A stretch of DNA of 64,000 bases from Myxococcales bacterium (GTDB lineage: Bacteria; Myxococcota_A; Polyangia; Polyangiales; DASUME01). Of the stretch, positions 1 through 64,000 are shown in pieces. Made by a program: the position numbers and the translations under genes. Every line of letters starts with the position of its first letter. Positions within the stretch are counted from its first letter, which is position 1. The notes below the pieces were generated by a model. The model ran no database searches. It was not told where the DNA came from and worked only from the letters and a program-made list of their open reading frames with translations. The stretch covers positions 9,088,001-9,152,000 of the forward strand of contig JASGJH010000001.1 in assembly GCA_047601445.1 (NCBI GenBank). Direction: 5' to 3'.

Positions 1-336
1 TGGAACGCGGCCCAGCGCCAGCTGCTCTGGGAGGGACGCATCCACAACTACCTGCGCATGTTGTGGGGCAAGAAGATCCTCGAGTGGACACGGCATCCGC
101 GTGAGGCACTCGAGATCATGATCCAGCTCAACAACAAGTACGCCGTGGACGGGCGCGATCCCAACTCCTACTCCGGCATCTTTTGGGTGCTCGGGCGCTA
201 CGACCGCCCCTGGGCACCCAAGCGGAAGATCTTCGGCAGCATTCGCTACATGAGCAGCGCGTCCACTCAGCGAAAGCTACGCCTGCGTCGCTATCTCGAG
301 CATTACGGAAGTGCCGCCCAGGGAGAGCTGTTCTGA
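1..336 (+). CDS. phr: Class II CPD (deoxyribodipyrimidine) photolyase, C-terminal part (5' end outside window)
   Basis: Frame 1 from base 1 reads WNAAQRQLLWEGRIHNYLRMLWGKKILEW...LNNKYAVDGRDPNSYSGIFW...DRPW...IFGSIRYM, the class II photolyase FAD-binding C-terminus. Confidence 0.9.
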   Translation, partial: WNAAQRQLLWEGRIHNYLRMLWGKKILEWTRHPREALEIMIQLNNKYAVDGRDPNSYSGIFWVLGRYDRPWAPKRKIFGSIRYMSSASTQRKLRLRRYLEHYGSAAQGELF

Positions 337-1352
337 GGCCTCGACGGGCCCTCTGTGGCTGCGGGCAGTACGTCCTCCGGGAAGTCCAGCTGACGCGCGG
401 GGGGGCGCGCACGTTGACCCTGGACCAGTCGCTCGTCGAGGAAACGCGGGAACTCACGGGCGTGATCGCGTGTCGCACTCAGCGCGAGTGCGAGCTTGCG
501 AGGCGTGGGCACCACGGCGCGTCCGCAGCGCGGATCGTAATCCCGAGCGGCGACCAGGAGACCGATCGCGTGATAGAGGCGGCTCGCAGCGCGCACGGCG
601 AGGCCGGCCGTGAAGGGCAGTGCGCTGATGCCTCGTTCGGCGGAGGTGTAGTAGCGATCGGCTTCGCGTAGCAGGGTGCGCATCACCTCCTGCATGGCGG
701 AGAGCAGCGCTGGGTCGCTGGGGAAGGGCCCGCGGATGTCGCGCGGCAGCTGGGTCGCGCCGGCGGCGAGCAAGAGCCGGCGGGGTAGGTAAAGGCGGCC
801 GAGTCCCCAATCTTCCTGGACGTCGCGACAGATGTTGGTGAGCTGCATGGCGATGCCGAGGTGGGCGGCCGGCAACAGCGCGTCGTCGCGTGTGATGCCG
901 AAGACGTGGCACATCATCAGGCCCACCACGCCCGCCACGCGGTGGCAGTAAAGCAACAGATCGTCGAGGGTCTCGTAGCGTGCGCCGAGCACGTCCATGC
1001 CCATGCCGTCGATCAGCTCACGCGGATAGCGTATGGGGAGCCCCGAGTTGAGCGCCACCGCCCTGAAAGCACGCAGGGCTGGGTCACCGAGGGCCGTGGC
1101 CATGTCGGGCTCGGCGTAGCACTCTTCCAGCTCACGCTTGAGGCGCTCGAGCGCAGCCGGTTGCTCCGCCGCGGGTGCGTCATCGATGGCGTCATCCACG
1201 CGCCGGCAATAGGCGTAGACCGCCGCAGCACGGTCCCGCGCGTCCGGCGCCAGGAACCGCGCAGCCAGGGCGAAGCTCTTGGAGTTCTGCTCGAGGATCT
1301 CTCGGCACTCACGCAGGGCGAGCGCATGCGAAGGAGAGTTGGGCTGACTCAC
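303..1352 (-). CDS. crtB: Phytoene synthase
   Basis: SKSFALAA, YAYCRRVDDAID, YCHRVAGVVGLM, AMQLTNICRDVQED..GRLYLP; GTG start overlaps the crtI stop (GTGA). Confidence 0.92.
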   Translation of the reverse strand: MSQPNSPSHALALRECREILEQNSKSFALAARFLAPDARDRAAAVYAYCRRVDDAIDDAPAAEQPAALERLKRELEECYAEPDMATALGDPALRAFRAVALNSGLPIRYPRELIDGMGMDVLGARYETLDDLLLYCHRVAGVVGLMMCHVFGITRDDALLPAAHLGIAMQLTNICRDVQEDWGLGRLYLPRRLLLAAGATQLPRDIRGPFPSDPALLSAMQEVMRTLLREADRYYTSAERGISALPFTAGLAVRAASRLYHAIGLLVAARDYDPRCGRAVVPTPRKLALALSATRDHAREFPRFLDERLVQGQRARPPARQLDFPEDVLPAATEGPSRPQNSSPWAALP

Positions 1353-2953
1353 GGGAAGTCCTCCAGGATGACGCTGGTGGTGGCTTTGGCGGAGTTGATG
1401 ACGCCTGGCATGCCAGCGCCCGGGTGGGTGCCGGCCCCCACGATATACAGGCCGGGGATGTGCTCGTCGCGGTTGTGGGGGCGAAACCAGGCGCTCTGGG
1501 TGAGCGTCGGAGCGCACGAGAAGGCCGAGCCCTGAAAGGAGCGCAAATCGCTCGCAAAGCCCTGCGGAGTGAGCCAGCGCTTGACCACCACGTGGTCACG
1601 CAGGTTCGGCAACCAGCGTTCGAGGTAGGCCAAGATGCGATCCGCGTAGACGGGGCCCAGCGTCTGCCAATCGAGCGCCGCGTGTCCGAGGTGCGGCACC
1701 GGCGACAGCACGTAGAAGCTATCGCAGCCGGGCGGCGCAAGGCTGGGATCGGTCACGCTTGGTGCGTGCAAATACAGGCTGAAGTCGTCGGGCAATCGAT
1801 GGCCGCCGAAGATGTCGCGCAGCAGCTCTTCGTAGCGCGGACCGAAGATCACCGTGTGGTGGACGACCTCGTCGCGGTAGGTGCGATCGGTGCCGAAATA
1901 CAGCACGAACAGGCTCATCGACCAGTCCATGCGCGCGAGGCGAGCCGCCTTGCGGCGCGCGGTGCGCTCGCCAGCGAAGAGCGTGTGATAGGTGTGATGG
2001 ATGTCGGCGTTGGAAACCACCAGATCGAAGCGCTCGCTCGACTCGTGGCCCTCCACCCGCAGCCAGTGCTCCGCGCCCTTGTGGCCCCGTCGCACGTCGA
2101 TGCCAGCGACCGGCGCGTCGAGCCTCAGTTCGCCGCCGAGTTCCTCGAACAGCTTGACCAGGGCCTGCACCAGGGCGCCCGTGCCGCCCAGCGGGAACAG
2201 CACGCCCCACTTCTTCTCCAAATAGTGGATCAGCGTGTAGATGCTGCTGGTGGCGAAGGGATTCCCTCCCACGAGCAGCGAGTGAAAGCTGAGGGCTTGA
2301 CGCAGATGCTCGTCCTTCACAAAGCGGCTCACCGTGCTGTAGACCGAGCGGTCTGCGCGCAGGCGCATGAGGTCCGGCGCGCAACGCACCATGTCCGAGA
2401 AGCGCAAGAATGGCGTGGCGACGAGCTCCGTGTAGCCCACGTCGAACACACGCTTGGAGTACTCCACGAATTCCAGATAGCCCTGGGCGTCGTGCGGGCT
2501 GCGCTCGCGGATTTGCTCCAGCATGCGCTCCGTGCTGCCCACGTAGTCGAATGCATCCCCGTCGGCCCACGCGAGCCGGTAGAAGGGCGTGACGGGTACC
2601 AAGGTGACGTAGTCGGAGAGCTTGCGTCCACACAGCTCGAACAGCTCCTCGATGCAGTGCGGCGCCGTGATCACGGTCGGCCCACCATCGAACGTGAAGC
2701 CCTGCTCCTGGTACACGTAAGCGCGCCCACCTGGCTTGTCGCGGGCCTCGAAGATGACCACGTCGAACCCTGCGTGCTGCAGCCGAATCGCCGCCGCCAG
2801 CCCGCCGAAGCCGCTGCCCACCACGGCTACCCGTGCGCGCCGTCCATGCTCCGGGGTCGCGCCCGCCTTCGCGCGCGGCTCGCGATCGCGGCCCTGGCGC
2901 GTGCGTGCGCCGCTCACGGGCGTCACGCCACCTGCTGGTTTTGCCTCAGCCAT
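1349..2953 (-). CDS. crtI: Phytoene desaturase (bacterial CrtI type)
   Basis: VVGSGFGGLAAA Rossmann motif, GFTFDGGPTVIT, QSAWFRPHNRD, GAGTHPGAGMPGV. Confidence 0.95.
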   Translation of the reverse strand: MAEAKPAGGVTPVSGARTRQGRDREPRAKAGATPEHGRRARVAVVGSGFGGLAAAIRLQHAGFDVVIFEARDKPGGRAYVYQEQGFTFDGGPTVITAPHCIEELFELCGRKLSDYVTLVPVTPFYRLAWADGDAFDYVGSTERMLEQIRERSPHDAQGYLEFVEYSKRVFDVGYTELVATPFLRFSDMVRCAPDLMRLRADRSVYSTVSRFVKDEHLRQALSFHSLLVGGNPFATSSIYTLIHYLEKKWGVLFPLGGTGALVQALVKLFEELGGELRLDAPVAGIDVRRGHKGAEHWLRVEGHESSERFDLVVSNADIHHTYHTLFAGERTARRKAARLARMDWSMSLFVLYFGTDRTYRDEVVHHTVIFGPRYEELLRDIFGGHRLPDDFSLYLHAPSVTDPSLAPPGCDSFYVLSPVPHLGHAALDWQTLGPVYADRILAYLERWLPNLRDHVVVKRWLTPQGFASDLRSFQGSAFSCAPTLTQSAWFRPHNRDEHIPGLYIVGAGTHPGAGMPGVINSAKATTSVILEDFP

Positions 2954-3983
2954 AGCTCTGTTCCAGTCGTGCGAGCTCGGCCGCCAGCGCCTCGAGCGCC
3001 GCGCCGTGGGAGAATGCGCCCTCGAGCTCCTGCATGGCTGCGCCCACGGCGAGCCGAACGCGCGCTCGCCCCAGCGGCTCCACGGCCTGTGCCAGGCGTT
3101 GCTTGAGCTCCACCAGCTGTTCGCCGCGCCCCACTTGCTTCGAGAGTTGCTTGTAGCTGAGTTGGTCCAGGCTCTCCGCTGCCCACGCCCACACCCAGTT
3201 CACGCGCTGTCCGCGCAAGTCCTCGAGCGCCTTGTCCTGGCGCTCCGGCGCCACGAAGGCACCCAGGTCGTCGAGCATCTGCAGCACCGTGCCAGTGCGC
3301 TCCCCAAAGCGCGCCAGCGCTTCCACATCCGCAGCGCGCGCCTGGGCCACCAGCGCTCCCAGGCGTGCGGCGAAAGCCATCAAGGCACCGGTCTTGAGCT
3401 GACTCGTGGTGTGCGCCACCGCGGGCACCTCGGCGCGCTTCAGCTCGGAGATGTTCAGCGCCAGGTCGAGCGCTTGCCCCTCGTGACAGCGCAAGAAGCA
3501 GCGATGGGCGGCTCGCGTGGTGGCCAGCGCGCGTTCGGGCTCGAGCTCGAGCTCATCGAGCTTGCTCAAGGCCACGAAGTACAGCCAGTTGCCCACGTTG
3601 AGCGCGCGGGGCATGCCCAGCTGCCGATGGAGCGCCGGCGCACCGCGACGTTCTTCGGCGTCGTCCTGGATGTCGTCGACGATGAGCGAGCCCGCGTGCA
3701 AGAGCTCGATGGCTTCGAGAGCTGCCCTGGGCGGCTGTCGCGCCAGGCCACCCGCCAGGCCGTAGCTCGCCTCCACCAGGCGCGCGCGGAAGGCCTTGCC
3801 GGGCCGGGACAAGAACTCCTTGGCACCTGCGAACAGGGCGCGCTCGAAGAGCTGGGGGTCGATGCCCAGGCCCGCGCACTGCCGTGCCTCGTTTTCCAGG
3901 GCGAACGAGAGGCCGTCAGCCTTGGCGTCGGCGTTGGGCTCGCCGTGCGTCTCGGACGGGTCGGGTTGGGGACCTGGCTTCAT
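2946..3983 (-). CDS. crtE: Polyprenyl diphosphate (GGPP) synthase
   Basis: GKAFR, ELLHAGSLIVDDIQDD..RRG (FARM), GQALDL, KTGALM; second Asp-rich motif degenerate (LDDLGA); located in the crt operon. Confidence 0.8.
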   Translation of the reverse strand: MKPGPQPDPSETHGEPNADAKADGLSFALENEARQCAGLGIDPQLFERALFAGAKEFLSRPGKAFRARLVEASYGLAGGLARQPPRAALEAIELLHAGSLIVDDIQDDAEERRGAPALHRQLGMPRALNVGNWLYFVALSKLDELELEPERALATTRAAHRCFLRCHEGQALDLALNISELKRAEVPAVAHTTSQLKTGALMAFAARLGALVAQARAADVEALARFGERTGTVLQMLDDLGAFVAPERQDKALEDLRGQRVNWVWAWAAESLDQLSYKQLSKQVGRGEQLVELKQRLAQAVEPLGRARVRLAVGAAMQELEGAFSHGAALEALAAELARLEQSYG

Positions 3984-5152
3984 GGCAGCTGCTCCAGCTG
4001 CACGCCGCGCGCGCTGCGCAACATGTCCAGGGCCCGCTTGAGCGACAGCCCGCGCGGGGGCGCCCCCATGAAGATGCGCGCGCGGTCCGCGGCGCTCAGC
4101 TCCGCAGCGTAGAATCGCTCGATCAACGGCGCGGGCAGGCGATAAAAATGCTCGAGCACCTCGAACCTCCGCTCGGGCTCGAAGAGTCCGAACATCATGC
4201 GCGTGAGCAAGAAGAGAAATGGCTGTTGTTCGGCGTGCTGCACACGGAAGCGCGCGAGGGCGGAGTCGGCGGCGCGCGGCGCGTGGCGACTCTGGGCCAG
4301 GGCGCTCGCAAAGCGCACCGCGATCGGAAACGAGTAGCCAGTGACCGGATGGAAGAAGCCTGCGCCATAGCCCGCTGCCAGCGCTCCCCCGGAGGCCTCG
4401 ACTTGCTCGGCCTTCCAGGGCATCGGCAAGCTCCCGCGCTCCTCGCGCAACACCTCACGAACCTCAAACCCTTGCTCCCGTGCATAGCTCAGGATGCGGG
4501 CCTTGGAGGCCTCGGCATCGAGGCCGGCGTGATCGGAGAAGAAGGTCTCTTCGAACAAGAAGCGCTCGTCTCCAAAGGGCAGCACGTACATGAAGCGGAA
4601 GCCGTCGTGTTGGGACAGGCACGCATCGATGATCAACGGCTCGGTCGCTGCGGGGGCCTTGACCCTTGCCCGCAGCTCGAGTCCGACGAACTTTTGGAAG
4701 CCTTGCGCGTCGTGGGCGAGGGAGCGCGGCCCGCGGGCATCCACCACGAACCTGGCGCGCAGCACCTCGCCGTCGGACAGCTGGACCTCTTCACGCGCGA
4801 GCTGCGTCACCTCGGTGCCCAGTCGCAACGAGCAACCTGGGCGCATCAGCTGGGCGCTGAGCACGTCGTGCAGTCGTTCGCTCGTCACGCAGCCGTAGGC
4901 AGAGGCGAGGCGTCGGGCTCGGCGCGGGAAGCGCACGTGGTAGCCGTCCCAGCGTGCCACCACCAGGGGCTCCACCCAGGCTCCGTGCTCGGCTCGCACG
5001 TCACGCGCGTGAAAGCACCAGGTGTGATTGCCGCCCAAGCGCCCCTCGCGCTCGACGACGGCCACGCGAAGTCCCGGCTCGACGTCCAGCAGCGCCAGCA
5101 CGCTCAATGCGGTGGTCAGGCCGCCCCCGACGAACAGGTAGTCGTAGTGCAT
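3980..5152 (-). CDS. crtY: Lycopene beta-cyclase (CrtY type)
   Basis: VGGGL, GGNHTWCFH, GFQKFVGLE, DGFRFMYVLPF, REERGSLPM, GFFHPVTGYSFP, LEHFYRLP..LIERFYA; start placed at ATG 5152. Confidence 0.9.
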   Translation of the reverse strand: MHYDYLFVGGGLTTALSVLALLDVEPGLRVAVVEREGRLGGNHTWCFHARDVRAEHGAWVEPLVVARWDGYHVRFPRRARRLASAYGCVTSERLHDVLSAQLMRPGCSLRLGTEVTQLAREEVQLSDGEVLRARFVVDARGPRSLAHDAQGFQKFVGLELRARVKAPAATEPLIIDACLSQHDGFRFMYVLPFGDERFLFEETFFSDHAGLDAEASKARILSYAREQGFEVREVLREERGSLPMPWKAEQVEASGGALAAGYGAGFFHPVTGYSFPIAVRFASALAQSRHAPRAADSALARFRVQHAEQQPFLFLLTRMMFGLFEPERRFEVLEHFYRLPAPLIERFYAAELSAADRARIFMGAPPRGLSLKRALDMLRSARGVQLEQLP

Positions 5153-5192
5153 GACAGGTTTCTCTCCCTGGGAGGACACCCTCTCCAGACGT

Positions 5193-5299
5193 TGGACACA
5201 CCTTGTACAACACTGCCGGCTTGTTCAAACCAAAATCATCTACGCGTCGGTATCTGCTGTGAAACTCCTGTTCGAGTATCTATGGACAAACCTTGTTTA
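5193..5299. promoter_or_regulatory. Two copies of a 17-bp motif with 11-bp phased TnnACA-like cores upstream of crtY; candidate CarA/CarH-type operator
   Basis: TGGACACACCTTGTACA (5193-5209) and TGGACAAACCTTGTTTA (5283-5299) in the AT-richer gap just upstream of the crt operon. Confidence 0.5.
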
Positions 5300-5301
5300 G
5301 T

Positions 5302-6510
5302 TCAGCTAGGGTCGATGTCGACCCCTTCGCTGACCTGATCGCTCGGGTACAGGATGACGGCCGCCTTTTCGGTCACGCCCTGCTTTACCTGCACCCAGTC
5401 GGGCGTGCGCGCCCCCAGCTCCAGCGGAGCCTTCTCGGCCTTGCCGGCCTCCACCTTGTAGACCGCCCAGGTGTTGCCATCGCGGAAGGTCGCGCTCGCA
5501 GGGACCACCAGCGCGTCGGAAATCAGTGCGGTGCGGATGCGGGCTTCCACGCGATAGCCGTCGCTGAGCGCGGTCCAGGTTTCGTACGGGTCCACCAAAT
5601 CGAGCACCACGGGCACACGCTGTTCCTCCACGCCCAGCGCGCTGCGTGTCGTGAACGCGGAGGGCTCCTTGCGCCGTACGCGAGCGGCGATCGGCTTGTC
5701 CCCGCCCCAGCGCTCGATGCGCGCTGCGGTGCCAGGTTCGATCTTCACGGCCTCTGTACTCAACACGTCCACCACGACCTCGAGCTTGCTTGGATCTCCC
5801 ACTTCGATGAGCGGCATGCCAGGTTGCACCACGGCTTCGCTCTCTTGGTAGACCCTGAGCACACGTCCGCTAATGGGAGCATTCAAGGTCAGGGCCGCCG
5901 AGGCGTTCTTGTTGTTGCCCGACATCGAAGCGATGGCCGCGCGGGCCATATTCAGCTCGTTCTCCGCCACGCGCTCGCCGAACTGGGCCGCCGCATAGTC
6001 CTCCTCGGCCGCCCGCAGCTGGAACTCGCTCTGGTCGAGCGCCTGCTTGGACGTGCCCTGGCTAGCGTGCAGGGTGCGCAGTCGAGAGGCCTCGTCGCGC
6101 GCGAAGCCGAGCGCCGCCTCGGCGCGCTTGATGCTCACGCGGGCTCGCTCCAGGTTGGCCTCCGACATGGCCGCGCGAGCCACCGACTCCGAGCGGGTTC
6201 GCTGATCGAGCAGGCCTGGCGCCACCGGCGAGATCTCGGCCAACACTGCGCCCTCCACGACCTCATCGCCCGGCTTCAGCGAGATGCGTCCGAGGTTCCC
6301 CACCACCGGGGCCGATACCACGTAGCGCGATTTGATGCGGGTCTTGCCGGACTCGTCGACGGTGACCTCGAGCTCTCGCCGCTCCACCTTGCCCAACACC
6401 ACCGCGATTGGCTTGGGCACGAATCCAAGCGAGATCAACACGGCTGCGAGGAGCAGTACGCTCCCTGTGATCAAGCGTCCCAAAAGGCGTCGTCGTTTGC
6501 GCTGATCCAT
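5302..6510 (-). CDS. Efflux transporter periplasmic adaptor (HlyD/MFP family)
   Basis: N-terminal TM, lipoyl-like halves (VSAPVVG..LKPGDEV; LNAPISGRVL), coiled hairpin, SALGVEEQRVPV. Confidence 0.88.
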   Translation of the reverse strand: MDQRKRRRLLGRLITGSVLLLAAVLISLGFVPKPIAVVLGKVERRELEVTVDESGKTRIKSRYVVSAPVVGNLGRISLKPGDEVVEGAVLAEISPVAPGLLDQRTRSESVARAAMSEANLERARVSIKRAEAALGFARDEASRLRTLHASQGTSKQALDQSEFQLRAAEEDYAAAQFGERVAENELNMARAAIASMSGNNKNASAALTLNAPISGRVLRVYQESEAVVQPGMPLIEVGDPSKLEVVVDVLSTEAVKIEPGTAARIERWGGDKPIAARVRRKEPSAFTTRSALGVEEQRVPVVLDLVDPYETWTALSDGYRVEARIRTALISDALVVPASATFRDGNTWAVYKVEAGKAEKAPLELGARTPDWVQVKQGVTEKAAVILYPSDQVSEGVDIDPS

Positions 6511-6512
6511 GG

Positions 6513-8870
<2,358 letters not shown>

Positions 8871-8874
<4 letters not shown>

Positions 8875-9599
8875 CAGCTCAGCTCCGCGGGTGACAGTGG
8901 CTTTTCGTTGCGACGTTCGGTCTGGATGCGGCCGTCGGACAGCGTGAGGACGCGGTCGGCCATCTCGCCAACGGGCGCGTTGTGCGTGATCACTGCGGTA
9001 GCCGTGCCGAGCTCGCGATTGACGTGTTGGATGACCTCCAGCACGCGCACGCCGGTGCGGAAATCGAGGGCGCCGGTGGGCTCGTCGCAGAGCAGGATGT
9101 GAGGGCGCTTGGCGACCGCGCGCGCGATGGCCACGCGCTGCTGCTCACCGCCGGAGAGCTGGGCCGGGAAGTGGTCGAGGCGCTCGCCGAGGCCCACCAG
9201 CGAGAGGGCCTCCTCGGGCTCGAGCGGGTCATCCACGATGTCGGTCACGAGTGCCACGTTTTCCCGCGCAGTGAGGCTGGGGATCAAGTTGTAGAACTGG
9301 AACACGAAGCCCACGTGGTTGCGCCGATAGGCCGTGAGCTCCGCCTCGCCGGCGCGCGAGAGGTTGCCGCCGCGGTACAGCACGTCGCCCGAGGTGGGCG
9401 TGTCGAGTCCCCCCAAGATGTTGAGCAAGGTGGACTTGCCGCTGCCGGACGCGCCGAGCAGCACCACCAGCTCGCTCGGGTAGAGCGCGAAGTTCACCGA
9501 GTTGAGTGCGTGCACGGCGACCTCGCCCATTTGGTAGGTCTTGCTGATGTTGTTGGCCGAAAGCACGGGCTCGACGCCCCTGGCGCTGGAGACAGCCAT
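8871..9599 (-). CDS. ABC transporter ATP-binding protein (LolD/MacB family)
   Basis: Walker [19 protein letters not shown], Walker [17 protein letters not shown]. Confidence 0.95.
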
Positions 9600-9683
9600 G
9601 GTCACCGGCAAAGGTTGGGCGCGTGCGGCCGAGAAGACAAGCGCGAACGCGAGGCTGGTGCGTCGGGTTCGCCGATTATGCTG

Positions 9684-10829
9684 CTACGCGATCGCCTGCC
9701 GAGCGCGCAGCTGCGCGAGCTCGTCGGCTTCGAAACCCCAATCGAGGAGCGCTTCGTCGGTGTGGGCGCCGGGTACGGCCGGCGGGCGCTGAACAGCGCC
9801 GGGCGTACGCGAGAAGCGCGGTGCCGGAGCCGCCTGCAAGGCCTCGGTGGTCACGAAGGTGCCACGCGCGGAGTTGTGAGGATGGGCGGCCGCCTCGCGC
9901 GCCGAGAGCACCGGGGTCACGCATGCATCGCTGCCTTCGAACAGCTGGCTCCACGTGTCGCGGCTCTTGGTCTTGAACAGCTCGCTCAGGATTTGCTTGA
10001 GCTCGGGCCAGCGCTTGCTGTCCATGTGGGCCAGGAAGCGTGGGTCGTCGGAGAGACCCATGATGCGCAAAAATTCCGCGTAAAACTGGGGTTCGATGGC
10101 TCCCACGGCCATGTGTTTCCCGTCCGAGGTTTCGTACACCTCGTAGAAGTGGGCGCCCGTGTCGAGCAGGTTCGTCCCGCGCGGTCCGTTCCACATCCCC
10201 ATGTGCTGGAACGCGTGCATCATGGTGCACAGGAGGGCCGAGCCATCCACCATGGCCGCATCGACCACCTGTCCGCGTCCACTCTTGGAGCGCTCGAGCA
10301 GCGCGGCCATCACACCGCACGCGAGCAACATGCCGCCGCCTCCGAAGTCGGCCACCAGGTTCATGGGCGGCATGGGCTTCTCGCCGGCTCGGCCGATGGG
10401 GTCGAGTGCGCCCGCCAGGGCGATGTAGTTGATGTCGTGACCGGCGCGCTCCGCCCATGGACCGCTCTGCCCCCAGCCCGTCATGCGCCCGTAGACGAGC
10501 TGCGGATTGCGCGCACTGCAGACCTCCGGACCGAGCCCGAGACGTTCCATGACGCCAGGCCGAAAGCCTTCGAGGAGAGCATCGGCGCGCTCGAGTAGAC
10601 GCAGTGCGACCTCGACACCTTGCGCGCTCTTGAGGTTGAGCCCCACGCTGCGTCGCCCACGGTTCAACAGGTCGCGGGATGGCTTGGACTTGTCGCCCTG
10701 GGAGACGAGGTTGTGACGCTCGATGCGCAGCACGTCCGCTCCAAGGTCGGACAACAGCATCGCAGCGAATGGCGCGGGACCAAGTCCCGAAAACTCGATT
10801 ACACGAAAACCAGCGAGAGGGCCCGTCAT
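9684..10829 (-). CDS. mcr: CaiB/BaiF family III CoA-transferase, alpha-methylacyl-CoA racemase-like
   Basis: GPLAGFRVIEFSGLGPAPF, EGFRPGVMERLGLGP, AGHDINYIA, NLVADFGGG, PAPRFSRTP. Confidence 0.85.
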   Translation of the reverse strand: MTGPLAGFRVIEFSGLGPAPFAAMLLSDLGADVLRIERHNLVSQGDKSKPSRDLLNRGRRSVGLNLKSAQGVEVALRLLERADALLEGFRPGVMERLGLGPEVCSARNPQLVYGRMTGWGQSGPWAERAGHDINYIALAGALDPIGRAGEKPMPPMNLVADFGGGGMLLACGVMAALLERSKSGRGQVVDAAMVDGSALLCTMMHAFQHMGMWNGPRGTNLLDTGAHFYEVYETSDGKHMAVGAIEPQFYAEFLRIMGLSDDPRFLAHMDSKRWPELKQILSELFKTKSRDTWSQLFEGSDACVTPVLSAREAAAHPHNSARGTFVTTEALQAAPAPRFSRTPGAVQRPPAVPGAHTDEALLDWGFEADELAQLRARQAIA

Positions 10830-10839
10830 GGGCCCATCA

Positions 10840-11328
10840 TCACCCGAGCGACTTCAGGATCGAAAGGGCTTCGTCCACGTGTTGCGTCGCATTGATCTGC
10901 GAGTTGAACGCGTGGCGAATCACGCCCTGCTTGTCGATCACGTAAGTCACGCGTCCAGGTAGAAGTCCCATCGTCGCTGGCACGCCGAAGCTCGCGCGAA
11001 CCTTGCCGCCGGCGTCCGATAGCAGGGAGAACGGTAAACGATATTTCTCCGCGAACGCCTTGTGCGACTTCTCGGAGTCCGAGCTGATGCCGAGCACCTC
11101 GCAGCCCACGTCGGTGAAGGCCGTGTACTGATCACGGAACGCACACGACTCCTTGGTGCAGCCGGGGGTGTCGTCCTTCGGATAGAAGTAGACCACCACG
11201 TTCTTCTGGCCGCGGAAGTCGGACAGGGTCACTTGCTTGCCGTCTTGATCTTTGAGACTGAACTCGGGGGCCTTGGCCCCAGCCGCGAGCCCCGTCCCAC
11301 TCCCCAACAGCGTGTCCATGAATCCCAT
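10840..11328 (-). CDS. bcp: Peroxiredoxin (BCP/PrxQ)
   Basis: YFYPKDDTPGCTKESCAFRD. Confidence 0.93.
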   Translation of the reverse strand: MGFMDTLLGSGTGLAAGAKAPEFSLKDQDGKQVTLSDFRGQKNVVVYFYPKDDTPGCTKESCAFRDQYTAFTDVGCEVLGISSDSEKSHKAFAEKYRLPFSLLSDAGGKVRASFGVPATMGLLPGRVTYVIDKQGVIRHAFNSQINATQHVDEALSILKSLG

Positions 11329-11492
11329 GCAGTCCTCCGCTCGTATGCGCGCCCGGCGTGTGTTGGTGACCGGCTGCCTGCGCGGTGGAGACCGCGCGCA
11401 CGTCGATCTCTAGCGGCCGGCCCGGGCCACGTCCACCGCGCCAGCACGACGAGGTAGTACTAAGGGGTGGGCGGCCAAGTGAGGCCCAGCCG

Positions 11493-11858
11493 CTAGAACG
11501 TTACGAGGGTGATCGCCTGCTCGGGGCATGCCTCGACGCACAGACCGCAGGCCTGGCAGCGCGCGGCGTTCGGCGTATAGGCGCTCTTGCGTCCATGGAG
11601 TGCGCTGCGAACGCGGCCCACGAAGGAAAGCAAGTCGTGATCCTCGGCCTCGATGGTTCGCACTTCGAACACGCCGTAGGGGCACAGTCGCACGCACTCG
11701 CCTTTGCCTTCGCAGCGGTTGCGGTCGATCACGGGGAAGTACTGGGCGGGCGCCGCGACACAATGTTCGCCGGGCGGCGGACGATGGTTGGAACGCGGGG
11801 GGTGCGAACCGCGACGTAGTAGGGAGCTCGGCTTCAGGAGCGCTGTCGTTTCACTCAT
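11493..11858 (-). CDS. Bacterial dicluster-type ferredoxin
   Basis: CEGKGECVRLCP and CQACGLCVEACP motifs; start uncertain. Confidence 0.75.
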   Translation of the reverse strand: MSETTALLKPSSLLRRGSHPPRSNHRPPPGEHCVAAPAQYFPVIDRNRCEGKGECVRLCPYGVFEVRTIEAEDHDLLSFVGRVRSALHGRKSAYTPNAARCQACGLCVEACPEQAITLVTF

Positions 11859-11901
11859 GCGGACCTCCGGAATGGTTTTCCCGACCTTGGGGTCGGCAGG
11901 A

Positions 11902-11934
11902 TGCTATGCTGCCTCGATAGTTGAAGTAGTCAAC
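11902..11934 (+). promoter_or_regulatory. Extended -10 element followed by a palindromic MarR-type operator
   Basis: TGCTATGCT (11902-11910), then GTTGA-N5-TCAAC (11920-11934), in the gap between the divergent ferredoxin and marR genes. Confidence 0.5.
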
Positions 11935-11977
11935 ATTAAGTTTTGCAAAGGTCCAGCATCGGAGGAGCACACGGGCC

Positions 11978-12418
11978 ATGGGGAAGGTCAGCAAGGAAGC
12001 CGCCCAAATTGCGGAAATCATTCATGAGTTCATGGCGGCGCACAAGCGAGCGTTCCACGCCACGGCCAAAGATCATGGGCTCTCTCCGCAGCAGGCGGCC
12101 ACCATCTGGAACCTGGAGCCCGGGACTGGCATGCCCATGAGCGCGCTCGCCGACCTGCTCATGTGTGACGCCTCGAACGTCACCGGCATCGTCGACAAGC
12201 TCGAGGCTCGCGGTTTGGCCAAGCGCGGCCAGGCCGACGACCGCCGGGTCAAGGTGTTGACGCTGACGGAGGAGGGCGCGGCGCTGCGCAACGTGATGCG
12301 CGAGCGACTCCTGCAGCCGCCGGAGTGGCTCCTCGCTTTGAACCGCGACGATCAACGCCAGCTGCACGAGCTCCTCAAGCGAGGCCTCGAGGCGCTGCGC
12401 TCCGCGACGCCGCGTTGA
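11978..12418 (+). CDS. MarR family transcriptional regulator
   Basis: GLSPQQ..PMSALADLLMCDASNVTGIVDKLEARGL..DRRVKVLTLTEEG. Confidence 0.92.
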   Translation: MGKVSKEAAQIAEIIHEFMAAHKRAFHATAKDHGLSPQQAATIWNLEPGTGMPMSALADLLMCDASNVTGIVDKLEARGLAKRGQADDRRVKVLTLTEEGAALRNVMRERLLQPPEWLLALNRDDQRQLHELLKRGLEALRSATPR

Positions 12419-12469
12419 CTCGCTCCGCGAGGGCCCGCCTCGCGCTGAGCGGCCGCTGGGAGCGGCGCG

Positions 12470-13009
12470 CTATTCGGCGCTGCGCGGGGTACGCGCGGGA
12501 CGTTCTCCCCGCATGATGCGCAGCTGTTCGACGTTGGCCAGGCGCGCGTTACGACGGAACTGGGCCTCCTCGTAGCGGCGCTTCTCATCCGGCGTATCCA
12601 CCAAAAGCGGCGGGACCTTCACGGGTGTGCCGTCGGCCGCCACGCCCACGAAGGTGAGATAGGCCGAGACGATGTGCCGGTGCTCGCCCTTGAAGCTGTT
12701 CTCGGCCAACACCTTCACGCCGATCTCCATGGAGCTGGTCCAGGCCCGGTTGCATGCAGCCTTCACGATCAGGGTCTCACCGTCTTTGGCGGGCGCCATG
12801 AAATGCACCGAGTCCACGGAAGCGGTGACGCATACGCTGCCAGCGTGGCGCTCGGCCACCACCAGCGCGATGCGATCGCAGATGGCCATTACGAGCCCAC
12901 CGAACACGGTGTAGTGAGCGTTCAGGTCGTTGGGGAAGATCTTGTACACGTGGTTGTCCACCATGGAGGCGGACACGGGCTTGCCGGGGGGGATCACGTC
13001 GCTGCTCAA
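12470..13009 (-). CDS. Acyl-CoA thioesterase (hotdog fold, YciA-like)
   Basis: IFPNDLNAHYTVFGG..CVTASVDSVHF..TSSMEIGVKV..SAYLTFV; TTG start overlaps the folA stop. Confidence 0.88.
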   Translation of the reverse strand: MSSDVIPPGKPVSASMVDNHVYKIFPNDLNAHYTVFGGLVMAICDRIALVVAERHAGSVCVTASVDSVHFMAPAKDGETLIVKAACNRAWTSSMEIGVKVLAENSFKGEHRHIVSAYLTFVGVAADGTPVKVPPLLVDTPDEKRRYEEAQFRRNARLANVEQLRIMRGERPARTPRSAE

Positions 13010-13563
13010 GTGGGGCCTCGCTGGGTGCGTTCGTAGACTTCGAAGCTGAACTCCACGTCGCCGTCCCGATGGGGCCCGTCGCGCGTGACCAGCCGAAAAT
13101 CCTGCTCGAATTCTGCGAGAAACGCGTCGCACTCGAAGGCTCGGTGCACGCGGGTGAGATAGACCCGGCGGCAGCTCGGATCGCGCAGGGACTCGGCGTA
13201 GAGCGAGGCACCGCCGATCACGAAGATCCGGTCCACGCTGGGCAGGGAGATCAACTGTTCGAGCGTTTCGCTCAGCGAGCTGCACACCCGCACGCCGGGG
13301 TCGGCAGCAAAGGCGGGGTCGCGCGACAGCACCACGTTGAGGCGATCCTTGAGCGGGCGGAACTTGCCCGGGATGGACTCGTAGGTCTTGCGCCCCATCA
13401 CCACCGCGTTTTGGCGTCCTGCGCTGGCCTCGCTGGTGAGGCGCTTGAAGTAGGCCATCTCCGACGGGAGCTTCCAGGGCAGGCCGTTGGCTCTCCCGAT
13501 GCCCCGGTTTTCGTCGGCCGCGACCACGATCGAGAACGGGATCTCGCGTGCCACCTGACTCAC
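13006..13563 (-). CDS. folA: Dihydrofolate reductase
   Basis: [51 protein letters not shown] start overlaps the thyA stop. Confidence 0.93.
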
Positions 13564-14393
13564 ACCGAGACCGCGAAGCGGATGAAGGGATGGTGTTGGT
13601 ACTCGACCAGCTGGATGTCCTCGAAGCCCAGTTCGTCGAGCGGCTTCTTGGCGATCTCGACGCGCGGCGGCGCCAGGGGTGCGCGCGTCAACTGGAGCTT
13701 GAGGCCTTCCACGTGGTTCAGGTAGATGTGCGCGTCGCCGAGGGTGTGCACGAACACGCCGGGCGTGAGGTCGCACTCCTGAGCCATCATCATCAGGAGC
13801 AGGGCGTAGCTCGCGATGTTGAAGGGCACCCCGAGCGCGATGTCGGCCGAGCGCTGGTAGAGCTGCATGTCGAGCCGACCCCGGTTGACGTAAAACTGGA
13901 AGAACGCGTGACACGGCGGCAGCGCCATGTGCGGGATGTCGGCCACGTTCCAGGCGCTCACGATGATGCGGCGCGAGGTGGGGTCGCGCTTGATGAGGTC
14001 GATGGCCTCGCGAATTTGGTCGATGCCGGGTTCCGAGCGCTCGCCGCGCACCTCGTGCTTGTCGCGCGTGTGCTGCGCGAAGGGGGCGCCCCAGTGTCGC
14101 CACTGGTGGCCGTACACGGGACCGAGCTCGCCGTTCTCGTCGGCCCAGGCGTCCCAGATGGGCGAGTGCTGCGTGAGGTCGTCGCGCACGTTGGTGCTGC
14201 CGCGCAGAAACCAGAGGAGCTCGCGCACGACACCGGTCCAGAGCACCTTTTTGGTGGTCAAGAGCGGAAAGCCTTCGCGCAAGTCGTAGCGCGTCTGCGC
14301 CCCGAAGATCGACAGGGTGCCGGTGCCCGTGCGGTCCTCGCGGCGTTCGCCCTCGTCGAGGACACGCTGGACCAGTTCCAAATACTGCTTCAT
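13560..14393 (-). CDS. thyA: Thymidylate synthase
   Basis: [56 protein letters not shown]. Confidence 0.97.
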
Positions 14394-14920
14394 CGATTCC
14401 CCTCGGTCTTGGTCGGGTCCTGACTTGGCTCGCGCGTGGCAGCACGCGCGTCTTGACTCGGCTCGCGCGTGGCAGCACGCGCGTCTTGACTTGGCTCGCG
14501 CGTGGCGGCACGCGCGTCTTGACTCGGCTCGCGCGTGGCAGCACGCGCGTCGACACACTCATCGATCCGGTCGCCCGTGATCTCGCCGCGCAGGGCGTCT
14601 TGGTGGGCCAGCCAGGCTTCGATCACCTGGGGCGGCACGCGGTGCTTCTCCAGCGTGGTCTTGAGGATTTGCCTGCGACGCCCGAAGTGGCCGCCCATGA
14701 TGGGGTGCCGCTGATGGGCCTCGCGCATGTCCCGGCCGGAGTAGCGGACCTGCGCCCCCAAGAACTCGGCCGCATGCTCGTACTCCATGCGCTTGAGGCG
14801 GTCCCGATTGACGCGCGCAAACAGGAAGCCGATCATGCCGTCCGCGCATACGCGCTCCACGAAGTCGTCGATGATCGCAGAGAGCGCGAACTCCCCACCG
14901 ATGTCTTCGAAGTACGTCAC
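14390..14920 (-). CDS. Group I truncated hemoglobin with a C-terminal tail of 11-aa repeats
   Basis: [41 protein letters not shown]; tail ([11 protein letters not shown])x4; stop overlaps the thyA ATG. Confidence 0.75.
14421..14551. repeat. Tandem repeat, 4 x 33 bp, each unit containing an 8-bp inverted repeat
   Basis: Unit TGACTYGGCTCGCGCGTGGCRGCACGCGCGTCT starting at 14421, 14454, 14487 and 14520; stem CGCGCGTG-N4-CACGCGCG. Confidence 0.95.
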
Positions 14921-15062
14921 GCCGCGCCGTCCCCAGTCTGGCACTTTCCAGGGCCTGAGCGGGTATAGCGAATCGCAGGAGAGGGTGCACCGCGCCGCGG
15001 AAAAGCAGCGCGAGCACCGCTAGTTCCGCTGCGTGGCGCAGCTCCAGGAGGGCTCGGCCGGC

Positions 15063-15738
15063 CTAGAAATCCTCGAGCAGCGTGAGCCAGCCCACGTAGA
15101 CGAGCAGGGTTCCGAAGGCGACCGCCGCGTACAACAAGCGCGCGTTTTTGCCGGGCTCAGAGGCCTCGGGCTCCTGGAACAGGGCCGGTGCGTGGCGCAG
15201 GGAGTCCGGGTGCAAGACCAAACCGCCGCCAGCGCTCTCGGGAGGGAGCCACGGGGCTTGGTGGGCGGGTCTGCCACGACCCGCAGGGCTCGCCGCATGG
15301 CCGTCCCGGCGCGCACGGCGGTCCTGGTGCCGGCTACGTTCGGCGTGTCGGCTTCGCTCGGCGCGACGACTGGCCTTGGAGCGCAGGCCAGGCGCCAAGC
15401 CCACGGCGATTCTTGGAGGGGCCCAGATCCACCATGTCGCCGTGCTCCAGGCGCACCCAGCCTTCCGACAAGATGCGTCCGTTGTGGCGCACGCGGTCGT
15501 CGTGCTTAAGTGCGCGCACGAGCAGCGAGTCCCCGGTGAAGGCCAACAACAAGGGAGCTATCCCAGGTGAGGCGATTTGCCAGTCGCAGCTCGCGCCTGC
15601 GCCCAGCGTGATGGTGATGCCCGCGTCGCACGCATCGAAGGCCCACGTGCCCAGCGCCGAGACACCGCGCCGCAGGGTCAAAAGAGCCTGATGCCCGTGT
15701 GCGGCGTCGGGCTCGAGACTCACACTCGACTTTCGCAT
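15063..15738 (-). CDS. FHA-like domain protein with C-terminal TM; single-base frameshift at 15408-15412, probably an artefact
   Basis: ITLGAGASCDWQI..VRHNGRILSEGWVRLEHGDMVDLGPSK continues as IAVGLAPG...LLYAAVAFGTLLVYVGWL when one base is removed from GAATC. Confidence 0.6.
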
Positions 15739-15862
15739 GCCGCCCTCATCGCAAAACGCGTGCCCACATTGGCGGTGCTGACCGTTGCGCACCCGTGCCG
15801 ATGCGTGAGTCCCAAGTCGGGCGTGCTTGAATCTTCGGGCCGACAAGGATAGGAGCAGGCCC

Positions 15863-16720
15863 ATGCTCGATCGCCTCCTGCGCACGCAGATGCCGCCCAT
15901 GCGATGCTTCGCGGCCCCCACCTCGCATTTCGGGGTCGAGCTCGAGTACCTGGGCACGGCGGGCTTCGTGGTGCGCGGTCAGGGCCGCACCTTGGTGCTC
16001 GATCCCTATGTCACCCGGGTTCCGCTTCATCGCTTGTGGCGCCCGCTGCAGTCGGACGAAGCCCTGGTGGCGCGCGTGATTCCCAAGGCTGACGATGTGC
16101 TCGTCGGGCACGCCCATTACGACCACGTGCTCGATGCCCCTACGCTCTGCCGTCGCACCGGGGCGCGTTTGATCGGCGCCAGCGCTGTGATGCAGGTGGG
16201 CCGCGCGTTCGGACTGCCCGAGCATCAGCTGTGTGAGACCTCGGGCGGGGAGGCGATTCCGAGCGGGCCGTTTCGCATCCGGGGCCTGCCTTCGCGCCAC
16301 GGCAAGGTGTTCCTTGGGCGCGTGCTGTTTCCGGGGGACATCACCGAGCCGCCGTCTTGGCCGCCGGGCATCGCCGAGCTCAAGCACGGCCTCGTGCTGA
16401 ACTGGCACCTCGAGCTAGGCGACTTTTCCCTGGTCCACGTGGACTCTGCGGACTTCATTCCACGTGAGCTCGAAGGATTACGCGCGGACGTGCTGTGTCT
16501 GTGCGCGGCGGGCCGTCACTATCGGCCGCGCTATGTGGAGGAAGCCATCGCGCTGTTGCGGCCGCGTTATGTGGTGCCATGTCACTGGGACACCATGATT
16601 ACGCCGCTCGAGCGGTGCCAGCCCTTACCAGGCATCGACTTGCCCAAGATGGTGAGCGAGATCGAAGCGGCTGGCGCACAGGCCGTGATGATGCCCGTGC
16701 TCGGTCGCGCCAGCTTCTGA
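15863..16720 (+). CDS. MBL-fold metallo-hydrolase (UlaG-like)
   Basis: YLGTAGF, LDPY, GHAHYDHVLD, PCHWD; AGGAG Shine-Dalgarno before ATG 15863. Confidence 0.85.
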   Translation: MLDRLLRTQMPPMRCFAAPTSHFGVELEYLGTAGFVVRGQGRTLVLDPYVTRVPLHRLWRPLQSDEALVARVIPKADDVLVGHAHYDHVLDAPTLCRRTGARLIGASAVMQVGRAFGLPEHQLCETSGGEAIPSGPFRIRGLPSRHGKVFLGRVLFPGDITEPPSWPPGIAELKHGLVLNWHLELGDFSLVHVDSADFIPRELEGLRADVLCLCAAGRHYRPRYVEEAIALLRPRYVVPCHWDTMITPLERCQPLPGIDLPKMVSEIEAAGAQAVMMPVLGRASF

Positions 16721-16750
16721 AGCGCGTCGCCGCCGCTCCGCTCCGGGGCG

Positions 16751-16957
16751 TCACTTGCGGAACAGGTTCAGCAGCAGGCTGAGCACGATGCTGACCACGA
16801 TCGAGCTCACCACGGGGAAGTAAAAGGTGAAGTTCTTCTTCTCCACCACGACATCCCCCGGCAGGCGTCCGATGCCAAGCTTGGACAGCGCCATCCACAG
16901 CAAGCCAGTGGCGGCGATGGTCAGACCCGCGTAGAGCAGCATTTTGCCGGCTTGCAT
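16751..16957 (-). CDS. DUF2905 small membrane protein
   Basis: GIGRLPGDVVVEKKNFTFYFPVVSSIVVSIVLSLL. Confidence 0.85.
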   Translation of the reverse strand: MQAGKMLLYAGLTIAATGLLWMALSKLGIGRLPGDVVVEKKNFTFYFPVVSSIVVSIVLSLLLNLFRK

Positions 16958-17010
16958 CTCCGAGTCGTACCACCGTCTCGCGCCAGCGCGAGCAGGGCGC
17001 GCGGTAGCGG

Positions 17011-17520
17011 TTAGTGCAGGCCCTTTTCCGTGATGTAGCGCAGGGTAAACGCGGCTTTGTCGGCGTTCCCCTCGACGCTCGACTTGGCCACGAAGTGCTC
17101 GATGATGGAGCCGATGCCGAAGATCTTGCAGTGCACGGAGTTCTTGCTCAGCTGCTCCACGCCACTTGCGTTCTCGTCGAGCCGCACGGCGCCGAGGATC
17201 TCCACGCGATCACCGATTACCGCCGGCACCATTCGATACGACCAGCACTTCTCGCGCGGATCGAACTTGCTGATCTCCTCGATGATCACGTTCTCGCCCA
17301 CCAGCTTGCGGATGGGGAGCGGAGCTTCGAGCGGCTTTTCGAAGCGCAGGCGTCGACTCATGCCCGTCTCGTAGTCGCCCTTGTGCTCGAGCACTTCCAT
17401 GCGGATGAATCCGAGCGCCTCGCAGTAGAGGCGCTGCTGGTAGTCGAGGTTCAGGCATAGCTCTCGCCAGTACGTCTCGGCGCGGACAGGGAAACGCTTG
17501 CGGAATTCGGATTCGATCAC
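17011..17520 (-). CDS. DUF2505-like (START/SRPBCC-fold) putative lipid-binding protein
   Basis: About 169 aa; P.PIRKLVG..IEE...WSY...VHCKIFGIGSIIEHFV pattern; GTG start overlaps the stop of the upstream dehydrogenase. Confidence 0.55.
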   Translation of the reverse strand: MIESEFRKRFPVRAETYWRELCLNLDYQQRLYCEALGFIRMEVLEHKGDYETGMSRRLRFEKPLEAPLPIRKLVGENVIIEEISKFDPREKCWSYRMVPAVIGDRVEILGAVRLDENASGVEQLSKNSVHCKIFGIGSIIEHFVAKSSVEGNADKAAFTLRYITEKGLH

Positions 17521-18542
17521 ACCAGACCCTGTTCTTTGAGGTGCGCACAGGTCAGGCGGATGCCCTCCGCCAGGTTCACCTTGGGCTCGTAGCCCAGGTC
17601 CCTGCGTGCCTTGTCGATGCTGAAATAGTGATGCCTCACCATATAGCGCACGGCAAACCGGGTCATCCCATCCTCCGCATTGAGGGTGCCCCCGCGCAGG
17701 GTATCGATGCCCTCCTTGATGGCGGCCGCGGCAAAGACGACGGGGTACGGGACCCCGCCCAGGATCGGCGGAAGCTTCAGCTCGGCGAGCACTTTGCCCA
17801 CGAAAGTGAAGAACGGCAGCGGCTCGCCGTTCGTCACGAAATAGGCCTGACCCGCGCTCGGACTGTCGGGGACGAGCCGACGATCCGCCAGGAGCAGCGC
17901 ATCTACCAGATTGCCCACGTAGGTGAAGTCGGAGAGCTTGCGATTGAAGAGGCCCACCGAGAAGCGCAGCTTGCCCGCCTTGGCCCGCTGCAGGACCGCT
18001 GGAAAGAAGCGCCGATCGCCGGGGCCGAACACCACGTGGGGACGGATCGCGCAGGTGAGCACTCCGCGCTGGCCGTTGGCCGCCAGGATCTCCTGTTCCG
18101 CTACGATCTTGCTGTCGGAGTAGGGAGCCTGACTCTTGCTGGAGTAGGGCAGGGTCTCGTCGCCGTTCTCGATGTCCTCGCCTTCGTACACGGCGCTGGC
18201 GGTGCTCACGTACACGAGCTTCTTCACGCGGGCCTTCCAGCAAGCGCGCAACACGCTGCGCGAGCCGCCCAGATTCACCGACCACACGTCGCTCTCGCGG
18301 TTGTGTTTGGTGTGAACCAGCGAGGCGTTGTGGAAGACCGTGGTCACGCCCTCGCAGAGCTTGGCCAGCGCGTCGGTGTCACGGATATCCACCCGCTCGA
18401 AGCGCATGTCGGAGCGCCAGGCCTCTCCGAAGGGCTCCACCACGATCACCGCGTCGCCGCGGGCGATCAGCGCGTCCACCAGGGCGCGACCCACGAAGCC
18501 GGCCCCCCCCGTCACCAACGAAACCTGCCTCTGCGTTTCCAT
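17517..18542 (-). CDS. 3-beta-hydroxysteroid dehydrogenase/decarboxylase family extended SDR (NSDHL/Erg26-like)
   Basis: VTGGAGFVG, YSDSK catalytic motif, CAIRPHVVFGPGD, DFTYVGN, GQAYFVTNGEP, YFSIDKARRDLGYEP. Confidence 0.85.
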   Translation of the reverse strand: METQRQVSLVTGGAGFVGRALVDALIARGDAVIVVEPFGEAWRSDMRFERVDIRDTDALAKLCEGVTTVFHNASLVHTKHNRESDVWSVNLGGSRSVLRACWKARVKKLVYVSTASAVYEGEDIENGDETLPYSSKSQAPYSDSKIVAEQEILAANGQRGVLTCAIRPHVVFGPGDRRFFPAVLQRAKAGKLRFSVGLFNRKLSDFTYVGNLVDALLLADRRLVPDSPSAGQAYFVTNGEPLPFFTFVGKVLAELKLPPILGGVPYPVVFAAAAIKEGIDTLRGGTLNAEDGMTRFAVRYMVRHHYFSIDKARRDLGYEPKVNLAEGIRLTCAHLKEQGLV

Positions 18543-18560
18543 GGTTCGCGATGATGGTTC

Positions 18561-18586
18561 GAAAAATAGAATCGTCAATCTAAAAA
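18561..18586. promoter_or_regulatory. AT-rich divergent promoter with an imperfect palindrome (candidate TetR operator)
   Basis: AAAAATAGAATCGTCAATCTAAAAA; TAGA-N8-TCTA at 18567-18582; TTGACG on the minus strand lies inside it. Confidence 0.4.
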
Positions 18587-18643
18587 CTGGTTTGCCCGCT
18601 TCGAAGGGGCGAGTACAGTGCCCGGCAGAAGAGGGGCCGCCAC

Positions 18644-19783
18644 ATGGGCAAGCACGACTACGGGCACAACAAACCTGCGCCGCCGACGTTCGAAGAGGCC
18701 AACAACCTCCGTCAGCGGGCGCGCGTCGCCGGCATGGATCCCAACTACTGGTATCCGGCCATGATGTCGCGGGACTTGGCGGTCGGTGCGGTCAAAGAGG
18801 TGGTGTTCTGGCACCGCTCGTTCGCGTTCTTCCGCGGGCAAGACGGCGTGGTGCGCGCCATGGAGAACCGCTGTGCCCATCGCAACCTCAAGCTGACGCT
18901 GGGGCAGGTCGAAGGTTGCACGCTGCGCTGCGCCTACCACGGCTGGGCCTACGACGGCGAGGGCTGCCTGGTGGACATGCCCCACAACGACTTCGGCAAG
19001 AAGCTCAAGATCTCGCTGGAGACGTTCCCCGTGGCCGAGCGCTACGGGATGATCTTCTTCTTCCCCGGTGATCCCGAGCTCAGCAGCAAGCGCGAGATCC
19101 CTAGCATTCCCGAGATCGAAGGTGCGGACCCCTGGGCCCACGGCGTCATCGACTTCCACTGGAAGGGTCATCACTCGATGATCCTCGACAACGTCAGTGA
19201 CTTCACGCACGGCTACCTGCACCGCAAGTGGCGCCCCTTCGAGGGAGATCAGCTGTTGAGCCTCGAAGAGGCCAACGACCGCGTGATGCTGCAGTACAAC
19301 GCCAAGATCGCGGCCGCGAAGATCATGGACGTGCTGATCGATCGCAAGGCCCACGCGGGAACCTCGCACTACTCCTGTTACGAGTACCCTTACCAGTGGT
19401 CGAACACCGAAGAGTTCGTGAAGCACTGGCTGTTCGTGTGCCCGGTGGACGAGCGCAACACCATGGTGTTCTTCCTCTTCTACTACGCTGACTTCAAGGT
19501 TCCCTTCTTGCCGATCAAGCTGCCGCGCAAGCTGATGACCCCGCTGGTCCGCATGGGCCACGAGTACCTGGTGCGCCCGCTGTTCAACGAGGACGGCTGG
19601 GCCGTGCAGATGGAGCAGGAGGGCTACGACGGCCATTGGGACGCGCCGCTGGCAGAGGTGAACCCTCAGGTGCTCGCATTTCAGCGCCTCACCGTGCGCA
19701 AGTGGGAGACCTACCTGGAGAGTCAGAAGCTGACCAACATCAAGCGCAAGAAGCGGGAGCGCTCGGAGAATGCAGATGCCTGA
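18644..19783 (+). CDS. Rieske non-heme iron oxygenase, alpha subunit
   Basis: Rieske ligands CAHR...CAYHGW; mononuclear Fe motif DNVSDFTHGYLH and a later ED. Confidence 0.92.
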   Translation: MGKHDYGHNKPAPPTFEEANNLRQRARVAGMDPNYWYPAMMSRDLAVGAVKEVVFWHRSFAFFRGQDGVVRAMENRCAHRNLKLTLGQVEGCTLRCAYHGWAYDGEGCLVDMPHNDFGKKLKISLETFPVAERYGMIFFFPGDPELSSKREIPSIPEIEGADPWAHGVIDFHWKGHHSMILDNVSDFTHGYLHRKWRPFEGDQLLSLEEANDRVMLQYNAKIAAAKIMDVLIDRKAHAGTSHYSCYEYPYQWSNTEEFVKHWLFVCPVDERNTMVFFLFYYADFKVPFLPIKLPRKLMTPLVRMGHEYLVRPLFNEDGWAVQMEQEGYDGHWDAPLAEVNPQVLAFQRLTVRKWETYLESQKLTNIKRKKRERSENADA

Positions 19784-21402
19784 AGCCATCGAGATCACCA
19801 GCAGTGCATCCGTGCGCGACGCCCTCAAGAAGGCGGAGGCGCGCGGCCTCATCGAGTGTTACGAGCCCGCCACGCGCAAGCCCCTCGGCAGTGTGCAGGT
19901 CACCCCGCCCGAGAGCCTGCCCGGCCTGGTGCAGAGGGCGCGCAAGGCGCAGACGCTGTGGGCCAAGACGTCCTTCGACGAGCGCCGCAAGGTGATCGGG
20001 TTGTTGCTCGACCACGTGCTGGCCCATGCGGACGAGCTGTGCGACGTGGTGTCGCGCGACTCCGGCAAGACGCGCCATAACGCCATGCTGGGCGAGGTCT
20101 GGCCGGTGGTGGAGAAGGCGCGTTGGACCATCGCCCACGGTGAGAAGTTCCTGCAGACGGAGCGGGTTCCCTCCGGCGTCTTCCCCCACAAGCGTGCTCG
20201 CATCGAGTACGCACCGCTCGGCGTCATCGGCGTGATCGCGCCTTGGAACTACCCGCTGCAGAACATCCTCGGACCGACCATTCCTGCTTTGATGGCGGGC
20301 AACGCGGTGATCGTGAAGGTCAGCGAGTGGGTGGCCTGGTCGTCCGCGCGCTTCCAGAAGATCTTCGACGACGCCTTCAAGAAGGCTGGCTATCCGGTGG
20401 AGCTCGTGCAGATCGTGAACGGCTACGCCAAGACCGGCGCCGCGCTGGTCTCGTCGGGCGTGGACAAGATCGTGTTCACCGGTTCCCTCGAGAACGGCAA
20501 GCGCGTGCTCGCGCAGGCGGCAGACACGCTGACGCCGGTGGTGCTCGAGCTGGGTGGCAAGGATCCGCTCATCGTCTGCGACGACGCTCACATGGAGCAG
20601 GCGGTCCATGCGGCGTTGACTGGGTGCTTCATCAACTGCGGGCAGAACTGCCTGGCCAGCGAGCGCGCCCTGGTGTTCGACGCCGTCTACGACGCTTTCG
20701 CGGCGCGCGTGGTCGAGACCACCAAGCAGCTGCGCCAGGGCGAGCCGATGGGCGGATCCACCGTGGATCTGGGCGCCATCGTGTCGCCCTTGCAGCTCGA
20801 TTCTGATCGAGGGCCTGGTGCAGGAGGCCGTGCGGCAGGGGGCGCGCCTGTTGACTGGAGGCAAGCGAGCCCACGTGGAGCGCGGCCAATACTTCGAGCC
20901 CACCATCCTGGCGGACGTGACGCCCGACATGCGCATCGCCCACGAGGAGACCTTCGGGCCGGTGATGTTGCTGATGCGCGTCAAGAACGAGGAGGAGGCG
21001 CTGCGCGTGGCCAACGGCACGGCCTATGGCCTGGGCGCCACCGTGCTCTCCAAGGACGCGGCGCGCTGCCGACGCATGAGCTCGGCCCTGTCGGTGGGGA
21101 ACGTGTCGGTCAACGACTTCGGGCTCACGTACATGGCCATGGATTTGCCGTTCGGCGGCGTGCGTGGCTCGGGCTTCGGGCGCCTCAACGGCCGCGAGGG
21201 CCTGCGCGCCTGCACCAACATGAAGGCGATTCTCGAGGATCGCTTCCCGCTGCACGTGCCGGCCAAGGTGTTCCCCATCGGGCAGAACGCGGTCTCGGTG
21301 TCGCGCGAGGTCCTGCGCGTGCTCTACGAGCGTCGGCTCGGACAGCGCGTCGACGCCCTCGGCAAGTTGGCAGGCCTGGTGCTCAAGCGAGGCGAGTCGT
21401 GA
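19770..21402 (+). CDS. Aldehyde dehydrogenase; single-base frameshift at 20799-20803, probably an artefact
   Basis: PWNYP, FTGS, LELGGKDP, catalytic GQNC; removing one T from GATTC continues LDLIEGLVQEAV...EETFGPV...PFGGVRGSGFGR. Confidence 0.9.
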
Positions 21403-23045
21403 GTTCGCAGGCCGAGAGCTTCGACTACATCGTGGTCGGCGGCGGCTCGTCGGGCTGCGTGGTGGCGGGCGAGCTGTGCGCGGAGACGCGACTCGAGGTC
21501 GCACTCGTGGAGCAGGGCGACGACGCCGAGGCGCACCCCGAGACGCTGGAGGCGGACGGCTACAAGCACGCCTTCGCCAACGACGACCTGTTGCTCGACC
21601 GCTTCAGCACGCCGCAGGAGCACTGCAGGCAGCATCGCCTGTATTTGGGCTCCGGACGCGGGCTCGGTGGCAGCGGCTCCATCAACGGCATGGTCTACAC
21701 GCGTGGCGCCAAAGAGGACTACGCGAGTTGGCCGCGCGGCTATCAGTACGATGACCTGGCGCCGCTCTTCCAGTCCCTCGAGAACAAGCTGCGCGTGCGC
21801 CCGCGGGCCGGCACCGAGTTCACGGAGGTTTTCGTGCGTTCGGCCGAGGCCGCGGGCTTTCGCCGCAGTGCGAACATGAACGACGGCGACCTGTCGGGTG
21901 TGATCGGCTACGAGACCATGAACTACGAGGGCAGCGCGCGGCGCAGCTCTTACGTGTCCTACGTGCGCGAGGCACGGCAGCGCGAGAATCTGCACCTGGT
22001 GACGCGGGCGCTCACGCGACGCGTGATCTTCGAGGGCAACCGTGCGGTCGGCGTGGAGATCGAGCAGGCCGGCAAGCGCCGCGTCCTGCGCGCGCGCCGC
22101 GAGGTCATCCTGTGCGCCGGTGCGCTGGAGACGCCCAAGCTGCTGATGCTGTCGGGCGTGGGGCCGGCGGCCGAGCTGGCCAACCACGGTCTCAAGACGG
22201 TGGTCGACATGCCGTCGGTCGGCGAGAACCTGCACGATCATCCCAACGTCACGATGTTCTTCATGGGCAAGCACGAGGTGGACTCGTACTACCCGCAGTT
22301 GTACGGCTTCCATCGGGCCAACCCCGACAGTGACCTGCCCAAGGGACAGAGCGACACCTGCTACGTGATGTACCCCGCGCGCTCGTCGCTGCGCGAGGCC
22401 GCGATGCGCATGTTGCCGACCAAGCTGCCGGTGCCGCTCTACGGCAAGGCCTCCAAGGGGCTGATCCGCGCAGGCATCGCGGGCGCCACCAGTCTCGGCT
22501 TGGTGCAGGGTGGCATCGCACGCGTCTGGGGCTGCGTGGTGATCCTGGGCAAGCCCAAGAGCCGCGGACGACTCAGCCTGGCGTCGCGAGACCCCAAGCT
22601 GCAGGCCCACATCGATCCGGGCTACTTCACGCATCCGGAGGACATGGAGACCATGATCCGCGGCGTGAAGCTCGGTCGGCGCATCGCACAGGCGGAGCCG
22701 CTCGCCAAGTGGGGCAACTTCCCGCTGTTGCCGTTGGTGGCCAAGACCGACAAGCAGATTCAGGACTTCATCGAGGGCAACTTGATGACCACCTTCCACT
22801 ACGCAGGTACCTGCCGTATGGGCGAGGACAAGGCCAGCGTGGTCGATCTGGAGCTCAAGGTGCGCGGCACGCGCGGTCTGCGCGTGGCGGACGCTTCGGT
22901 GGTGCCGTTCACGCCCGTGTCAGCGATGAACGCGCCCAGCATGGTGATCGGCCTCAAGGCGGCGCGCCTGGTGCTCGCCCACGAGCGCTCACTGGGCAGC
23001 TCGAACTCGGAGATCAGCGGAGAACGTGAGGCATGGGGCGGCTGA
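21399..23045 (+). CDS. GMC family FAD oxidoreductase (alcohol/choline dehydrogenase-like)
   Basis: DYIVVGGGSSG, GRGLGGSGSINGMVYTRG, VGENLHDH, FHYAGTCRMG, LRVADAS, NAP; GTG start overlaps the ALDH stop. Confidence 0.92.
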   Translation: MSSQAESFDYIVVGGGSSGCVVAGELCAETRLEVALVEQGDDAEAHPETLEADGYKHAFANDDLLLDRFSTPQEHCRQHRLYLGSGRGLGGSGSINGMVYTRGAKEDYASWPRGYQYDDLAPLFQSLENKLRVRPRAGTEFTEVFVRSAEAAGFRRSANMNDGDLSGVIGYETMNYEGSARRSSYVSYVREARQRENLHLVTRALTRRVIFEGNRAVGVEIEQAGKRRVLRARREVILCAGALETPKLLMLSGVGPAAELANHGLKTVVDMPSVGENLHDHPNVTMFFMGKHEVDSYYPQLYGFHRANPDSDLPKGQSDTCYVMYPARSSLREAAMRMLPTKLPVPLYGKASKGLIRAGIAGATSLGLVQGGIARVWGCVVILGKPKSRGRLSLASRDPKLQAHIDPGYFTHPEDMETMIRGVKLGRRIAQAEPLAKWGNFPLLPLVAKTDKQIQDFIEGNLMTTFHYAGTCRMGEDKASVVDLELKVRGTRGLRVADASVVPFTPVSAMNAPSMVIGLKAARLVLAHERSLGSSNSEISGEREAWGG

Positions 23046-23704
23046 GTCCGAAAGACGGCGCCAAGCGCGCCAAGGCGGACATGTACCGGCGCCTCATCCT
23101 CGAGGCGGCCGAGCGCATCTTCGCCAGCGCGGGCTTCGAAGACGCCAAGATCCAGGACATCGCCCAGGGAGCGGGCATTTCGCTCGGCACGCTCTACACC
23201 GTGTTCCCGGGCAAGTCCGAGATCTACGACGCCGTCCAGGAGCAGCGCGGTCGCGAGATTCTCGAGAGCATCTTCCGCGCCTTGCAGGGACACGAGGGCG
23301 TGTACGACGCCTCCATGCGCGGCATCGAAGCCTACGTGCGCTCGCTGGTAGAGCGCCCGGCCTATCTGCGCATGCACCTGCGGGAAGGCCTGTCATGGAC
23401 CGAGCGGGATTCCATGCGCAGCGGGGAACAGCGTGCGATCTGGGAGCGCGGTGTGTCCATCGCGGTGAGCCTGCTGCAGGCAGGTATCGAGCAGGGCTAC
23501 TTCCACGGCGAGAATCCGCCGGAGCTGCTGCTCAAGATGATGATCGCCAGTCACCAGGTCCAGATCAAGGACTGGCTCGATCGCGGCGCCGTGCCGAGCG
23601 AGGTGGACTCGCTGGTGGCGCGCATGCAGGCACATTTTTCGCGCGCGTTCGTGCGCGACGAGAGTGCACGGGCGAACAAGAACAAGAAGCGTGTGAGCGG
23701 GTAG
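23033..23704 (+). CDS. TetR/AcrR family transcriptional regulator
   Basis: ILEAAERIFASAGFEDAKIQDIAQGAGISLGTLYTVFPGK. Confidence 0.92.
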   Translation: MGRLSPKDGAKRAKADMYRRLILEAAERIFASAGFEDAKIQDIAQGAGISLGTLYTVFPGKSEIYDAVQEQRGREILESIFRALQGHEGVYDASMRGIEAYVRSLVERPAYLRMHLREGLSWTERDSMRSGEQRAIWERGVSIAVSLLQAGIEQGYFHGENPPELLLKMMIASHQVQIKDWLDRGAVPSEVDSLVARMQAHFSRAFVRDESARANKNKKRVSG

Positions 23705-23715
23705 GGGAGAGAGTC

Positions 23716-25122
23716 ATGCAGACAGAGGCCAGCGTAGGCAGCACAGGCAAGTCCCGCGGCAACACCGCGCCATCCAAGAGCTACCGAGCGGTTCCGACGG
23801 TCTCGGGCGGTCTGCCGGTGCTCGGTCACAGCATCGAGTTCGCCGCCAATTTGTTGGGGCTGGTGAAGCGCGGTTACCAGGAGCACGGCGAGGTCGCGGG
23901 GCTCAAGGTGTTCGGCCGCAACATCGTGCTCTTGAGCGGCACCGACGCCCAGGAGGCCCTGTTTCGGGCGCCCGACGAGGTGTTGAGCCCGAACGAGGCC
24001 TACAAGATCATGACGCCCGTGTTCGGCAAGGACGTCGTGTACGACGCCAGCCCCGAGCGCATGGGTGAGCAACTCGGCATGCTGCGACCCGCGCTGCAGG
24101 ACAAGCGCATGCGCACCTATGGCGAGATCGTGGCCGAGGAGACCCGGCGCGCTGTATCGAGCTGGGGCGAGCGCGGCGAGCTCGATTTGGTGGAGTTCTG
24201 TGCCTCGCTGACCAACTTCACCTCCACCCACTGCCTGCTCGGGCGCGAGTTCCGCGAACAGATGAGCACCGAGTTCGCGCAGGTCTACTACGACCTGGAG
24301 CGCGGCGTGACCCCGGCGGCGTACATCCATCCGAACCTGCCGCTGCCTTCCATGCGCAAGCGCGATAAGGCCCGCGTGCGCCTGGTGGAGATGATCGAAG
24401 AGATCGTGAATCAGCGCCAGCGCAGCGGCAGCCGCGGCGAGGACTTCCTGCAGACCTTGATGGACGCGGAGTACAAGAACGGGGACAAGCTTACGCCCCA
24501 CGAGATCACCGGCATGTTGCTGGCAGCCATGTTCGCCGGTCACCACACCAGCAGCGTGACCACGGCGTGGACCCTGATCGAGCTCGCGCGCACCCCAGAC
24601 TATCTCGACCGCGTTCTCAACGAGCTGCACACGGTGTACAGGCCTGGGGACGACGTGACCTTCCAGTCGCTGCGTCAGATCCCGCTCACCGAGTACGCCG
24701 TCAAGGAATCGCTGCGGCTTCACCCCCCGCTCTACATCCTCCTGCGTTCGGCCCTCGTGGACTTCGAGTACCGGGACTATCTGCTGCCCAAGGGCACCTG
24801 GCTCGCCACGTCGCCCTGGGTCTCGCACCGCATTCCCGGCATCTTCCCCGAGCCGGAGCGCTTCGATCCGGACCGCTTCGCCCCGGGTCGCGAGGAGGAC
24901 AAGAAACAGTTCTCGTTCATCGCCTTCGGCGGCGGGCGCCACAAGTGCCTCGGCAACGCGTTCGCCATGCTGCAGGTCAAGACCATCTTCGCCATCTTGT
25001 TGCGCGGCTTCGAATTCGAGGTCCTGCACGACCCGATCATCCCGGAGAGCGGCCTGGTCATGGGGCCCAAGAAGCCATTCCGCGTGCGGTATCGTCGGCT
25101 GCGCCCCAACGGTCAATTCTGA
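23716..25122 (+). CDS. cyp51: Cytochrome P450, CYP51 (sterol 14-alpha-demethylase) family
   Basis: SRS1 AYKIMTPVFGKDVVYDA, I-helix MFAGHHTS, KESLRLHPP, FDPDRF, heme motif FGGGRHKCLG. Confidence 0.88.
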   Translation: MQTEASVGSTGKSRGNTAPSKSYRAVPTVSGGLPVLGHSIEFAANLLGLVKRGYQEHGEVAGLKVFGRNIVLLSGTDAQEALFRAPDEVLSPNEAYKIMTPVFGKDVVYDASPERMGEQLGMLRPALQDKRMRTYGEIVAEETRRAVSSWGERGELDLVEFCASLTNFTSTHCLLGREFREQMSTEFAQVYYDLERGVTPAAYIHPNLPLPSMRKRDKARVRLVEMIEEIVNQRQRSGSRGEDFLQTLMDAEYKNGDKLTPHEITGMLLAAMFAGHHTSSVTTAWTLIELARTPDYLDRVLNELHTVYRPGDDVTFQSLRQIPLTEYAVKESLRLHPPLYILLRSALVDFEYRDYLLPKGTWLATSPWVSHRIPGIFPEPERFDPDRFAPGREEDKKQFSFIAFGGGRHKCLGNAFAMLQVKTIFAILLRGFEFEVLHDPIIPESGLVMGPKKPFRVRYRRLRPNGQF

Positions 25123-25134
25123 GGAGAACGACAC

Positions 25135-25326
25135 ATGAAGATCGTCATCGATTGGGGTCTGTGCCAGGGGCACGCGAACTGCACCGGCGACGCTCCCGAC
25201 GTGTTTTCGGTGGACGACAACGGCAAGCTCACTGTGCTGCTCCCGGAGCCGCCCGAAGAGATGCGAAGCCAGCTGGAGCTCGCGGTCCGCTACTGTCCGA
25301 CGGGCGCGATTCGGATCGAGGGCTAA
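25135..25326 (+). CDS. [3Fe-4S] ferredoxin, P450 redox partner
   Basis: CQGHANC...CPTGAI (His in place of the second Cys); GAGGAG Shine-Dalgarno; lies directly after the P450. Confidence 0.9.
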   Translation: MKIVIDWGLCQGHANCTGDAPDVFSVDDNGKLTVLLPEPPEEMRSQLELAVRYCPTGAIRIEG

Positions 25327-25429
25327 CGAGTCATTCGGCCTACGGCTCGTCTTGCTCGCGGGCGGGCTCGCCTGCTTCGGCGCGACGTGTGAAGTAAACA
25401 GAGCGTACTTTACGTGGTAGGAAGGTGCG

Positions 25430-27355
25430 ATGGGCATCGGGCGACCTCTGGTTCTCTCTTCGCTGTGGGTGACGGCGGCTCTTACAGCCTGTGGTGACGC
25501 CTCGACTCCCAGCGCCGACGCCGGGGCGGACTCGGGAGTCGTGAGCCCACTCGGTCCCTGCAAGCGACGCAATCCGACCCGCGATCCCTTCTTCGGCGAC
25601 CTGCACGCGCACACGGCCCTCTCGCTCGACGCGAACCTGCAAGGGACTCGGTTGCGCCCGGCGGATGCCTACCGGTTCGCACGCGGTGAGACCGTGGGGC
25701 TGCCGCCCTACGACAGCGCGAACAATCCGCAGCGCACGCTCACGCTATCGCGCCCGCTCGACTTCGTGGCCCTGTCGGATCACGCGGAGTTCCTGGGCCT
25801 GGTCACCACCTGCCTCACGCCTGGGCTGCCTGGCTACGACTCCAGCGAATGCACCCAATACCGAGACGACCCGGATACGGCGTTCCTGCTGCTCAACAGC
25901 CAGCTCGCCGCCGACCAGTCGACTGCGGGCTACCGGACTCCGTGCGACCAAGCCAACAACTTCTGCGACTCCGCGGCGCTCAGCGCCTGGAATGAAGTGA
26001 AGGCTGAGGCCGAAGCGGCCAACGACGAGAGCGAGGAGTGCGCGTTCACGGCCTTCGTGGCCTACGAATGGTCCGCTTCTCCCGGCACCCTGAACCTCCA
26101 TCGCAACGTCATCTTCCGCAACCAGAGTGTGCCGACTCTGCCGTTTAACTACTTCGATGGCAGCGAAGAAGAAGAGCTCTGGGACGCGCTCGACAAGGAC
26201 TGCCTCCAGGCCGGCAGCGGCTGCGACGCTTTGACCATCCCGCACAACTCCAACCTTTCGGCGGGCCTGATGTTCGAGCCCGTGAAGGCCGATGGGCAGG
26301 CCTTCGACAAGGCCTACGCCGAGCGCAGGGCGGCGTTCGAGCCGTTGGTGGAGATCTTCCAGCACAAGGGCAGCTCCGAGTGCTTGCCCGAGATGGGGCC
26401 GGACGAGTTCTGCAACTTCGAGAAGATGCCCTACAACACGCTGTCCACCGTGGTCTTCGGGCTGCAGCCCGACAAGCTGGTGCCGCGAGACTACGTGCGG
26501 GATGCGCTCGGCCAGGGGCTGCGCTTTCAGGCCACGCTCGGGGCCAACCCGTTCGGCTACGGCTTCGTGGCGAGCACCGATACGCATATGGGCACGCCCG
26601 GCGGCGTGGAGGACGACAAGTTTCAGGGTCACGGTGGGGCAGGCTCGAACGCACGCGATGCGCTGCCGCAGGGCCTGGTCGACCACGTGTGGCTCAACCC
26701 CGGTGGCCTGGCGGTGCTCTGGGCCGAGGAGAACCGCCGCGACTCGCTGTTCGACGCCATGCGTAGACGCGAGGCCTACGCCACGAGTGGATCGCGCATT
26801 GTGCTGCGCTTCTTCGGCGGCTCCGACATCCCTGACAACCTGTGTGGTGCCGCAGACTTCGTGCAGCAAGGCTACGCGCTCGGGGTGCCGATGGGAGGCG
26901 AGCTCAAGTCCCAGCAGCCACCCAAGTTCGCCGTCTACGCACTGAAGGACGCGGGCACAGCCGAGCTGCCTGGCGTGCCCTTGCAGCGCGTTCAGATCAT
27001 CAAGGGCTGGCTCGAGAACGACAGCGTGCAGTACGCCATCTACGACGCAGCGGGGGGCGGCAACGACGCCAACGTCGATCCCAACACCTGCGAGCGCAGC
27101 GGCGCCGGCCAAGACGAGCTGTGCGGGGTCTGGACCGATCCCGACTTCGATCCGGCGCAGCACGCCTTCTACTACGCGCGCGTGCTCGAGAACCCCAGCT
27201 GCCGCTGGCATGCCCTGCAGTGCAGCCGCGCGGGCGTGACTTGCGGGGCGGATGGCCCGAGCAAGCCTGGTTTCGAGGGCTGCTGCGACGAGCGCTATCC
27301 CAAGGTGCAGCAGGAGCGCGCCTGGTCGAGCCCCATCTTCTACAAGGCCTTGTGA
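25430..27355 (+). CDS. DUF3604 domain lipoprotein (PHP-like metallohydrolase)
   Basis: Lipobox LTAC; FFGDLHAHT, PLDFVALSDHAE, NLHRNVIFR, IPHNSNLS, STDTH, FYYARVLENP, ERAWSSPI. Confidence 0.85.
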   Translation: MGIGRPLVLSSLWVTAALTACGDASTPSADAGADSGVVSPLGPCKRRNPTRDPFFGDLHAHTALSLDANLQGTRLRPADAYRFARGETVGLPPYDSANNPQRTLTLSRPLDFVALSDHAEFLGLVTTCLTPGLPGYDSSECTQYRDDPDTAFLLLNSQLAADQSTAGYRTPCDQANNFCDSAALSAWNEVKAEAEAANDESEECAFTAFVAYEWSASPGTLNLHRNVIFRNQSVPTLPFNYFDGSEEEELWDALDKDCLQAGSGCDALTIPHNSNLSAGLMFEPVKADGQAFDKAYAERRAAFEPLVEIFQHKGSSECLPEMGPDEFCNFEKMPYNTLSTVVFGLQPDKLVPRDYVRDALGQGLRFQATLGANPFGYGFVASTDTHMGTPGGVEDDKFQGHGGAGSNARDALPQGLVDHVWLNPGGLAVLWAEENRRDSLFDAMRRREAYATSGSRIVLRFFGGSDIPDNLCGAADFVQQGYALGVPMGGELKSQQPPKFAVYALKDAGTAELPGVPLQRVQIIKGWLENDSVQYAIYDAAGGGNDANVDPNTCERSGAGQDELCGVWTDPDFDPAQHAFYYARVLENPSCRWHALQCSRAGVTCGADGPSKPGFEGCCDERYPKVQQERAWSSPIFYKAL

Positions 27356-28275
27356 GGGGGGCGGCGCACGCGCCGGTTGCCCGTGTCGCGCGGCAGCTGC
27401 TCGGGTTTTTCATCCTGGGCTCGAGCCTGTTCGGGCTCAAGCAGGCGCTCGGCTCGGCTGACCGCCTGCCGACCCTGGTGGTCCATGTGCCAGCGCGCGC
27501 ATCCGCCGAAGAAGTCGAACAGGCCATCGATGAAGCCGTGCTGGTGGATCGCAGCCTGTCCCGCGGGGGCGCGTTGCTCGATCCCATCGTGCGCGACCAG
27601 GTCCTGCGCAGCATGCGTGTGTCCACGGGCGTCGATGACGCTGAGAGCGAGCAGGAGCTGCTCGACCGCGCGCTCTCGCTGGGGTTGCATCGGGCGGATC
27701 CGCTCATCCGCAAGCGCCTCGCGTTTCAGGCCGAGCAGGTCTTGCGCGGGCGCCTGCACGCCGACGAGCCAGCTCCGGGGGAGCTCGAGCATTACCTCTC
27801 GGCCCACGCTGAGCGCTACCGGCATCCGGCGCGCGTGTCGTTCGCGCACGCCTTCGTCAGCCGTAGTCGGCATCCGGACGATCTCGCGGCCGCCAGCGCG
27901 CGCGTCGGCGAAAGGCTCGCGCGAGATCGACCAGACGCCCGCGCGGTCTTCGGCTACTCCGAACCTACCATCCTGCCGCTCGAGCTCGCTCGCGTGACCG
28001 ACGCAGAGGTCACTTCGCGTTTCGGGCCATCATTCGCCAAGGGCCTTGGCGCAGCGCCGATCGGCGTCTGGCAGGGCCCCCTCGACTCGAGCTACGGCCA
28101 ACACTTCGTCTTCGTGCAAGAGCGTGAGCCGGCGCGACTCGGCAATCTGGAGGAGCTCCGGTCACGTCTATTGGCTGATCGTGAGCGCGACCAGAAGGTG
28201 CTCTTGGTGGCTCGCGAGCTCCGTCGGCTGCGCACCGACTATCGGGTCGAGGTCCAGCGAGCGAGCGCGAACTGA
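27352..28275 (+). CDS. PpiC-like rotamase-domain protein (DUF3604-associated type)
   Basis: LGLHRADPLIRKRL, RVSFAHAF, FGPSFA, WQGPLDSSYGQHFV; GTG start overlaps the upstream stop. Confidence 0.75.
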   Translation: MRGAAHAPVARVARQLLGFFILGSSLFGLKQALGSADRLPTLVVHVPARASAEEVEQAIDEAVLVDRSLSRGGALLDPIVRDQVLRSMRVSTGVDDAESEQELLDRALSLGLHRADPLIRKRLAFQAEQVLRGRLHADEPAPGELEHYLSAHAERYRHPARVSFAHAFVSRSRHPDDLAAASARVGERLARDRPDARAVFGYSEPTILPLELARVTDAEVTSRFGPSFAKGLGAAPIGVWQGPLDSSYGQHFVFVQEREPARLGNLEELRSRLLADRERDQKVLLVARELRRLRTDYRVEVQRASAN

Positions 28276-28285
28276 GGCCCGAGCA

Positions 28286-28993
28286 CTACTTCACCTGTTC
28301 GACCTTCATGTCCCTGCAGCGCAAGACGTCGCGGCAAGTTTCGCTCACCAGGCCGGCGTCGCGCCGCCGCTGCAAGTCGGCGCAGTCCGTGGCCTTGAGG
28401 ACGTCTGCGCAGCCCGCGAGCTCTCCGGGCACGAGCTCGCATTGACCCGTCACGAGCTTGGATTCGATCAACACCGACAGCTTGCTCGTCTCCACCTCAC
28501 CGACGATGGCTGCCTCCTCCGCGTCGCGTCCCTCGCAGGACATGATGCGCGCCGAGAGCTGCTGCGCGTAGGCCGCCACCTTGGCCTTTGCCTCGGGCGT
28601 CAGGTTGCGGTCCCAGCCTTCCATGATGATGGGCTGCGCCAGGGTCTCGCATCTCATGGCGGACAGTTCCTTCGAGCAGGTCGCCGACGGAGCAGTGTCG
28701 AGGGCGCACGAAGTCGACGCGAAAGCCGAGGCGAGATCGCGGACAAGGTCAGCGGCGTGAAGGTCGAGCAAGCCCTTTTCCTCTGGAGTGAGCTCCTTGC
28801 CTTGCTCCGCCTGGTAACACGACGAGATGCGCAGACCGACGGCGGCGGCCAGCGTGGGGTCCACCTTGCGCTTGGCCTGCTTGGAGCGCTTCTTGAGCGC
28901 ATAGGGATTCTCGAATTTCATCCCATCCTGGGCCAGCGCGGACGCACCGCCCAATGTGACCACAAGTAACCACAGGCATGCGGAGCGTTTCAC
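28286..28993 (-). CDS. Secreted Cys-rich hypothetical protein with two internal repeats
   Basis: Signal peptide ending ALA-Q; two RIxSC...C-x9-C-x8-CxxL modules. Confidence 0.6.
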   Translation of the reverse strand: MKRSACLWLLVVTLGGASALAQDGMKFENPYALKKRSKQAKRKVDPTLAAAVGLRISSCYQAEQGKELTPEEKGLLDLHAADLVRDLASAFASTSCALDTAPSATCSKELSAMRCETLAQPIIMEGWDRNLTPEAKAKVAAYAQQLSARIMSCEGRDAEEAAIVGEVETSKLSVLIESKLVTGQCELVPGELAGCADVLKATDCADLQRRRDAGLVSETCRDVLRCRDMKVEQVK

Positions 28994-29226
28994 TTCTGTA
29001 CCTCGGCCAGGTGGCTCTTGCGGCTGCGCATCGCGACACCGAAGCCGTAGATGGCAAAACCCGCGAAGAATCCGAACAGATAGCAGCCTCCGAGACCCCA
29101 CGGTCCCCAGTTGGACGTGGCGGCGGGCTCGGACTCGGCGGCGACCTTACTTGCCAAGCAGGTCCACATCAGGAGGCTTGCACCTACCGCGTGCTTCACC
29201 GACGAACGTGCTCGAAGACCCACCAT
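28990..29226 (-). CDS. Small putative membrane protein
   Basis: Signal-like N-terminus and hydrophobic GLGGCYLFGFFAGFAIYGFGVAM followed by basic residues; stop overlaps the next GTG; start uncertain. Confidence 0.4.
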   Translation of the reverse strand: MVGLRARSSVKHAVGASLLMWTCLASKVAAESEPAATSNWGPWGLGGCYLFGFFAGFAIYGFGVAMRSRKSHLAEVQK

Positions 29227-29305
29227 ACTCGCGATCCTATCATCGCTTGATGCGTGCTTGTGAAGAGCACTGCCACTGCCCTACGATCGAGGAACAGGGC
29301 GGGGG

Positions 29306-30910
29306 ATGCGTTTCGAGATCTTTCTCAGCAAGCTGCCGCGTGCGGCGGCCGATCGCGTTTTGTCTGAAATGGACGAGATGCCGAAGGGCCTCAGTAAGGG
29401 CGTGCTCAATCGCGCCTTGGAGACCCGCACCGTGCCGACGGTGTGCGTCGCCTTCAGCGAAGACAAGCGCGTCGTCAACGAGATCGAGGACTGGTTGGTG
29501 TCCCTGGGCGCCGACTGTCGGGTGGTCGATCACGGCAACATCTTCCAGAAGCTCTCGACCTTCGTCTCCGAGAAGCTAGGCGCCGCGCGCTATCGCGAAG
29601 ACGAGCCCAACAAGGCGCAGCCGCTGATCAAGCTCGGCAAGGGCGCGAATTCCCAGTCACTGGGAGCCGAGCTGACGAGCCATGCGCTGCGCTACCTCTT
29701 GCAGTTCGTCTTCGTGGGCGTGCTCCTGATGTGGAGTCGCTGGCTCGCGATGGGGCTCGAGAAGCTGCTGGCTGCGCCGTGGTTGATGGCACAGCTGGCG
29801 GCGTGTGGCGTCGGATTGCTCGCTTCGTACGTGCTCGTGGAGAGCACCCAGGCGATTCGTGCGGGCAAGCTGCGCTTGGCCAAGGCCGCGCCCATCGCGG
29901 TCGTGCCGATCGCGCTCACCGTGGGGTCGTTGTTCTTGGTCGATCTGGGGCGCTCGGCAGTCGACGAGGCGGGGCCACCCATTAGTCGGCCACCGTCTCA
30001 GCCGTTCGCGGGACTGCTCACGGAGTTGCGTCGCCGCGAAATGGCGGGCGAGCAACCGACCGGATTCGAGCCTCCGCCCGTCACGGCCGAGCAGGCCACG
30101 CGAGACGAGGCTCAGTCGTCGGCTTCGGCCCGCGATGCCCTCTGGTGCTTCACGGGCGAAGAAGTGTCCGTCGACTGCGCGACCGAGTTCGGCTGGGAGG
30201 AGTCCCAGGCTTGTCTCCCACTGCCCACGGATGGCGCGCGCCTGCTCGAACCCTACGAAGTCCCGCTCGAACTCGAGCCCACCACCGAGGAAGCTCAGCC
30301 CGTGCTCCTCCCGGTGGCGGCTGCCGCGAAGCCCCGGCCCGTCGTTCGGCCGTGGAGTCTCTCGTTGGAGGCCGTGCCACTGGCGCTCGTGGTGGGGGCG
30401 TGGTTCGTGGCACTGCTCGGGATGCAACTTTGGTTCGAGCGCCGGCTCAAGCGGGCGAGTGCGCAAGGGCCCGTGAGCGCAGTGGCTGTCGCCGTGTCCA
30501 AGGAGGAGCTCGCTCGGCAGGCCTCCGAGGCGCAGCTCCTGTCGTCGCTGCAAGAAGAGCTCGCGCGCACCCAGGCCGCATCCGCAGAGCTGGCTGCCGA
30601 GCAGGGCGCTCTCGCGGAGCAGAACTCCCGCCACGAAAGCGAGATTGAGCGGCTGCAGGCCGCCCTGGCCGAAGCCAAGGAGCAACTCGCCGAAGCGCGC
30701 ACGGCGCTGGTGGAGGCCTTCGAGCGCGACAGCGAGGTCCCGGTCAGTCGCACCACGGTGGCCAACCAGCAGACAGCGCCTCGCGCCAACGTCCCCGCAC
30801 CTGCCCGTGAACGACCCGCTCCGCCGCGGCCGCAGCCAGCCCAGCACGGTTCGTCGTATTCCGTGACGGCGGCGCAGGAAGAGCGCATCTCACCTCGTCG
30901 TCGCGGCTAG
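29306..30910 (+). CDS. Hypothetical multi-pass membrane protein with a C-terminal coiled coil
   Basis: 534-aa ORF; several hydrophobic segments; heptad-rich E/A/L/Q region. Confidence 0.65.
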   Translation: MRFEIFLSKLPRAAADRVLSEMDEMPKGLSKGVLNRALETRTVPTVCVAFSEDKRVVNEIEDWLVSLGADCRVVDHGNIFQKLSTFVSEKLGAARYREDEPNKAQPLIKLGKGANSQSLGAELTSHALRYLLQFVFVGVLLMWSRWLAMGLEKLLAAPWLMAQLAACGVGLLASYVLVESTQAIRAGKLRLAKAAPIAVVPIALTVGSLFLVDLGRSAVDEAGPPISRPPSQPFAGLLTELRRREMAGEQPTGFEPPPVTAEQATRDEAQSSASARDALWCFTGEEVSVDCATEFGWEESQACLPLPTDGARLLEPYEVPLELEPTTEEAQPVLLPVAAAAKPRPVVRPWSLSLEAVPLALVVGAWFVALLGMQLWFERRLKRASAQGPVSAVAVAVSKEELARQASEAQLLSSLQEELARTQAASAELAAEQGALAEQNSRHESEIERLQAALAEAKEQLAEARTALVEAFERDSEVPVSRTTVANQQTAPRANVPAPARERPAPPRPQPAQHGSSYSVTAAQEERISPRRRG

Positions 30911-30952
30911 GCCGCGCGCACGATCGCGGCTTTGTAACGCCTGTGGATCGGG

Positions 30953-31354
30953 TCAGGCCGCGAGGATACGCGTGACGCCTGCTTGCGCCTGCTCGATCCA
31001 GCGAGCCGCTTCCGCGTCGCGCTTGGCATCGACGTTGGCGTGGGTGCCCGCCAGGTAGATCGGCGACCCATCCCAGGACACCGCCTGCACGTGCAGCATG
31101 CCGTGGCCCAGGTTGGAGTTGGCCGGCATGGCGCCCTCACTCGACAGGATGGGGGCCACCGCTGCCAACTCGGAGCACAGCTCGTCGTCGCCTGCGTGCG
31201 CGATCAAGAGGCCCTCCGCCGTGGCGAGCACCACCGCGTCGAGGCTGGCTGCGTGCTTCACCTGCGCGAGCTGAAGCGAGAGCGCGGTGTGGGCGTCGTC
31301 CGAGCGCTGTCTGCGACGTTCCGCAGCGGGTCGGGTTGGTTGCATCATCGGCAT
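30953..31354 (-). CDS. Roadblock/LC7 (MglB-like) domain protein
   Basis: LDAVVLATAEGLLIAHAG...ELAAVA pattern; GGAGG Shine-Dalgarno before ATG 31354. Confidence 0.6.
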   Translation of the reverse strand: MPMMQPTRPAAERRRQRSDDAHTALSLQLAQVKHAASLDAVVLATAEGLLIAHAGDDELCSELAAVAPILSSEGAMPANSNLGHGMLHVQAVSWDGSPIYLAGTHANVDAKRDAEAARWIEQAQAGVTRILAA

Positions 31355-31446
31355 GGCACCTCCTCGAAGAGTGGGCGCCCATGATCCGTGTGAGTGTTTG
31401 TGCGCCGCAAGAAAGCGACGCACCACGTAAGCGTATGGCTGAACGC

Positions 31447-33085
31447 CTATGCAGCCGGCTCGGACGGCCCCGCTTCCTGGGCCTCCTCGAGTCGGGACAG
31501 GGCCGCAAGCACGAGCGGAATCACCCTTGCCGCCGCGCTCACGTCAGGCCGGTAGTGCAGAAACAGACCCGAGAGCGTGCCGAAGACGCGACCCAGCATC
31601 ACGAACTCTTCCGGCAGACGCACCATCGGGTCGTCCTCGATGAAGCGCGCCATCAGCGCGACCTGAGCGAGTAGCTCCACCTGATTCGGCCAGTCGCCGC
31701 CCCGGGCGGCCACCACGCCCATCTGCTCGAGCACCACCTTTGCGTACGCCTCGAGTCCCTCCACGCTCCCACTCTGGGTCACGAAGCCCATGGACTGCAT
31801 GGCAAAGGCCATCTTGGCGGCATCCTTGGCCACGAACGCGCGCGCCAGATCCACGAGCAGTGCTCGCTGCGCCAGCGGCACCTCCTTGGCGCAGCCGAAG
31901 TCGAGCACCACGAGATTGCCGGCGGCGTCGGCGAGCAGGTTTCCCGGATGCGGATCCGCCTGAAATACCCCGAGGTCGAGGGCCTGACGCGTATACGCCT
32001 CGAGCACGCGCGCGAGCAGCACGGTGAGCGCTTCCTGGGCCGACTCGTCCCCAGCGCCGCGCTTCTGCATGAGTTCGTCGAGCACGTGCGTGATCTTGTC
32101 GCCCCTCATGAAGGCCGTGACCAGCACGCGACGCGTCGACAACTCCTTGACCACGCGGGGCGCCTGGATCGGTCCGTCTTCTCCGAAGAACAGCGCCACG
32201 CGCTCGGTGAGTGCGGCCTCACGGGTGTAGTCGAGCTCGGCCTCGATCATCGCGCGCGTCTCGCCGATGATGGTGTCGAAGTCCACCGGAGGTAGGTCCT
32301 CCGACAAGGCTCGCACGAAGATCTCGAGGAGCATGAGAATCCAGCGAGACCAGCTCCTCGATGTTGGGACGCTGCACCTTCACGGCCACCTCACGCCCGT
32401 CTTGCAGCGTGGCGCGGTGCACCTGTCCAATACTCGCCGCCGCCAGCGGCTCCTGATCGAAGGCCGCGAAGACGTCCTCGATGGGCTGGCCGAGCTCTTC
32501 TTCGATCAGGCTCATGACCGCAGGGAAGGGCACCTCGGGGGCGGCGTCCTGCAGCTTCGAGAGCTCCCGGATGTAGACCTCGGGCAAGAGGTCGGGGCGA
32601 GCCGAGAGCATCTGTCCAACCTTGAGGAAGGCGCCTCCGTGGCGGACCGAGAGATCGTAGAGCCGGCGGGCCGACTCGCGATGCAGGTCCTCGAGCGCCC
32701 GCGCCGCGCGTTCGCGCGACAGGAAGGCGGCCTTGGTGGTGTGCAGTCGGTAGCCGGCGGCGATGCGGGTCAGCACGAACCCCGTGGCCGTGAGGCGCGC
32801 CAGGCGCTCGGGCCAGGTGGAGAGATCGTTGGCCAGGTTTCGCGAGCCCACCGCGAAGCGCCCCAGGACGCTCTGGGCGCCCTGGAAAGCATCCTGGGCG
32901 GCCTTGCCCACGGATCGCACCTGCCAGGCGGTCTGCTCGATGGCGACCAGCAACGCATCGACGACCTGGAGCCAGAGCTTGATCTGACTGCGCACGTCGA
33001 ACCCAGCATCGGTAAAAGGATCTCGAGGGCCAGATCGGCGTGAGCGGTAACTCTTGTGAGGGGGCATCGCAGCGTCCTCCGTCAT
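31447..33085 (-). CDS. ABC1/AarF/UbiB atypical kinase; single-base frameshift at 32337-32341, probably an artefact
   Basis: LKVGQMLSARPD, LAAASIGQVHRA, VAVKVQRP; after correction ELDYTREA, FQADPHPGN, LDFG. Confidence 0.88.
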
Positions 33086-33194
33086 CTTCGGTATTACGCG
33101 TGTGTAATACGACGGATGACGACGACGCAAGCACTACGTGCGCCCGTGTGCGCTTTTCCGGCTGCGCCCCCCGATACCGAGAGCGCTGCGGCCC

Positions 33195-33767
33195 CTAGCG
33201 AACTTCCTTGGCTGCCGAGAGGGTCTCGAGACAGTCCGGGCAAACCCACACTCGTGGCATGTCCGGTCGGTCATTCATGCCTAGATAGGCGCGAGTTCCC
33301 CGCGCAATCACACAGCCGCACTTGGCGCACTCGGCCTGGCGGTTGAGCACGAGCTCCTGGAAGCCGTAGACGTGGGCCAGGGGGCTCTCCTCGCTGAGCT
33401 CTTCCTCTTCCTCCGGCTCGGCGGGGGGCTCCTCCTCCACCTCCCGTGTCTCGACGACCTCGGCGGGGGGCACGGAAGACGTGCTGTTGCGGTGCGAGGT
33501 TTCGCCCCGTGCGGTGGCGGCCAGTCGTGCCGCATCTCGCTTGAAAGTCTGAGCCATTTCGACCGAGTCGGTCACCACTCGGTCCACCTCGGTCACCACG
33601 TTGTCGACCAGGTTGAAGGTATCTTCGAGGACGTTACGAATCAGGTGAGACACCGAAAGCCTGCGCCGGCGCGCTTCATCCTTGAGCGTGCTCTCGAGAT
33701 TTTGCGGGACGCGTGTCTGGATCAGTCGGTCCTTACGCTGCCGGTCGTTCCCGTCCATACCTGCCAT
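33195..33767 (-). CDS. Hypothetical protein with a ribbon-helix-helix-like N-terminus and C-terminal CxxC...CxxC
   Basis: LIQTRVPQNLESTLKDEARRRRLSVSHLIRNVL; acidic linker; CAKC...CPDC. Confidence 0.6.
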   Translation of the reverse strand: MAGMDGNDRQRKDRLIQTRVPQNLESTLKDEARRRRLSVSHLIRNVLEDTFNLVDNVVTEVDRVVTDSVEMAQTFKRDAARLAATARGETSHRNSTSSVPPAEVVETREVEEEPPAEPEEEEELSEESPLAHVYGFQELVLNRQAECAKCGCVIARGTRAYLGMNDRPDMPRVWVCPDCLETLSAAKEVR

Positions 33768-33871
33768 CGCCTCACGTCCTGTTATAGCGGAGTCAGGCGG
33801 AAATCACGGTCGGTTTCGCGCTTTCCGTCTCCCTGACGTGCTCCGCCGCAGGACCGAAGCAGGTTAAACAC

Positions 33872-33894
33872 AAAAAGCCCGCGAACAAGCGGGC
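33872..33894 (-). terminator. Intrinsic terminator downstream of rpsU
   Basis: Minus strand GCCCGC-TTGTTC-GCGGGC-TTTTT. Confidence 0.7.
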
Positions 33895-33920
33895 CAGCCC
33901 CGGACCGTAGTCCCGGGAGC

Positions 33921-34148
33921 TCAGCGGCCTTCGGCCTGCTTGCGAGCGCGCTTGCGACGGTTGCGCTCCGCTTCCGCCTGCTTCTTGCGGCGCTTCACGG
34001 AGGGCTTCATGTAGCTGCGACGCTTCTTGAGCTCACGCATGATGCCTTCCGAGGCCATCATGCGCTTGAGCTGCTTGATCGCACGCTCGACGCCACGCTC
34101 GCCAACCTCGACCTCGACTGGCTTACACTGAACCGGATCCGCTGCCAT
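33921..34148 (-). CDS. rpsU: 30S ribosomal protein S21
   Basis: VERAIKQLKR...GIMRELKKRRSYMKPSVKRRKK; GAAAGGA Shine-Dalgarno. Confidence 0.9.
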   Translation of the reverse strand: MAADPVQCKPVEVEVGERGVERAIKQLKRMMASEGIMRELKKRRSYMKPSVKRRKKQAEAERNRRKRARKQAEGR

Positions 34149-34286
34149 GAGTGTCCTTTCAAACCGGGCCGCAGTGATATCCGCCTGGAGCTCAAACGCA
34201 AGCCGAATGGCCCAAGAAAGGGCCGAGTCCCGTTGTTCCGTCCCGCGTTGTTCCGAACCCCGGCGGCCTTGCGGTACGCTGGGGCC

Positions 34287-34889
34287 GTGATCTCCCGTCG
34301 TTCCTTGCGCCGGTCCCTCAAGCGTGCCCGCATTCGCGTGGCGCGTCATGCGGTTTTGGTTGGGATCTTGGGCCTGTTTGGAATCGCCGCTCTCAACTGG
34401 GGGGTGCGCTCCGCGGGCGGCTCGGTGAGTCTGCTCTCGATGTCTCGGCTCGGACCCAAGGCCGAAGCGTTGTCCACACTGGCGCTCCACGGCCTACGTT
34501 GCGATGGCCACGATCAGACGAGCATCGAAGCTGCCATCCGAAGCGCGGCACGGCGTCACCAGGTCTCGGAGGGGTTGGCGCTGGCGCTCGCGCGCGTCGA
34601 GTCCTCGCTCGTGCACACTCGGATCAGCTCGACGGGCGCGATGGGACTCATGCAGCTCATGCCCAACACCGCACGCGAACTCGGCGTTCAGGATCCCTTC
34701 GACGTCGCACAGAACGCCGACGCAGGTGTGCGCTACTTGAAGCAACTGCTCGGCAGTTATCGCGGCGACGTGAAGCGCGCGCTCGCGGCCTACAACGCGG
34801 GTTCCGCGCGTGTGCCGCGTAAAGGTCCGCTGAACGGTCTGCCCCTCGAGACCAGGACGTATGTGTTTCGAATCGTTGGTGGTATTTAA
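34287..34889 (+). CDS. Lytic transglycosylase (SLT domain) with N-terminal TM
   Basis: RVESS, SSTGAMGLMQLMP, ALAAYNAG, ETRTYV; start uncertain. Confidence 0.85.
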   Translation: MISRRSLRRSLKRARIRVARHAVLVGILGLFGIAALNWGVRSAGGSVSLLSMSRLGPKAEALSTLALHGLRCDGHDQTSIEAAIRSAARRHQVSEGLALALARVESSLVHTRISSTGAMGLMQLMPNTARELGVQDPFDVAQNADAGVRYLKQLLGSYRGDVKRALAAYNAGSARVPRKGPLNGLPLETRTYVFRIVGGI

Positions 34890-35040
34890 GTCGGCAAATT
34901 TTGCGCCGTTTTCTGCGCGAATCGAACGGATCGTGAAAGAATCGCTGGCACTGTTTGGCATCGCGCGTTTGGGGCGATGACGTGTTGCACAGCGGGCGCG
35001 GTCGAGCCTTTGCCGAGGCGTTCGCAGGAGAAACGAGATC

Positions 35041-36309
35041 ATGGGTCGAGGCGCTCTGTTGAAGCGGATCGGGCTCGTCGGCTGCTTGCTGGCGATGTGG
35101 GGTGTCCTGGTGCTGCCGTCGCAGTCACGGGGTGAATCGGGGATCTTGGCGCGTGGTCCGGGCTCGACACCGGTTGCTCAGCCGGACGGCGCTGGCACCT
35201 TCGTCGACCGCATCACCGAGCAGGGCCAGCGCGCGCGCGGGCTCTACATCACGTACCCGTACTTGCACATCTACGGTACCAAGGGCGTGATCAGCATGCT
35301 CAAGCATGCCCACCTGGATACGGCCGTGCTCGACCTCAAGGACGACGCCGGGCGCATCAGCTTCCCGACTCAGGTCGAGGCCTTCAAGCCGCAGATCGTG
35401 CCGGAAACAAACGACCTGGCCCAGGCCGTCAAGGACCTGCACGCGGCCGGCATGTACGCCGTCGGGCGCATCGTCTGCTTCAACGACCCGAGCCTGCCCA
35501 AGCGTGAGCCCGACCGAGCCATCCACGATGGGCGGCCCAAGTACGCCGGCCAGAACAAGCCCTGGGTGTCATGGGGCACCGGCAACACCTGGCTCAACCC
35601 GTACAACAAGAAGAACCACGACCTCTACGTCCAGATGGCCAAAGAGGCCGAGTCCATGGGCTTCGACGAGGTCCAGCTCGACTACATCCGGTTCCCGGTC
35701 GACGGCGGCGTGGAGTACGCCCAGTACGAGCCCAGCACCGACGAGCTGCGTCGCTTCGTCATCCTGGACATGTTGCGCCGCATCGACGCGGCGATCTCCA
35801 TCCCCCTCGGCGTCGACGTCTTCGGCCTGACCGCCATCCGTCGCGGCGATCCCACGGGCCTCGGTCAGTCGCTGACCGACTGGACGCCGCACATCGAAAT
35901 CTTCTCTCCGATGCTCTACGTGAACGCCATGCCCGGCTGGCGCATGGACGTGGAGGATCGCGGCCACGTCCTGGTGAAGGGACCCTCCTATATCCTGCGT
36001 CAGCGCGTGGGGCGTGGGCCGGTGATCCGACCCTTCATGCAGGCCTTCCACAATGGCCTCGGCGAGAAGTGGAATCCGGACTTCATTGCTCAGGAGATCA
36101 CGGGCGCGCGTGGCGGTGAGGCCGATGGCTTCCTGTTCTGGAACCCCGGCTCCAACTACGCGATGGTGTCGCGCGGCGTGGCCTCGGCTGCCGGACTCGG
36201 CTCGCCGTTCCCGCTCCAGGACCGCGGCAAGTTCCGCGAGCAGGTGTGGGCCAAGGGGGAGCACGATCTCTCGCCGCAGAGCGAACGCAACGACAAGGTC
36301 GGCTGGTAG
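35041..36309 (+). CDS. Secreted putative glycoside hydrolase (DUF4015-like TIM barrel)
   Basis: RGLY, VLDLKDDAG, GRIVCFND, WLNPY, GFDEVQLDYIRFP, DVFG, SPMLY, FLFWNP. Confidence 0.75.
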   Translation: MGRGALLKRIGLVGCLLAMWGVLVLPSQSRGESGILARGPGSTPVAQPDGAGTFVDRITEQGQRARGLYITYPYLHIYGTKGVISMLKHAHLDTAVLDLKDDAGRISFPTQVEAFKPQIVPETNDLAQAVKDLHAAGMYAVGRIVCFNDPSLPKREPDRAIHDGRPKYAGQNKPWVSWGTGNTWLNPYNKKNHDLYVQMAKEAESMGFDEVQLDYIRFPVDGGVEYAQYEPSTDELRRFVILDMLRRIDAAISIPLGVDVFGLTAIRRGDPTGLGQSLTDWTPHIEIFSPMLYVNAMPGWRMDVEDRGHVLVKGPSYILRQRVGRGPVIRPFMQAFHNGLGEKWNPDFIAQEITGARGGEADGFLFWNPGSNYAMVSRGVASAAGLGSPFPLQDRGKFREQVWAKGEHDLSPQSERNDKVGW

Positions 36310-36329
36310 TCGACGTCGGCCCTCGACCC

Positions 36330-36371
36330 AAGAGCGGGCTCGCCTCTCCCACTAGGCGGTCCCGCTCTTTT
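36330..36371 (+). terminator. Intrinsic terminator-like hairpin
   Basis: AAGAGCGGG...CCCGCTCTT outer stem with inner CGCCT/AGGCG, followed by T's; lies between convergent genes. Confidence 0.6.
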
Positions 36372-36382
36372 GCGTTGCGCGA

Positions 36383-36685
36383 CTAGAGCGCGCCTCCAGC
36401 GCCCATCCATCCCGAAAGGGCGAGGGACTCGAAGCAACGCCAGACCGCCACCAGTGCTGCCGCATGGACGGCGGTGGCGCGGAAGACGCGGCGGCCGATC
36501 TGAAGCTCGAGCGCGACGTGGTAGCCGTTGGGCTCGTTGTACTGCAGGCAAGCGCGAAGGGTGTCGCCCTGAATGCGCTTGGAATGCGCGCACCTGCGGA
36601 CGAAGTACACGAGTGCGTCTCTCGGCAGCATTTGCCGGAAGGTCACCTCGATGGCCCGGATCGGGCTTTCTTCCTTCGGCTCCAC
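36383..36685 (-). CDS. Hypothetical protein, weakly HPF/RaiA-like
   Basis: IEVTFRQM..DALVYFVR..YHVALEL..AV..CF pattern; GAGGGG Shine-Dalgarno. Confidence 0.35.
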   Translation of the reverse strand: MEPKEESPIRAIEVTFRQMLPRDALVYFVRRCAHSKRIQGDTLRACLQYNEPNGYHVALELQIGRRVFRATAVHAAALVAVWRCFESLALSGWMGAGGAL

Positions 36686-36852
36686 GGCATCCCCCTCAGC
36701 AGAACACTGCCTATGACTACACTGCGCTACGGGTGTGTCAACGGCTGTTTGTGCTTGTCGCGGAGGATTTTCCTGAGTGTTCCTGCGTTGGTACAGCTCG
36801 TTTCAAAGCCGTTGCCAGGAGCGTCGCAGTGTCTCATGGAGACCCGGTTGGG

Positions 36853-37260
36853 TCAGAAGATCAACTTTCCACCGCCGCCAGGTCCGGGCATGCCCCCACC
36901 TGGGAGTCCGCCACCGCCCTGTCCGGGTACCACGATGCGGGACATCTGCTGACGCTGCATCTCGCGGGCCTGCTCGATGAGGCGTTCCACTGCGGCCTGG
37001 ACGGCCTCCGGGAACTTGTCCATGGCCTCGTTGAGGTCCTTGGCTTCGATCGGGCACTGGATGGGGAGGGGACCGCGGTCCGACATCAAGGTCGTCTCGC
37101 CCGTAAAGAGCACGGGACGGGAAGAGTCCGGCGAGCCGTCCTCCTTGATGGGCGACAACCTCCGCAGGGTAGCCACCTTGAGGTCCGTGAAGGACTCCTC
37201 TTTGTACAGATTCGCTTTGTCGACCTTCACATCACCGAAGGGGGTGTTCTCGTTTGCCAT
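36853..37260 (-). CDS. Conserved hypothetical cytoplasmic protein
   Basis: NLYKEESFTDLKVATLRRLSPIKEDGSPD..RIVVPG, Gly-rich tail; coding-like codon usage. Confidence 0.75.
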   Translation of the reverse strand: MANENTPFGDVKVDKANLYKEESFTDLKVATLRRLSPIKEDGSPDSSRPVLFTGETTLMSDRGPLPIQCPIEAKDLNEAMDKFPEAVQAAVERLIEQAREMQRQQMSRIVVPGQGGGGLPGGGMPGPGGGGKLIF

Positions 37261-37570
37261 GGGCGCACTCATGCCAAATACCGGCGCGGGAATCAACGTG
37301 ATGGGTGTGACCAGCGCTCAATCAAAACGCACGATCATGTAGGGTCAGCTACTTCGTTAGGGGCAAAAAAATGATACGGTGCGCCAAGTAGGTTGCCCGA
37401 CCTGGGGAGCGTGTGCTTCCGGTCGGGTTTCGCGCGGGTCCAGGTCAGCGCAACTCCGCTCACCGGCGGGGAGAACCAGCAGCGTCTTTCCGTATCAGTC
37501 AGTTCGAAAAGTGTGTCGGGTCAGCCCCGCGACACGCGACACTTGCGGGGCTGGTTGAAGGATTGGGTGG

Positions 37571-38989
37571 ATGGTCTCGAACGGCACGGTTGTGTCCACG
37601 GAACGGAGTAACGCAGCCTGGCTGATGCGACTCCTGGACGCCTGCCTGATCGGCTTCGCCCACTACCTCGCCTCCCTGCTGCGCGAAGAAGACCCGGGCG
37701 CCGATCTCTATCTGGTGGTGGCGACCCTGGTGGCGGCCGTCATCTTCAACGTCATCGGTGACGCCAACGGCCTCTACCGACCCAACCTCCGGTCGGCTTT
37801 CGGCAAGGTGGAGATCGGCAAGATCTGGACGAGCTGGGCCCTCACGCCCCCCCTGCTGCTCACCGTCGCGTTCACCTTCAAGATCAGCGACTCCTATTCG
37901 CGCGCCGTCACGCTGGTGTGGTTCATCCTCGCGCCCGTGATCCTGAGCGTGGTGCGCTACGCCACGCGGCGGGTGAACGGCGAGCTCTCACGGCGCGGCG
38001 TCGCCACGCGCTCCGTGCACATCGTGGGGGCCACCAAGATGGGGGCCCTGATCGCCCAGCGCATCATGGACGATCCGACCTCGGGCCTGCGCGTCCAGGG
38101 CTTCTTCGACGATCGCGACCCCGAGCGCCTGCACCCCATGCCCAAGGGGCTGGGTGAGTGCATGGGCAAGCTCGACGGTTTGCTCGAGCTGGCCCGCAAG
38201 GGGCAGGTGGACATCGTCTACGTGGCGCTCCCGCTGCGCGCCGAGTCCCGCATCAGCGAAATCGTGCGGCGCTTGGCCGACAGCACGGCCTCCGTGTACG
38301 TGGTGGCGGACTTCCTGGTCTTCGACTTGGTCCACGCCCAGTGGTCCAACGTGCAGGGGTTGCCGGTGGTCAGTGTGTTCGAGAGCCCGTTCTACGGGGT
38401 CAACGGCTGGCTCAAGCGCTTCGAGGACATCGTGCTCGGCTCCTTGATCATGCTGCTGATCTCGCCGGCCATGGCGCTGATCGCCCTGGGTGTGAAGTTG
38501 AGCTCGGCCGGCCCGGTGTTCTTTCGGCAGCGCCGCTATGGGCTCAACGGCGAGGAGATCCGGGTCCTCAAGTTCCGCACGATGACGGTGCTCGAGGACG
38601 GTCCCGAGGTGAAGCAGGCGGTCAAGGGAGACCAGCGCATCACGCGCTTCGGCGCCTTCCTGCGGCGCACCTCGCTCGACGAGCTACCCCAGTTCATCAA
38701 CGTGCTCTCGGGGGAGATGTCCATCGTGGGTCCGCGCCCGCACGCGGTGGCACACAACGAGATGTACCGCCGGATGATCCACGGCTACATGCTGCGGCAC
38801 AAGGTCAAGCCCGGCATCACGGGCTGGGCCCAGGTGAACGGCTGGCGCGGTGAGACCGACACGCTCGAGAAGATGGAGCAGCGGATCAACCACGATCTGC
38901 ACTACATCCAGAACTGGGGCCTGTTGTTCGACATCAAGATCATCGTGAAGACCGTGGTCGGCACCGGGACCCGCCAAAACGCCTACTGA
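37571..38989 (+). CDS. wcaJ: Undecaprenyl-phosphate glucose phosphotransferase (WcaJ-like)
   Basis: N-terminal TMs, KRFED, KFRTM, LRRTSLDELPQF, SIVGPRP, KPGITGWAQVNG. Confidence 0.9.
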   Translation: MVSNGTVVSTERSNAAWLMRLLDACLIGFAHYLASLLREEDPGADLYLVVATLVAAVIFNVIGDANGLYRPNLRSAFGKVEIGKIWTSWALTPPLLLTVAFTFKISDSYSRAVTLVWFILAPVILSVVRYATRRVNGELSRRGVATRSVHIVGATKMGALIAQRIMDDPTSGLRVQGFFDDRDPERLHPMPKGLGECMGKLDGLLELARKGQVDIVYVALPLRAESRISEIVRRLADSTASVYVVADFLVFDLVHAQWSNVQGLPVVSVFESPFYGVNGWLKRFEDIVLGSLIMLLISPAMALIALGVKLSSAGPVFFRQRRYGLNGEEIRVLKFRTMTVLEDGPEVKQAVKGDQRITRFGAFLRRTSLDELPQFINVLSGEMSIVGPRPHAVAHNEMYRRMIHGYMLRHKVKPGITGWAQVNGWRGETDTLEKMEQRINHDLHYIQNWGLLFDIKIIVKTVVGTGTRQNAY

Positions 38990-39002
38990 TCGGCGGCTTT
39001 TG

Positions 39003-39128
39003 ACGGGGCGCTCACGCGACCTCCTCGCCCGTCGCAACAAAGCTGCGCCCGGGCCCACCCCACCGTGAGGTTCGCTGCGCTCACGGGGCGCAGGGGTGGA
39101 CTCCACCGCGAGGTTCGCTGCGCTCACG
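39003..39128. repeat. Dispersed REP-like intergenic repeat (84-bp copy A) plus an extra 26-bp sub-unit
   Basis: 39003-39086 matches 62634-62717 at 76/84 nt; sub-unit CCACCGCGAGGTTCGCTGCGCTCACG repeated at 39103-39128. Confidence 0.85.
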
Positions 39129-39198
39129 CCTACGCGCCTGCAACCGGATCGGGCCTTTGCGCGCCGGCGCCTCGCGCTATGTTTCGCGAGGTGATTTC

Positions 39199-40029
39199 AT
39201 GAAGCGATTCGGACTTTGGTGCGCCGCCCTTTGCGCCGCGCTCGTCATCGGCGGCTGCATGGGGCCGCAAAAACCTCCGCGTCAACGCTTGCCGGACGCC
39301 AACACGACCACCACGCCGGTCGGGACCGAGGGCAGTTCGCCCAAGGCGCCGGCCCCCGAGGTCGTCGAGGTGCGCGTGCTGTTGGTGTCGTACGCGGGCG
39401 CCAAAGGGGCTCCGCCTACCCAAACCCGCAACAGGGAGCAGGCGCTCGAGCGTGCGCGCATGATCTCGCGCATGGCCCGCAGTGGAGATCGGCTCTCGGA
39501 GCTCGTGCGCAAGTACAGCGAGCTCCCGGGCGCGAGCACCGACTACGGGCTGTTCCGAATCCGCCCCGCGCAGCCCGGTGCCTTCGGTACGGAGGTCGGC
39601 CAGGCGGCGGTGGCGCTGCGACCGGGGGGCATCAGCGATCCGGTGGACGCCCCGCTCGGTTACTTCGTCGTCGAGCGGCGCAACGATCCTCCAGGGGGCC
39701 CGACGCGCGTGGCCGCTCGCCATATCTTGATCAGCTACAAGGGCGCGCCGCACGCGATTCCGGGGGTCACGAGGACCGAAGCCGAGGCGCGTACCATCGC
39801 GACCCAGGTCGCTCGCGACGCGAAGCAACCCGACGCCAACTGGAATGCACTCGCCGCCAAGTACACCGATGAGCCCGGTTCGAAGGAGACGGGCGGCGAC
39901 CTGGGCAAGTTCGGGCGTGGGCAGATGGTGCCGGCCTTCGAGAACGCGGCGTTCGCGCTCGCCGTGGGGCAGATCAGTGACGTGGTGCAGTCGCCCTTCG
40001 GGTTCCACGTCATCATGCGCTACGAGTAG
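39199..40029 (+). CDS. Parvulin-type peptidyl-prolyl isomerase lipoprotein (two PpiC domains)
   Basis: Lipobox IGGC; ARHILISYKG, GGDLGKFGRGQMVPAFE, SPFGFHVI. Confidence 0.88.
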   Translation: MKRFGLWCAALCAALVIGGCMGPQKPPRQRLPDANTTTTPVGTEGSSPKAPAPEVVEVRVLLVSYAGAKGAPPTQTRNREQALERARMISRMARSGDRLSELVRKYSELPGASTDYGLFRIRPAQPGAFGTEVGQAAVALRPGGISDPVDAPLGYFVVERRNDPPGGPTRVAARHILISYKGAPHAIPGVTRTEAEARTIATQVARDAKQPDANWNALAAKYTDEPGSKETGGDLGKFGRGQMVPAFENAAFALAVGQISDVVQSPFGFHVIMRYE

Positions 40030-40032
40030 TGG

Positions 40033-41868
40033 TCAGTCGGCTCGCAGCAGGTCGAGCAAGGCACTCCCGTACTTCTTGATGCGCTCCTCGCCCATCCCCC
40101 AGACCCCCTGGAGATCCTCCTGTGTGCGCGGACGCGCCGCACAGAGGGCCTCCAGGGTCCGATTCTGGAAGACCTGATAGGGCTTGATGCGGCGGCGCTT
40201 GGCCTCGTTGCGACGGAAACGCTTCAGCGAGGTCTCGAGCGAGTTGGCGCGAGGGCGCGGGGCGGAGCCTTCGCTGCGGACAGGACGCACGCGCTTCCCG
40301 GCCACCCACAGGGTGGGGTACTTCTGGCCCTTGGGTTCGAGCAGACCGCGCGCGAGCAGAGTATCGATGGCCCGGAAAATGGACTCTTCCGAGGCGCTCT
40401 TGAGCGCGCCGAAGTGGGGATTTCGTTGCAGTCGCTTGCGCGTCACGTCGCGGGCATTGCTGCCGCGCAGACCGCGCATCACGTAGCGGCGCCCGAGCGG
40501 CTTGGGTAGCGCATCCACGAAGGCCACCACCAGCTCGAGGTCGCGCTCGTCGAGCTCCACCGCGGCGGCGCTGCTCTCGGCCTGGGCGCGTTTCTTGGCT
40601 TTGACCGTGGCCACCTGCCCGTGTTGGCGGTGGGCGGCGAGCTGCGCGCTGACCGCGGTCGAGTCCGCGCACACGTCGCAGTTGCCACATTCGCCGCTGG
40701 CGAGCTCTCCGAAGTGCTGGGCCATCTCGCGCTGACGGCAGCCGAGCCCGACCGCGTAGCGCTCGAGCGCCTCGAACCCGAGCAAGCTACCGGGCGCTGG
40801 CGCGGGACCGCGTAGCTTCTCGTGCACGCGTCGATCCGCCTCGGAGTAGGCGAGCCAGCATTCGGCGTCGGCACCGCCGCGCCCGGCGCGCCCTGCCTGT
40901 TGGACATAGGCCTCGAGACTCGCTGGCGATTCCACGTGGATGACCACGCTCACGTCCGGCATGTCCACGCCCATGCCGAAGGCGCTGGTGGCGACCAACA
41001 CGGGCGTGGTGCCGGCGGCGAACAGCGCGGCGGCCCGTGCCCGCGCCGAGTCGCGGCGCCCCGCGTGGTAGTAACCTGCGCGGATGCCGGCCTTGCGCAG
41101 CGCGCGCTGTACTGCCTCCGCTCGCTTGCGGGTGGCCGCAAACACGAGCGCACGTCGGGTGGCTTTGCGGGCAGCAAAGCCCAGTTCTGCCAGCTTCTCA
41201 ATGACCCAGCGGGTGCGTGTCTGATCGCTGTCGAGGAGCTTGACCCTGAAGCTCAGGTTGGCTCGGCGGAGTGCACCGCGGATCACCTCGGGTTGCTGGA
41301 GCGCGAGTGAAGCCTCGATGTCCTGCGCTACGCGTTGGGTGGCAGTGGCGGTGAGCGCCATGAGGGGCAAACCAAGCGTGTGCTTGAGCCAGCCGAGCTC
41401 CCGATACTCGGGGCGAAAATCGTGGCCCCATTCGCTGATGCAGTGGGCCTCGTCGATCACCGCGCGGGCCAACCCGGCGCGCTCGAGTTGGGCTCGAAAG
41501 CGCGCGTTCTTGAGGCGCTCTGGGCTCGCGTAGACCAGCTCCTGTTCACTCAGGCGCGCGAGCTCCCGGGACTGCTCCTTCCACGGGATGCCCGAGTGCA
41601 GCGCGACCGCGCGCACGCCGCGCGCGCGAAGCGTGGACACCTGATCGTCCATCAGGGCCATCAAGGGGCTCACCACCAAGGTCGGTCCCTGGCCTTGTCG
41701 GGCCAGGGTCACCGCGGGCACCTGGTAACACAGGGACTTGCCTGCCCCGGTTGGAAGCAGCACCAGCACGTCGCGACCCAGGAGGAAGCTCTCCACGGCG
41801 TGCGCCTGGCCCCAACGAAACTCCTGCAGCCCAAACACGCTCGCGAGTACGGAAAGCGGCGACGGCAC
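40033..41868 (-). CDS. recQ: RecQ family DNA helicase with RQC and HRDC domains
   Basis: [53 protein letters not shown] (PYQVF..GMGE..KYG). Confidence 0.9.
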
Positions 41869-41947
41869 GGGCCGACTCTATCATCGGCGTCCGGGGTTCG
41901 CCGGATTCACGGTGCGCGGTCGCGCCTGGTTAGCGACCCAGAAACGC

Positions 41948-41980
41948 AAAAACGCGCGCCCGTATGCGAGGCGCGCGTTT
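41948..41980 (-). terminator. Intrinsic terminator downstream of the sigma factor gene
   Basis: 11-bp stem AAACGCGCGCC/GGCGCGCGTTT with a T-run on the minus strand. Confidence 0.7.
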
Positions 41981-42011
41981 CGAAAGCCGGGTCGAGCGAC
42001 GACCCGAGTCG

Positions 42012-43673
42012 TCAGACCTGCACGTGGCGGCGCATCTTGCCGAGCGCCTGCTCCTGCAGCTGACGGATGCGCTCGCGGGAAAGGTTGTACTTGTCCCCGA
42101 TCTCCTTGAGCGTGAGCTCGTCCTCGTTGTCGAGGCCGAAGCGCCAACGCACGATGCGCGCTTCCATGGGGGTCAAGGTCTTCATGAGCTGCTGCAGCTG
42201 CTCACTCCAGGTCTTGGTCTCCAGGTCTTCGTGGGGCGAGGGAGTGTCCTCCGCCGGAATGAAATCGATGAAGCGACGACCGTCCTCGTCGCCCACGTTG
42301 CGGTCGAGCGAGAAGGGGGCCACCGGCGTGCTCTGCTGGAGCTGCTTGAGCTTGTCGGCGCTGACGCCGGTCTCCTTCTCGATTTCCTCCGGGGTCGCCT
42401 CGCGGCCCGTCTGGGCCTCGATGGCGCGCGCCACGCGGGCCACGCGCTGGTAGGTATCGAGCATGTGCACGGGCACGCGCACCACGCGCGCCTTGTCGGC
42501 CAGGGCGCGGTTGATGGCGTGACGGATCCACCACGAGGCGTAGGTGCTGAAGCGGTAGCCGCGCGTGTGGTCGAAGCGCTCCACACCCTTGAGCAAGCCG
42601 AAGTTGCCCTCCTGGATGAGGTCGATGAGCGGCATGCGGCCGTGGTTGTAGCGGCGCGCGATGGAGACCACGAGGCGCAGGTTCGCGGTGACGAAGCGGT
42701 TCTTGGCCGCCTGCTGGGCGCGCTGGGCGGCCCGCACATCGTTCAGGTACTTGCGGAAGGCCACCGTGACCTGGAACTCGCCCACCACCATGTCGCGTTC
42801 GGCGGTGTGCGTACCGGCGAGGCGCTCCACGGCCTTCTGCGACTCGGCGACGAAGATGCGGTCGGCATCGAGCTCGCGCAGCTTGAGCGAGAGGGCGTCG
42901 GCCGTCTCGTCCCAGCGCTTTTGATCGGTCTTCGCGAGGGCCTTCTTGGGGGCCTTGGCCAGCTTGCGCAGCGTGGCCACCTCGGGGGGCAGCTCCTCCA
43001 AGTGCAGCTCGAGCACGCGCGAGACGGTCTCGAAAGCAGGCAGGTGCGAGAACAGCGCGCGCCAGTAGGCGACCTCGAGCTGGTGGATGCGACGGGCCGC
43101 CTCGAGCTCCTCGTCAGGCGAGAGCACGCGGTGGTTGGCCATCTCGCGGAAGTAGCGGCCGAGCATGGAGCGATCGTTGCGCTCCAGGTCACCGATGGCC
43201 TTCGCGGTCTCCTTCTCCACCTCTTCGAGGTCCTCGGCGCTCGGCTCGTCGCGAGGCTCGCCATCCATGCGCTCCTCGTCGGCCTCGGCGGGGGCCGCGG
43301 CCGCGGGGGCCTTGTCGTCGGCAGCAGCCACAACAGCCTTCTCCTGGACCTTCGCGCTCGTCTTGCCGGCCTTGGCGACGGCGGGGGCCTTGCCGGCCTT
43401 CTCGGGGGCCTTGGCAGCAGGCGCTACCGGCTCGGCCTTGGCGGCCGGCTTGGACTCGGCCTTGGCAGCCGTGGGCTTCTCAATCATGCGCACGCGACTC
43501 ACCGGTTCCGCCTTGGCTTCCGTGGCCTTGGTGGCCGGCTTGGCCATCACCCTGCTAGCGGGCTCGGCGGGCCCCTTGGGGGCCTCGGCCTTGGCGGTCG
43601 GCCGCGAGGAAGCAGCGGAAGAACGAGAGACCTGCTTCCCGCGAGCACTCGGCTTTTGCGCGCGCATTTCCAT
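42012..43673 (-). CDS. RpoD/RpoS-family sigma-70 factor with a long Ala/Lys/Pro-rich N-terminus
   Basis: Region 1.2 [51 protein letters not shown]; region 4 [14 protein letters not shown]. Confidence 0.93.
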
Positions 43674-44069
43674 CGACACGAGCTCCTTGCGCCGCTTGGC
43701 GCAGGCAGAATGAGAGCGTCCAGCGGGGGTTCAACTCCGAGGACGTGCGTTTCGTTCCAAGCTTTCCAACCAATCGTATTTGCCGCGTCGCGAGCGAACG
43801 TACCCGGCCTGGTCCAGGTCACGCGGTCAATAGATGGTTGGTGGGCCCCCCAGCGGGGTCCGTTACATGAGGCCTCCGGGCCCCGTTTGAGGCGACAGGA
43901 TGAAGGCCAAGGGGCCCCCTTGCGCAAGCAAAATCATCCGGTCGCGCGGATTTTCTACGCCCAAAAACCTTCGGGGTCGAGTCCTCATTCCCGATTTGGA
44001 CCAAATGCGTCGAGCAATGCGCTAACCCAGCTCCGGAGAAGGGTCCTACTCGGACGGGACCCCTGTACC

Positions 44070-44516
44070 TCAACTCCCCGAAAGGAGACGCTTTACCAGC
44101 TCGCTCAGGGCCTTCCCGTCGACCCCGCTGAGGCGCTCTTTGGCCGCTTGCATCACCCGTCCCATGTCCTTAGGTGAGCTGGCGCCTAGCTCGCTGATTA
44201 CAGCTCGAACGGTGCTCTCCACCACAGATGCATCGGGAGCGGCAGGCAAATATTGTTCGAGAATGTCCTTCTCGAGACGTTCCTTTTCCGCCAAATCCGA
44301 ACGACCGCCCTGTTCGTACTGTTCGATGGCTTCCACTCTCTGCTTGCGTAGTCCGCGCACCAATTCTGCGATGCCGGCGTCGTCGACCTCCTTTTGGGAG
44401 TCTGCTTCGCGCAAGGTGATGGCCGCTTTGATCGAACGCAGGGCGTCGAGCTGAACGGTGTTCTTGGCGCGCATGGCGGCCTTGAGGTCCTCGGCGAGTT
44501 TGGCTTTCAGGCTCAT
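44070..44516 (-). CDS. GatB/YqeY domain protein
   Basis: MSLKAKLAEDLKAAMRAK..LRSIKAAI..KQR.EAIEQY..GR.DL..KDMGRVM. Confidence 0.9.
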   Translation of the reverse strand: MSLKAKLAEDLKAAMRAKNTVQLDALRSIKAAITLREADSQKEVDDAGIAELVRGLRKQRVEAIEQYEQGGRSDLAEKERLEKDILEQYLPAAPDASVVESTVRAVISELGASSPKDMGRVMQAAKERLSGVDGKALSELVKRLLSGS

Positions 44517-44525
44517 GACGGTTTC

Positions 44526-45566
44526 CTACTTTGCTCCTGCGACCGGGTGGGTGCCCGGGTCCGCCTCGACCAGGCCAGACCAGAGTCCCTCGGCGCCGCC
44601 TCGGCGCGCGCGTGCGCCCAGGAAGAGCGCGAACACCCGCTCGGGTCCGAACTCGGCACGATAGCTCAGCAAGCGCTGCGTGTAGCGGTGCAATCGATGT
44701 TCGCGTGTGAAGCCGATGGCCGCGTGCACGGCATGGCCGACCTCGGCGGCTCGGCGTGCGGTGGTGCCGGCCTGGAGCTTGGCCGCCGCGATGGCCTGGC
44801 CTGCCCCGGTGATAGCGAGCAGGCCGTGAGCATCCAATGCCGCACAGGCCACATCGACCGCCAGGTTCGCCGCTGCGACTTCGCAGGCGAGCTCGGCCAG
44901 CTTGTGCTGCACCGCTTGAAAGGTCCCGATGGAGCGCCCGAACTGGACCCGGGTCTGCGCGTGTTCGAGGCAGCTCGCCAATACCTGCTCGGCGAGCGCC
45001 GCTATTTGCACGGAACGCCCCAGCGCGCCGAGGAAAAACAGCTCGCTCACCTCCCCAGAGGTCTGCATTCGAAAGCAGACCGGAGCTCCGGCGATCGAAA
45101 GCGCGTCACGGGGCTCGTAGGCCAGGTTCAGCCCGGCTCGCGCCTCCACGCCACGGATCTCCATGAGCACGAGTTCGCGCCGACGCTCTTCCGAATAGGC
45201 CTCGACCCAAAGTTGGGCGGCCACCGCCGCGTGAGGAACGAAGTTCGCTTGGCCGCGTACACCGCTTTCGCCCACCACCAAATCGCTCGCCCGTGGGTCG
45301 GCCAACGTGACCAGCTGATCATCCATCGCGATGCCCAGCTGTGCGGCGACATAGCTGGCCATCAGTTGCTCGGTGAACGGGATGGCGACGGCGCGCTCGC
45401 TCGCGCAACGAATGAGTTCTGCCCCCTCCGACCAGCTGCTCAAGCCCTGCTGAAAGGGTGTCAGCAGGCCCGCTTGGCGTAGTTGTTCCCAGCTCGCGCC
45501 GCGTGGGTCGTCGTGCTCCGCGTGGTCGAGGATCTTGCCGAGGGTACCGCGCAGGATGTCGATCAT
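44526..45566 (-). CDS. Acyl-CoA dehydrogenase-like subunit (short, degenerate partner)
   Basis: RVQFGRSIGTFQAVQHKLA, HAVHAAIGFTREH.LH; ATG overlaps the upstream stop. Confidence 0.8.
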   Translation of the reverse strand: MIDILRGTLGKILDHAEHDDPRGASWEQLRQAGLLTPFQQGLSSWSEGAELIRCASERAVAIPFTEQLMASYVAAQLGIAMDDQLVTLADPRASDLVVGESGVRGQANFVPHAAVAAQLWVEAYSEERRRELVLMEIRGVEARAGLNLAYEPRDALSIAGAPVCFRMQTSGEVSELFFLGALGRSVQIAALAEQVLASCLEHAQTRVQFGRSIGTFQAVQHKLAELACEVAAANLAVDVACAALDAHGLLAITGAGQAIAAAKLQAGTTARRAAEVGHAVHAAIGFTREHRLHRYTQRLLSYRAEFGPERVFALFLGARARRGGAEGLWSGLVEADPGTHPVAGAK

Positions 45567-46699
45567 CGCAGGAGCTCCTTGGCGATGATGCCGCGCAGGA
45601 TTTCGCGGGTGCCACCCCGCAAGGAGTAGGACGGAGCGAGCTGGCTGATGACCGCGTGCACCTGCATCAGGGTGTCGCCTCCCTCCAGCATTGCAGGGGT
45701 GCCGAGCACGTCGTGGATGGCCTGGGGGAGAGCTTGTTCGAAGCTGGTTCCCAGCTCTTTCACGATGGCCGCCTGGACGCCGACTTCTTCGCCACGGCTC
45801 AGGCGTGCCGCGACCGACAGCGACATCTGGCGCAGCACCGACAGCCGACCGCACAGGCTCCCGAGCAGAAGCTCTTGCTCGGGCTCGCTCGCAACCGTGG
45901 CGAGTTGCCGTAGCAGCTCGAAGCTCGACAGGATGCGCTCGGGACCGCTGCGCTCGAGCCCGAGCTCAGCCACCACCTGCTGCCAGCCCGCTCCCGCGCT
46001 GCCGATCAAGCGCTCCTCAGGGACGAAGGCCTCCTCGAAGGTGACTTCGCCGAAGTGATCGTGTCCAAGCAGGTCCAACACCGGCCTCACGGTGATGCCA
46101 GGGCAATCCAGATCGATCAGCAGTTGCGACAGGCCCGCGTGCTTCTGTGGAAGTCCGCTCTGGGTCCGCACGAGGGCGATCATGTGGGGAGAGCGGGTGA
46201 CGTGGGTGCCCCAGAGCTTGGTGCCGTTGACTATGAAGCCGCCCGGGACGCGCACCGCGCTGGTGCGCACCGACGCCAGGTCCGAGCCTGTGTCGGGTTC
46301 ACTCATGCCGATGCAGAAGTAGGCCTCACCGCGCGCGATGCGAGGCAGGAAGGTGCGCTTGAGGTGCTCGCTCCCAAAGCGCAGCAAGAGCGGACCACTC
46401 TGACGGTCTGCCATCCAGTGGGCCGCCACCGGGGCTCCCGCCGCCAGCAGTTCCTCGATCACGACGTAGCGCTCGAGGGCGCTCATGCCGCGTCCACCGT
46501 AGGCCTCGGGGAAGGTCATGCCCAGAAAGCCATGGCCGCCCAGTTTGCGACTGAAGGCGGCGTCGAAGGCGGTCCAGCTCAGGGCGCGCTGTGCAGCCGA
46601 GCGCTCGGGCAAGTGTTCACGTAGGAACGCGCGAATCTCCTCGCGAACGCGGTGACAGCTCGGCGGCAGTTCGGCGTGCGCGAAGCGCAGGGCTTGCAT
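45563..46699 (-). CDS. Acyl-CoA dehydrogenase
   Basis: FCIGMSEPDTGSDLAS, VNGTKLW, FGEVTFE, LGLERSG, SLRGGTREILRGIIA. Confidence 0.9.
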   Translation of the reverse strand: MQALRFAHAELPPSCHRVREEIRAFLREHLPERSAAQRALSWTAFDAAFSRKLGGHGFLGMTFPEAYGGRGMSALERYVVIEELLAAGAPVAAHWMADRQSGPLLLRFGSEHLKRTFLPRIARGEAYFCIGMSEPDTGSDLASVRTSAVRVPGGFIVNGTKLWGTHVTRSPHMIALVRTQSGLPQKHAGLSQLLIDLDCPGITVRPVLDLLGHDHFGEVTFEEAFVPEERLIGSAGAGWQQVVAELGLERSGPERILSSFELLRQLATVASEPEQELLLGSLCGRLSVLRQMSLSVAARLSRGEEVGVQAAIVKELGTSFEQALPQAIHDVLGTPAMLEGGDTLMQVHAVISQLAPSYSLRGGTREILRGIIAKELLR

Positions 46700-46721
46700 G
46701 GGCCGAGCTATACCACTCGGG

Positions 46722-48233
46722 TCACTTGGCGGCGGCTTTGGCCGGGGGAGCGCTGGCGCTCGGCGGTTGAACCGAGGGGGCGCTCGGAGCGGGCGGCGAC
46801 GGAGCGGCGGGCGCGGCCGCAGCTGCCGGTGCGGCGTGGACGGGCGCAACTGCGGGCGCCTGGGCCGTCGTGGGCGCGGGGGCAGAGGCTGCAGCGGGAG
46901 CCACGGGAACTGCGGACGCCGCATGGGTGGGATGCCCCGCCGGCACCGGAGCGGGCGCAGCAGCAGGGGTTGGCTTGGCTTCCTTGGCCACGTCATGGGC
47001 GCGCTTGCGCAGGGCCCGCAACATCATGACCTGGCTGGCGGCAGCCAGGCCGTGGCCCATCGCCGGGTCCATGGCGGCAATCTTTTCGATCAACCAGGTG
47101 GTCTTGGTGATGTCGAAGGTGGAGTAACCGAGCACCACCGCTTCCCCGCCTGGCAATGTGGGCGTCTCGAAGCGCCACTTGCCCCCCTTGAGAGCACCGT
47201 CGACTGCATCGATGGAAAGCGTCTGGCCCTGGTCATTCATCAACATGACCCCCGAAGTCCCGATCAAAGGCAGGCTGATGCCCCACTCGAAGGTCTTTTG
47301 GGTGCCTTCGCGCTTGGTGACGCGCGTATAGCTGCCCGGGACCAGGGCTTTGCCGAAGGTCTCTGGCTCGGTCATCACCGGTCGGATGGCGGCCGGGGTC
47401 ATCCCGGTGCGCCCGAGGATGGTCAGCTTGCCGAGTCCGCTCGGGGTGAGCTCCATCATTAACAGATCCGCACGAGCCATCAGCTTCTTGAGCTTGTTCA
47501 GATCGTAGCTAGGAGCCTCGAACACGCTCTTGGCCAGCGTGGTGGGGGCGCGCCCTTCGCGGCGCTCGGCCTCGCGCTTGGTGCCGAGCACCATCACGTA
47601 GCAGAGGGCCAGGTTGACGGAGCGGTTGACGCTCTTCGCCGCGGCCTCGAGCTGCTTCATCACGAAGTTCGCCTCGCGCATGTCCACTCGCATCGCGAGC
47701 ATCAACAGGCTGCGCTTCTCGCCGGCCGGGAACACGCGCCAAAGCAAGCGGCCTTCCCCCAGCTGTCCGCGCTCGCTCTTCACGCTGATGCGGTGACCGA
47801 GCTCCGGATGACCGGCGGGCGGGGGAAACGAAGTCATCCGGTTCTCCCCCTCGAGGAACAGGACCCCGGTCTGCCAGGTCCACTTGTAGGCGGTCTGGGT
47901 CTGGTTCTGGGAGAGCACCTCGACGTGGTCGAGGGTCTTCATGAACTTCGGGTATTCCTTGGGGTTCGAGATGATATTGGCCACCGCCGCTGCGGGCGCA
48001 TCGACGTACGTGGCCACCAGCACAGCCGGTAACGTCTCGTCCTTGACCAGCTCCACCAGCGCCACGGGACCCCGCTCGAGCATCGGCGCGAGCAGGGCGC
48101 GCTCTTCTTCGTCGAGTGCGTCGAGACGCTGATTGAGCGCTTCTGCCGGGGTGTCGTCCGCCCGGGCCGAACGAGCGGCGCCGAGGCCGATGAGGAGGCT
48201 CAGGCAGGTGACCATCCATGCAATTCGTTTCAC
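46722..48233 (-). CDS. Secreted protein with two SRPBCC/START-like domains and a Pro/Ala-rich tail
   Basis: Signal peptide ending ARA-D; VDAPAAAVANIISNPKEYPKFM start pattern; second module ending GALKGGKWRF; low-complexity tail. Confidence 0.6.
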   Translation of the reverse strand: MKRIAWMVTCLSLLIGLGAARSARADDTPAEALNQRLDALDEEERALLAPMLERGPVALVELVKDETLPAVLVATYVDAPAAAVANIISNPKEYPKFMKTLDHVEVLSQNQTQTAYKWTWQTGVLFLEGENRMTSFPPPAGHPELGHRISVKSERGQLGEGRLLWRVFPAGEKRSLLMLAMRVDMREANFVMKQLEAAAKSVNRSVNLALCYVMVLGTKREAERREGRAPTTLAKSVFEAPSYDLNKLKKLMARADLLMMELTPSGLGKLTILGRTGMTPAAIRPVMTEPETFGKALVPGSYTRVTKREGTQKTFEWGISLPLIGTSGVMLMNDQGQTLSIDAVDGALKGGKWRFETPTLPGGEAVVLGYSTFDITKTTWLIEKIAAMDPAMGHGLAAASQVMMLRALRKRAHDVAKEAKPTPAAAPAPVPAGHPTHAASAVPVAPAAASAPAPTTAQAPAVAPVHAAPAAAAAPAAPSPPAPSAPSVQPPSASAPPAKAAAK

Positions 48234-48381
48234 GATTGTCTTGACCCCCGAATCGCTTCCGATCTTCAAGGTAGCTCGAATGCTGCCTGCGGAGCGCTGC
48301 TCATGGTGCTGAGACTCGAGCAGGCACGCTTGACCGGATGGGCCCACTCAACCAAACCTGTCCCCATTAGAGGCCAGAACC

Positions 48382-49029
48382 ATGAAGATTTTCATCGATA
48401 GCGGTGACCTGAACGAGATTCGCGACGCCGCAGCCATGGGCGTGGTGGACGGCGTGACCACCAATCCCACCTTGGTCGCCAAAGCCGGACGTCCGCTTCC
48501 CGCGTTGATTGCCGAAATCTGCGAAATCATCGACGGCCCCATCAGCGCCGAAGTGATCGCCACCGACGTCGAGGGAATCCTCCGTGAGGGGCGTGCGCTG
48601 GCCAAGATTCACAAGAACGTCGTGGTCAAGGTGCCGCTGATCGCCGACGGCATCAAGGCGGTGAAGGTCTTTACCCAGGAGGGCATCAAGACCAACGTCA
48701 CCCTGTGTTTCAGCGCGACCCAGGGCTTGCTCGCGGCCAAGGCCGGCGCCACGTACATCAGCCCGTTCATCGGCCGCGTCGACGACATCGCGGGCGACGG
48801 CATGATGCTGATCAAGCAGCTGGTGCAGATCTACAAGAACTACGACTTCAAGACCCAGGTGCTGGCGGCCAGCATCCGCCACCCGATGCACGTGGTGGAC
48901 GCCGCCATGGTCGGGGCCCACGTCGGGACCCTGCCGCACAAGGTGATCTTGCAGCTCCTGCAGCACCCGCTCACCAAGAGTGGTCTGGAGCAGTTCCTGG
49001 CTGACGCCAAGAAGATCCCGCAGGGCTGA
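48382..49029 (+). CDS. tal: Transaldolase / fructose-6-phosphate aldolase family
   Basis: [47 protein letters not shown]. Confidence 0.93.
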
Positions 49030-49068
49030 GGCACTCCTCTGCTTTCTCTCTGGCTGCGATCTTGGGGC

Positions 49069-49581
49069 GTGCGATTCGGCGGCACCCGGGTGCTCCTTCT
49101 GGGGGCCATCACCTGGGTGCTGGCGGCTTGCCTGTCGAGCACCTCTGCGCAGGCCCAACCCCTGGTGCATGGGGCGGTCGACGGGCGTGCGTTGATCGAG
49201 ACCTCGGGCCGCTATGGCGGGGCCATCACCGCAGACCTCTGGTGGGGGAAAGCGCTGCTCAAGGCGGGCCTCGCCGCCGGCGTCGGTGCGGTATCGAATC
49301 GCCGCGACGCGAGTTCGCGGGTGTTCACCCCGCTCGGGCTGTCGCTCTCGCTGGCGCCCAAGGCCCCTGACACGAGTGGCCCCCTGGCCACCCTGCGCCT
49401 CGGCTTTGCTCCCGGCGCTCAAAAGGGCGGCTTCGTCGTGGCGGGCTGGGCCAGCTGTGCCCTGGGCTACCGATTCTCCCTGGGTGAGGGGGCGAGCCTG
49501 CGGCTCGGGGCCGACGCGTGGTTCCTGATTGGGAAGCAAGGCGGCGTGTTTTTCGGTCCATTCCTGGGCCTAGGCTTCTAG
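49069..49581 (+). CDS. Putative small outer-membrane beta-barrel protein
   Basis: Signal peptide (AQA-Q), Gly-rich amphipathic strands, C-terminal FFGPFLGLGF ending in Phe. Confidence 0.55.
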   Translation: MRFGGTRVLLLGAITWVLAACLSSTSAQAQPLVHGAVDGRALIETSGRYGGAITADLWWGKALLKAGLAAGVGAVSNRRDASSRVFTPLGLSLSLAPKAPDTSGPLATLRLGFAPGAQKGGFVVAGWASCALGYRFSLGEGASLRLGADAWFLIGKQGGVFFGPFLGLGF

Positions 49582-49647
49582 CTCCCTTTCGCTGTAGAGT
49601 GCGCGCCTGTTGGGCTTTCTTTTGTCCGCGGGATCGTGAGGTTTTCG

Positions 49648-52600
49648 ATGTGGCGCAGCGCACCGAGGAAGGGTGCCCGTCTGGGGTCTGCTCGCGATGG
49701 CTTCACTGTCTTGGCTTGCGTGGTGTCCCTGGTGGGGCTCTCGGCATGTAAGCCGGAGTTCGAACCGCTGAGCGATGAACGATCGGCCCGCGGTAGCCTC
49801 GGCGAAGAGGTCTACAAGGCCTTGTGCCGCCGCGTTGCTGGCACCGAGATGCCCGACGATCTCGACGGACGCGAGACCGAGGTGCTGTGCTTGCACTCCG
49901 CGAGCGAGGCCGAGCAAGAGCTCGCCAATCGCCCCGGGGCGTTTCCTCCGCGCCTGGTGGCGCTGGCGCAGCGCCGTGCGCGCATCGTGCGGGCTGTCGA
50001 CGACACGTTGCCGGTGGGAGTAGGGGACGAGCTCGAGCTCTTGATGCGCCAGCTCTTGCCCTTCTACGACCCGCCTGAGGAGCGCATCCAAAACAACACG
50101 CGCGCTTTCGCCGCGTTGCTGCGCAAGATCGCGGCTGACTCGAACGCGCTCGAAGCGCTGCAGCGCGTGGCGCGCGACGGCATGCTGTCTCGCGAGGGCT
50201 CCTTCGGCCTTTACCGGGGGCTCCTCTCGTACGACGAGTTGAATGGACTGTTTTCGGCGCTCTTGCCGGTGCTCACCCAGGACGCCTCGGTGCGGCCCTA
50301 CTTCGAAACCACGCTGGTGGGCATGGCGCTCGAGCTCGCGACGAGTGAGCTCGACGATGCACCCGACTCCGACACGCGTCTGATGAAGGACCTGTTGTCG
50401 CGCACGCATCCCGAGTTCGGCTCGGGACGCGCGCTGTTCGTGACCAAGCGCGACGTGCGGGGCATGCCGCTGCCGACGGCCGTGGACGGTCAGGCGGTGC
50501 CGTTTCCGTTCGTGGACGAGGATCGCGATGGCCTGGCCGACGTGGCAGGCGCGGAATTCGTGGTGGACGGACGCTTTGGGCGCGACTTGCCCGAGCCTTT
50601 TGCGGAGATTTCGGAGCAAGGCGTCGCGCGCGACGAGGCCGGACGCGCCTGCGCGCTGCAAGCGGATGGCACGCCGGAATGCGCGCGTACGCTCTATCAG
50701 ACCCAGGACGCCGACCTGACCATGCTGTCGGGCGCGCTGCGGGAAGCGGCCAAGCTATTCGATGGACAGTCGCAGACTGCTGTCCACGTTGCGCGATTGG
50801 TGCCGGCGATCTTCGGCGATCGCGTCGAGCATCCCGAGGTCTATGGCAAGGCCACCCTCAAGTATTCGGCGCCCGACACGTCCAAGAGTCCCATCGTGGA
50901 CCTGGTCCATGCTTCCACCGCCGTGCTCGATCGGCCGCTTTACGAGCAGTCTCTGGAGCTGACCCAGACCCTGGTCGACGAGCACGAAGCGGTCTTGGTG
51001 GAGGCGCTGAATCCGCTGCTCGCCCTGGAGCGTCGCACGCGCACGCAGGGCGACGCCTACCCAGGGGCCAAGCTCGCGAAGGACAGCACCTTCTGGGACC
51101 AGCTCTTGTTCGAGGCCGAGCGCATCAGCAGGCGCCGCAAGACGGCCGACGGTCCGACGCTGCTGGAGCTCTTGCTGCGCGGGGCTCTGGGCTACGCGCG
51201 CAATCCCTCCAACGGTGGGGTAGTGGAGCGTGTGATCGACCCCAACGTGCTCAAGCACCAGGGCGCGTTGATCGCCACGCTGATGCGCTACAAGGACGAA
51301 TGGCGCAACAACCCGCTCGGCGAGTCCAAGCGTGCGCCGAGCGACCCGCGTACCATTGGTAGCTTCCGGATCCCGGTGGATCGCAGTCCCGGCGCCAAGG
51401 ATTCGCCCGCGACCTGTGGCAAAGACGGCTGCGGTGGCGTAATCGACGGCTCGCCCTTCGAGCGCTGGAAGACCTCGCCTACCCAGAACTGCATGGTCCA
51501 GCGCGAGGGCCGTCCGGTGACGGGCAAGGACTGCGGTGCTCCTTCGAACCAGAGCATCCTGCAGCGCTCCATGGGATTGATTTGGGAGATGGCCGGGCGC
51601 TCCCAGTGCAACAAGGCCATCAGCCTCGGCGACTTGCTCGACTTCGCGGTGCTCAAGGACCCCTGTCAGAACCTTGAGTCCAGCCTCTGCACGCCGGGGA
51701 ACAACGATTGCGCATGTGCCGTGGATGCCGATTGCAAGGCCATTTTCGGGGGCAATGACTTCGCCTGCGACACGAGCGCCAACCGGTGCATCGCCAAAGC
51801 CGAGTCTGACAGCTGCAAGGCGCTCAAGCAGCAGCAGCGGGCAGACCGGCAGAAGCAGATCGACAACGCCGAGAACAAGGTCTTCAAGGACTACGCCTGC
51901 CCCAAGGACCAGCCGGCCGCCTTCTGCAACGGCATGGCCGACGCAGACAAGTACCCGGCCGCCTTCTACGACCCCGACGGCCCCGTCAACGGCGTGCCCT
52001 CGACGCTGTTGGAATGCCACCTGATCAACCTGCCCGACGTCGGGCGCTCGTTCGGTCGCGCACTGAGCCACGAGTTCACCATCGACATCCCGAACCCGTG
52101 GATGAAGCGCTACCTCACCGACGTCGCCCTGGCCAAGAACCCGGGGCGGCCCGATTGCGCGAATGACTTCCGCATCACGAACCCGTACGAGGACCCGGGC
52201 TGTGTGACGAGCTCGGCCAAGCTCTCGCGCGAGGTCTACACGGAGATGACCTACGAGCGCGTGCACGAGCTCGGGCAGCTGATCGCGTGGCTCATGGACG
52301 ACTCCTCGCTGTTCACCAACAGCAAGGACAGTCAGGAGCTGCGACCGGAGGTGGCGGCGCTCACGCGCGTGTTGTTCGCGCCGCCCGGCAGCAGCAGCTT
52401 CCTGATGTTCGATCCGCTGTTGATCCGCGGTGCACCGGCGGCCTGCCAGCCCGGTGGCAACATCCCCGAGTGCACGCTCGACGACAGCATGGGCAAGCTC
52501 GGTGAGACCTGCTGCATCGCCGACCTCAAGGCGCCCCCGTTCCGCTACCGACTGGACACCTACTATGGGGCCACGTCGTTCGCCTGGGAGCACCCCGTGA

Positions 52601-54198
52601 CCTTCACGGACGGCACCCAGCTCTCCTTGCTCGACGCCATGAAGACGCTGGCCGACGGTGTGAACCGCACGGACTTCGAGCTCGGGGTGGACGACCCCAA
52701 GAACTTCGAGGGCACCGACTTCCTCTTCTCCACGCTCGGCCAGGTGGTGGGACAGCACTACGACTCACCGGGGAATCCACTCGCGCAGAACACGGCTCCC
52801 AACGGGCCCTTCTACCGCAGTCTCACCAACATCGTGAGCTACGAGGACCTGATGGCGGACGCGCTGGACGACGGTTCCCTCGACGTCAATCAGCCAGCTC
52901 CCCACGAAGGCACCCTGTTCGACGGCGCGAACTTGCCGAGCGGGCCCAACCGGCAGCTGGGACTGATCTACCACTCCTATCCGCTGCTCGAGCTGTTCGA
53001 GACCTTGCAGGTAGGTGGCACCGACGCGCTGAGCTTCAGCGCCAAACTCGGCGAGCTGCTCTTGAACCCGCACGCGTCGTGCGCGCCAGACGGCGGCGAC
53101 CTGCGCGTGATCGACGGCAAGGGCGCCTGCGACGCGCTGGCTTCCGGGGTCACGCCGAGCCCGGATCGCTGCGACGGGGCCGCCGCCCGCCCCGAGGGCT
53201 ATCGCAAGCCGCTCACCTATCGTGATGGGCGCGCCACCATCTGCTGGAACGACGGCACCTGCTTCGACAAGCCGGGCGACTGCCGCTGGGCCAGCCCGCT
53301 CTATCTGGCGCTCGATGCGCTCGGGGGCATCGACGACCGTATCGGCGATAGCACCACGCTCAACGACGCTTTCGACGGCGCGCGCGCGGGCCTCTTCGAT
53401 ACGTACTTCTCGACGGACGACGCACAGCTCAAAGATCGGCGCCTGCGGGCCTTGCTCCTGGTGGGACTCGGCTACGTGCGCGAGCGCTGGGCCAAGGAAG
53501 CCGCCGCAGGGACCCTCGCGACGCTCGGGCCGGAGACGGTGCAGGACACCGTGGACCTCATCGAAGGGCCGGTGTTCGCGGGCGGCCTCGGGGTCGTGGA
53601 GCAGCTGAGTGCCAACGAACAGGCCACCGCCGCGCTGAACCGCTACGTGAACGCCGTGTTGGGCGGCGGGCAGAGCGACGCCCAGGTGCGCGCGCTGGTC
53701 GCTACCTTCGCCGACGTGCTCGAGCTGTTGCCGGGCGATCAAAACGTGCTCGCCCTGATGCACGTGATGGCCTCGAGCGTCCTCGCGAACCCGGACGCCA
53801 TCGTGGCCAGCGGCTGGCCCCAGAAGGCCGACGGCAGCGTGAGCTCGCCGACCGAGGTGCTGCAGAGCGGCATGATCTGGCGCAGCCTGGACCTCATGCG
53901 AGAGGTCTCGAACAAGGACTCGCGTCGCGTGCTCGATCGCGTGTTGAACAACGTGGTGGCGCTGCCGGGTTATGGGACGAGCGAAGAACGCGCGGCTCCC
54001 ATGGTGGAGCTCTACGACGTGCTGCTGGCGATCAACCGACCCGTCCCTGGCGCGCACGGTAGTCTGAGCAGCCAAGATTGGGCTCAGGTGTTCAACAGCA
54101 TCGCGGACGTGATGCTCGACGAGCGCCGTGGGTTCGAGCGTCTCTACGAGATCGTGCAGTGCCGCAACGGCTCCACCGACAAGGTGAAGTGCGAGTGA
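49648..54198 (+). CDS. Very large Cys-rich putative lipoprotein of unknown function
   Basis: About 1,516-aa uninterrupted ORF; lipobox LSAC; DEDRDGLAD Ca-binding-like motif; central Cys clusters. Confidence 0.8.
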   Translation: MWRSAPRKGARLGSARDGFTVLACVVSLVGLSACKPEFEPLSDERSARGSLGEEVYKALCRRVAGTEMPDDLDGRETEVLCLHSASEAEQELANRPGAFPPRLVALAQRRARIVRAVDDTLPVGVGDELELLMRQLLPFYDPPEERIQNNTRAFAALLRKIAADSNALEALQRVARDGMLSREGSFGLYRGLLSYDELNGLFSALLPVLTQDASVRPYFETTLVGMALELATSELDDAPDSDTRLMKDLLSRTHPEFGSGRALFVTKRDVRGMPLPTAVDGQAVPFPFVDEDRDGLADVAGAEFVVDGRFGRDLPEPFAEISEQGVARDEAGRACALQADGTPECARTLYQTQDADLTMLSGALREAAKLFDGQSQTAVHVARLVPAIFGDRVEHPEVYGKATLKYSAPDTSKSPIVDLVHASTAVLDRPLYEQSLELTQTLVDEHEAVLVEALNPLLALERRTRTQGDAYPGAKLAKDSTFWDQLLFEAERISRRRKTADGPTLLELLLRGALGYARNPSNGGVVERVIDPNVLKHQGALIATLMRYKDEWRNNPLGESKRAPSDPRTIGSFRIPVDRSPGAKDSPATCGKDGCGGVIDGSPFERWKTSPTQNCMVQREGRPVTGKDCGAPSNQSILQRSMGLIWEMAGRSQCNKAISLGDLLDFAVLKDPCQNLESSLCTPGNNDCACAVDADCKAIFGGNDFACDTSANRCIAKAESDSCKALKQQQRADRQKQIDNAENKVFKDYACPKDQPAAFCNGMADADKYPAAFYDPDGPVNGVPSTLLECHLINLPDVGRSFGRALSHEFTIDIPNPWMKRYLTDVALAKNPGRPDCANDFRITNPYEDPGCVTSSAKLSREVYTEMTYERVHELGQLIAWLMDDSSLFTNSKDSQELRPEVAALTRVLFAPPGSSSFLMFDPLLIRGAPAACQPGGNIPECTLDDSMGKLGETCCIADLKAPPFRYRLDTYYGATSFAWEHPVTFTDGTQLSLLDAMKTLADGVNRTDFELGVDDPKNFEGTDFLFSTLGQVVGQHYDSPGNPLAQNTAPNGPFYRSLTNIVSYEDLMADALDDGSLDVNQPAPHEGTLFDGANLPSGPNRQLGLIYHSYPLLELFETLQVGGTDALSFSAKLGELLLNPHASCAPDGGDLRVIDGKGACDALASGVTPSPDRCDGAAARPEGYRKPLTYRDGRATICWNDGTCFDKPGDCRWASPLYLALDALGGIDDRIGDSTTLNDAFDGARAGLFDTYFSTDDAQLKDRRLRALLLVGLGYVRERWAKEAAAGTLATLGPETVQDTVDLIEGPVFAGGLGVVEQLSANEQATAALNRYVNAVLGGGQSDAQVRALVATFADVLELLPGDQNVLALMHVMASSVLANPDAIVASGWPQKADGSVSSPTEVLQSGMIWRSLDLMREVSNKDSRRVLDRVLNNVVALPGYGTSEERAAPMVELYDVLLAINRPVPGAHGSLSSQDWAQVFNSIADVMLDERRGFERLYEIVQCRNGSTDKVKCE

Positions 54199-54211
54199 TG
54201 GCGATCTAGCA

Positions 54212-55387
54212 TCAGCCCTTGAGCGCGTTCAGCACGGCCGCCACCAGGCCCAATACGATGGCCACCAGCGTCGCGCGCACGAGCATGCTCTTACGCTTGC
54301 GGCTGGCCTCGAGGCTCGCGGCCTCGGCGTCGAGGTCGTGGGTGAGCGCGTCGCGCATGGCGGCTCGCTCGATGCGGCCGGTCTCGTTCTCGCGGGTCCA
54401 CAGTTCCGGGCGCTGGTCGATGCGCGGCGATAGTTTGGCGTCGGCGCACAGGTCGCTCACGTAGCCGCCGACCTCGCGGGCCTTCACTGCGGTGCCCTCC
54501 GAGATGAGGAAGCGCTCCAGGGCGGACTGCAGCTCGAGTGCCGTGCCGTAGCGCTGGTCGCGGTTCTTCTCGAGGGCCTTGGCGATCACGTCGTCGAGAC
54601 CGCGCGGCACGCCCCGGCGGTACACGCTGGCGCGGGGGGCCGGATCGTCGGAGACGATGGCGCCCATGGTCTCGTACTCACTCGAGCGATGAAAGAGCGC
54701 CAGCCCGGTGACGGCCTCGTACATGCAGGCACCGAGCGAGAACACATCGGCACGGCCGTCGAGTTCGAGTCCCTGGTACTGTTCGGGTGACATATAGGCG
54801 AACTTGCCCTTGAGCATGCCGGCCTCCGTGCGCACCCGCTGGGAGGCGGCCTTGGCGACTCCGAAGTCCAGCAGCTTCACCTTGCCGTCGAAGCTCACCA
54901 TGATGTTGTCGGGCGTGACGTCGCGGTGCACCAGGCGCAGGGGCTCGCCCTCGCCGCCTACGGCGTTGTGGGCATAGTGCAGGGCGTCGGCGATCTCCGC
55001 CGCGACGCGGGCCACCACGTTCGGCGGCAGTCCCGACTCGTTGCGCTCGAACAGGCGCTTGTGCATCTGGGTGATGGAGACCCCCTGCACCCACTCCATG
55101 GCGATGAAGTACTCCCCGTCTTGCTCGCCGAACTCGTAGATGGTGCACAGATTCGGATGGTTCAGGCCCATCGCGAGCTCGGCCTCGTGCAGGAACATCT
55201 CCACGAAGCGGGGATCGTCAGCCACGTGCGGCAGGATGCGCTTGACCACCACGGCGCGCGTTCCGCGTCCCGGGCCGCGTTCACGCGCGAGGAAAATTTC
55301 CGCCATACCACCGAGGGCCAGACGACCGAGGATCTCGAAGCGACCGAAGTTCGCGATGGCTGGGAGTGACAGGGGCGAGATGGACAC
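54212..55387 (-). CDS. Hanks-type Ser/Thr protein kinase with C-terminal TM
   Basis: LALGGMAEIF, VVKRI, VHRDVTPDN, LDFGVAK, YMSPEQ, ADVFSLG. Confidence 0.93.
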   Translation of the reverse strand: MSISPLSLPAIANFGRFEILGRLALGGMAEIFLARERGPGRGTRAVVVKRILPHVADDPRFVEMFLHEAELAMGLNHPNLCTIYEFGEQDGEYFIAMEWVQGVSITQMHKRLFERNESGLPPNVVARVAAEIADALHYAHNAVGGEGEPLRLVHRDVTPDNIMVSFDGKVKLLDFGVAKAASQRVRTEAGMLKGKFAYMSPEQYQGLELDGRADVFSLGACMYEAVTGLALFHRSSEYETMGAIVSDDPAPRASVYRRGVPRGLDDVIAKALEKNRDQRYGTALELQSALERFLISEGTAVKAREVGGYVSDLCADAKLSPRIDQRPELWTRENETGRIERAAMRDALTHDLDAEAASLEASRKRKSMLVRATLVAIVLGLVAAVLNALKG

Positions 55388-55540
55388 GAGGCGAGGCTCG
55401 ATTGTACGCCGGTCAGCGGACCGTGTGGGGAGCGAGGAGGACTATGTGCCGAAATTTGGCGACGCCGATCCAGGTGTGCGTAGGGTCCGGGTACGACGCT
55501 GAACAGGATTGTAGGCGCGAGTGACGACGAGGAGGCCGAG

Positions 55541-56401
55541 ATGGTGGCGCGGGCAGAGGCAGAGCTGGGTCTAGAGGACGAGACCGTGAAGACGGAGGCA
55601 GAGCTGCTCGACGTGCTCTACGAAGTGCTGGCTCAGGGTGTTCCGGCCGGTAGCAAGCTTACGAGCGCGGACGTGGAGCGCTTCCTCCACGAGCACGCGC
55701 GCAGCCGCAAGAGCTCGGCCGAGATGCTGGCTTTCTTCGAGCAGCACGGCCTGCCGACCAGCGCCGGGGACTACGGCGCGGACCCCGAGCTCAGCCAGCT
55801 AGCCAGCGGCCTGCACCGCGAGCGCATGGTGTCGCCGGTGTCTCCTCTGGACGCCGACTTCGGTGCCCTCTCGGATGCGCGGGCTTCCGCCGGGCCGATG
55901 GACCTCAACCCGCCCCACGAGAGCGGACCCGTACGCAAGGCCCTGCCCGCGACCGACCGGGTCGGTGACCAGGCCGGCGCCATCGAAGACGGCTCGACGG
56001 TGCGTGCCCGCGTGGGCGCGCCCGCCAAGGCTCAGCGCGGGCTCCTGATCGCCATGGCCGTGGTGGCCCTCGGGTCCCTGGTGGGCTTCGCCCTCAGCTT
56101 CAAACACGAGACCGACCTGGAGGATGAGCTCAAGCGCGCCCATCTCCAACTGCGTGCCACCGACTATGCTTTGTCAGCTCTCGAACAACGCGCCGAGGGG
56201 CTGCGCGGTGCACTGACCCAGAGCGAAGCCGAGCGGGCAGCCCTGGCCGGTCGCTTCGACAGCTTCGCCGCCGAGACGCGGCGTGAGCACGAGGCCGAGG
56301 AGGAAGTCCTCAAGCGCATGCTGGGCAAGCGTTACGAAGCGCTGCGCACGCAGGCGCTGGCCGCCCCCTCGACGTCGGCCGGCACGCCCAGCACACCCTG
56401 A
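55541..56401 (+). CDS. Hypothetical membrane protein (single TM plus coiled coil)
   Basis: GAGGAGG Shine-Dalgarno; TM LLIAMAVVALGSLVGFALSF; heptad-rich C-terminus. Confidence 0.65.
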   Translation: MVARAEAELGLEDETVKTEAELLDVLYEVLAQGVPAGSKLTSADVERFLHEHARSRKSSAEMLAFFEQHGLPTSAGDYGADPELSQLASGLHRERMVSPVSPLDADFGALSDARASAGPMDLNPPHESGPVRKALPATDRVGDQAGAIEDGSTVRARVGAPAKAQRGLLIAMAVVALGSLVGFALSFKHETDLEDELKRAHLQLRATDYALSALEQRAEGLRGALTQSEAERAALAGRFDSFAAETRREHEAEEEVLKRMLGKRYEALRTQALAAPSTSAGTPSTP

Positions 56402-56454
56402 ACATCCGGGCGAACCGCTTTGGCTGAAGTTCACCGTCGCGCTAGTCTCAGCGG

Positions 56455-58605
56455 GTGACGGTTCCTTTTCCTGAGACCTATCAAACCGACGCTGGTGTCC
56501 GCGTTCGTCGGGTGATCGAAGATATCGACGGGACACGCAGCATCGAACAGCTCGCGACGGACCTCGACGTTCGCCGCGGGGCGCTGCTTACTTCGAGCTA
56601 CGAGTACCCCGGCCGTTACACCCGTTGGGATCTCGGGTTCGTGGACCCACCGCTGATGTTGTGGGCCAAGGAGCGCGAGGTCTGGATCGAGGCGCTCAAC
56701 GCACGCGGCGAGGTGCTGCTGCCCGCCTGCGAGCGCGCCTTGCGCGACCTCCCGGCCATCGCCGCCATCGAGCGGCAGAGCAGCGCCAAGCTGCGCGTGC
56801 AGGTGGTGGAGCCCAGCGGCACGTTCACGGAGGAGCAGCGCACGCGTTTGCCCAGCGTGTTCAGCGTCCTGCGTGCCCTCTTGGCAGCCTTCCACAGCAC
56901 CCGCGATAGCCACCTGGGTCTCTACGGGGCCTTCGGCTACGACCTCACGTTCCAGTTCGACCCCGTCCGACGCAAGCTGCAGCGTCCGGCCGACCACCGC
57001 GATCTCGTGCTCTTCGTGCCCGACGAGCTCTACGTGGTCGACCACATGCGCGAGACCGCCCAGCTCATCCGCTACGACTTCGAGGTGGATGGGCGCTCGA
57101 CCGTGGGCTTGCCGCGCACCGGTCCGCGTGAGGCCTATCAGGCCGCGGGCTCCGTGGAGCGCGAGTGCGACCACGAGCTCGGCCAGTACGAACAGGTGGT
57201 CGGCAAGGCCAAGGAGGCCTTCGCGCGCGGCGACTTGTTCGAGGTGGTCCCGGGACAGACCTTCTTCCGCGCCTGCAAGAAGCGCCCGAGCCAGGTCTTT
57301 CGCAGGCTGCGCAAGACCAACCCGGCGCCCTACGGCTTCTTCGTCAACCTGGGCAACGCAGAGTATCTGGTGGGCGCCTCGCCCGAGATGTTCGTGCGGG
57401 TCAACGGGGAGCGCGTGGAGACGTGCCCCATCTCGGGCACCATCGCTCGTGGTGGCGATGCCATCGCCGACGCGCGCCAGATCCTGGCCCTGTTGAACTC
57501 CCCCAAGGAGGCGTCCGAGCTCACCATGTGCACGGACGTGGACCGCAACGATAAGTCGCGCGTCTGCCGCCCCGAGAGCGTGCGCGTGATCGGGCGCCGG
57601 CAAATCGAGATGTACTCCAAGCTGATTCACACGGTGGATCACGTGGAGGGCATGTTGCGACCCGGCTACGACGCGCTCGACGCCTTCGTCACGCACACCT
57701 GGGCGGTCACCGTCACGGGGGCGCCGAAGCTGTGGGCCATGCAGTTCATCGAGGACCACGAGCAGAGCGTGCGCGCCTGGTATGGCGGCGCCGTGGGCAA
57801 GCTCGGGTTCGACGGGGCACTCAACACCGGCCTCACCCTGCGCACCATTCGCCTCAAGGGGGGCGTGGCCCAGGTGCGCGCCGGCGCGACTCTGCTGTAC
57901 GACTCCGATCCTGCCTCCGAGGAGCGCGAGACACGCCTCAAGGCTTCCGCACAGCTCGAAGCCATCGAGCTCGACGACGTGGCGCCCTCACGGGTGGACC
58001 TGGTGAGCGGCTATCCGGGCGCTCGGAAGCGGGTGTTGCTCGTCGACCATCAGGACTCCTTCGTGCACACACTGGCGGGCTATTTCCGTCGCACGGGTGC
58101 CGAAGTCATCACCTTGCGCAACGGCTTCGATCCGTCCGAATTCGATCGCATCGCGCCGAACCTGGTGGTGATGTCTCCCGGTCCCGGCTCGCCGCGCGAT
58201 TTCGACACCGCAGGCACCATCGGTCAGGCGCTCCAGCGCAAGCTGCCCATCTTCGGGGTATGTCTCGGGCTCCAGGCCTTGATCGAGTATTTCGGCGGGG
58301 AGCTCGGCGTGCTCAGCTACCCCATGCACGGTAAGCCGTCCGAGGTCACCGTGCTCGGGGGAAGCCTGTTCAAGGGCATTCCTCCCACCTTCATCGCGGG
58401 GCGCTACCACTCGCTCCATGCCCTGCGCGTGCCGGACGAGCTGGTCGTCACGGCCCGCGCGGACGAACCCAACGTCGTGATGGCCATCGAGCATCGCGAG
58501 TTGCCCATCGCCGCCGTGCAGTTCCATCCCGAGTCCATCCTCACGGCCGATGGCGACCGTGGACTCGGCATCATTCACAACTGCGTGCGCAGTCTCGCGA
58601 CCTGA
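56455..58605 (+). CDS. trpE: Anthranilate synthase, fused components I and II (TrpE-TrpG)
   Basis: SSYEYPGRY, GDLFEVVP, ASPEMFV, ELTMCTDVDRND; GATase DHQDSF, SPGPG, GVCLG, VQFHPES. Confidence 0.92.
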   Translation: MTVPFPETYQTDAGVRVRRVIEDIDGTRSIEQLATDLDVRRGALLTSSYEYPGRYTRWDLGFVDPPLMLWAKEREVWIEALNARGEVLLPACERALRDLPAIAAIERQSSAKLRVQVVEPSGTFTEEQRTRLPSVFSVLRALLAAFHSTRDSHLGLYGAFGYDLTFQFDPVRRKLQRPADHRDLVLFVPDELYVVDHMRETAQLIRYDFEVDGRSTVGLPRTGPREAYQAAGSVERECDHELGQYEQVVGKAKEAFARGDLFEVVPGQTFFRACKKRPSQVFRRLRKTNPAPYGFFVNLGNAEYLVGASPEMFVRVNGERVETCPISGTIARGGDAIADARQILALLNSPKEASELTMCTDVDRNDKSRVCRPESVRVIGRRQIEMYSKLIHTVDHVEGMLRPGYDALDAFVTHTWAVTVTGAPKLWAMQFIEDHEQSVRAWYGGAVGKLGFDGALNTGLTLRTIRLKGGVAQVRAGATLLYDSDPASEERETRLKASAQLEAIELDDVAPSRVDLVSGYPGARKRVLLVDHQDSFVHTLAGYFRRTGAEVITLRNGFDPSEFDRIAPNLVVMSPGPGSPRDFDTAGTIGQALQRKLPIFGVCLGLQALIEYFGGELGVLSYPMHGKPSEVTVLGGSLFKGIPPTFIAGRYHSLHALRVPDELVVTARADEPNVVMAIEHRELPIAAVQFHPESILTADGDRGLGIIHNCVRSLAT

Positions 58606-58619
58606 GTGAGGGAAGGGAG

Positions 58620-59642
58620 CTAGGCGTTCGAGCGCTGGATCCAGCGCTCAAGCACGTCTTGGGCGCGCTTCTCGTCGATGGTGCGAGCCGCCAGGGCCAC
58701 GCCTTCCTTGAGGTTCTGCACCTTGTCGGCCACGAGCAGGGCAGCGGCCGCGCTCATCAGGGTCATGTCGCGTGGAGCGCCGCGTTCGGTGCCGGAGATG
58801 ACCGCACGCACCAGCTCGGCGGCATGGTCGAGATCGCGTGCCACCACGGCGTCGCGTGGAGCACGCGAGAGTCCGAGCTCCTCCGGCGTCACGCGCTCGG
58901 CGCGCAGGCCTTCCGGCGTGACGTGCACTAGGTCCGTGGGAGCCGAGATGGAGAGCTCATCGAGGCCGTCTTCGGAGTGCATGACGATGGCGCGGCTCGC
59001 TCCCAGCGCGCGCAGTGCGCCTGCGATGGGCTTCAAGAAGCGAGCATCGTAGACACCCATGACCTGACGCTTCGCTCCAACCGGATTGGTGAGCGGCCCG
59101 AGCAGGTTGAACAGGGTCGGGATGCCGAGCGCCAGCCGCACGGGCATCACGTTCTTGATCGCCGGGTGGTGGTGAACGGCGTAGCAGAAACAGATCCCGA
59201 GCTCGTCGAGGCAGGCCGCCTGGGTCGCACGGTCAGCGTCCACTTGAATGCCGACCACGCGCAGGGCCTCCGCCGACCCGCGGCCCGTCCGTGACCGGTT
59301 GCCGTGCTTGGCCACCTTGGCGCCCGCCGCTGCCGCCACGATGGCAGCCGTGGTGGAGACGTTGAAGGTCTTGGGAGCGCCTCCCGTGCCGCAGGTGTCC
59401 ACCAGCTGCTCCGGGTCCGTCCGGGCAGGCACACGCTCCACGTGCTCTCGCATCACCAGCGCCGCACCGAGGATCTCCTCGGAGGTCGGGATACGCGTGG
59501 CGAGCACCCCCAAGAAGGCCCCCACCTCGGCTGGCCCGGCATTGCCCGCCATGATGCACTCGAAGGCTTCGCGGCTCTCGTCGGCGGTCAGGGTACGGTG
59601 GCCGATCAGGATCTTGAGCGCCTGGGTAACACTGTTGGACAT
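58620..59642 (-). CDS. trpD: Anthranilate phosphoribosyltransferase
   Basis: DTCGTGG..TFNVST, KHGNRS, TLFNLLGPLTNP, DGLDELS. Confidence 0.93.
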   Translation of the reverse strand: MSNSVTQALKILIGHRTLTADESREAFECIMAGNAGPAEVGAFLGVLATRIPTSEEILGAALVMREHVERVPARTDPEQLVDTCGTGGAPKTFNVSTTAAIVAAAAGAKVAKHGNRSRTGRGSAEALRVVGIQVDADRATQAACLDELGICFCYAVHHHPAIKNVMPVRLALGIPTLFNLLGPLTNPVGAKRQVMGVYDARFLKPIAGALRALGASRAIVMHSEDGLDELSISAPTDLVHVTPEGLRAERVTPEELGLSRAPRDAVVARDLDHAAELVRAVISGTERGAPRDMTLMSAAAALLVADKVQNLKEGVALAARTIDEKRAQDVLERWIQRSNA

Positions 59643-59656
59643 GGACGTCAGGTCTA

Positions 59657-60583
59657 CTACGCGAGTTGCTGGTTGAGCCAATCGAGCAAGTCGTGGGTCA
59701 CTTCGTCCCGATTGGTCTCGTTGGTTAGCTCATGGCGGGCGCCCTGGTAGAGCCGCACGGTGACCGACTTCATGCCCGCGTCCTCATAGGCTTTACGGAG
59801 CTTGCGGATGCCGGCTAGCTTGTTGTTCACGGGGTCCTGCTCACCGCTCATCACGTAGACGGGCAGGGTCTTGGGCATACGCGCGATCTGGCTGGGGGTG
59901 CAGATCTCGGCCAGTCCGGTCATGACGTCGTGCCAAAGCTGGTTCGAGCACTGGAATCCGCAGAACGGGTCGGCCACGTACTTATCGACCTCGGCGGGGT
60001 CCCGGCTGAGCCAGTCGCAGGGCGTGCGCGGGTTCTCGAACTGCTTGTTGAAGGCCTCGAAGGTGAGCTTGCTGATGAGGCCGCTCGTGCCGCGCTTACC
60101 AAGCCGCAAGTTCTCGGCCCCGATGATCATCCGCAGGCTCTTGTAGACCGTGGGCGAGTCATGGCCGGTGCCGGACAGCACCAAAGCCCGGTACTCGTCC
60201 CCGTGCCGTAGGGCCGCGCCGCGCGCGATGTAGGAACCCATGCTGTGCCCAAACAGGACCACGGGCAGCCCCGGGTGGCGCGACTTGATCTCCTCCGTGA
60301 GGACCTGCTGGTCGTCCACTACCTTTTCCCAGCCGTCGCTGTCGGCAAAGTAGCCCAGCGCCGAGGGGGCGGGCGCGGTGTGGCCGTGCCCTCGGTGATC
60401 ATTGGCGTACACGGCGATGCCCTGAGCCGTGAGTGACTCGGCCAGGCGGGCGTAGCGGGCCGAATGCTCGGCCATACCGTGGGATAGCTGGAGGACCGCC
60501 CGAGCTGGTCGGTCGGGTACAAACACCCTCACGAAAATGGGGGTTCCGTCGCGGGCCGGAAGCCTGAAGTCGCTCGCTTGCAT
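59657..60583 (-). CDS. Alpha/beta hydrolase (lysophospholipase/monoglyceride lipase family)
   Basis: HGMAEHSARY, DHRGHG, GHSMG nucleophile, GEQDPV, ARHELTNE. Confidence 0.9.
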   Translation of the reverse strand: MQASDFRLPARDGTPIFVRVFVPDRPARAVLQLSHGMAEHSARYARLAESLTAQGIAVYANDHRGHGHTAPAPSALGYFADSDGWEKVVDDQQVLTEEIKSRHPGLPVVLFGHSMGSYIARGAALRHGDEYRALVLSGTGHDSPTVYKSLRMIIGAENLRLGKRGTSGLISKLTFEAFNKQFENPRTPCDWLSRDPAEVDKYVADPFCGFQCSNQLWHDVMTGLAEICTPSQIARMPKTLPVYVMSGEQDPVNNKLAGIRKLRKAYEDAGMKSVTVRLYQGARHELTNETNRDEVTHDLLDWLNQQLA

Positions 60584-60646
60584 TGTTGCGCATGGTAGCC
60601 GCACGACGGGGCAGGGTGTCGTACAATTCGTGGTGAGGTCTCTCGG

Positions 60647-62311
60647 GTGAAGCTGCGCGAAAGCAATCTGGTCAAGCTCGGTCAGCGGCAGTTCGACGTG
60701 CTCATTGTCGGGGGCGGCATCAACGGGGCGGTCAGCGCCGCGGCGCTCAGCGCACAGGGAGCCAAGGTCGCCCTGATCGACCGCGACGACTTCGCGGGCT
60801 TCACCAGCCAGGAAAGCTCCAACCTGGTGTGGGGCGGCATCAAGTACCTGGAGAGCTTCGAGTTCCTGCTCGTCCGCAAACTGTGCCTCTCGCGCAACCG
60901 CTTGCTGCGCGCGTACCCGTCGAGCATCCGCGAGATCCGCTTCTTCACCACGCTCGAAAAGACCTTCCGGAAGAGCCGTTTCTTGGTGTGGTTGGGGGCG
61001 GTCCTCTACTGGTTCATCGGCAATTTTTTCACGCGTCCACCACGTTTGCTGTCGGTGGCCGACATCGATCGCGAGGAGCCGGTGGTGCGCACGCAGGGCA
61101 CCCAGGGGGGCCTCGAGTACTCCGATGCCTACCTGGTCGACAACGACGCGCGCTTCGTCTTCAACTTCGTACGCAGCGCCATCAACTGCGGCGGCATCGT
61201 GGCCAATTACGTCACGTCGCTCGGCGCCACGCGCGAGGCCGACGGGCTCTGGCACTGTCATGCGCGTGACACGGTGGGCGGACGCGAACTCACGATTCGC
61301 GCCAAGATCCTGATCAACGCCTGCGGCCCCTTCGTCGACGCGCACAATCGGTCCACGGGCGTGACCACCCAGCATCGCCACGTGTTCTCGCGCGGCATCC
61401 ACCTGATCGTGAACTCTCTGACGCCGTCGCGGCGCGTGCTGACCTTCTTCGCCGACGACGGCCGCTTGTTCTTCGTGATCCCGATGGGCAACAAGAGCTG
61501 CATCGGCACCACGGACACGCGCGAAGAGCAGTTGCCAGCCCACGTGCACGAGGAAGACCGGCGCTTCGTGCTGGAGAACATCAACAAGCGGCTGAACCTT
61601 CAGACACCGCTCCGCGAAGCCGACGTCCTCGCCGAGCGCTGCGGCGTGCGACCTCTGGTGGTGCAGAACAGCGGCAACGGCGCCGGTGAGGCGGACTGGC
61701 TGACCCTCTCGCGCAAGCACGAGGTGGAGGTCGACCGCGTGCGCTCGCACATCAGCATTTTCGGCGGGAAGCTCACGGATTGCTTGAACGTTGGCGAAGA
61801 GATCGCCGAGCTGGTGCGGCAACTCGGGGTCGCCTTGCCCTATGCCAATCACCGCTGGTACGGCGAGCCGCCGGACGAGGTGCGCGACGAGTTCTTCCAC
61901 CAGGCCCGCCTGATGGACCTGGACGCGATGACCGCGAGCGAGTCGTCCGAGCCACTATCGACGCGTATTTGGCGACGCTACGCGGAGAGCGGTCTGCGCT
62001 TGCTCGAGGACATCCGCGCCGATCCGTCGATGGCCGAGGTGCTGATCCGCGGCACCGAGTACATCCGCGGCGAGCTCTATCACGCCGCGCGACGCGAGAT
62101 GATCACCAAGCTCTCCGACTTCCTGCGGCGGCGCTCCAAGATCGCCTTGATCGCCAACACGGCGACTATCCGAGAAGCTCCAGGGCTGTTCGAGGCCTGT
62201 CGCATCCTCTTCGGGGACGAGGCCGAGTCCAAGTTCATGGAGTACTTTGGCGAGCGGCCAAGCCTCGAGGTGATCCGCGATTCGGTGCGACCTGCGAGTC
62301 CGCTCGGTTAG
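60647..62311 (+). CDS. glpD: FAD-dependent glycerol-3-phosphate dehydrogenase/oxidase
   Basis: IVGGGING, DFAGFTS.ESSNLVWGGIKYLE, IGTTD, GVRPL, GGKLT, DFLRRRS. Confidence 0.85.
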   Translation: MKLRESNLVKLGQRQFDVLIVGGGINGAVSAAALSAQGAKVALIDRDDFAGFTSQESSNLVWGGIKYLESFEFLLVRKLCLSRNRLLRAYPSSIREIRFFTTLEKTFRKSRFLVWLGAVLYWFIGNFFTRPPRLLSVADIDREEPVVRTQGTQGGLEYSDAYLVDNDARFVFNFVRSAINCGGIVANYVTSLGATREADGLWHCHARDTVGGRELTIRAKILINACGPFVDAHNRSTGVTTQHRHVFSRGIHLIVNSLTPSRRVLTFFADDGRLFFVIPMGNKSCIGTTDTREEQLPAHVHEEDRRFVLENINKRLNLQTPLREADVLAERCGVRPLVVQNSGNGAGEADWLTLSRKHEVEVDRVRSHISIFGGKLTDCLNVGEEIAELVRQLGVALPYANHRWYGEPPDEVRDEFFHQARLMDLDAMTASESSEPLSTRIWRRYAESGLRLLEDIRADPSMAEVLIRGTEYIRGELYHAARREMITKLSDFLRRRSKIALIANTATIREAPGLFEACRILFGDEAESKFMEYFGERPSLEVIRDSVRPASPLG

Positions 62312-62562
62312 CTGGCCTTTCAAACATGCTTCGAACGACAGTGCGAGATTGCAGCAATGAAAGCAAAACGGGCTTTCTGCGCCGTCCGCTGAACGAAATC
62401 CTCAAGCTTTTCGCGAGCGCGGATGTTGGCCTGGTTCTAGCTATGTAGGCTTCCGTGAGTACGAGGTTTGTTCGGGACCCCTAGACGTCCCCCGCCCGAA
62501 CAAGCCCGAGGGCATCGCCGAAAACTCCCCCGTTTTACCCCGCGAAACCTCAAAGTATTCCA

Positions 62563-62598
62563 AAGCGCGCGTCCCGCCCCCCCTTGGGACGCGCGCTT
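62563..62598. terminator. Strong 13-bp hairpin in the gap between convergent genes
   Basis: AAGCGCGCGTCCC-N10-GGGACGCGCGCTT. Confidence 0.5.
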
Positions 62599-62633
62599 CC
62601 CCCTATTTTATCGGGAGGGCACGCGGCTTCTCT

Positions 62634-62717
62634 ACGGGGAGGTCACGCGACCTCCCCGCCCGTCGCAGCAAAGCTGCGCCGGGGCCCACCCCACTGCGAG
62701 GCTCGCTGCGCTCACGG
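62634..62717. repeat. Dispersed REP-like intergenic repeat (84-bp copy B)
   Basis: Same orientation as 39003-39086, with 8 mismatches in 84 nt. Confidence 0.85.
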
Positions 62718-62773
62718 TCGTGTTCGTTTCGGGCCTATTGTGGGGGGGCCCGCGCCCTCCCGTTGACTCCCAG

Positions 62774-64000
62774 TTAGCGCAGGAGCTCGAGCAAATCGCT
62801 GCGCGTGATGCCCGCCGCTGCCTCGGCGCCGTCGGTGGCCACGGCGGAGAGTGCGCGCTTCTTCTCCTGCAGGACCAGGATGCGCTCCTCGACGCTGTCC
62901 TTGGCCACCAAGCGATGCACGAGCACCGGGCGGTCCTGGCCGATGCGGTGCGCGCGGTCGGCAGCCTGATCTTCGGCGGCGGGGTTCCACCAGGGATCCA
63001 TCAGGAACACGTGGTCGGCTGCGGTCAGGTTGAGGCCCACGCCACCGGCCTTCAGCGAGAGCAGCATCACACCCACGCCGGGGTCGTCCTGGAACTCTCT
63101 CACGACCGCAGCGCGGTCGGCCGTGGAGCCGTCGAGGCGCACGAAGCGCACGTTGCGACCCTCTAGGTGCGGCTCCACCAGGTCCAGCAGGCTCGTCCAC
63201 TGTGAAAACACCAGCGCCTTGTGCCCCTCGCTGAGGGCCTCGTCGAGGGTCTCTAGCAGCACGTCCAACTTGCTCGAGCGGGCCGCCGACTGGCCGGGCA
63301 AGAGGGCGCGATGACAGCAGGCTTGCCGCAGCCGCAACAGCGCCTCGAGCGCTGCCAGCACACTGCCGCCGCTCTCGAGCTGCTCCACCACGTCCTTCTG
63401 GGTCGCCGCACGCACGCTCTCGTAGAGGGCCCGCTCGTCGTCGTCCAAAGTGCAATGCAACACCACATCCGTGCGCGGCGGGAGCTCTTTCACCACGTCG
63501 CGCTTCAAGCGCCTCAGTACGAACGGCTTGATGCGTGCGCGTAGTCGCCTGGCCGCTTCGCGGTCGCCCTCGGCGATGGGATTGCCGTAGGCGGCCTCGA
63601 AGTCCGCGCGCCCTCCCAACAGACCGCGGTTGAGGAAATGGAACAGACTCCACAGATCGGTGAGCCGATTCTCTACCGGGGTACCGGTGAGCGCGATGCG
63701 TCGCTCGGCCGGCAGCTCGTAGGCCGCGCGGGCCACCTGACTGTCGGGGTTCTTGATGGTCTGAGCTTCGTCGAGGATCAGCGTGGCCCAGTGCTTCTGG
63801 CTCAGCTGCGCCGCGTCCATGCGCATGATCGCGTAGGTCGTGATGGTGACGTCTGCCGTGACGTCGAGCGCGCGTTGCGGCCCGTGATAGGTGCACACCT
63901 TGAGCTCGGGCCTGAAGCGCGCGATCTCGGCCGCCCAGTTGAACACCACGCTGGCTGGACAGACCACGAGCGCCGGCGGCCTGAGCGCGCACAGTGCCTG
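62774..64000 (-). CDS. SNF2 family helicase, C-terminal part (5' end outside window)
   Basis: [58 protein letters not shown]. Confidence 0.93.

What the first reader, a model, noticed from the sequence alone, without database searches (positions are those of the whole stretch)
17011..25326. Self-contained, TetR-regulated sterol demethylation cassette, possibly with a split C-4 oxidation route (Rieske + GMC + ALDH + NSDHL-like) plus CYP51/ferredoxin
Seen: eight tightly coupled genes around one ~100-bp divergent promoter. Minus strand: NSDHL/Erg26-like 3-beta-HSD and a START-like protein. Plus strand: Rieske oxygenase, ALDH, GMC oxidoreductase, TetR, a P450 with CYP51 signatures (TPVFG..VVYD, AGHHTS) and a ferredoxin. 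Established: CYP51 removes the sterol C-14 methyl; methanotrophs remove a C-4 methyl with a Rieske oxygenase (SdmA) plus an SDR (SdmB); eukaryotes use Erg25/Erg26/Erg27. Inference: here the methyl-to-carboxyl oxidation may be divided among the Rieske hydroxylase, the GMC alcohol oxidase and the ALDH before NSDHL-type oxidative decarboxylation. I do not recognise that division of labour from described pathways. The embedded TetR and the absence of squalene epoxidase or oxidosqualene cyclase in this window suggest inducible remodelling or catabolism of exogenous methyl-sterols (e.g. from prey) rather than constitutive synthesis.
Basis: partly seen in the sequence, partly recalled or inferred. 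Interest (0 to 1): 0.85.

Follow-up and report, generated by a model that had tools for sequence, protein, structure and literature searches.

The report
Hybrid sterol demethylation gene cassette
This myxobacterial genome carries a conserved eight-gene cassette that likely trims methyl groups off the sterols the cell is predicted to make itself, pairing a bacterial-type oxygenase with a eukaryote-like decarboxylase and two predicted helper dehydrogenases, which would give a testable job to an enzyme family long guessed to fill a gap in plant sterol synthesis.

Summary
The eight genes are there. The ALDH has a one-base frameshift at about 20801, absent in 9 of 9 orthologues. The Rieske protein is SdmA-family, the P450 is CYP51, and the SDR is ERG26/NSDHL-type, not SdmB. 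The ALDH belongs to the published 'ERG27-analogue' family. SdmB was not found in this genome or in 9 of 9 same-genus genomes; the bacterial ERG25 homologue was not found here either. Elsewhere the same ALDH-GMC pair sits beside ERG25-like genes (38 of 148 GMC loci) or SdmA (15 of 148), never both; a third locus type has a P450 and no ALDH. So SdmA fills the ERG25 slot of a eukaryote-type C-4 module, with GMC as a member the searched papers do not list. The catabolic reading fails here: squalene epoxidase, oxidosqualene cyclase, ERG24 and ERG2 lie elsewhere in the genome and KstD was not found. It fits relatives that lack the cyclase and carry KstD-like genes. The split oxidation is plausible but untested; the 3-ketoreductase is unidentified. 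New variant of a known kind.

The parts
17011..17520 (-). DUF2505 protein, START/PRELI-like helix-grip fold, likely lipid or sterol shuttle; in this cassette only within the genus
   Evidence: Pfam PF10698; model pLDDT 89; Foldseek hits PRELI/Ups1, Aster, Lam4 StARkin TM 0.77; in 6 of 148 GMC loci
17517..18542 (-). ERG26/NSDHL-type 3-beta-hydroxysteroid dehydrogenase / C-4 decarboxylase homologue (not SdmB)
   Evidence: Best PDB hit human NSDHL 6jkg, 153 bits against 72 for the next; 57-58% to N. exedens SFD64430, the published bacterial ERG26 homologue; clade apart from SdmB; TGGAGFVG, STASA, YSDSK
18564..18585 (.). Conserved near-palindromic site in the divergent promoter, candidate TetR operator
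   Evidence: Present in 10 of 10 aligned intergenic regions; a matrix built without the window's own site scores it 36.5 bits, next site in the genome 19.6; no site above background before 8 of 8 unlinked sterol genes
18644..19783 (+). SdmA-family Rieske oxygenase, predicted sterol C-4 methyl hydroxylase
   Evidence: NF052579 341 bits (tested E. salina SdmA 403; cut-off 600); 53% to E. salina SdmA; Rieske and mononuclear-iron ligands invariant; nests among SdmA; only close SdmA homologue in the genome
19770..21402 (+). Aldehyde dehydrogenase of the 'ERG27-analogue' family; one-base frameshift near 20801-20802 in this assembly
   Evidence: PF00171 in two pieces; catalytic Cys and Glu motifs kept; the intact orthologue L017 is 57% to E. 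salina KIG15697 and 50% to KIG18489, both in the published ERG27-analogue tree; frameshift
21399..23045 (+). GMC flavoprotein with His467/Asn511 pair, predicted primary-alcohol oxidase/dehydrogenase
   Evidence: Pfam GMC_oxred N and C; H467 and N511 invariant in 60 rows; closest solved structures alcohol and choline oxidases, about 30% identity, TM 0.8; adjacent to the ALDH in 98 of 99 loci holding both
23033..23704 (+). TetR-family regulator, orthologous across the module
   Evidence: PF00440; TetRs of L107, L146 and L147 have it as best hit in this genome; in 49 of 148 GMC loci
23716..25122 (+). CYP51 sterol 14-alpha-demethylase homologue, the only one in the genome
   Evidence: Best PDB hits CYP51 7jj1/6mi0/6mcw at 496 bits; other P450s of the genome about 25%
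25135..25326 (+). Small ferredoxin, likely electron donor of CYP51
   Evidence: PF13459/PF13370; beside or fused to CYP51 in related loci

Best explanation
The cassette is likely the demethylation block of this bacterium's own predicted sterol pathway, in which an SdmA-type Rieske oxygenase has likely taken the ERG25 slot of a eukaryote-type C-4 module. Inferred steps, none tested: the unlinked epoxidase-squalene synthase fusion and cyclase make lanosterol. CYP51 with the ferredoxin removes the C-14 methyl. The Rieske enzyme hydroxylates a C-4 methyl. The GMC oxidises the 4-hydroxymethyl to the aldehyde and the ALDH takes it to the acid, as helpers that finish intermediates the oxygenase releases and spare O2 and NAD(P)H. 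The NSDHL-type SDR oxidises the 3-hydroxyl and releases CO2. The 3-ketone is then reduced by the same SDR run backwards or by an unidentified unlinked SDR. The TetR would repress both arms from the palindrome in the divergent promoter until a methyl-sterol intermediate binds it. Shown by calls: gene identities, synteny, absence of SdmB and ERG25 homologue hits, presence of the upstream pathway.
For: Family assignments. Upstream and downstream sterol genes in G000; the cassette holds its only CYP51 and only close SdmA. SdmB best hit in G000 about 30%, orthologues 41-62%; SdmB in 0 of 9 same-genus genomes but 67 of 80 of the panel. Of 121 SdmA loci, 94 have SdmB, 11 have the NSDHL-type gene, none both. 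ALDH and GMC co-occur in 37 of 80 genomes, GMC alone 1, ALDH alone 5. Of 148 GMC loci, 38 hold the ERG25-like gene, 15 SdmA, none both; six loci with GMC and/or the SDR but no ALDH hold a P450 beside the SDR. Pseudomonadales-order loci have a GMC-ALDH-ERG25-ERG26 run in 5 of 6 by threshold, the sixth with a weaker GMC. E. salina SdmA alone accumulates the 4-aldehyde (PMC10202945). The ALDH keeps the thiol chemistry of aldehyde oxidation.
Against: No activity was measured. Published SdmA does all three oxidations and needs only an SDR (PMC6385002 passage; PMC10202945), so GMC and ALDH are not required. GMC is missing from the cassette of G083 and not found in G027 and G083; G203 has GMC and SDR but no ALDH orthologue; L038 has ALDH with SdmAB and no GMC. 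In many genomes ALDH-GMC lie apart from any sterol gene: only 60 of 148 GMC loci show a core sterol gene, though many contigs are short. The ALDH is frameshifted in this assembly. SdmA is reported to attack the 4-beta methyl while NSDHL substrates are 4-alpha acids. No 3-ketoreductase and no Rieske reductase is in the cassette. G076 of the same genus has an unlinked ERG25-like gene. Monophyly of the SdmB-less Rieskes is weak (56/95).
Confidence: 0.55

Rival explanations
1. Same sterol role and same hybrid, but no split oxidation. The Rieske enzyme takes the methyl to the acid by itself, the NSDHL-type SDR decarboxylates, the ALDH-family protein is the 3-ketosteroid reductase as Desmond and Gribaldo proposed, and the GMC does something else, such as oxidising the 3-hydroxyl or clearing a side product.
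For: Published three-step SdmA chemistry. The ERG27-analogue proposal rests on phyletic pattern and synteny with ERG25/ERG26. The cassette otherwise has no ketoreductase. GMC and ALDH can each be lost alone.
Against: The ALDH keeps catalytic Cys and Glu motifs of aldehyde oxidation; ketone reduction by an ALDH fold has no precedent that I recall. It is kept in KstD-bearing, cyclase-less genomes that would need the 3-ketone, not its reduction. An alcohol oxidase directly beside it in 98 of 99 loci fits an alcohol-aldehyde-acid sequence.
Confidence: 0.25
2. One reading: in this organism the cassette mainly remodels or degrades methyl-sterols taken from prey or the surroundings, induced through the TetR.
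For: The operator-like site is unique to the cassette and absent before 8 of 8 unlinked sterol genes. Relatives carry the ERG25-type module without a cyclase (0 of 5, 1 of 5) and with KstD-like genes (8 of 12 genomes). A START-fold protein is attached in this genus.
Against: G000 has epoxidase, cyclase, ERG24, ERG2, methyltransferase and DHCR24-like genes; a cyclase was found in 8 of 9 same-genus genomes. KstD was not found in G000, G076, G006 or G407; KshA-type hits in G000 are weak (83 and 60 bits against 231 in two degraders).
Confidence: 0.12
3. ALDH and GMC oxidise another position or another lipid (for example a side-chain methyl or the C-14 intermediates of CYP51) and only travel with the sterol genes.
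For: GMC directly precedes CYP51 in several loci. ALDH-GMC often lie away from C-4 genes. Outside genus g8, 12 of 70 GMC genomes gave no cyclase hit.
Against: The pair forms one run with ERG25-like and ERG26-type genes in Pseudomonadales-order loci, with CYP51 on the other strand or absent. The ERG25-like gene and GMC co-occur in 33 of 38 genomes that have the former.
Confidence: 0.08

Closest known systems
Bacterial SdmAB / SdmABC C-4 demethylase (methanotrophs, E. salina, Calothrix; PMC10202945)
   Same: SdmA-family Rieske oxygenase, 53% to the tested E. salina enzyme, clustered with CYP51 as many SdmA loci are.
   Different: No SdmB/SdmC orthologue was found in the genome or genus; the partner SDR is ERG26/NSDHL-type; GMC, ALDH, TetR and a START-fold gene are added.
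Myxobacterial 'eukaryote-type' ERG25 + ERG26 + ERG27-analogue cluster (PMC2817430; PMC8237579, bioinformatic only)
   Same: Holds the ERG26 homologue and the ERG27-analogue ALDH of those studies.
   Different: The ERG25 homologue is not found and SdmA sits in its place. The GMC is a conserved further member; 'GMC' has 0 hits in the supplement of PMC8237579. The ALDH is read here as aldehyde-oxidising, not keto-reducing.
Eukaryotic ERG25/ERG26/ERG27 complex
   Same: NSDHL-type oxidative decarboxylase and CYP51.
   Different: Rieske instead of di-iron oxidase; no ERG27 or ERG28 in the cassette; operon with a TetR.
Mycobacterial cyp51-ferredoxin-cyp123-TetR operon (PMC7947880 passage)
   Same: CYP51, ferredoxin, a TetR and a second oxygenase in one locus; a nearby ALDH (Rv0768 model exists in NCBIfam).
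   Different: The ALDH is not that family (TIGR04284 274 bits against cut-off 775). An analogy only; the rest of the comparison is recalled, not tested.

Membership tests
SdmA Rieske sterol C-4 methyl oxygenase | Rieske CxH/CxxH ligands and mononuclear iron His-His-Asp | tested here: met
   C77, H79, C96, H99, D186, H189, H193, D317 invariant in 36 rows
SdmA Rieske sterol C-4 methyl oxygenase | Groups with characterised SdmA rather than VanA, KshA or ring dioxygenases | tested here: met
   Nested among SdmA loci; 53% to E. salina SdmA, whose locus matches Lee 2023 Suppl. Fig. 7; best solved Rieske only 74 bits
SdmA Rieske sterol C-4 methyl oxygenase | NCBIfam NF052579 cut-off of 600 bits | tested here: inconclusive
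   341 bits, but the tested E. salina SdmA also falls short at 403
SdmA Rieske sterol C-4 methyl oxygenase | Oxidation of the 4-beta methyl of 4,4-dimethyl sterols | not testable with these tools
   Needs heterologous expression and GC-MS
SdmAB two-enzyme system | SdmB/SdmC-type SDR beside SdmA or elsewhere in the genome | tested here: not met
   Best hit about 30% in G000; 0 of 9 same-genus genomes, none in G407 or G024
ERG26/NSDHL family | Extended SDR motifs, closest solved relative NSDHL, clade with the published bacterial ERG26 homologue | tested here: met
   No eukaryotic sequence was in my own tree; the link to eukaryotes rests on the PDB hit and the published tree
ERG26/NSDHL family | NAD-dependent decarboxylation of 4-carboxy sterols | not testable with these tools
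   Needs an enzyme assay
'ERG27-analogue' ALDH family | Clade with KIG15697, SFE02202 and KIG18489 apart from ordinary ALDHs | tested here: met
   Intact same-genus orthologues group with them, 97 support, against two paralogues of G000 as outgroup
'ERG27-analogue' ALDH family | Intact reading frame in this assembly | tested here: not met
   One extra base near 20801-20802
Myxobacterial ERG25/ERG26/ERG27-analogue cluster | Bacterial ERG25 homologue (KIG18488 family) in the cluster or genome | tested here: not met
   Profile of 13 rows finds none in G000 and 1 of 9 same-genus genomes, 38 of 80 overall; the eight other FA_hydroxylase genes of G000 give at best E about 5e-8
CYP51 | TPVFGxxVxYD, AGHHTS and heme motifs; closest solved relatives CYP51 | tested here: met
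GMC primary-alcohol oxidases/dehydrogenases | FAD-binding motif, His/Asn catalytic pair, alcohol-oxidase fold | tested here: met
   cholesterol oxidase is not among the 40 sequence hits or the listed fold hits
Steroid ring-degradation (9,10-seco) organisms | KstD and a strong KshA in the genome | tested here: not met
   No NF005882 match at E 1e-10; KshA_C hits 83 and 60 bits only
START/SRPBCC lipid-binding proteins | Helix-grip fold | tested here: met
   sterol binding itself not testable

The most novel reading that the evidence does not exclude
GMC + 'ERG27-analogue' ALDH + ERG26-type SDR form a portable back end for sterol C-4 demethylation that accepts three unrelated front-end hydroxylases (ERG25-like di-iron, SdmA Rieske, P450). 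The widespread eukaryotic 'ERG27 analogue' would then be a sterol 4-aldehyde dehydrogenase, not the missing plant 3-ketoreductase. The same module would be the entry route by which cyclase-less, KstD-bearing bacteria strip lanosterol- and cycloartenol-type sterols before ring degradation.
Probability: 0.35. Interest if true: 0.85.

Novelty: new variant of a known kind. Interest (0 to 1): 0.66.

Why it matters
Bacterial C-4 demethylation by SdmAB is presented as independent of the eukaryotic ERG25-27 route (PMC10202945). A natural hybrid would show that the two routes exchange parts. It also gives a small soluble system in which to test, in the existing lanosterol-producing E. coli host, what the 'ERG27-analogue' ALDH does. 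That family has been a candidate for the missing plant 3-ketosteroid reductase since 2009 (PMC2817430), and none of the papers I read reports an assay. The cyclase-less, KstD-bearing carriers point to how 4,4,14-trimethyl sterols may be opened to degradation, which bears on reading sterane biomarkers. If GMC and ALDH prove dispensable, the finding shrinks to a gene-shuffled variant of a known pathway.

Tried and rejected
Raw reads to settle the frameshift: no run was listed, which is no evidence either way. The original SdmAB paper (PNAS 2018) was not held; its content is taken from a review passage and from Lee 2023. Earlier scan findings: nothing shown. Rejected: aromatic-degradation Rieske. 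Rejected: SDR as SdmB (74 bits on NF052578; tree) or as OleD (233 bits against cut-off 580). Rejected: the 1091-aa ORF 19770-23045 as an ALDH-GMC fusion; it is the frameshift read-through, and the genes are separate in orthologues. Rejected: TetR control of the whole sterol pathway through this operator. ESM Atlas gave only generic ALDH and fatty-acid-hydroxylase clusters. The P450 of L213-type loci could not be assigned to a family. Bsr and EBP-like genes were not found in G000 with the queries used. Complex prediction, the search of protein representatives and read laying were not used. Paper searches: SdmA+sterol+C-4 demethylation, 11 papers, 9 listed; SdmB+NSDHL+bacteria, 2; MSC7+sterol+aldehyde dehydrogenase, 1 unrelated; ALDH22A1+sterol, 3 unrelated by listing; myxobacteria+sterol+GMC oxidoreductase, 0; ERG27+aldehyde dehydrogenase+C-4 demethylation+sterol, 1; cyp51+cyp123+Rv0767c, 3; SdmA+SdmB+sterol from 2024, 2; lanosterol degradation terms, 2. 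By listing none describes this arrangement; most subscription papers are outside the library.

Full report
OBSERVATION. The window is G000:C1:9088001-9152000 of a 9.5-Mb single-contig genome, 98.7% complete. Its nearest named relatives are Polyangiales/Myxococcales MAGs. The eight genes are at the stated place with overlapping or nearly touching ends around a 101-bp divergent gap. The ALDH is split by one extra base near 20801-20802. All 9 orthologues aligned lack that base. By a similar test 2 of 111 conserved genes of the genome are frameshifted, this one included. No sequencing run was listed, so assembly error against a strain-specific lesion stays open; I lean to error because orthologues are intact.

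WHAT EACH PART IS. Rieske: 341 bits on the methanotroph SdmA model, far above any other model; the experimentally tested E. salina SdmA scores 403 and also misses the 600 cut-off. [quoted passage not shown] Trees place it among SdmA sequences. SDR: best solved relative is human NSDHL; it is 57-58% identical to N. exedens SFD64430, which Hoshino and Gaucher list as bacterial ERG26 homologue; it falls in a 100-support clade apart from SdmB. ALDH: an intact orthologue is 57% and 50% identical to E. salina KIG15697 and KIG18489, both in the published 'ERG27-analog' tree. That family was proposed from phyletic pattern as the missing 3-ketoreductase. The names MSC7 and ALDH22A1 for its yeast and plant members are recalled. 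P450: CYP51, best hits at 496 bits. GMC: His467/Asn511 invariant, confident model, nearest structures alcohol and choline oxidases; reading that pair as alcohol-oxidising is established GMC chemistry, recalled. DUF2505: START/PRELI-like fold.

THE REST OF THE GENOME. An epoxidase-cyclase-like-squalene synthase fusion and an oxidosqualene cyclase lie at C1:4.797-4.802 Mb. The cyclase has Y/N/V at human positions 381/449/453; V453 marks the lanosterol route. Also found: ERG24 family, two ERG2-family genes and a CPI1-like gene (the CPI1 label is recalled from sequence likeness, no Pfam hit), a sterol methyltransferase homologue at 55% and a DHCR24-like gene at 34% (the DHCR24 label is my reading of an FAD_binding_4 protein). 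The cassette holds the only CYP51 and the only close SdmA. Not found: SdmB (best about 30%), the bacterial ERG25 homologue, KstD; KshA-type hits are weak.

DISTRIBUTION. The Rieske query matched 86 of 401 genomes of the order, 7 of 9 in the genus. In an 80-genome panel chosen mostly from SdmA-positive genomes, SdmB was found in 67, in 0 of 9 of the genus and not in G407; of the 13 without SdmB, 12 have the NSDHL-type gene. ALDH matched 42 of 80 and GMC 38 of 80, together in 37. Across the order GMC matched 123 and cyclase 129 of 401, both 76; outside genus g8, GMC is in 58 of 110 cyclase-positive and 12 of 236 cyclase-negative genomes. Kin are not independent, large searches scored only 2-3 candidates per genome, and these tallies include the unpublished G122 as one count.

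SYNTENY. After dropping 12 duplicate or overlapping fetches, 148 fetched loci hold the GMC (some are short, and a few are probably one organism reached through two collections). ALDH is in 99, adjacent on the same strand in 98; the NSDHL-type gene in 47; TetR in 49; CYP51 in 41; an ERG25-like fatty-acid hydroxylase in 38; SdmA in 15; the last two never together; SdmB in 1. The hydroxylase is the family of E. salina KIG18488, which is in the published ERG25 tree. Of 121 SdmA loci, 93 have SdmB only, 1 SdmB plus ALDH, 11 neither partner, 11 the NSDHL-type gene with ALDH, 5 ALDH-GMC on contigs without it. SdmA-ALDH-GMC or the full set recurs outside the genus in L107, L229, L282, L288 and L289; these Rieskes (L229 and L289 not in the tree) form one side of a branch with weak support, 56/95. 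A third type (L213, L259, L263, L265, L273, L293; L213 and L273 identical) has SDR, TetR, GMC and mostly CYP51, no ALDH, and a P450 beside the SDR; G203 of this type gave no ALDH, ERG25-like or SdmB orthologue. The ALDH matched 15 of 281 genomes of the order around G418, reached through a Pseudomonadales-type record; 6 of the 15 were fetched, and 5 show GMC-ALDH-ERG25-ERG26 by threshold, the sixth with a weaker GMC, CYP51-ferredoxin in 3.

TWO USES OF ONE MODULE. Five GMC-positive genomes of family f8 with 97-100% completeness gave no cyclase hit, nor did 4 of 5 of the Pseudomonadales-order carriers. KstD-like genes matched 8 of 12 genomes tested: the three g8 genomes, G203 and the four Pseudomonadales-order ones, but not G076, G006, G407 or E. 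salina.

REGULATION. A near-palindrome at 18564-18585 is kept in 10 of 10 aligned divergent promoters. A matrix built without the window's site finds it at 36.5 bits, next 19.6 in 9.5 Mb, and nothing above background before 8 of 8 unlinked sterol genes. A related site (10-11 bits, background 99th percentile 5.4 for 430-bp windows, loci longer) lies between TetR and ALDH in several ERG25-type loci. Binding by this TetR is inferred.

MECHANISM. Most likely: CYP51/ferredoxin for C-14; Rieske hydroxylation, GMC to aldehyde, ALDH to acid, NSDHL-type decarboxylation for C-4; reduction of the 3-ketone by the same SDR or an unlinked one. I put the sterol-demethylation role and the hybrid at about 0.85 and the helper roles of GMC and ALDH at about 0.55-0.6 given that. 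Against: SdmA is reported to run all three oxidations on the 4-beta methyl and to need only an SDR; either helper can be lost; the ALDH is broken here; no reductase for the Rieske centre and no ketoreductase is in the cassette.

COMPARISON AND NOVELTY. It works like SdmAB at the first step and like ERG26 at the last, but fails the defining test of each system (no SdmB; no ERG25). Hoshino and Gaucher describe the two sets as separate clusters. The paper searches listed under Tried and rejected showed no account of the hybrid or of the GMC. New variant of a known kind.

PAPERS SEEN. PMC10202945: main text parts 1-3 of 6, supplement search, supplementary file 1 part 2 of 4. bioRxiv 2024.11.01.621555: parts 1-3 of 6; supplements closed and could bear on SdmA trees. 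PMC8237579: main-text passages, supplement parts 2, 30, 31 of 32 and term searches. PMC2817430, PMC6385002, PMC7947880: passages only. PNAS 2018 SdmAB paper: not held. Others: search listings only.

Noticed in passing
window 303-5152, minus strand: Carotenoid cluster: phytoene synthase, phytoene desaturase-like, polyprenyl synthetase and lycopene cyclase domains.
   Followed up: no
window about 6500-8800, minus strand: The FtsX-type ABC permease gene also appears frameshifted against its orthologue in L058.
   Followed up: partly
window 14390-14560, minus strand: Truncated globin gene ending in four tandem copies of an 11-residue repeat, just before thyA and folA-like genes.
   Followed up: no
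L137:6968-12261 (G000 C1 about 4.797-4.802 Mb): Squalene epoxidase fused to a cyclase-like stretch and a squalene synthase domain, followed by a cyclase with the lanosterol-type Y/N/V signature.
   Followed up: partly
L193:6983-7873, L194:7134-8705, L139:8015-8746: Scattered sterol methyltransferase homologue, DHCR24-like gene and CPI1-like gene; the organism may make C-24 alkylated sterols. A CPI1-like gene beside a lanosterol-type cyclase is unexplained.
   Followed up: partly
L325:23-646, L326, L329, L230; G000 C1:5203692-5204306: A 200-aa protein without NCBIfam hit follows CYP51 in cyclase-less loci and has a 48% homologue in this genome; it recalls mycobacterial Rv0762c (from memory, untested).
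   Followed up: partly
L037:10552-13041, L045, L047, L054: SdmB fused to HMG-CoA reductase and/or squalene synthase domains in other Polyangiales loci.
   Followed up: no
L185-L187, L191, L192: A long-branch SdmA paralogue (36-39%) in non-sterol neighbourhoods, some in genomes without SdmB.
   Followed up: partly
L021 (G083) and G076:C57: G083 has lost GMC from the cassette; G076 has the hybrid cassette and also an unlinked ERG25-like gene.
   Followed up: no
window 25430-27355: DUF3604 gene after the cassette, kept there only in the two closest relatives among the loci; probably not part of it.
   Followed up: partly
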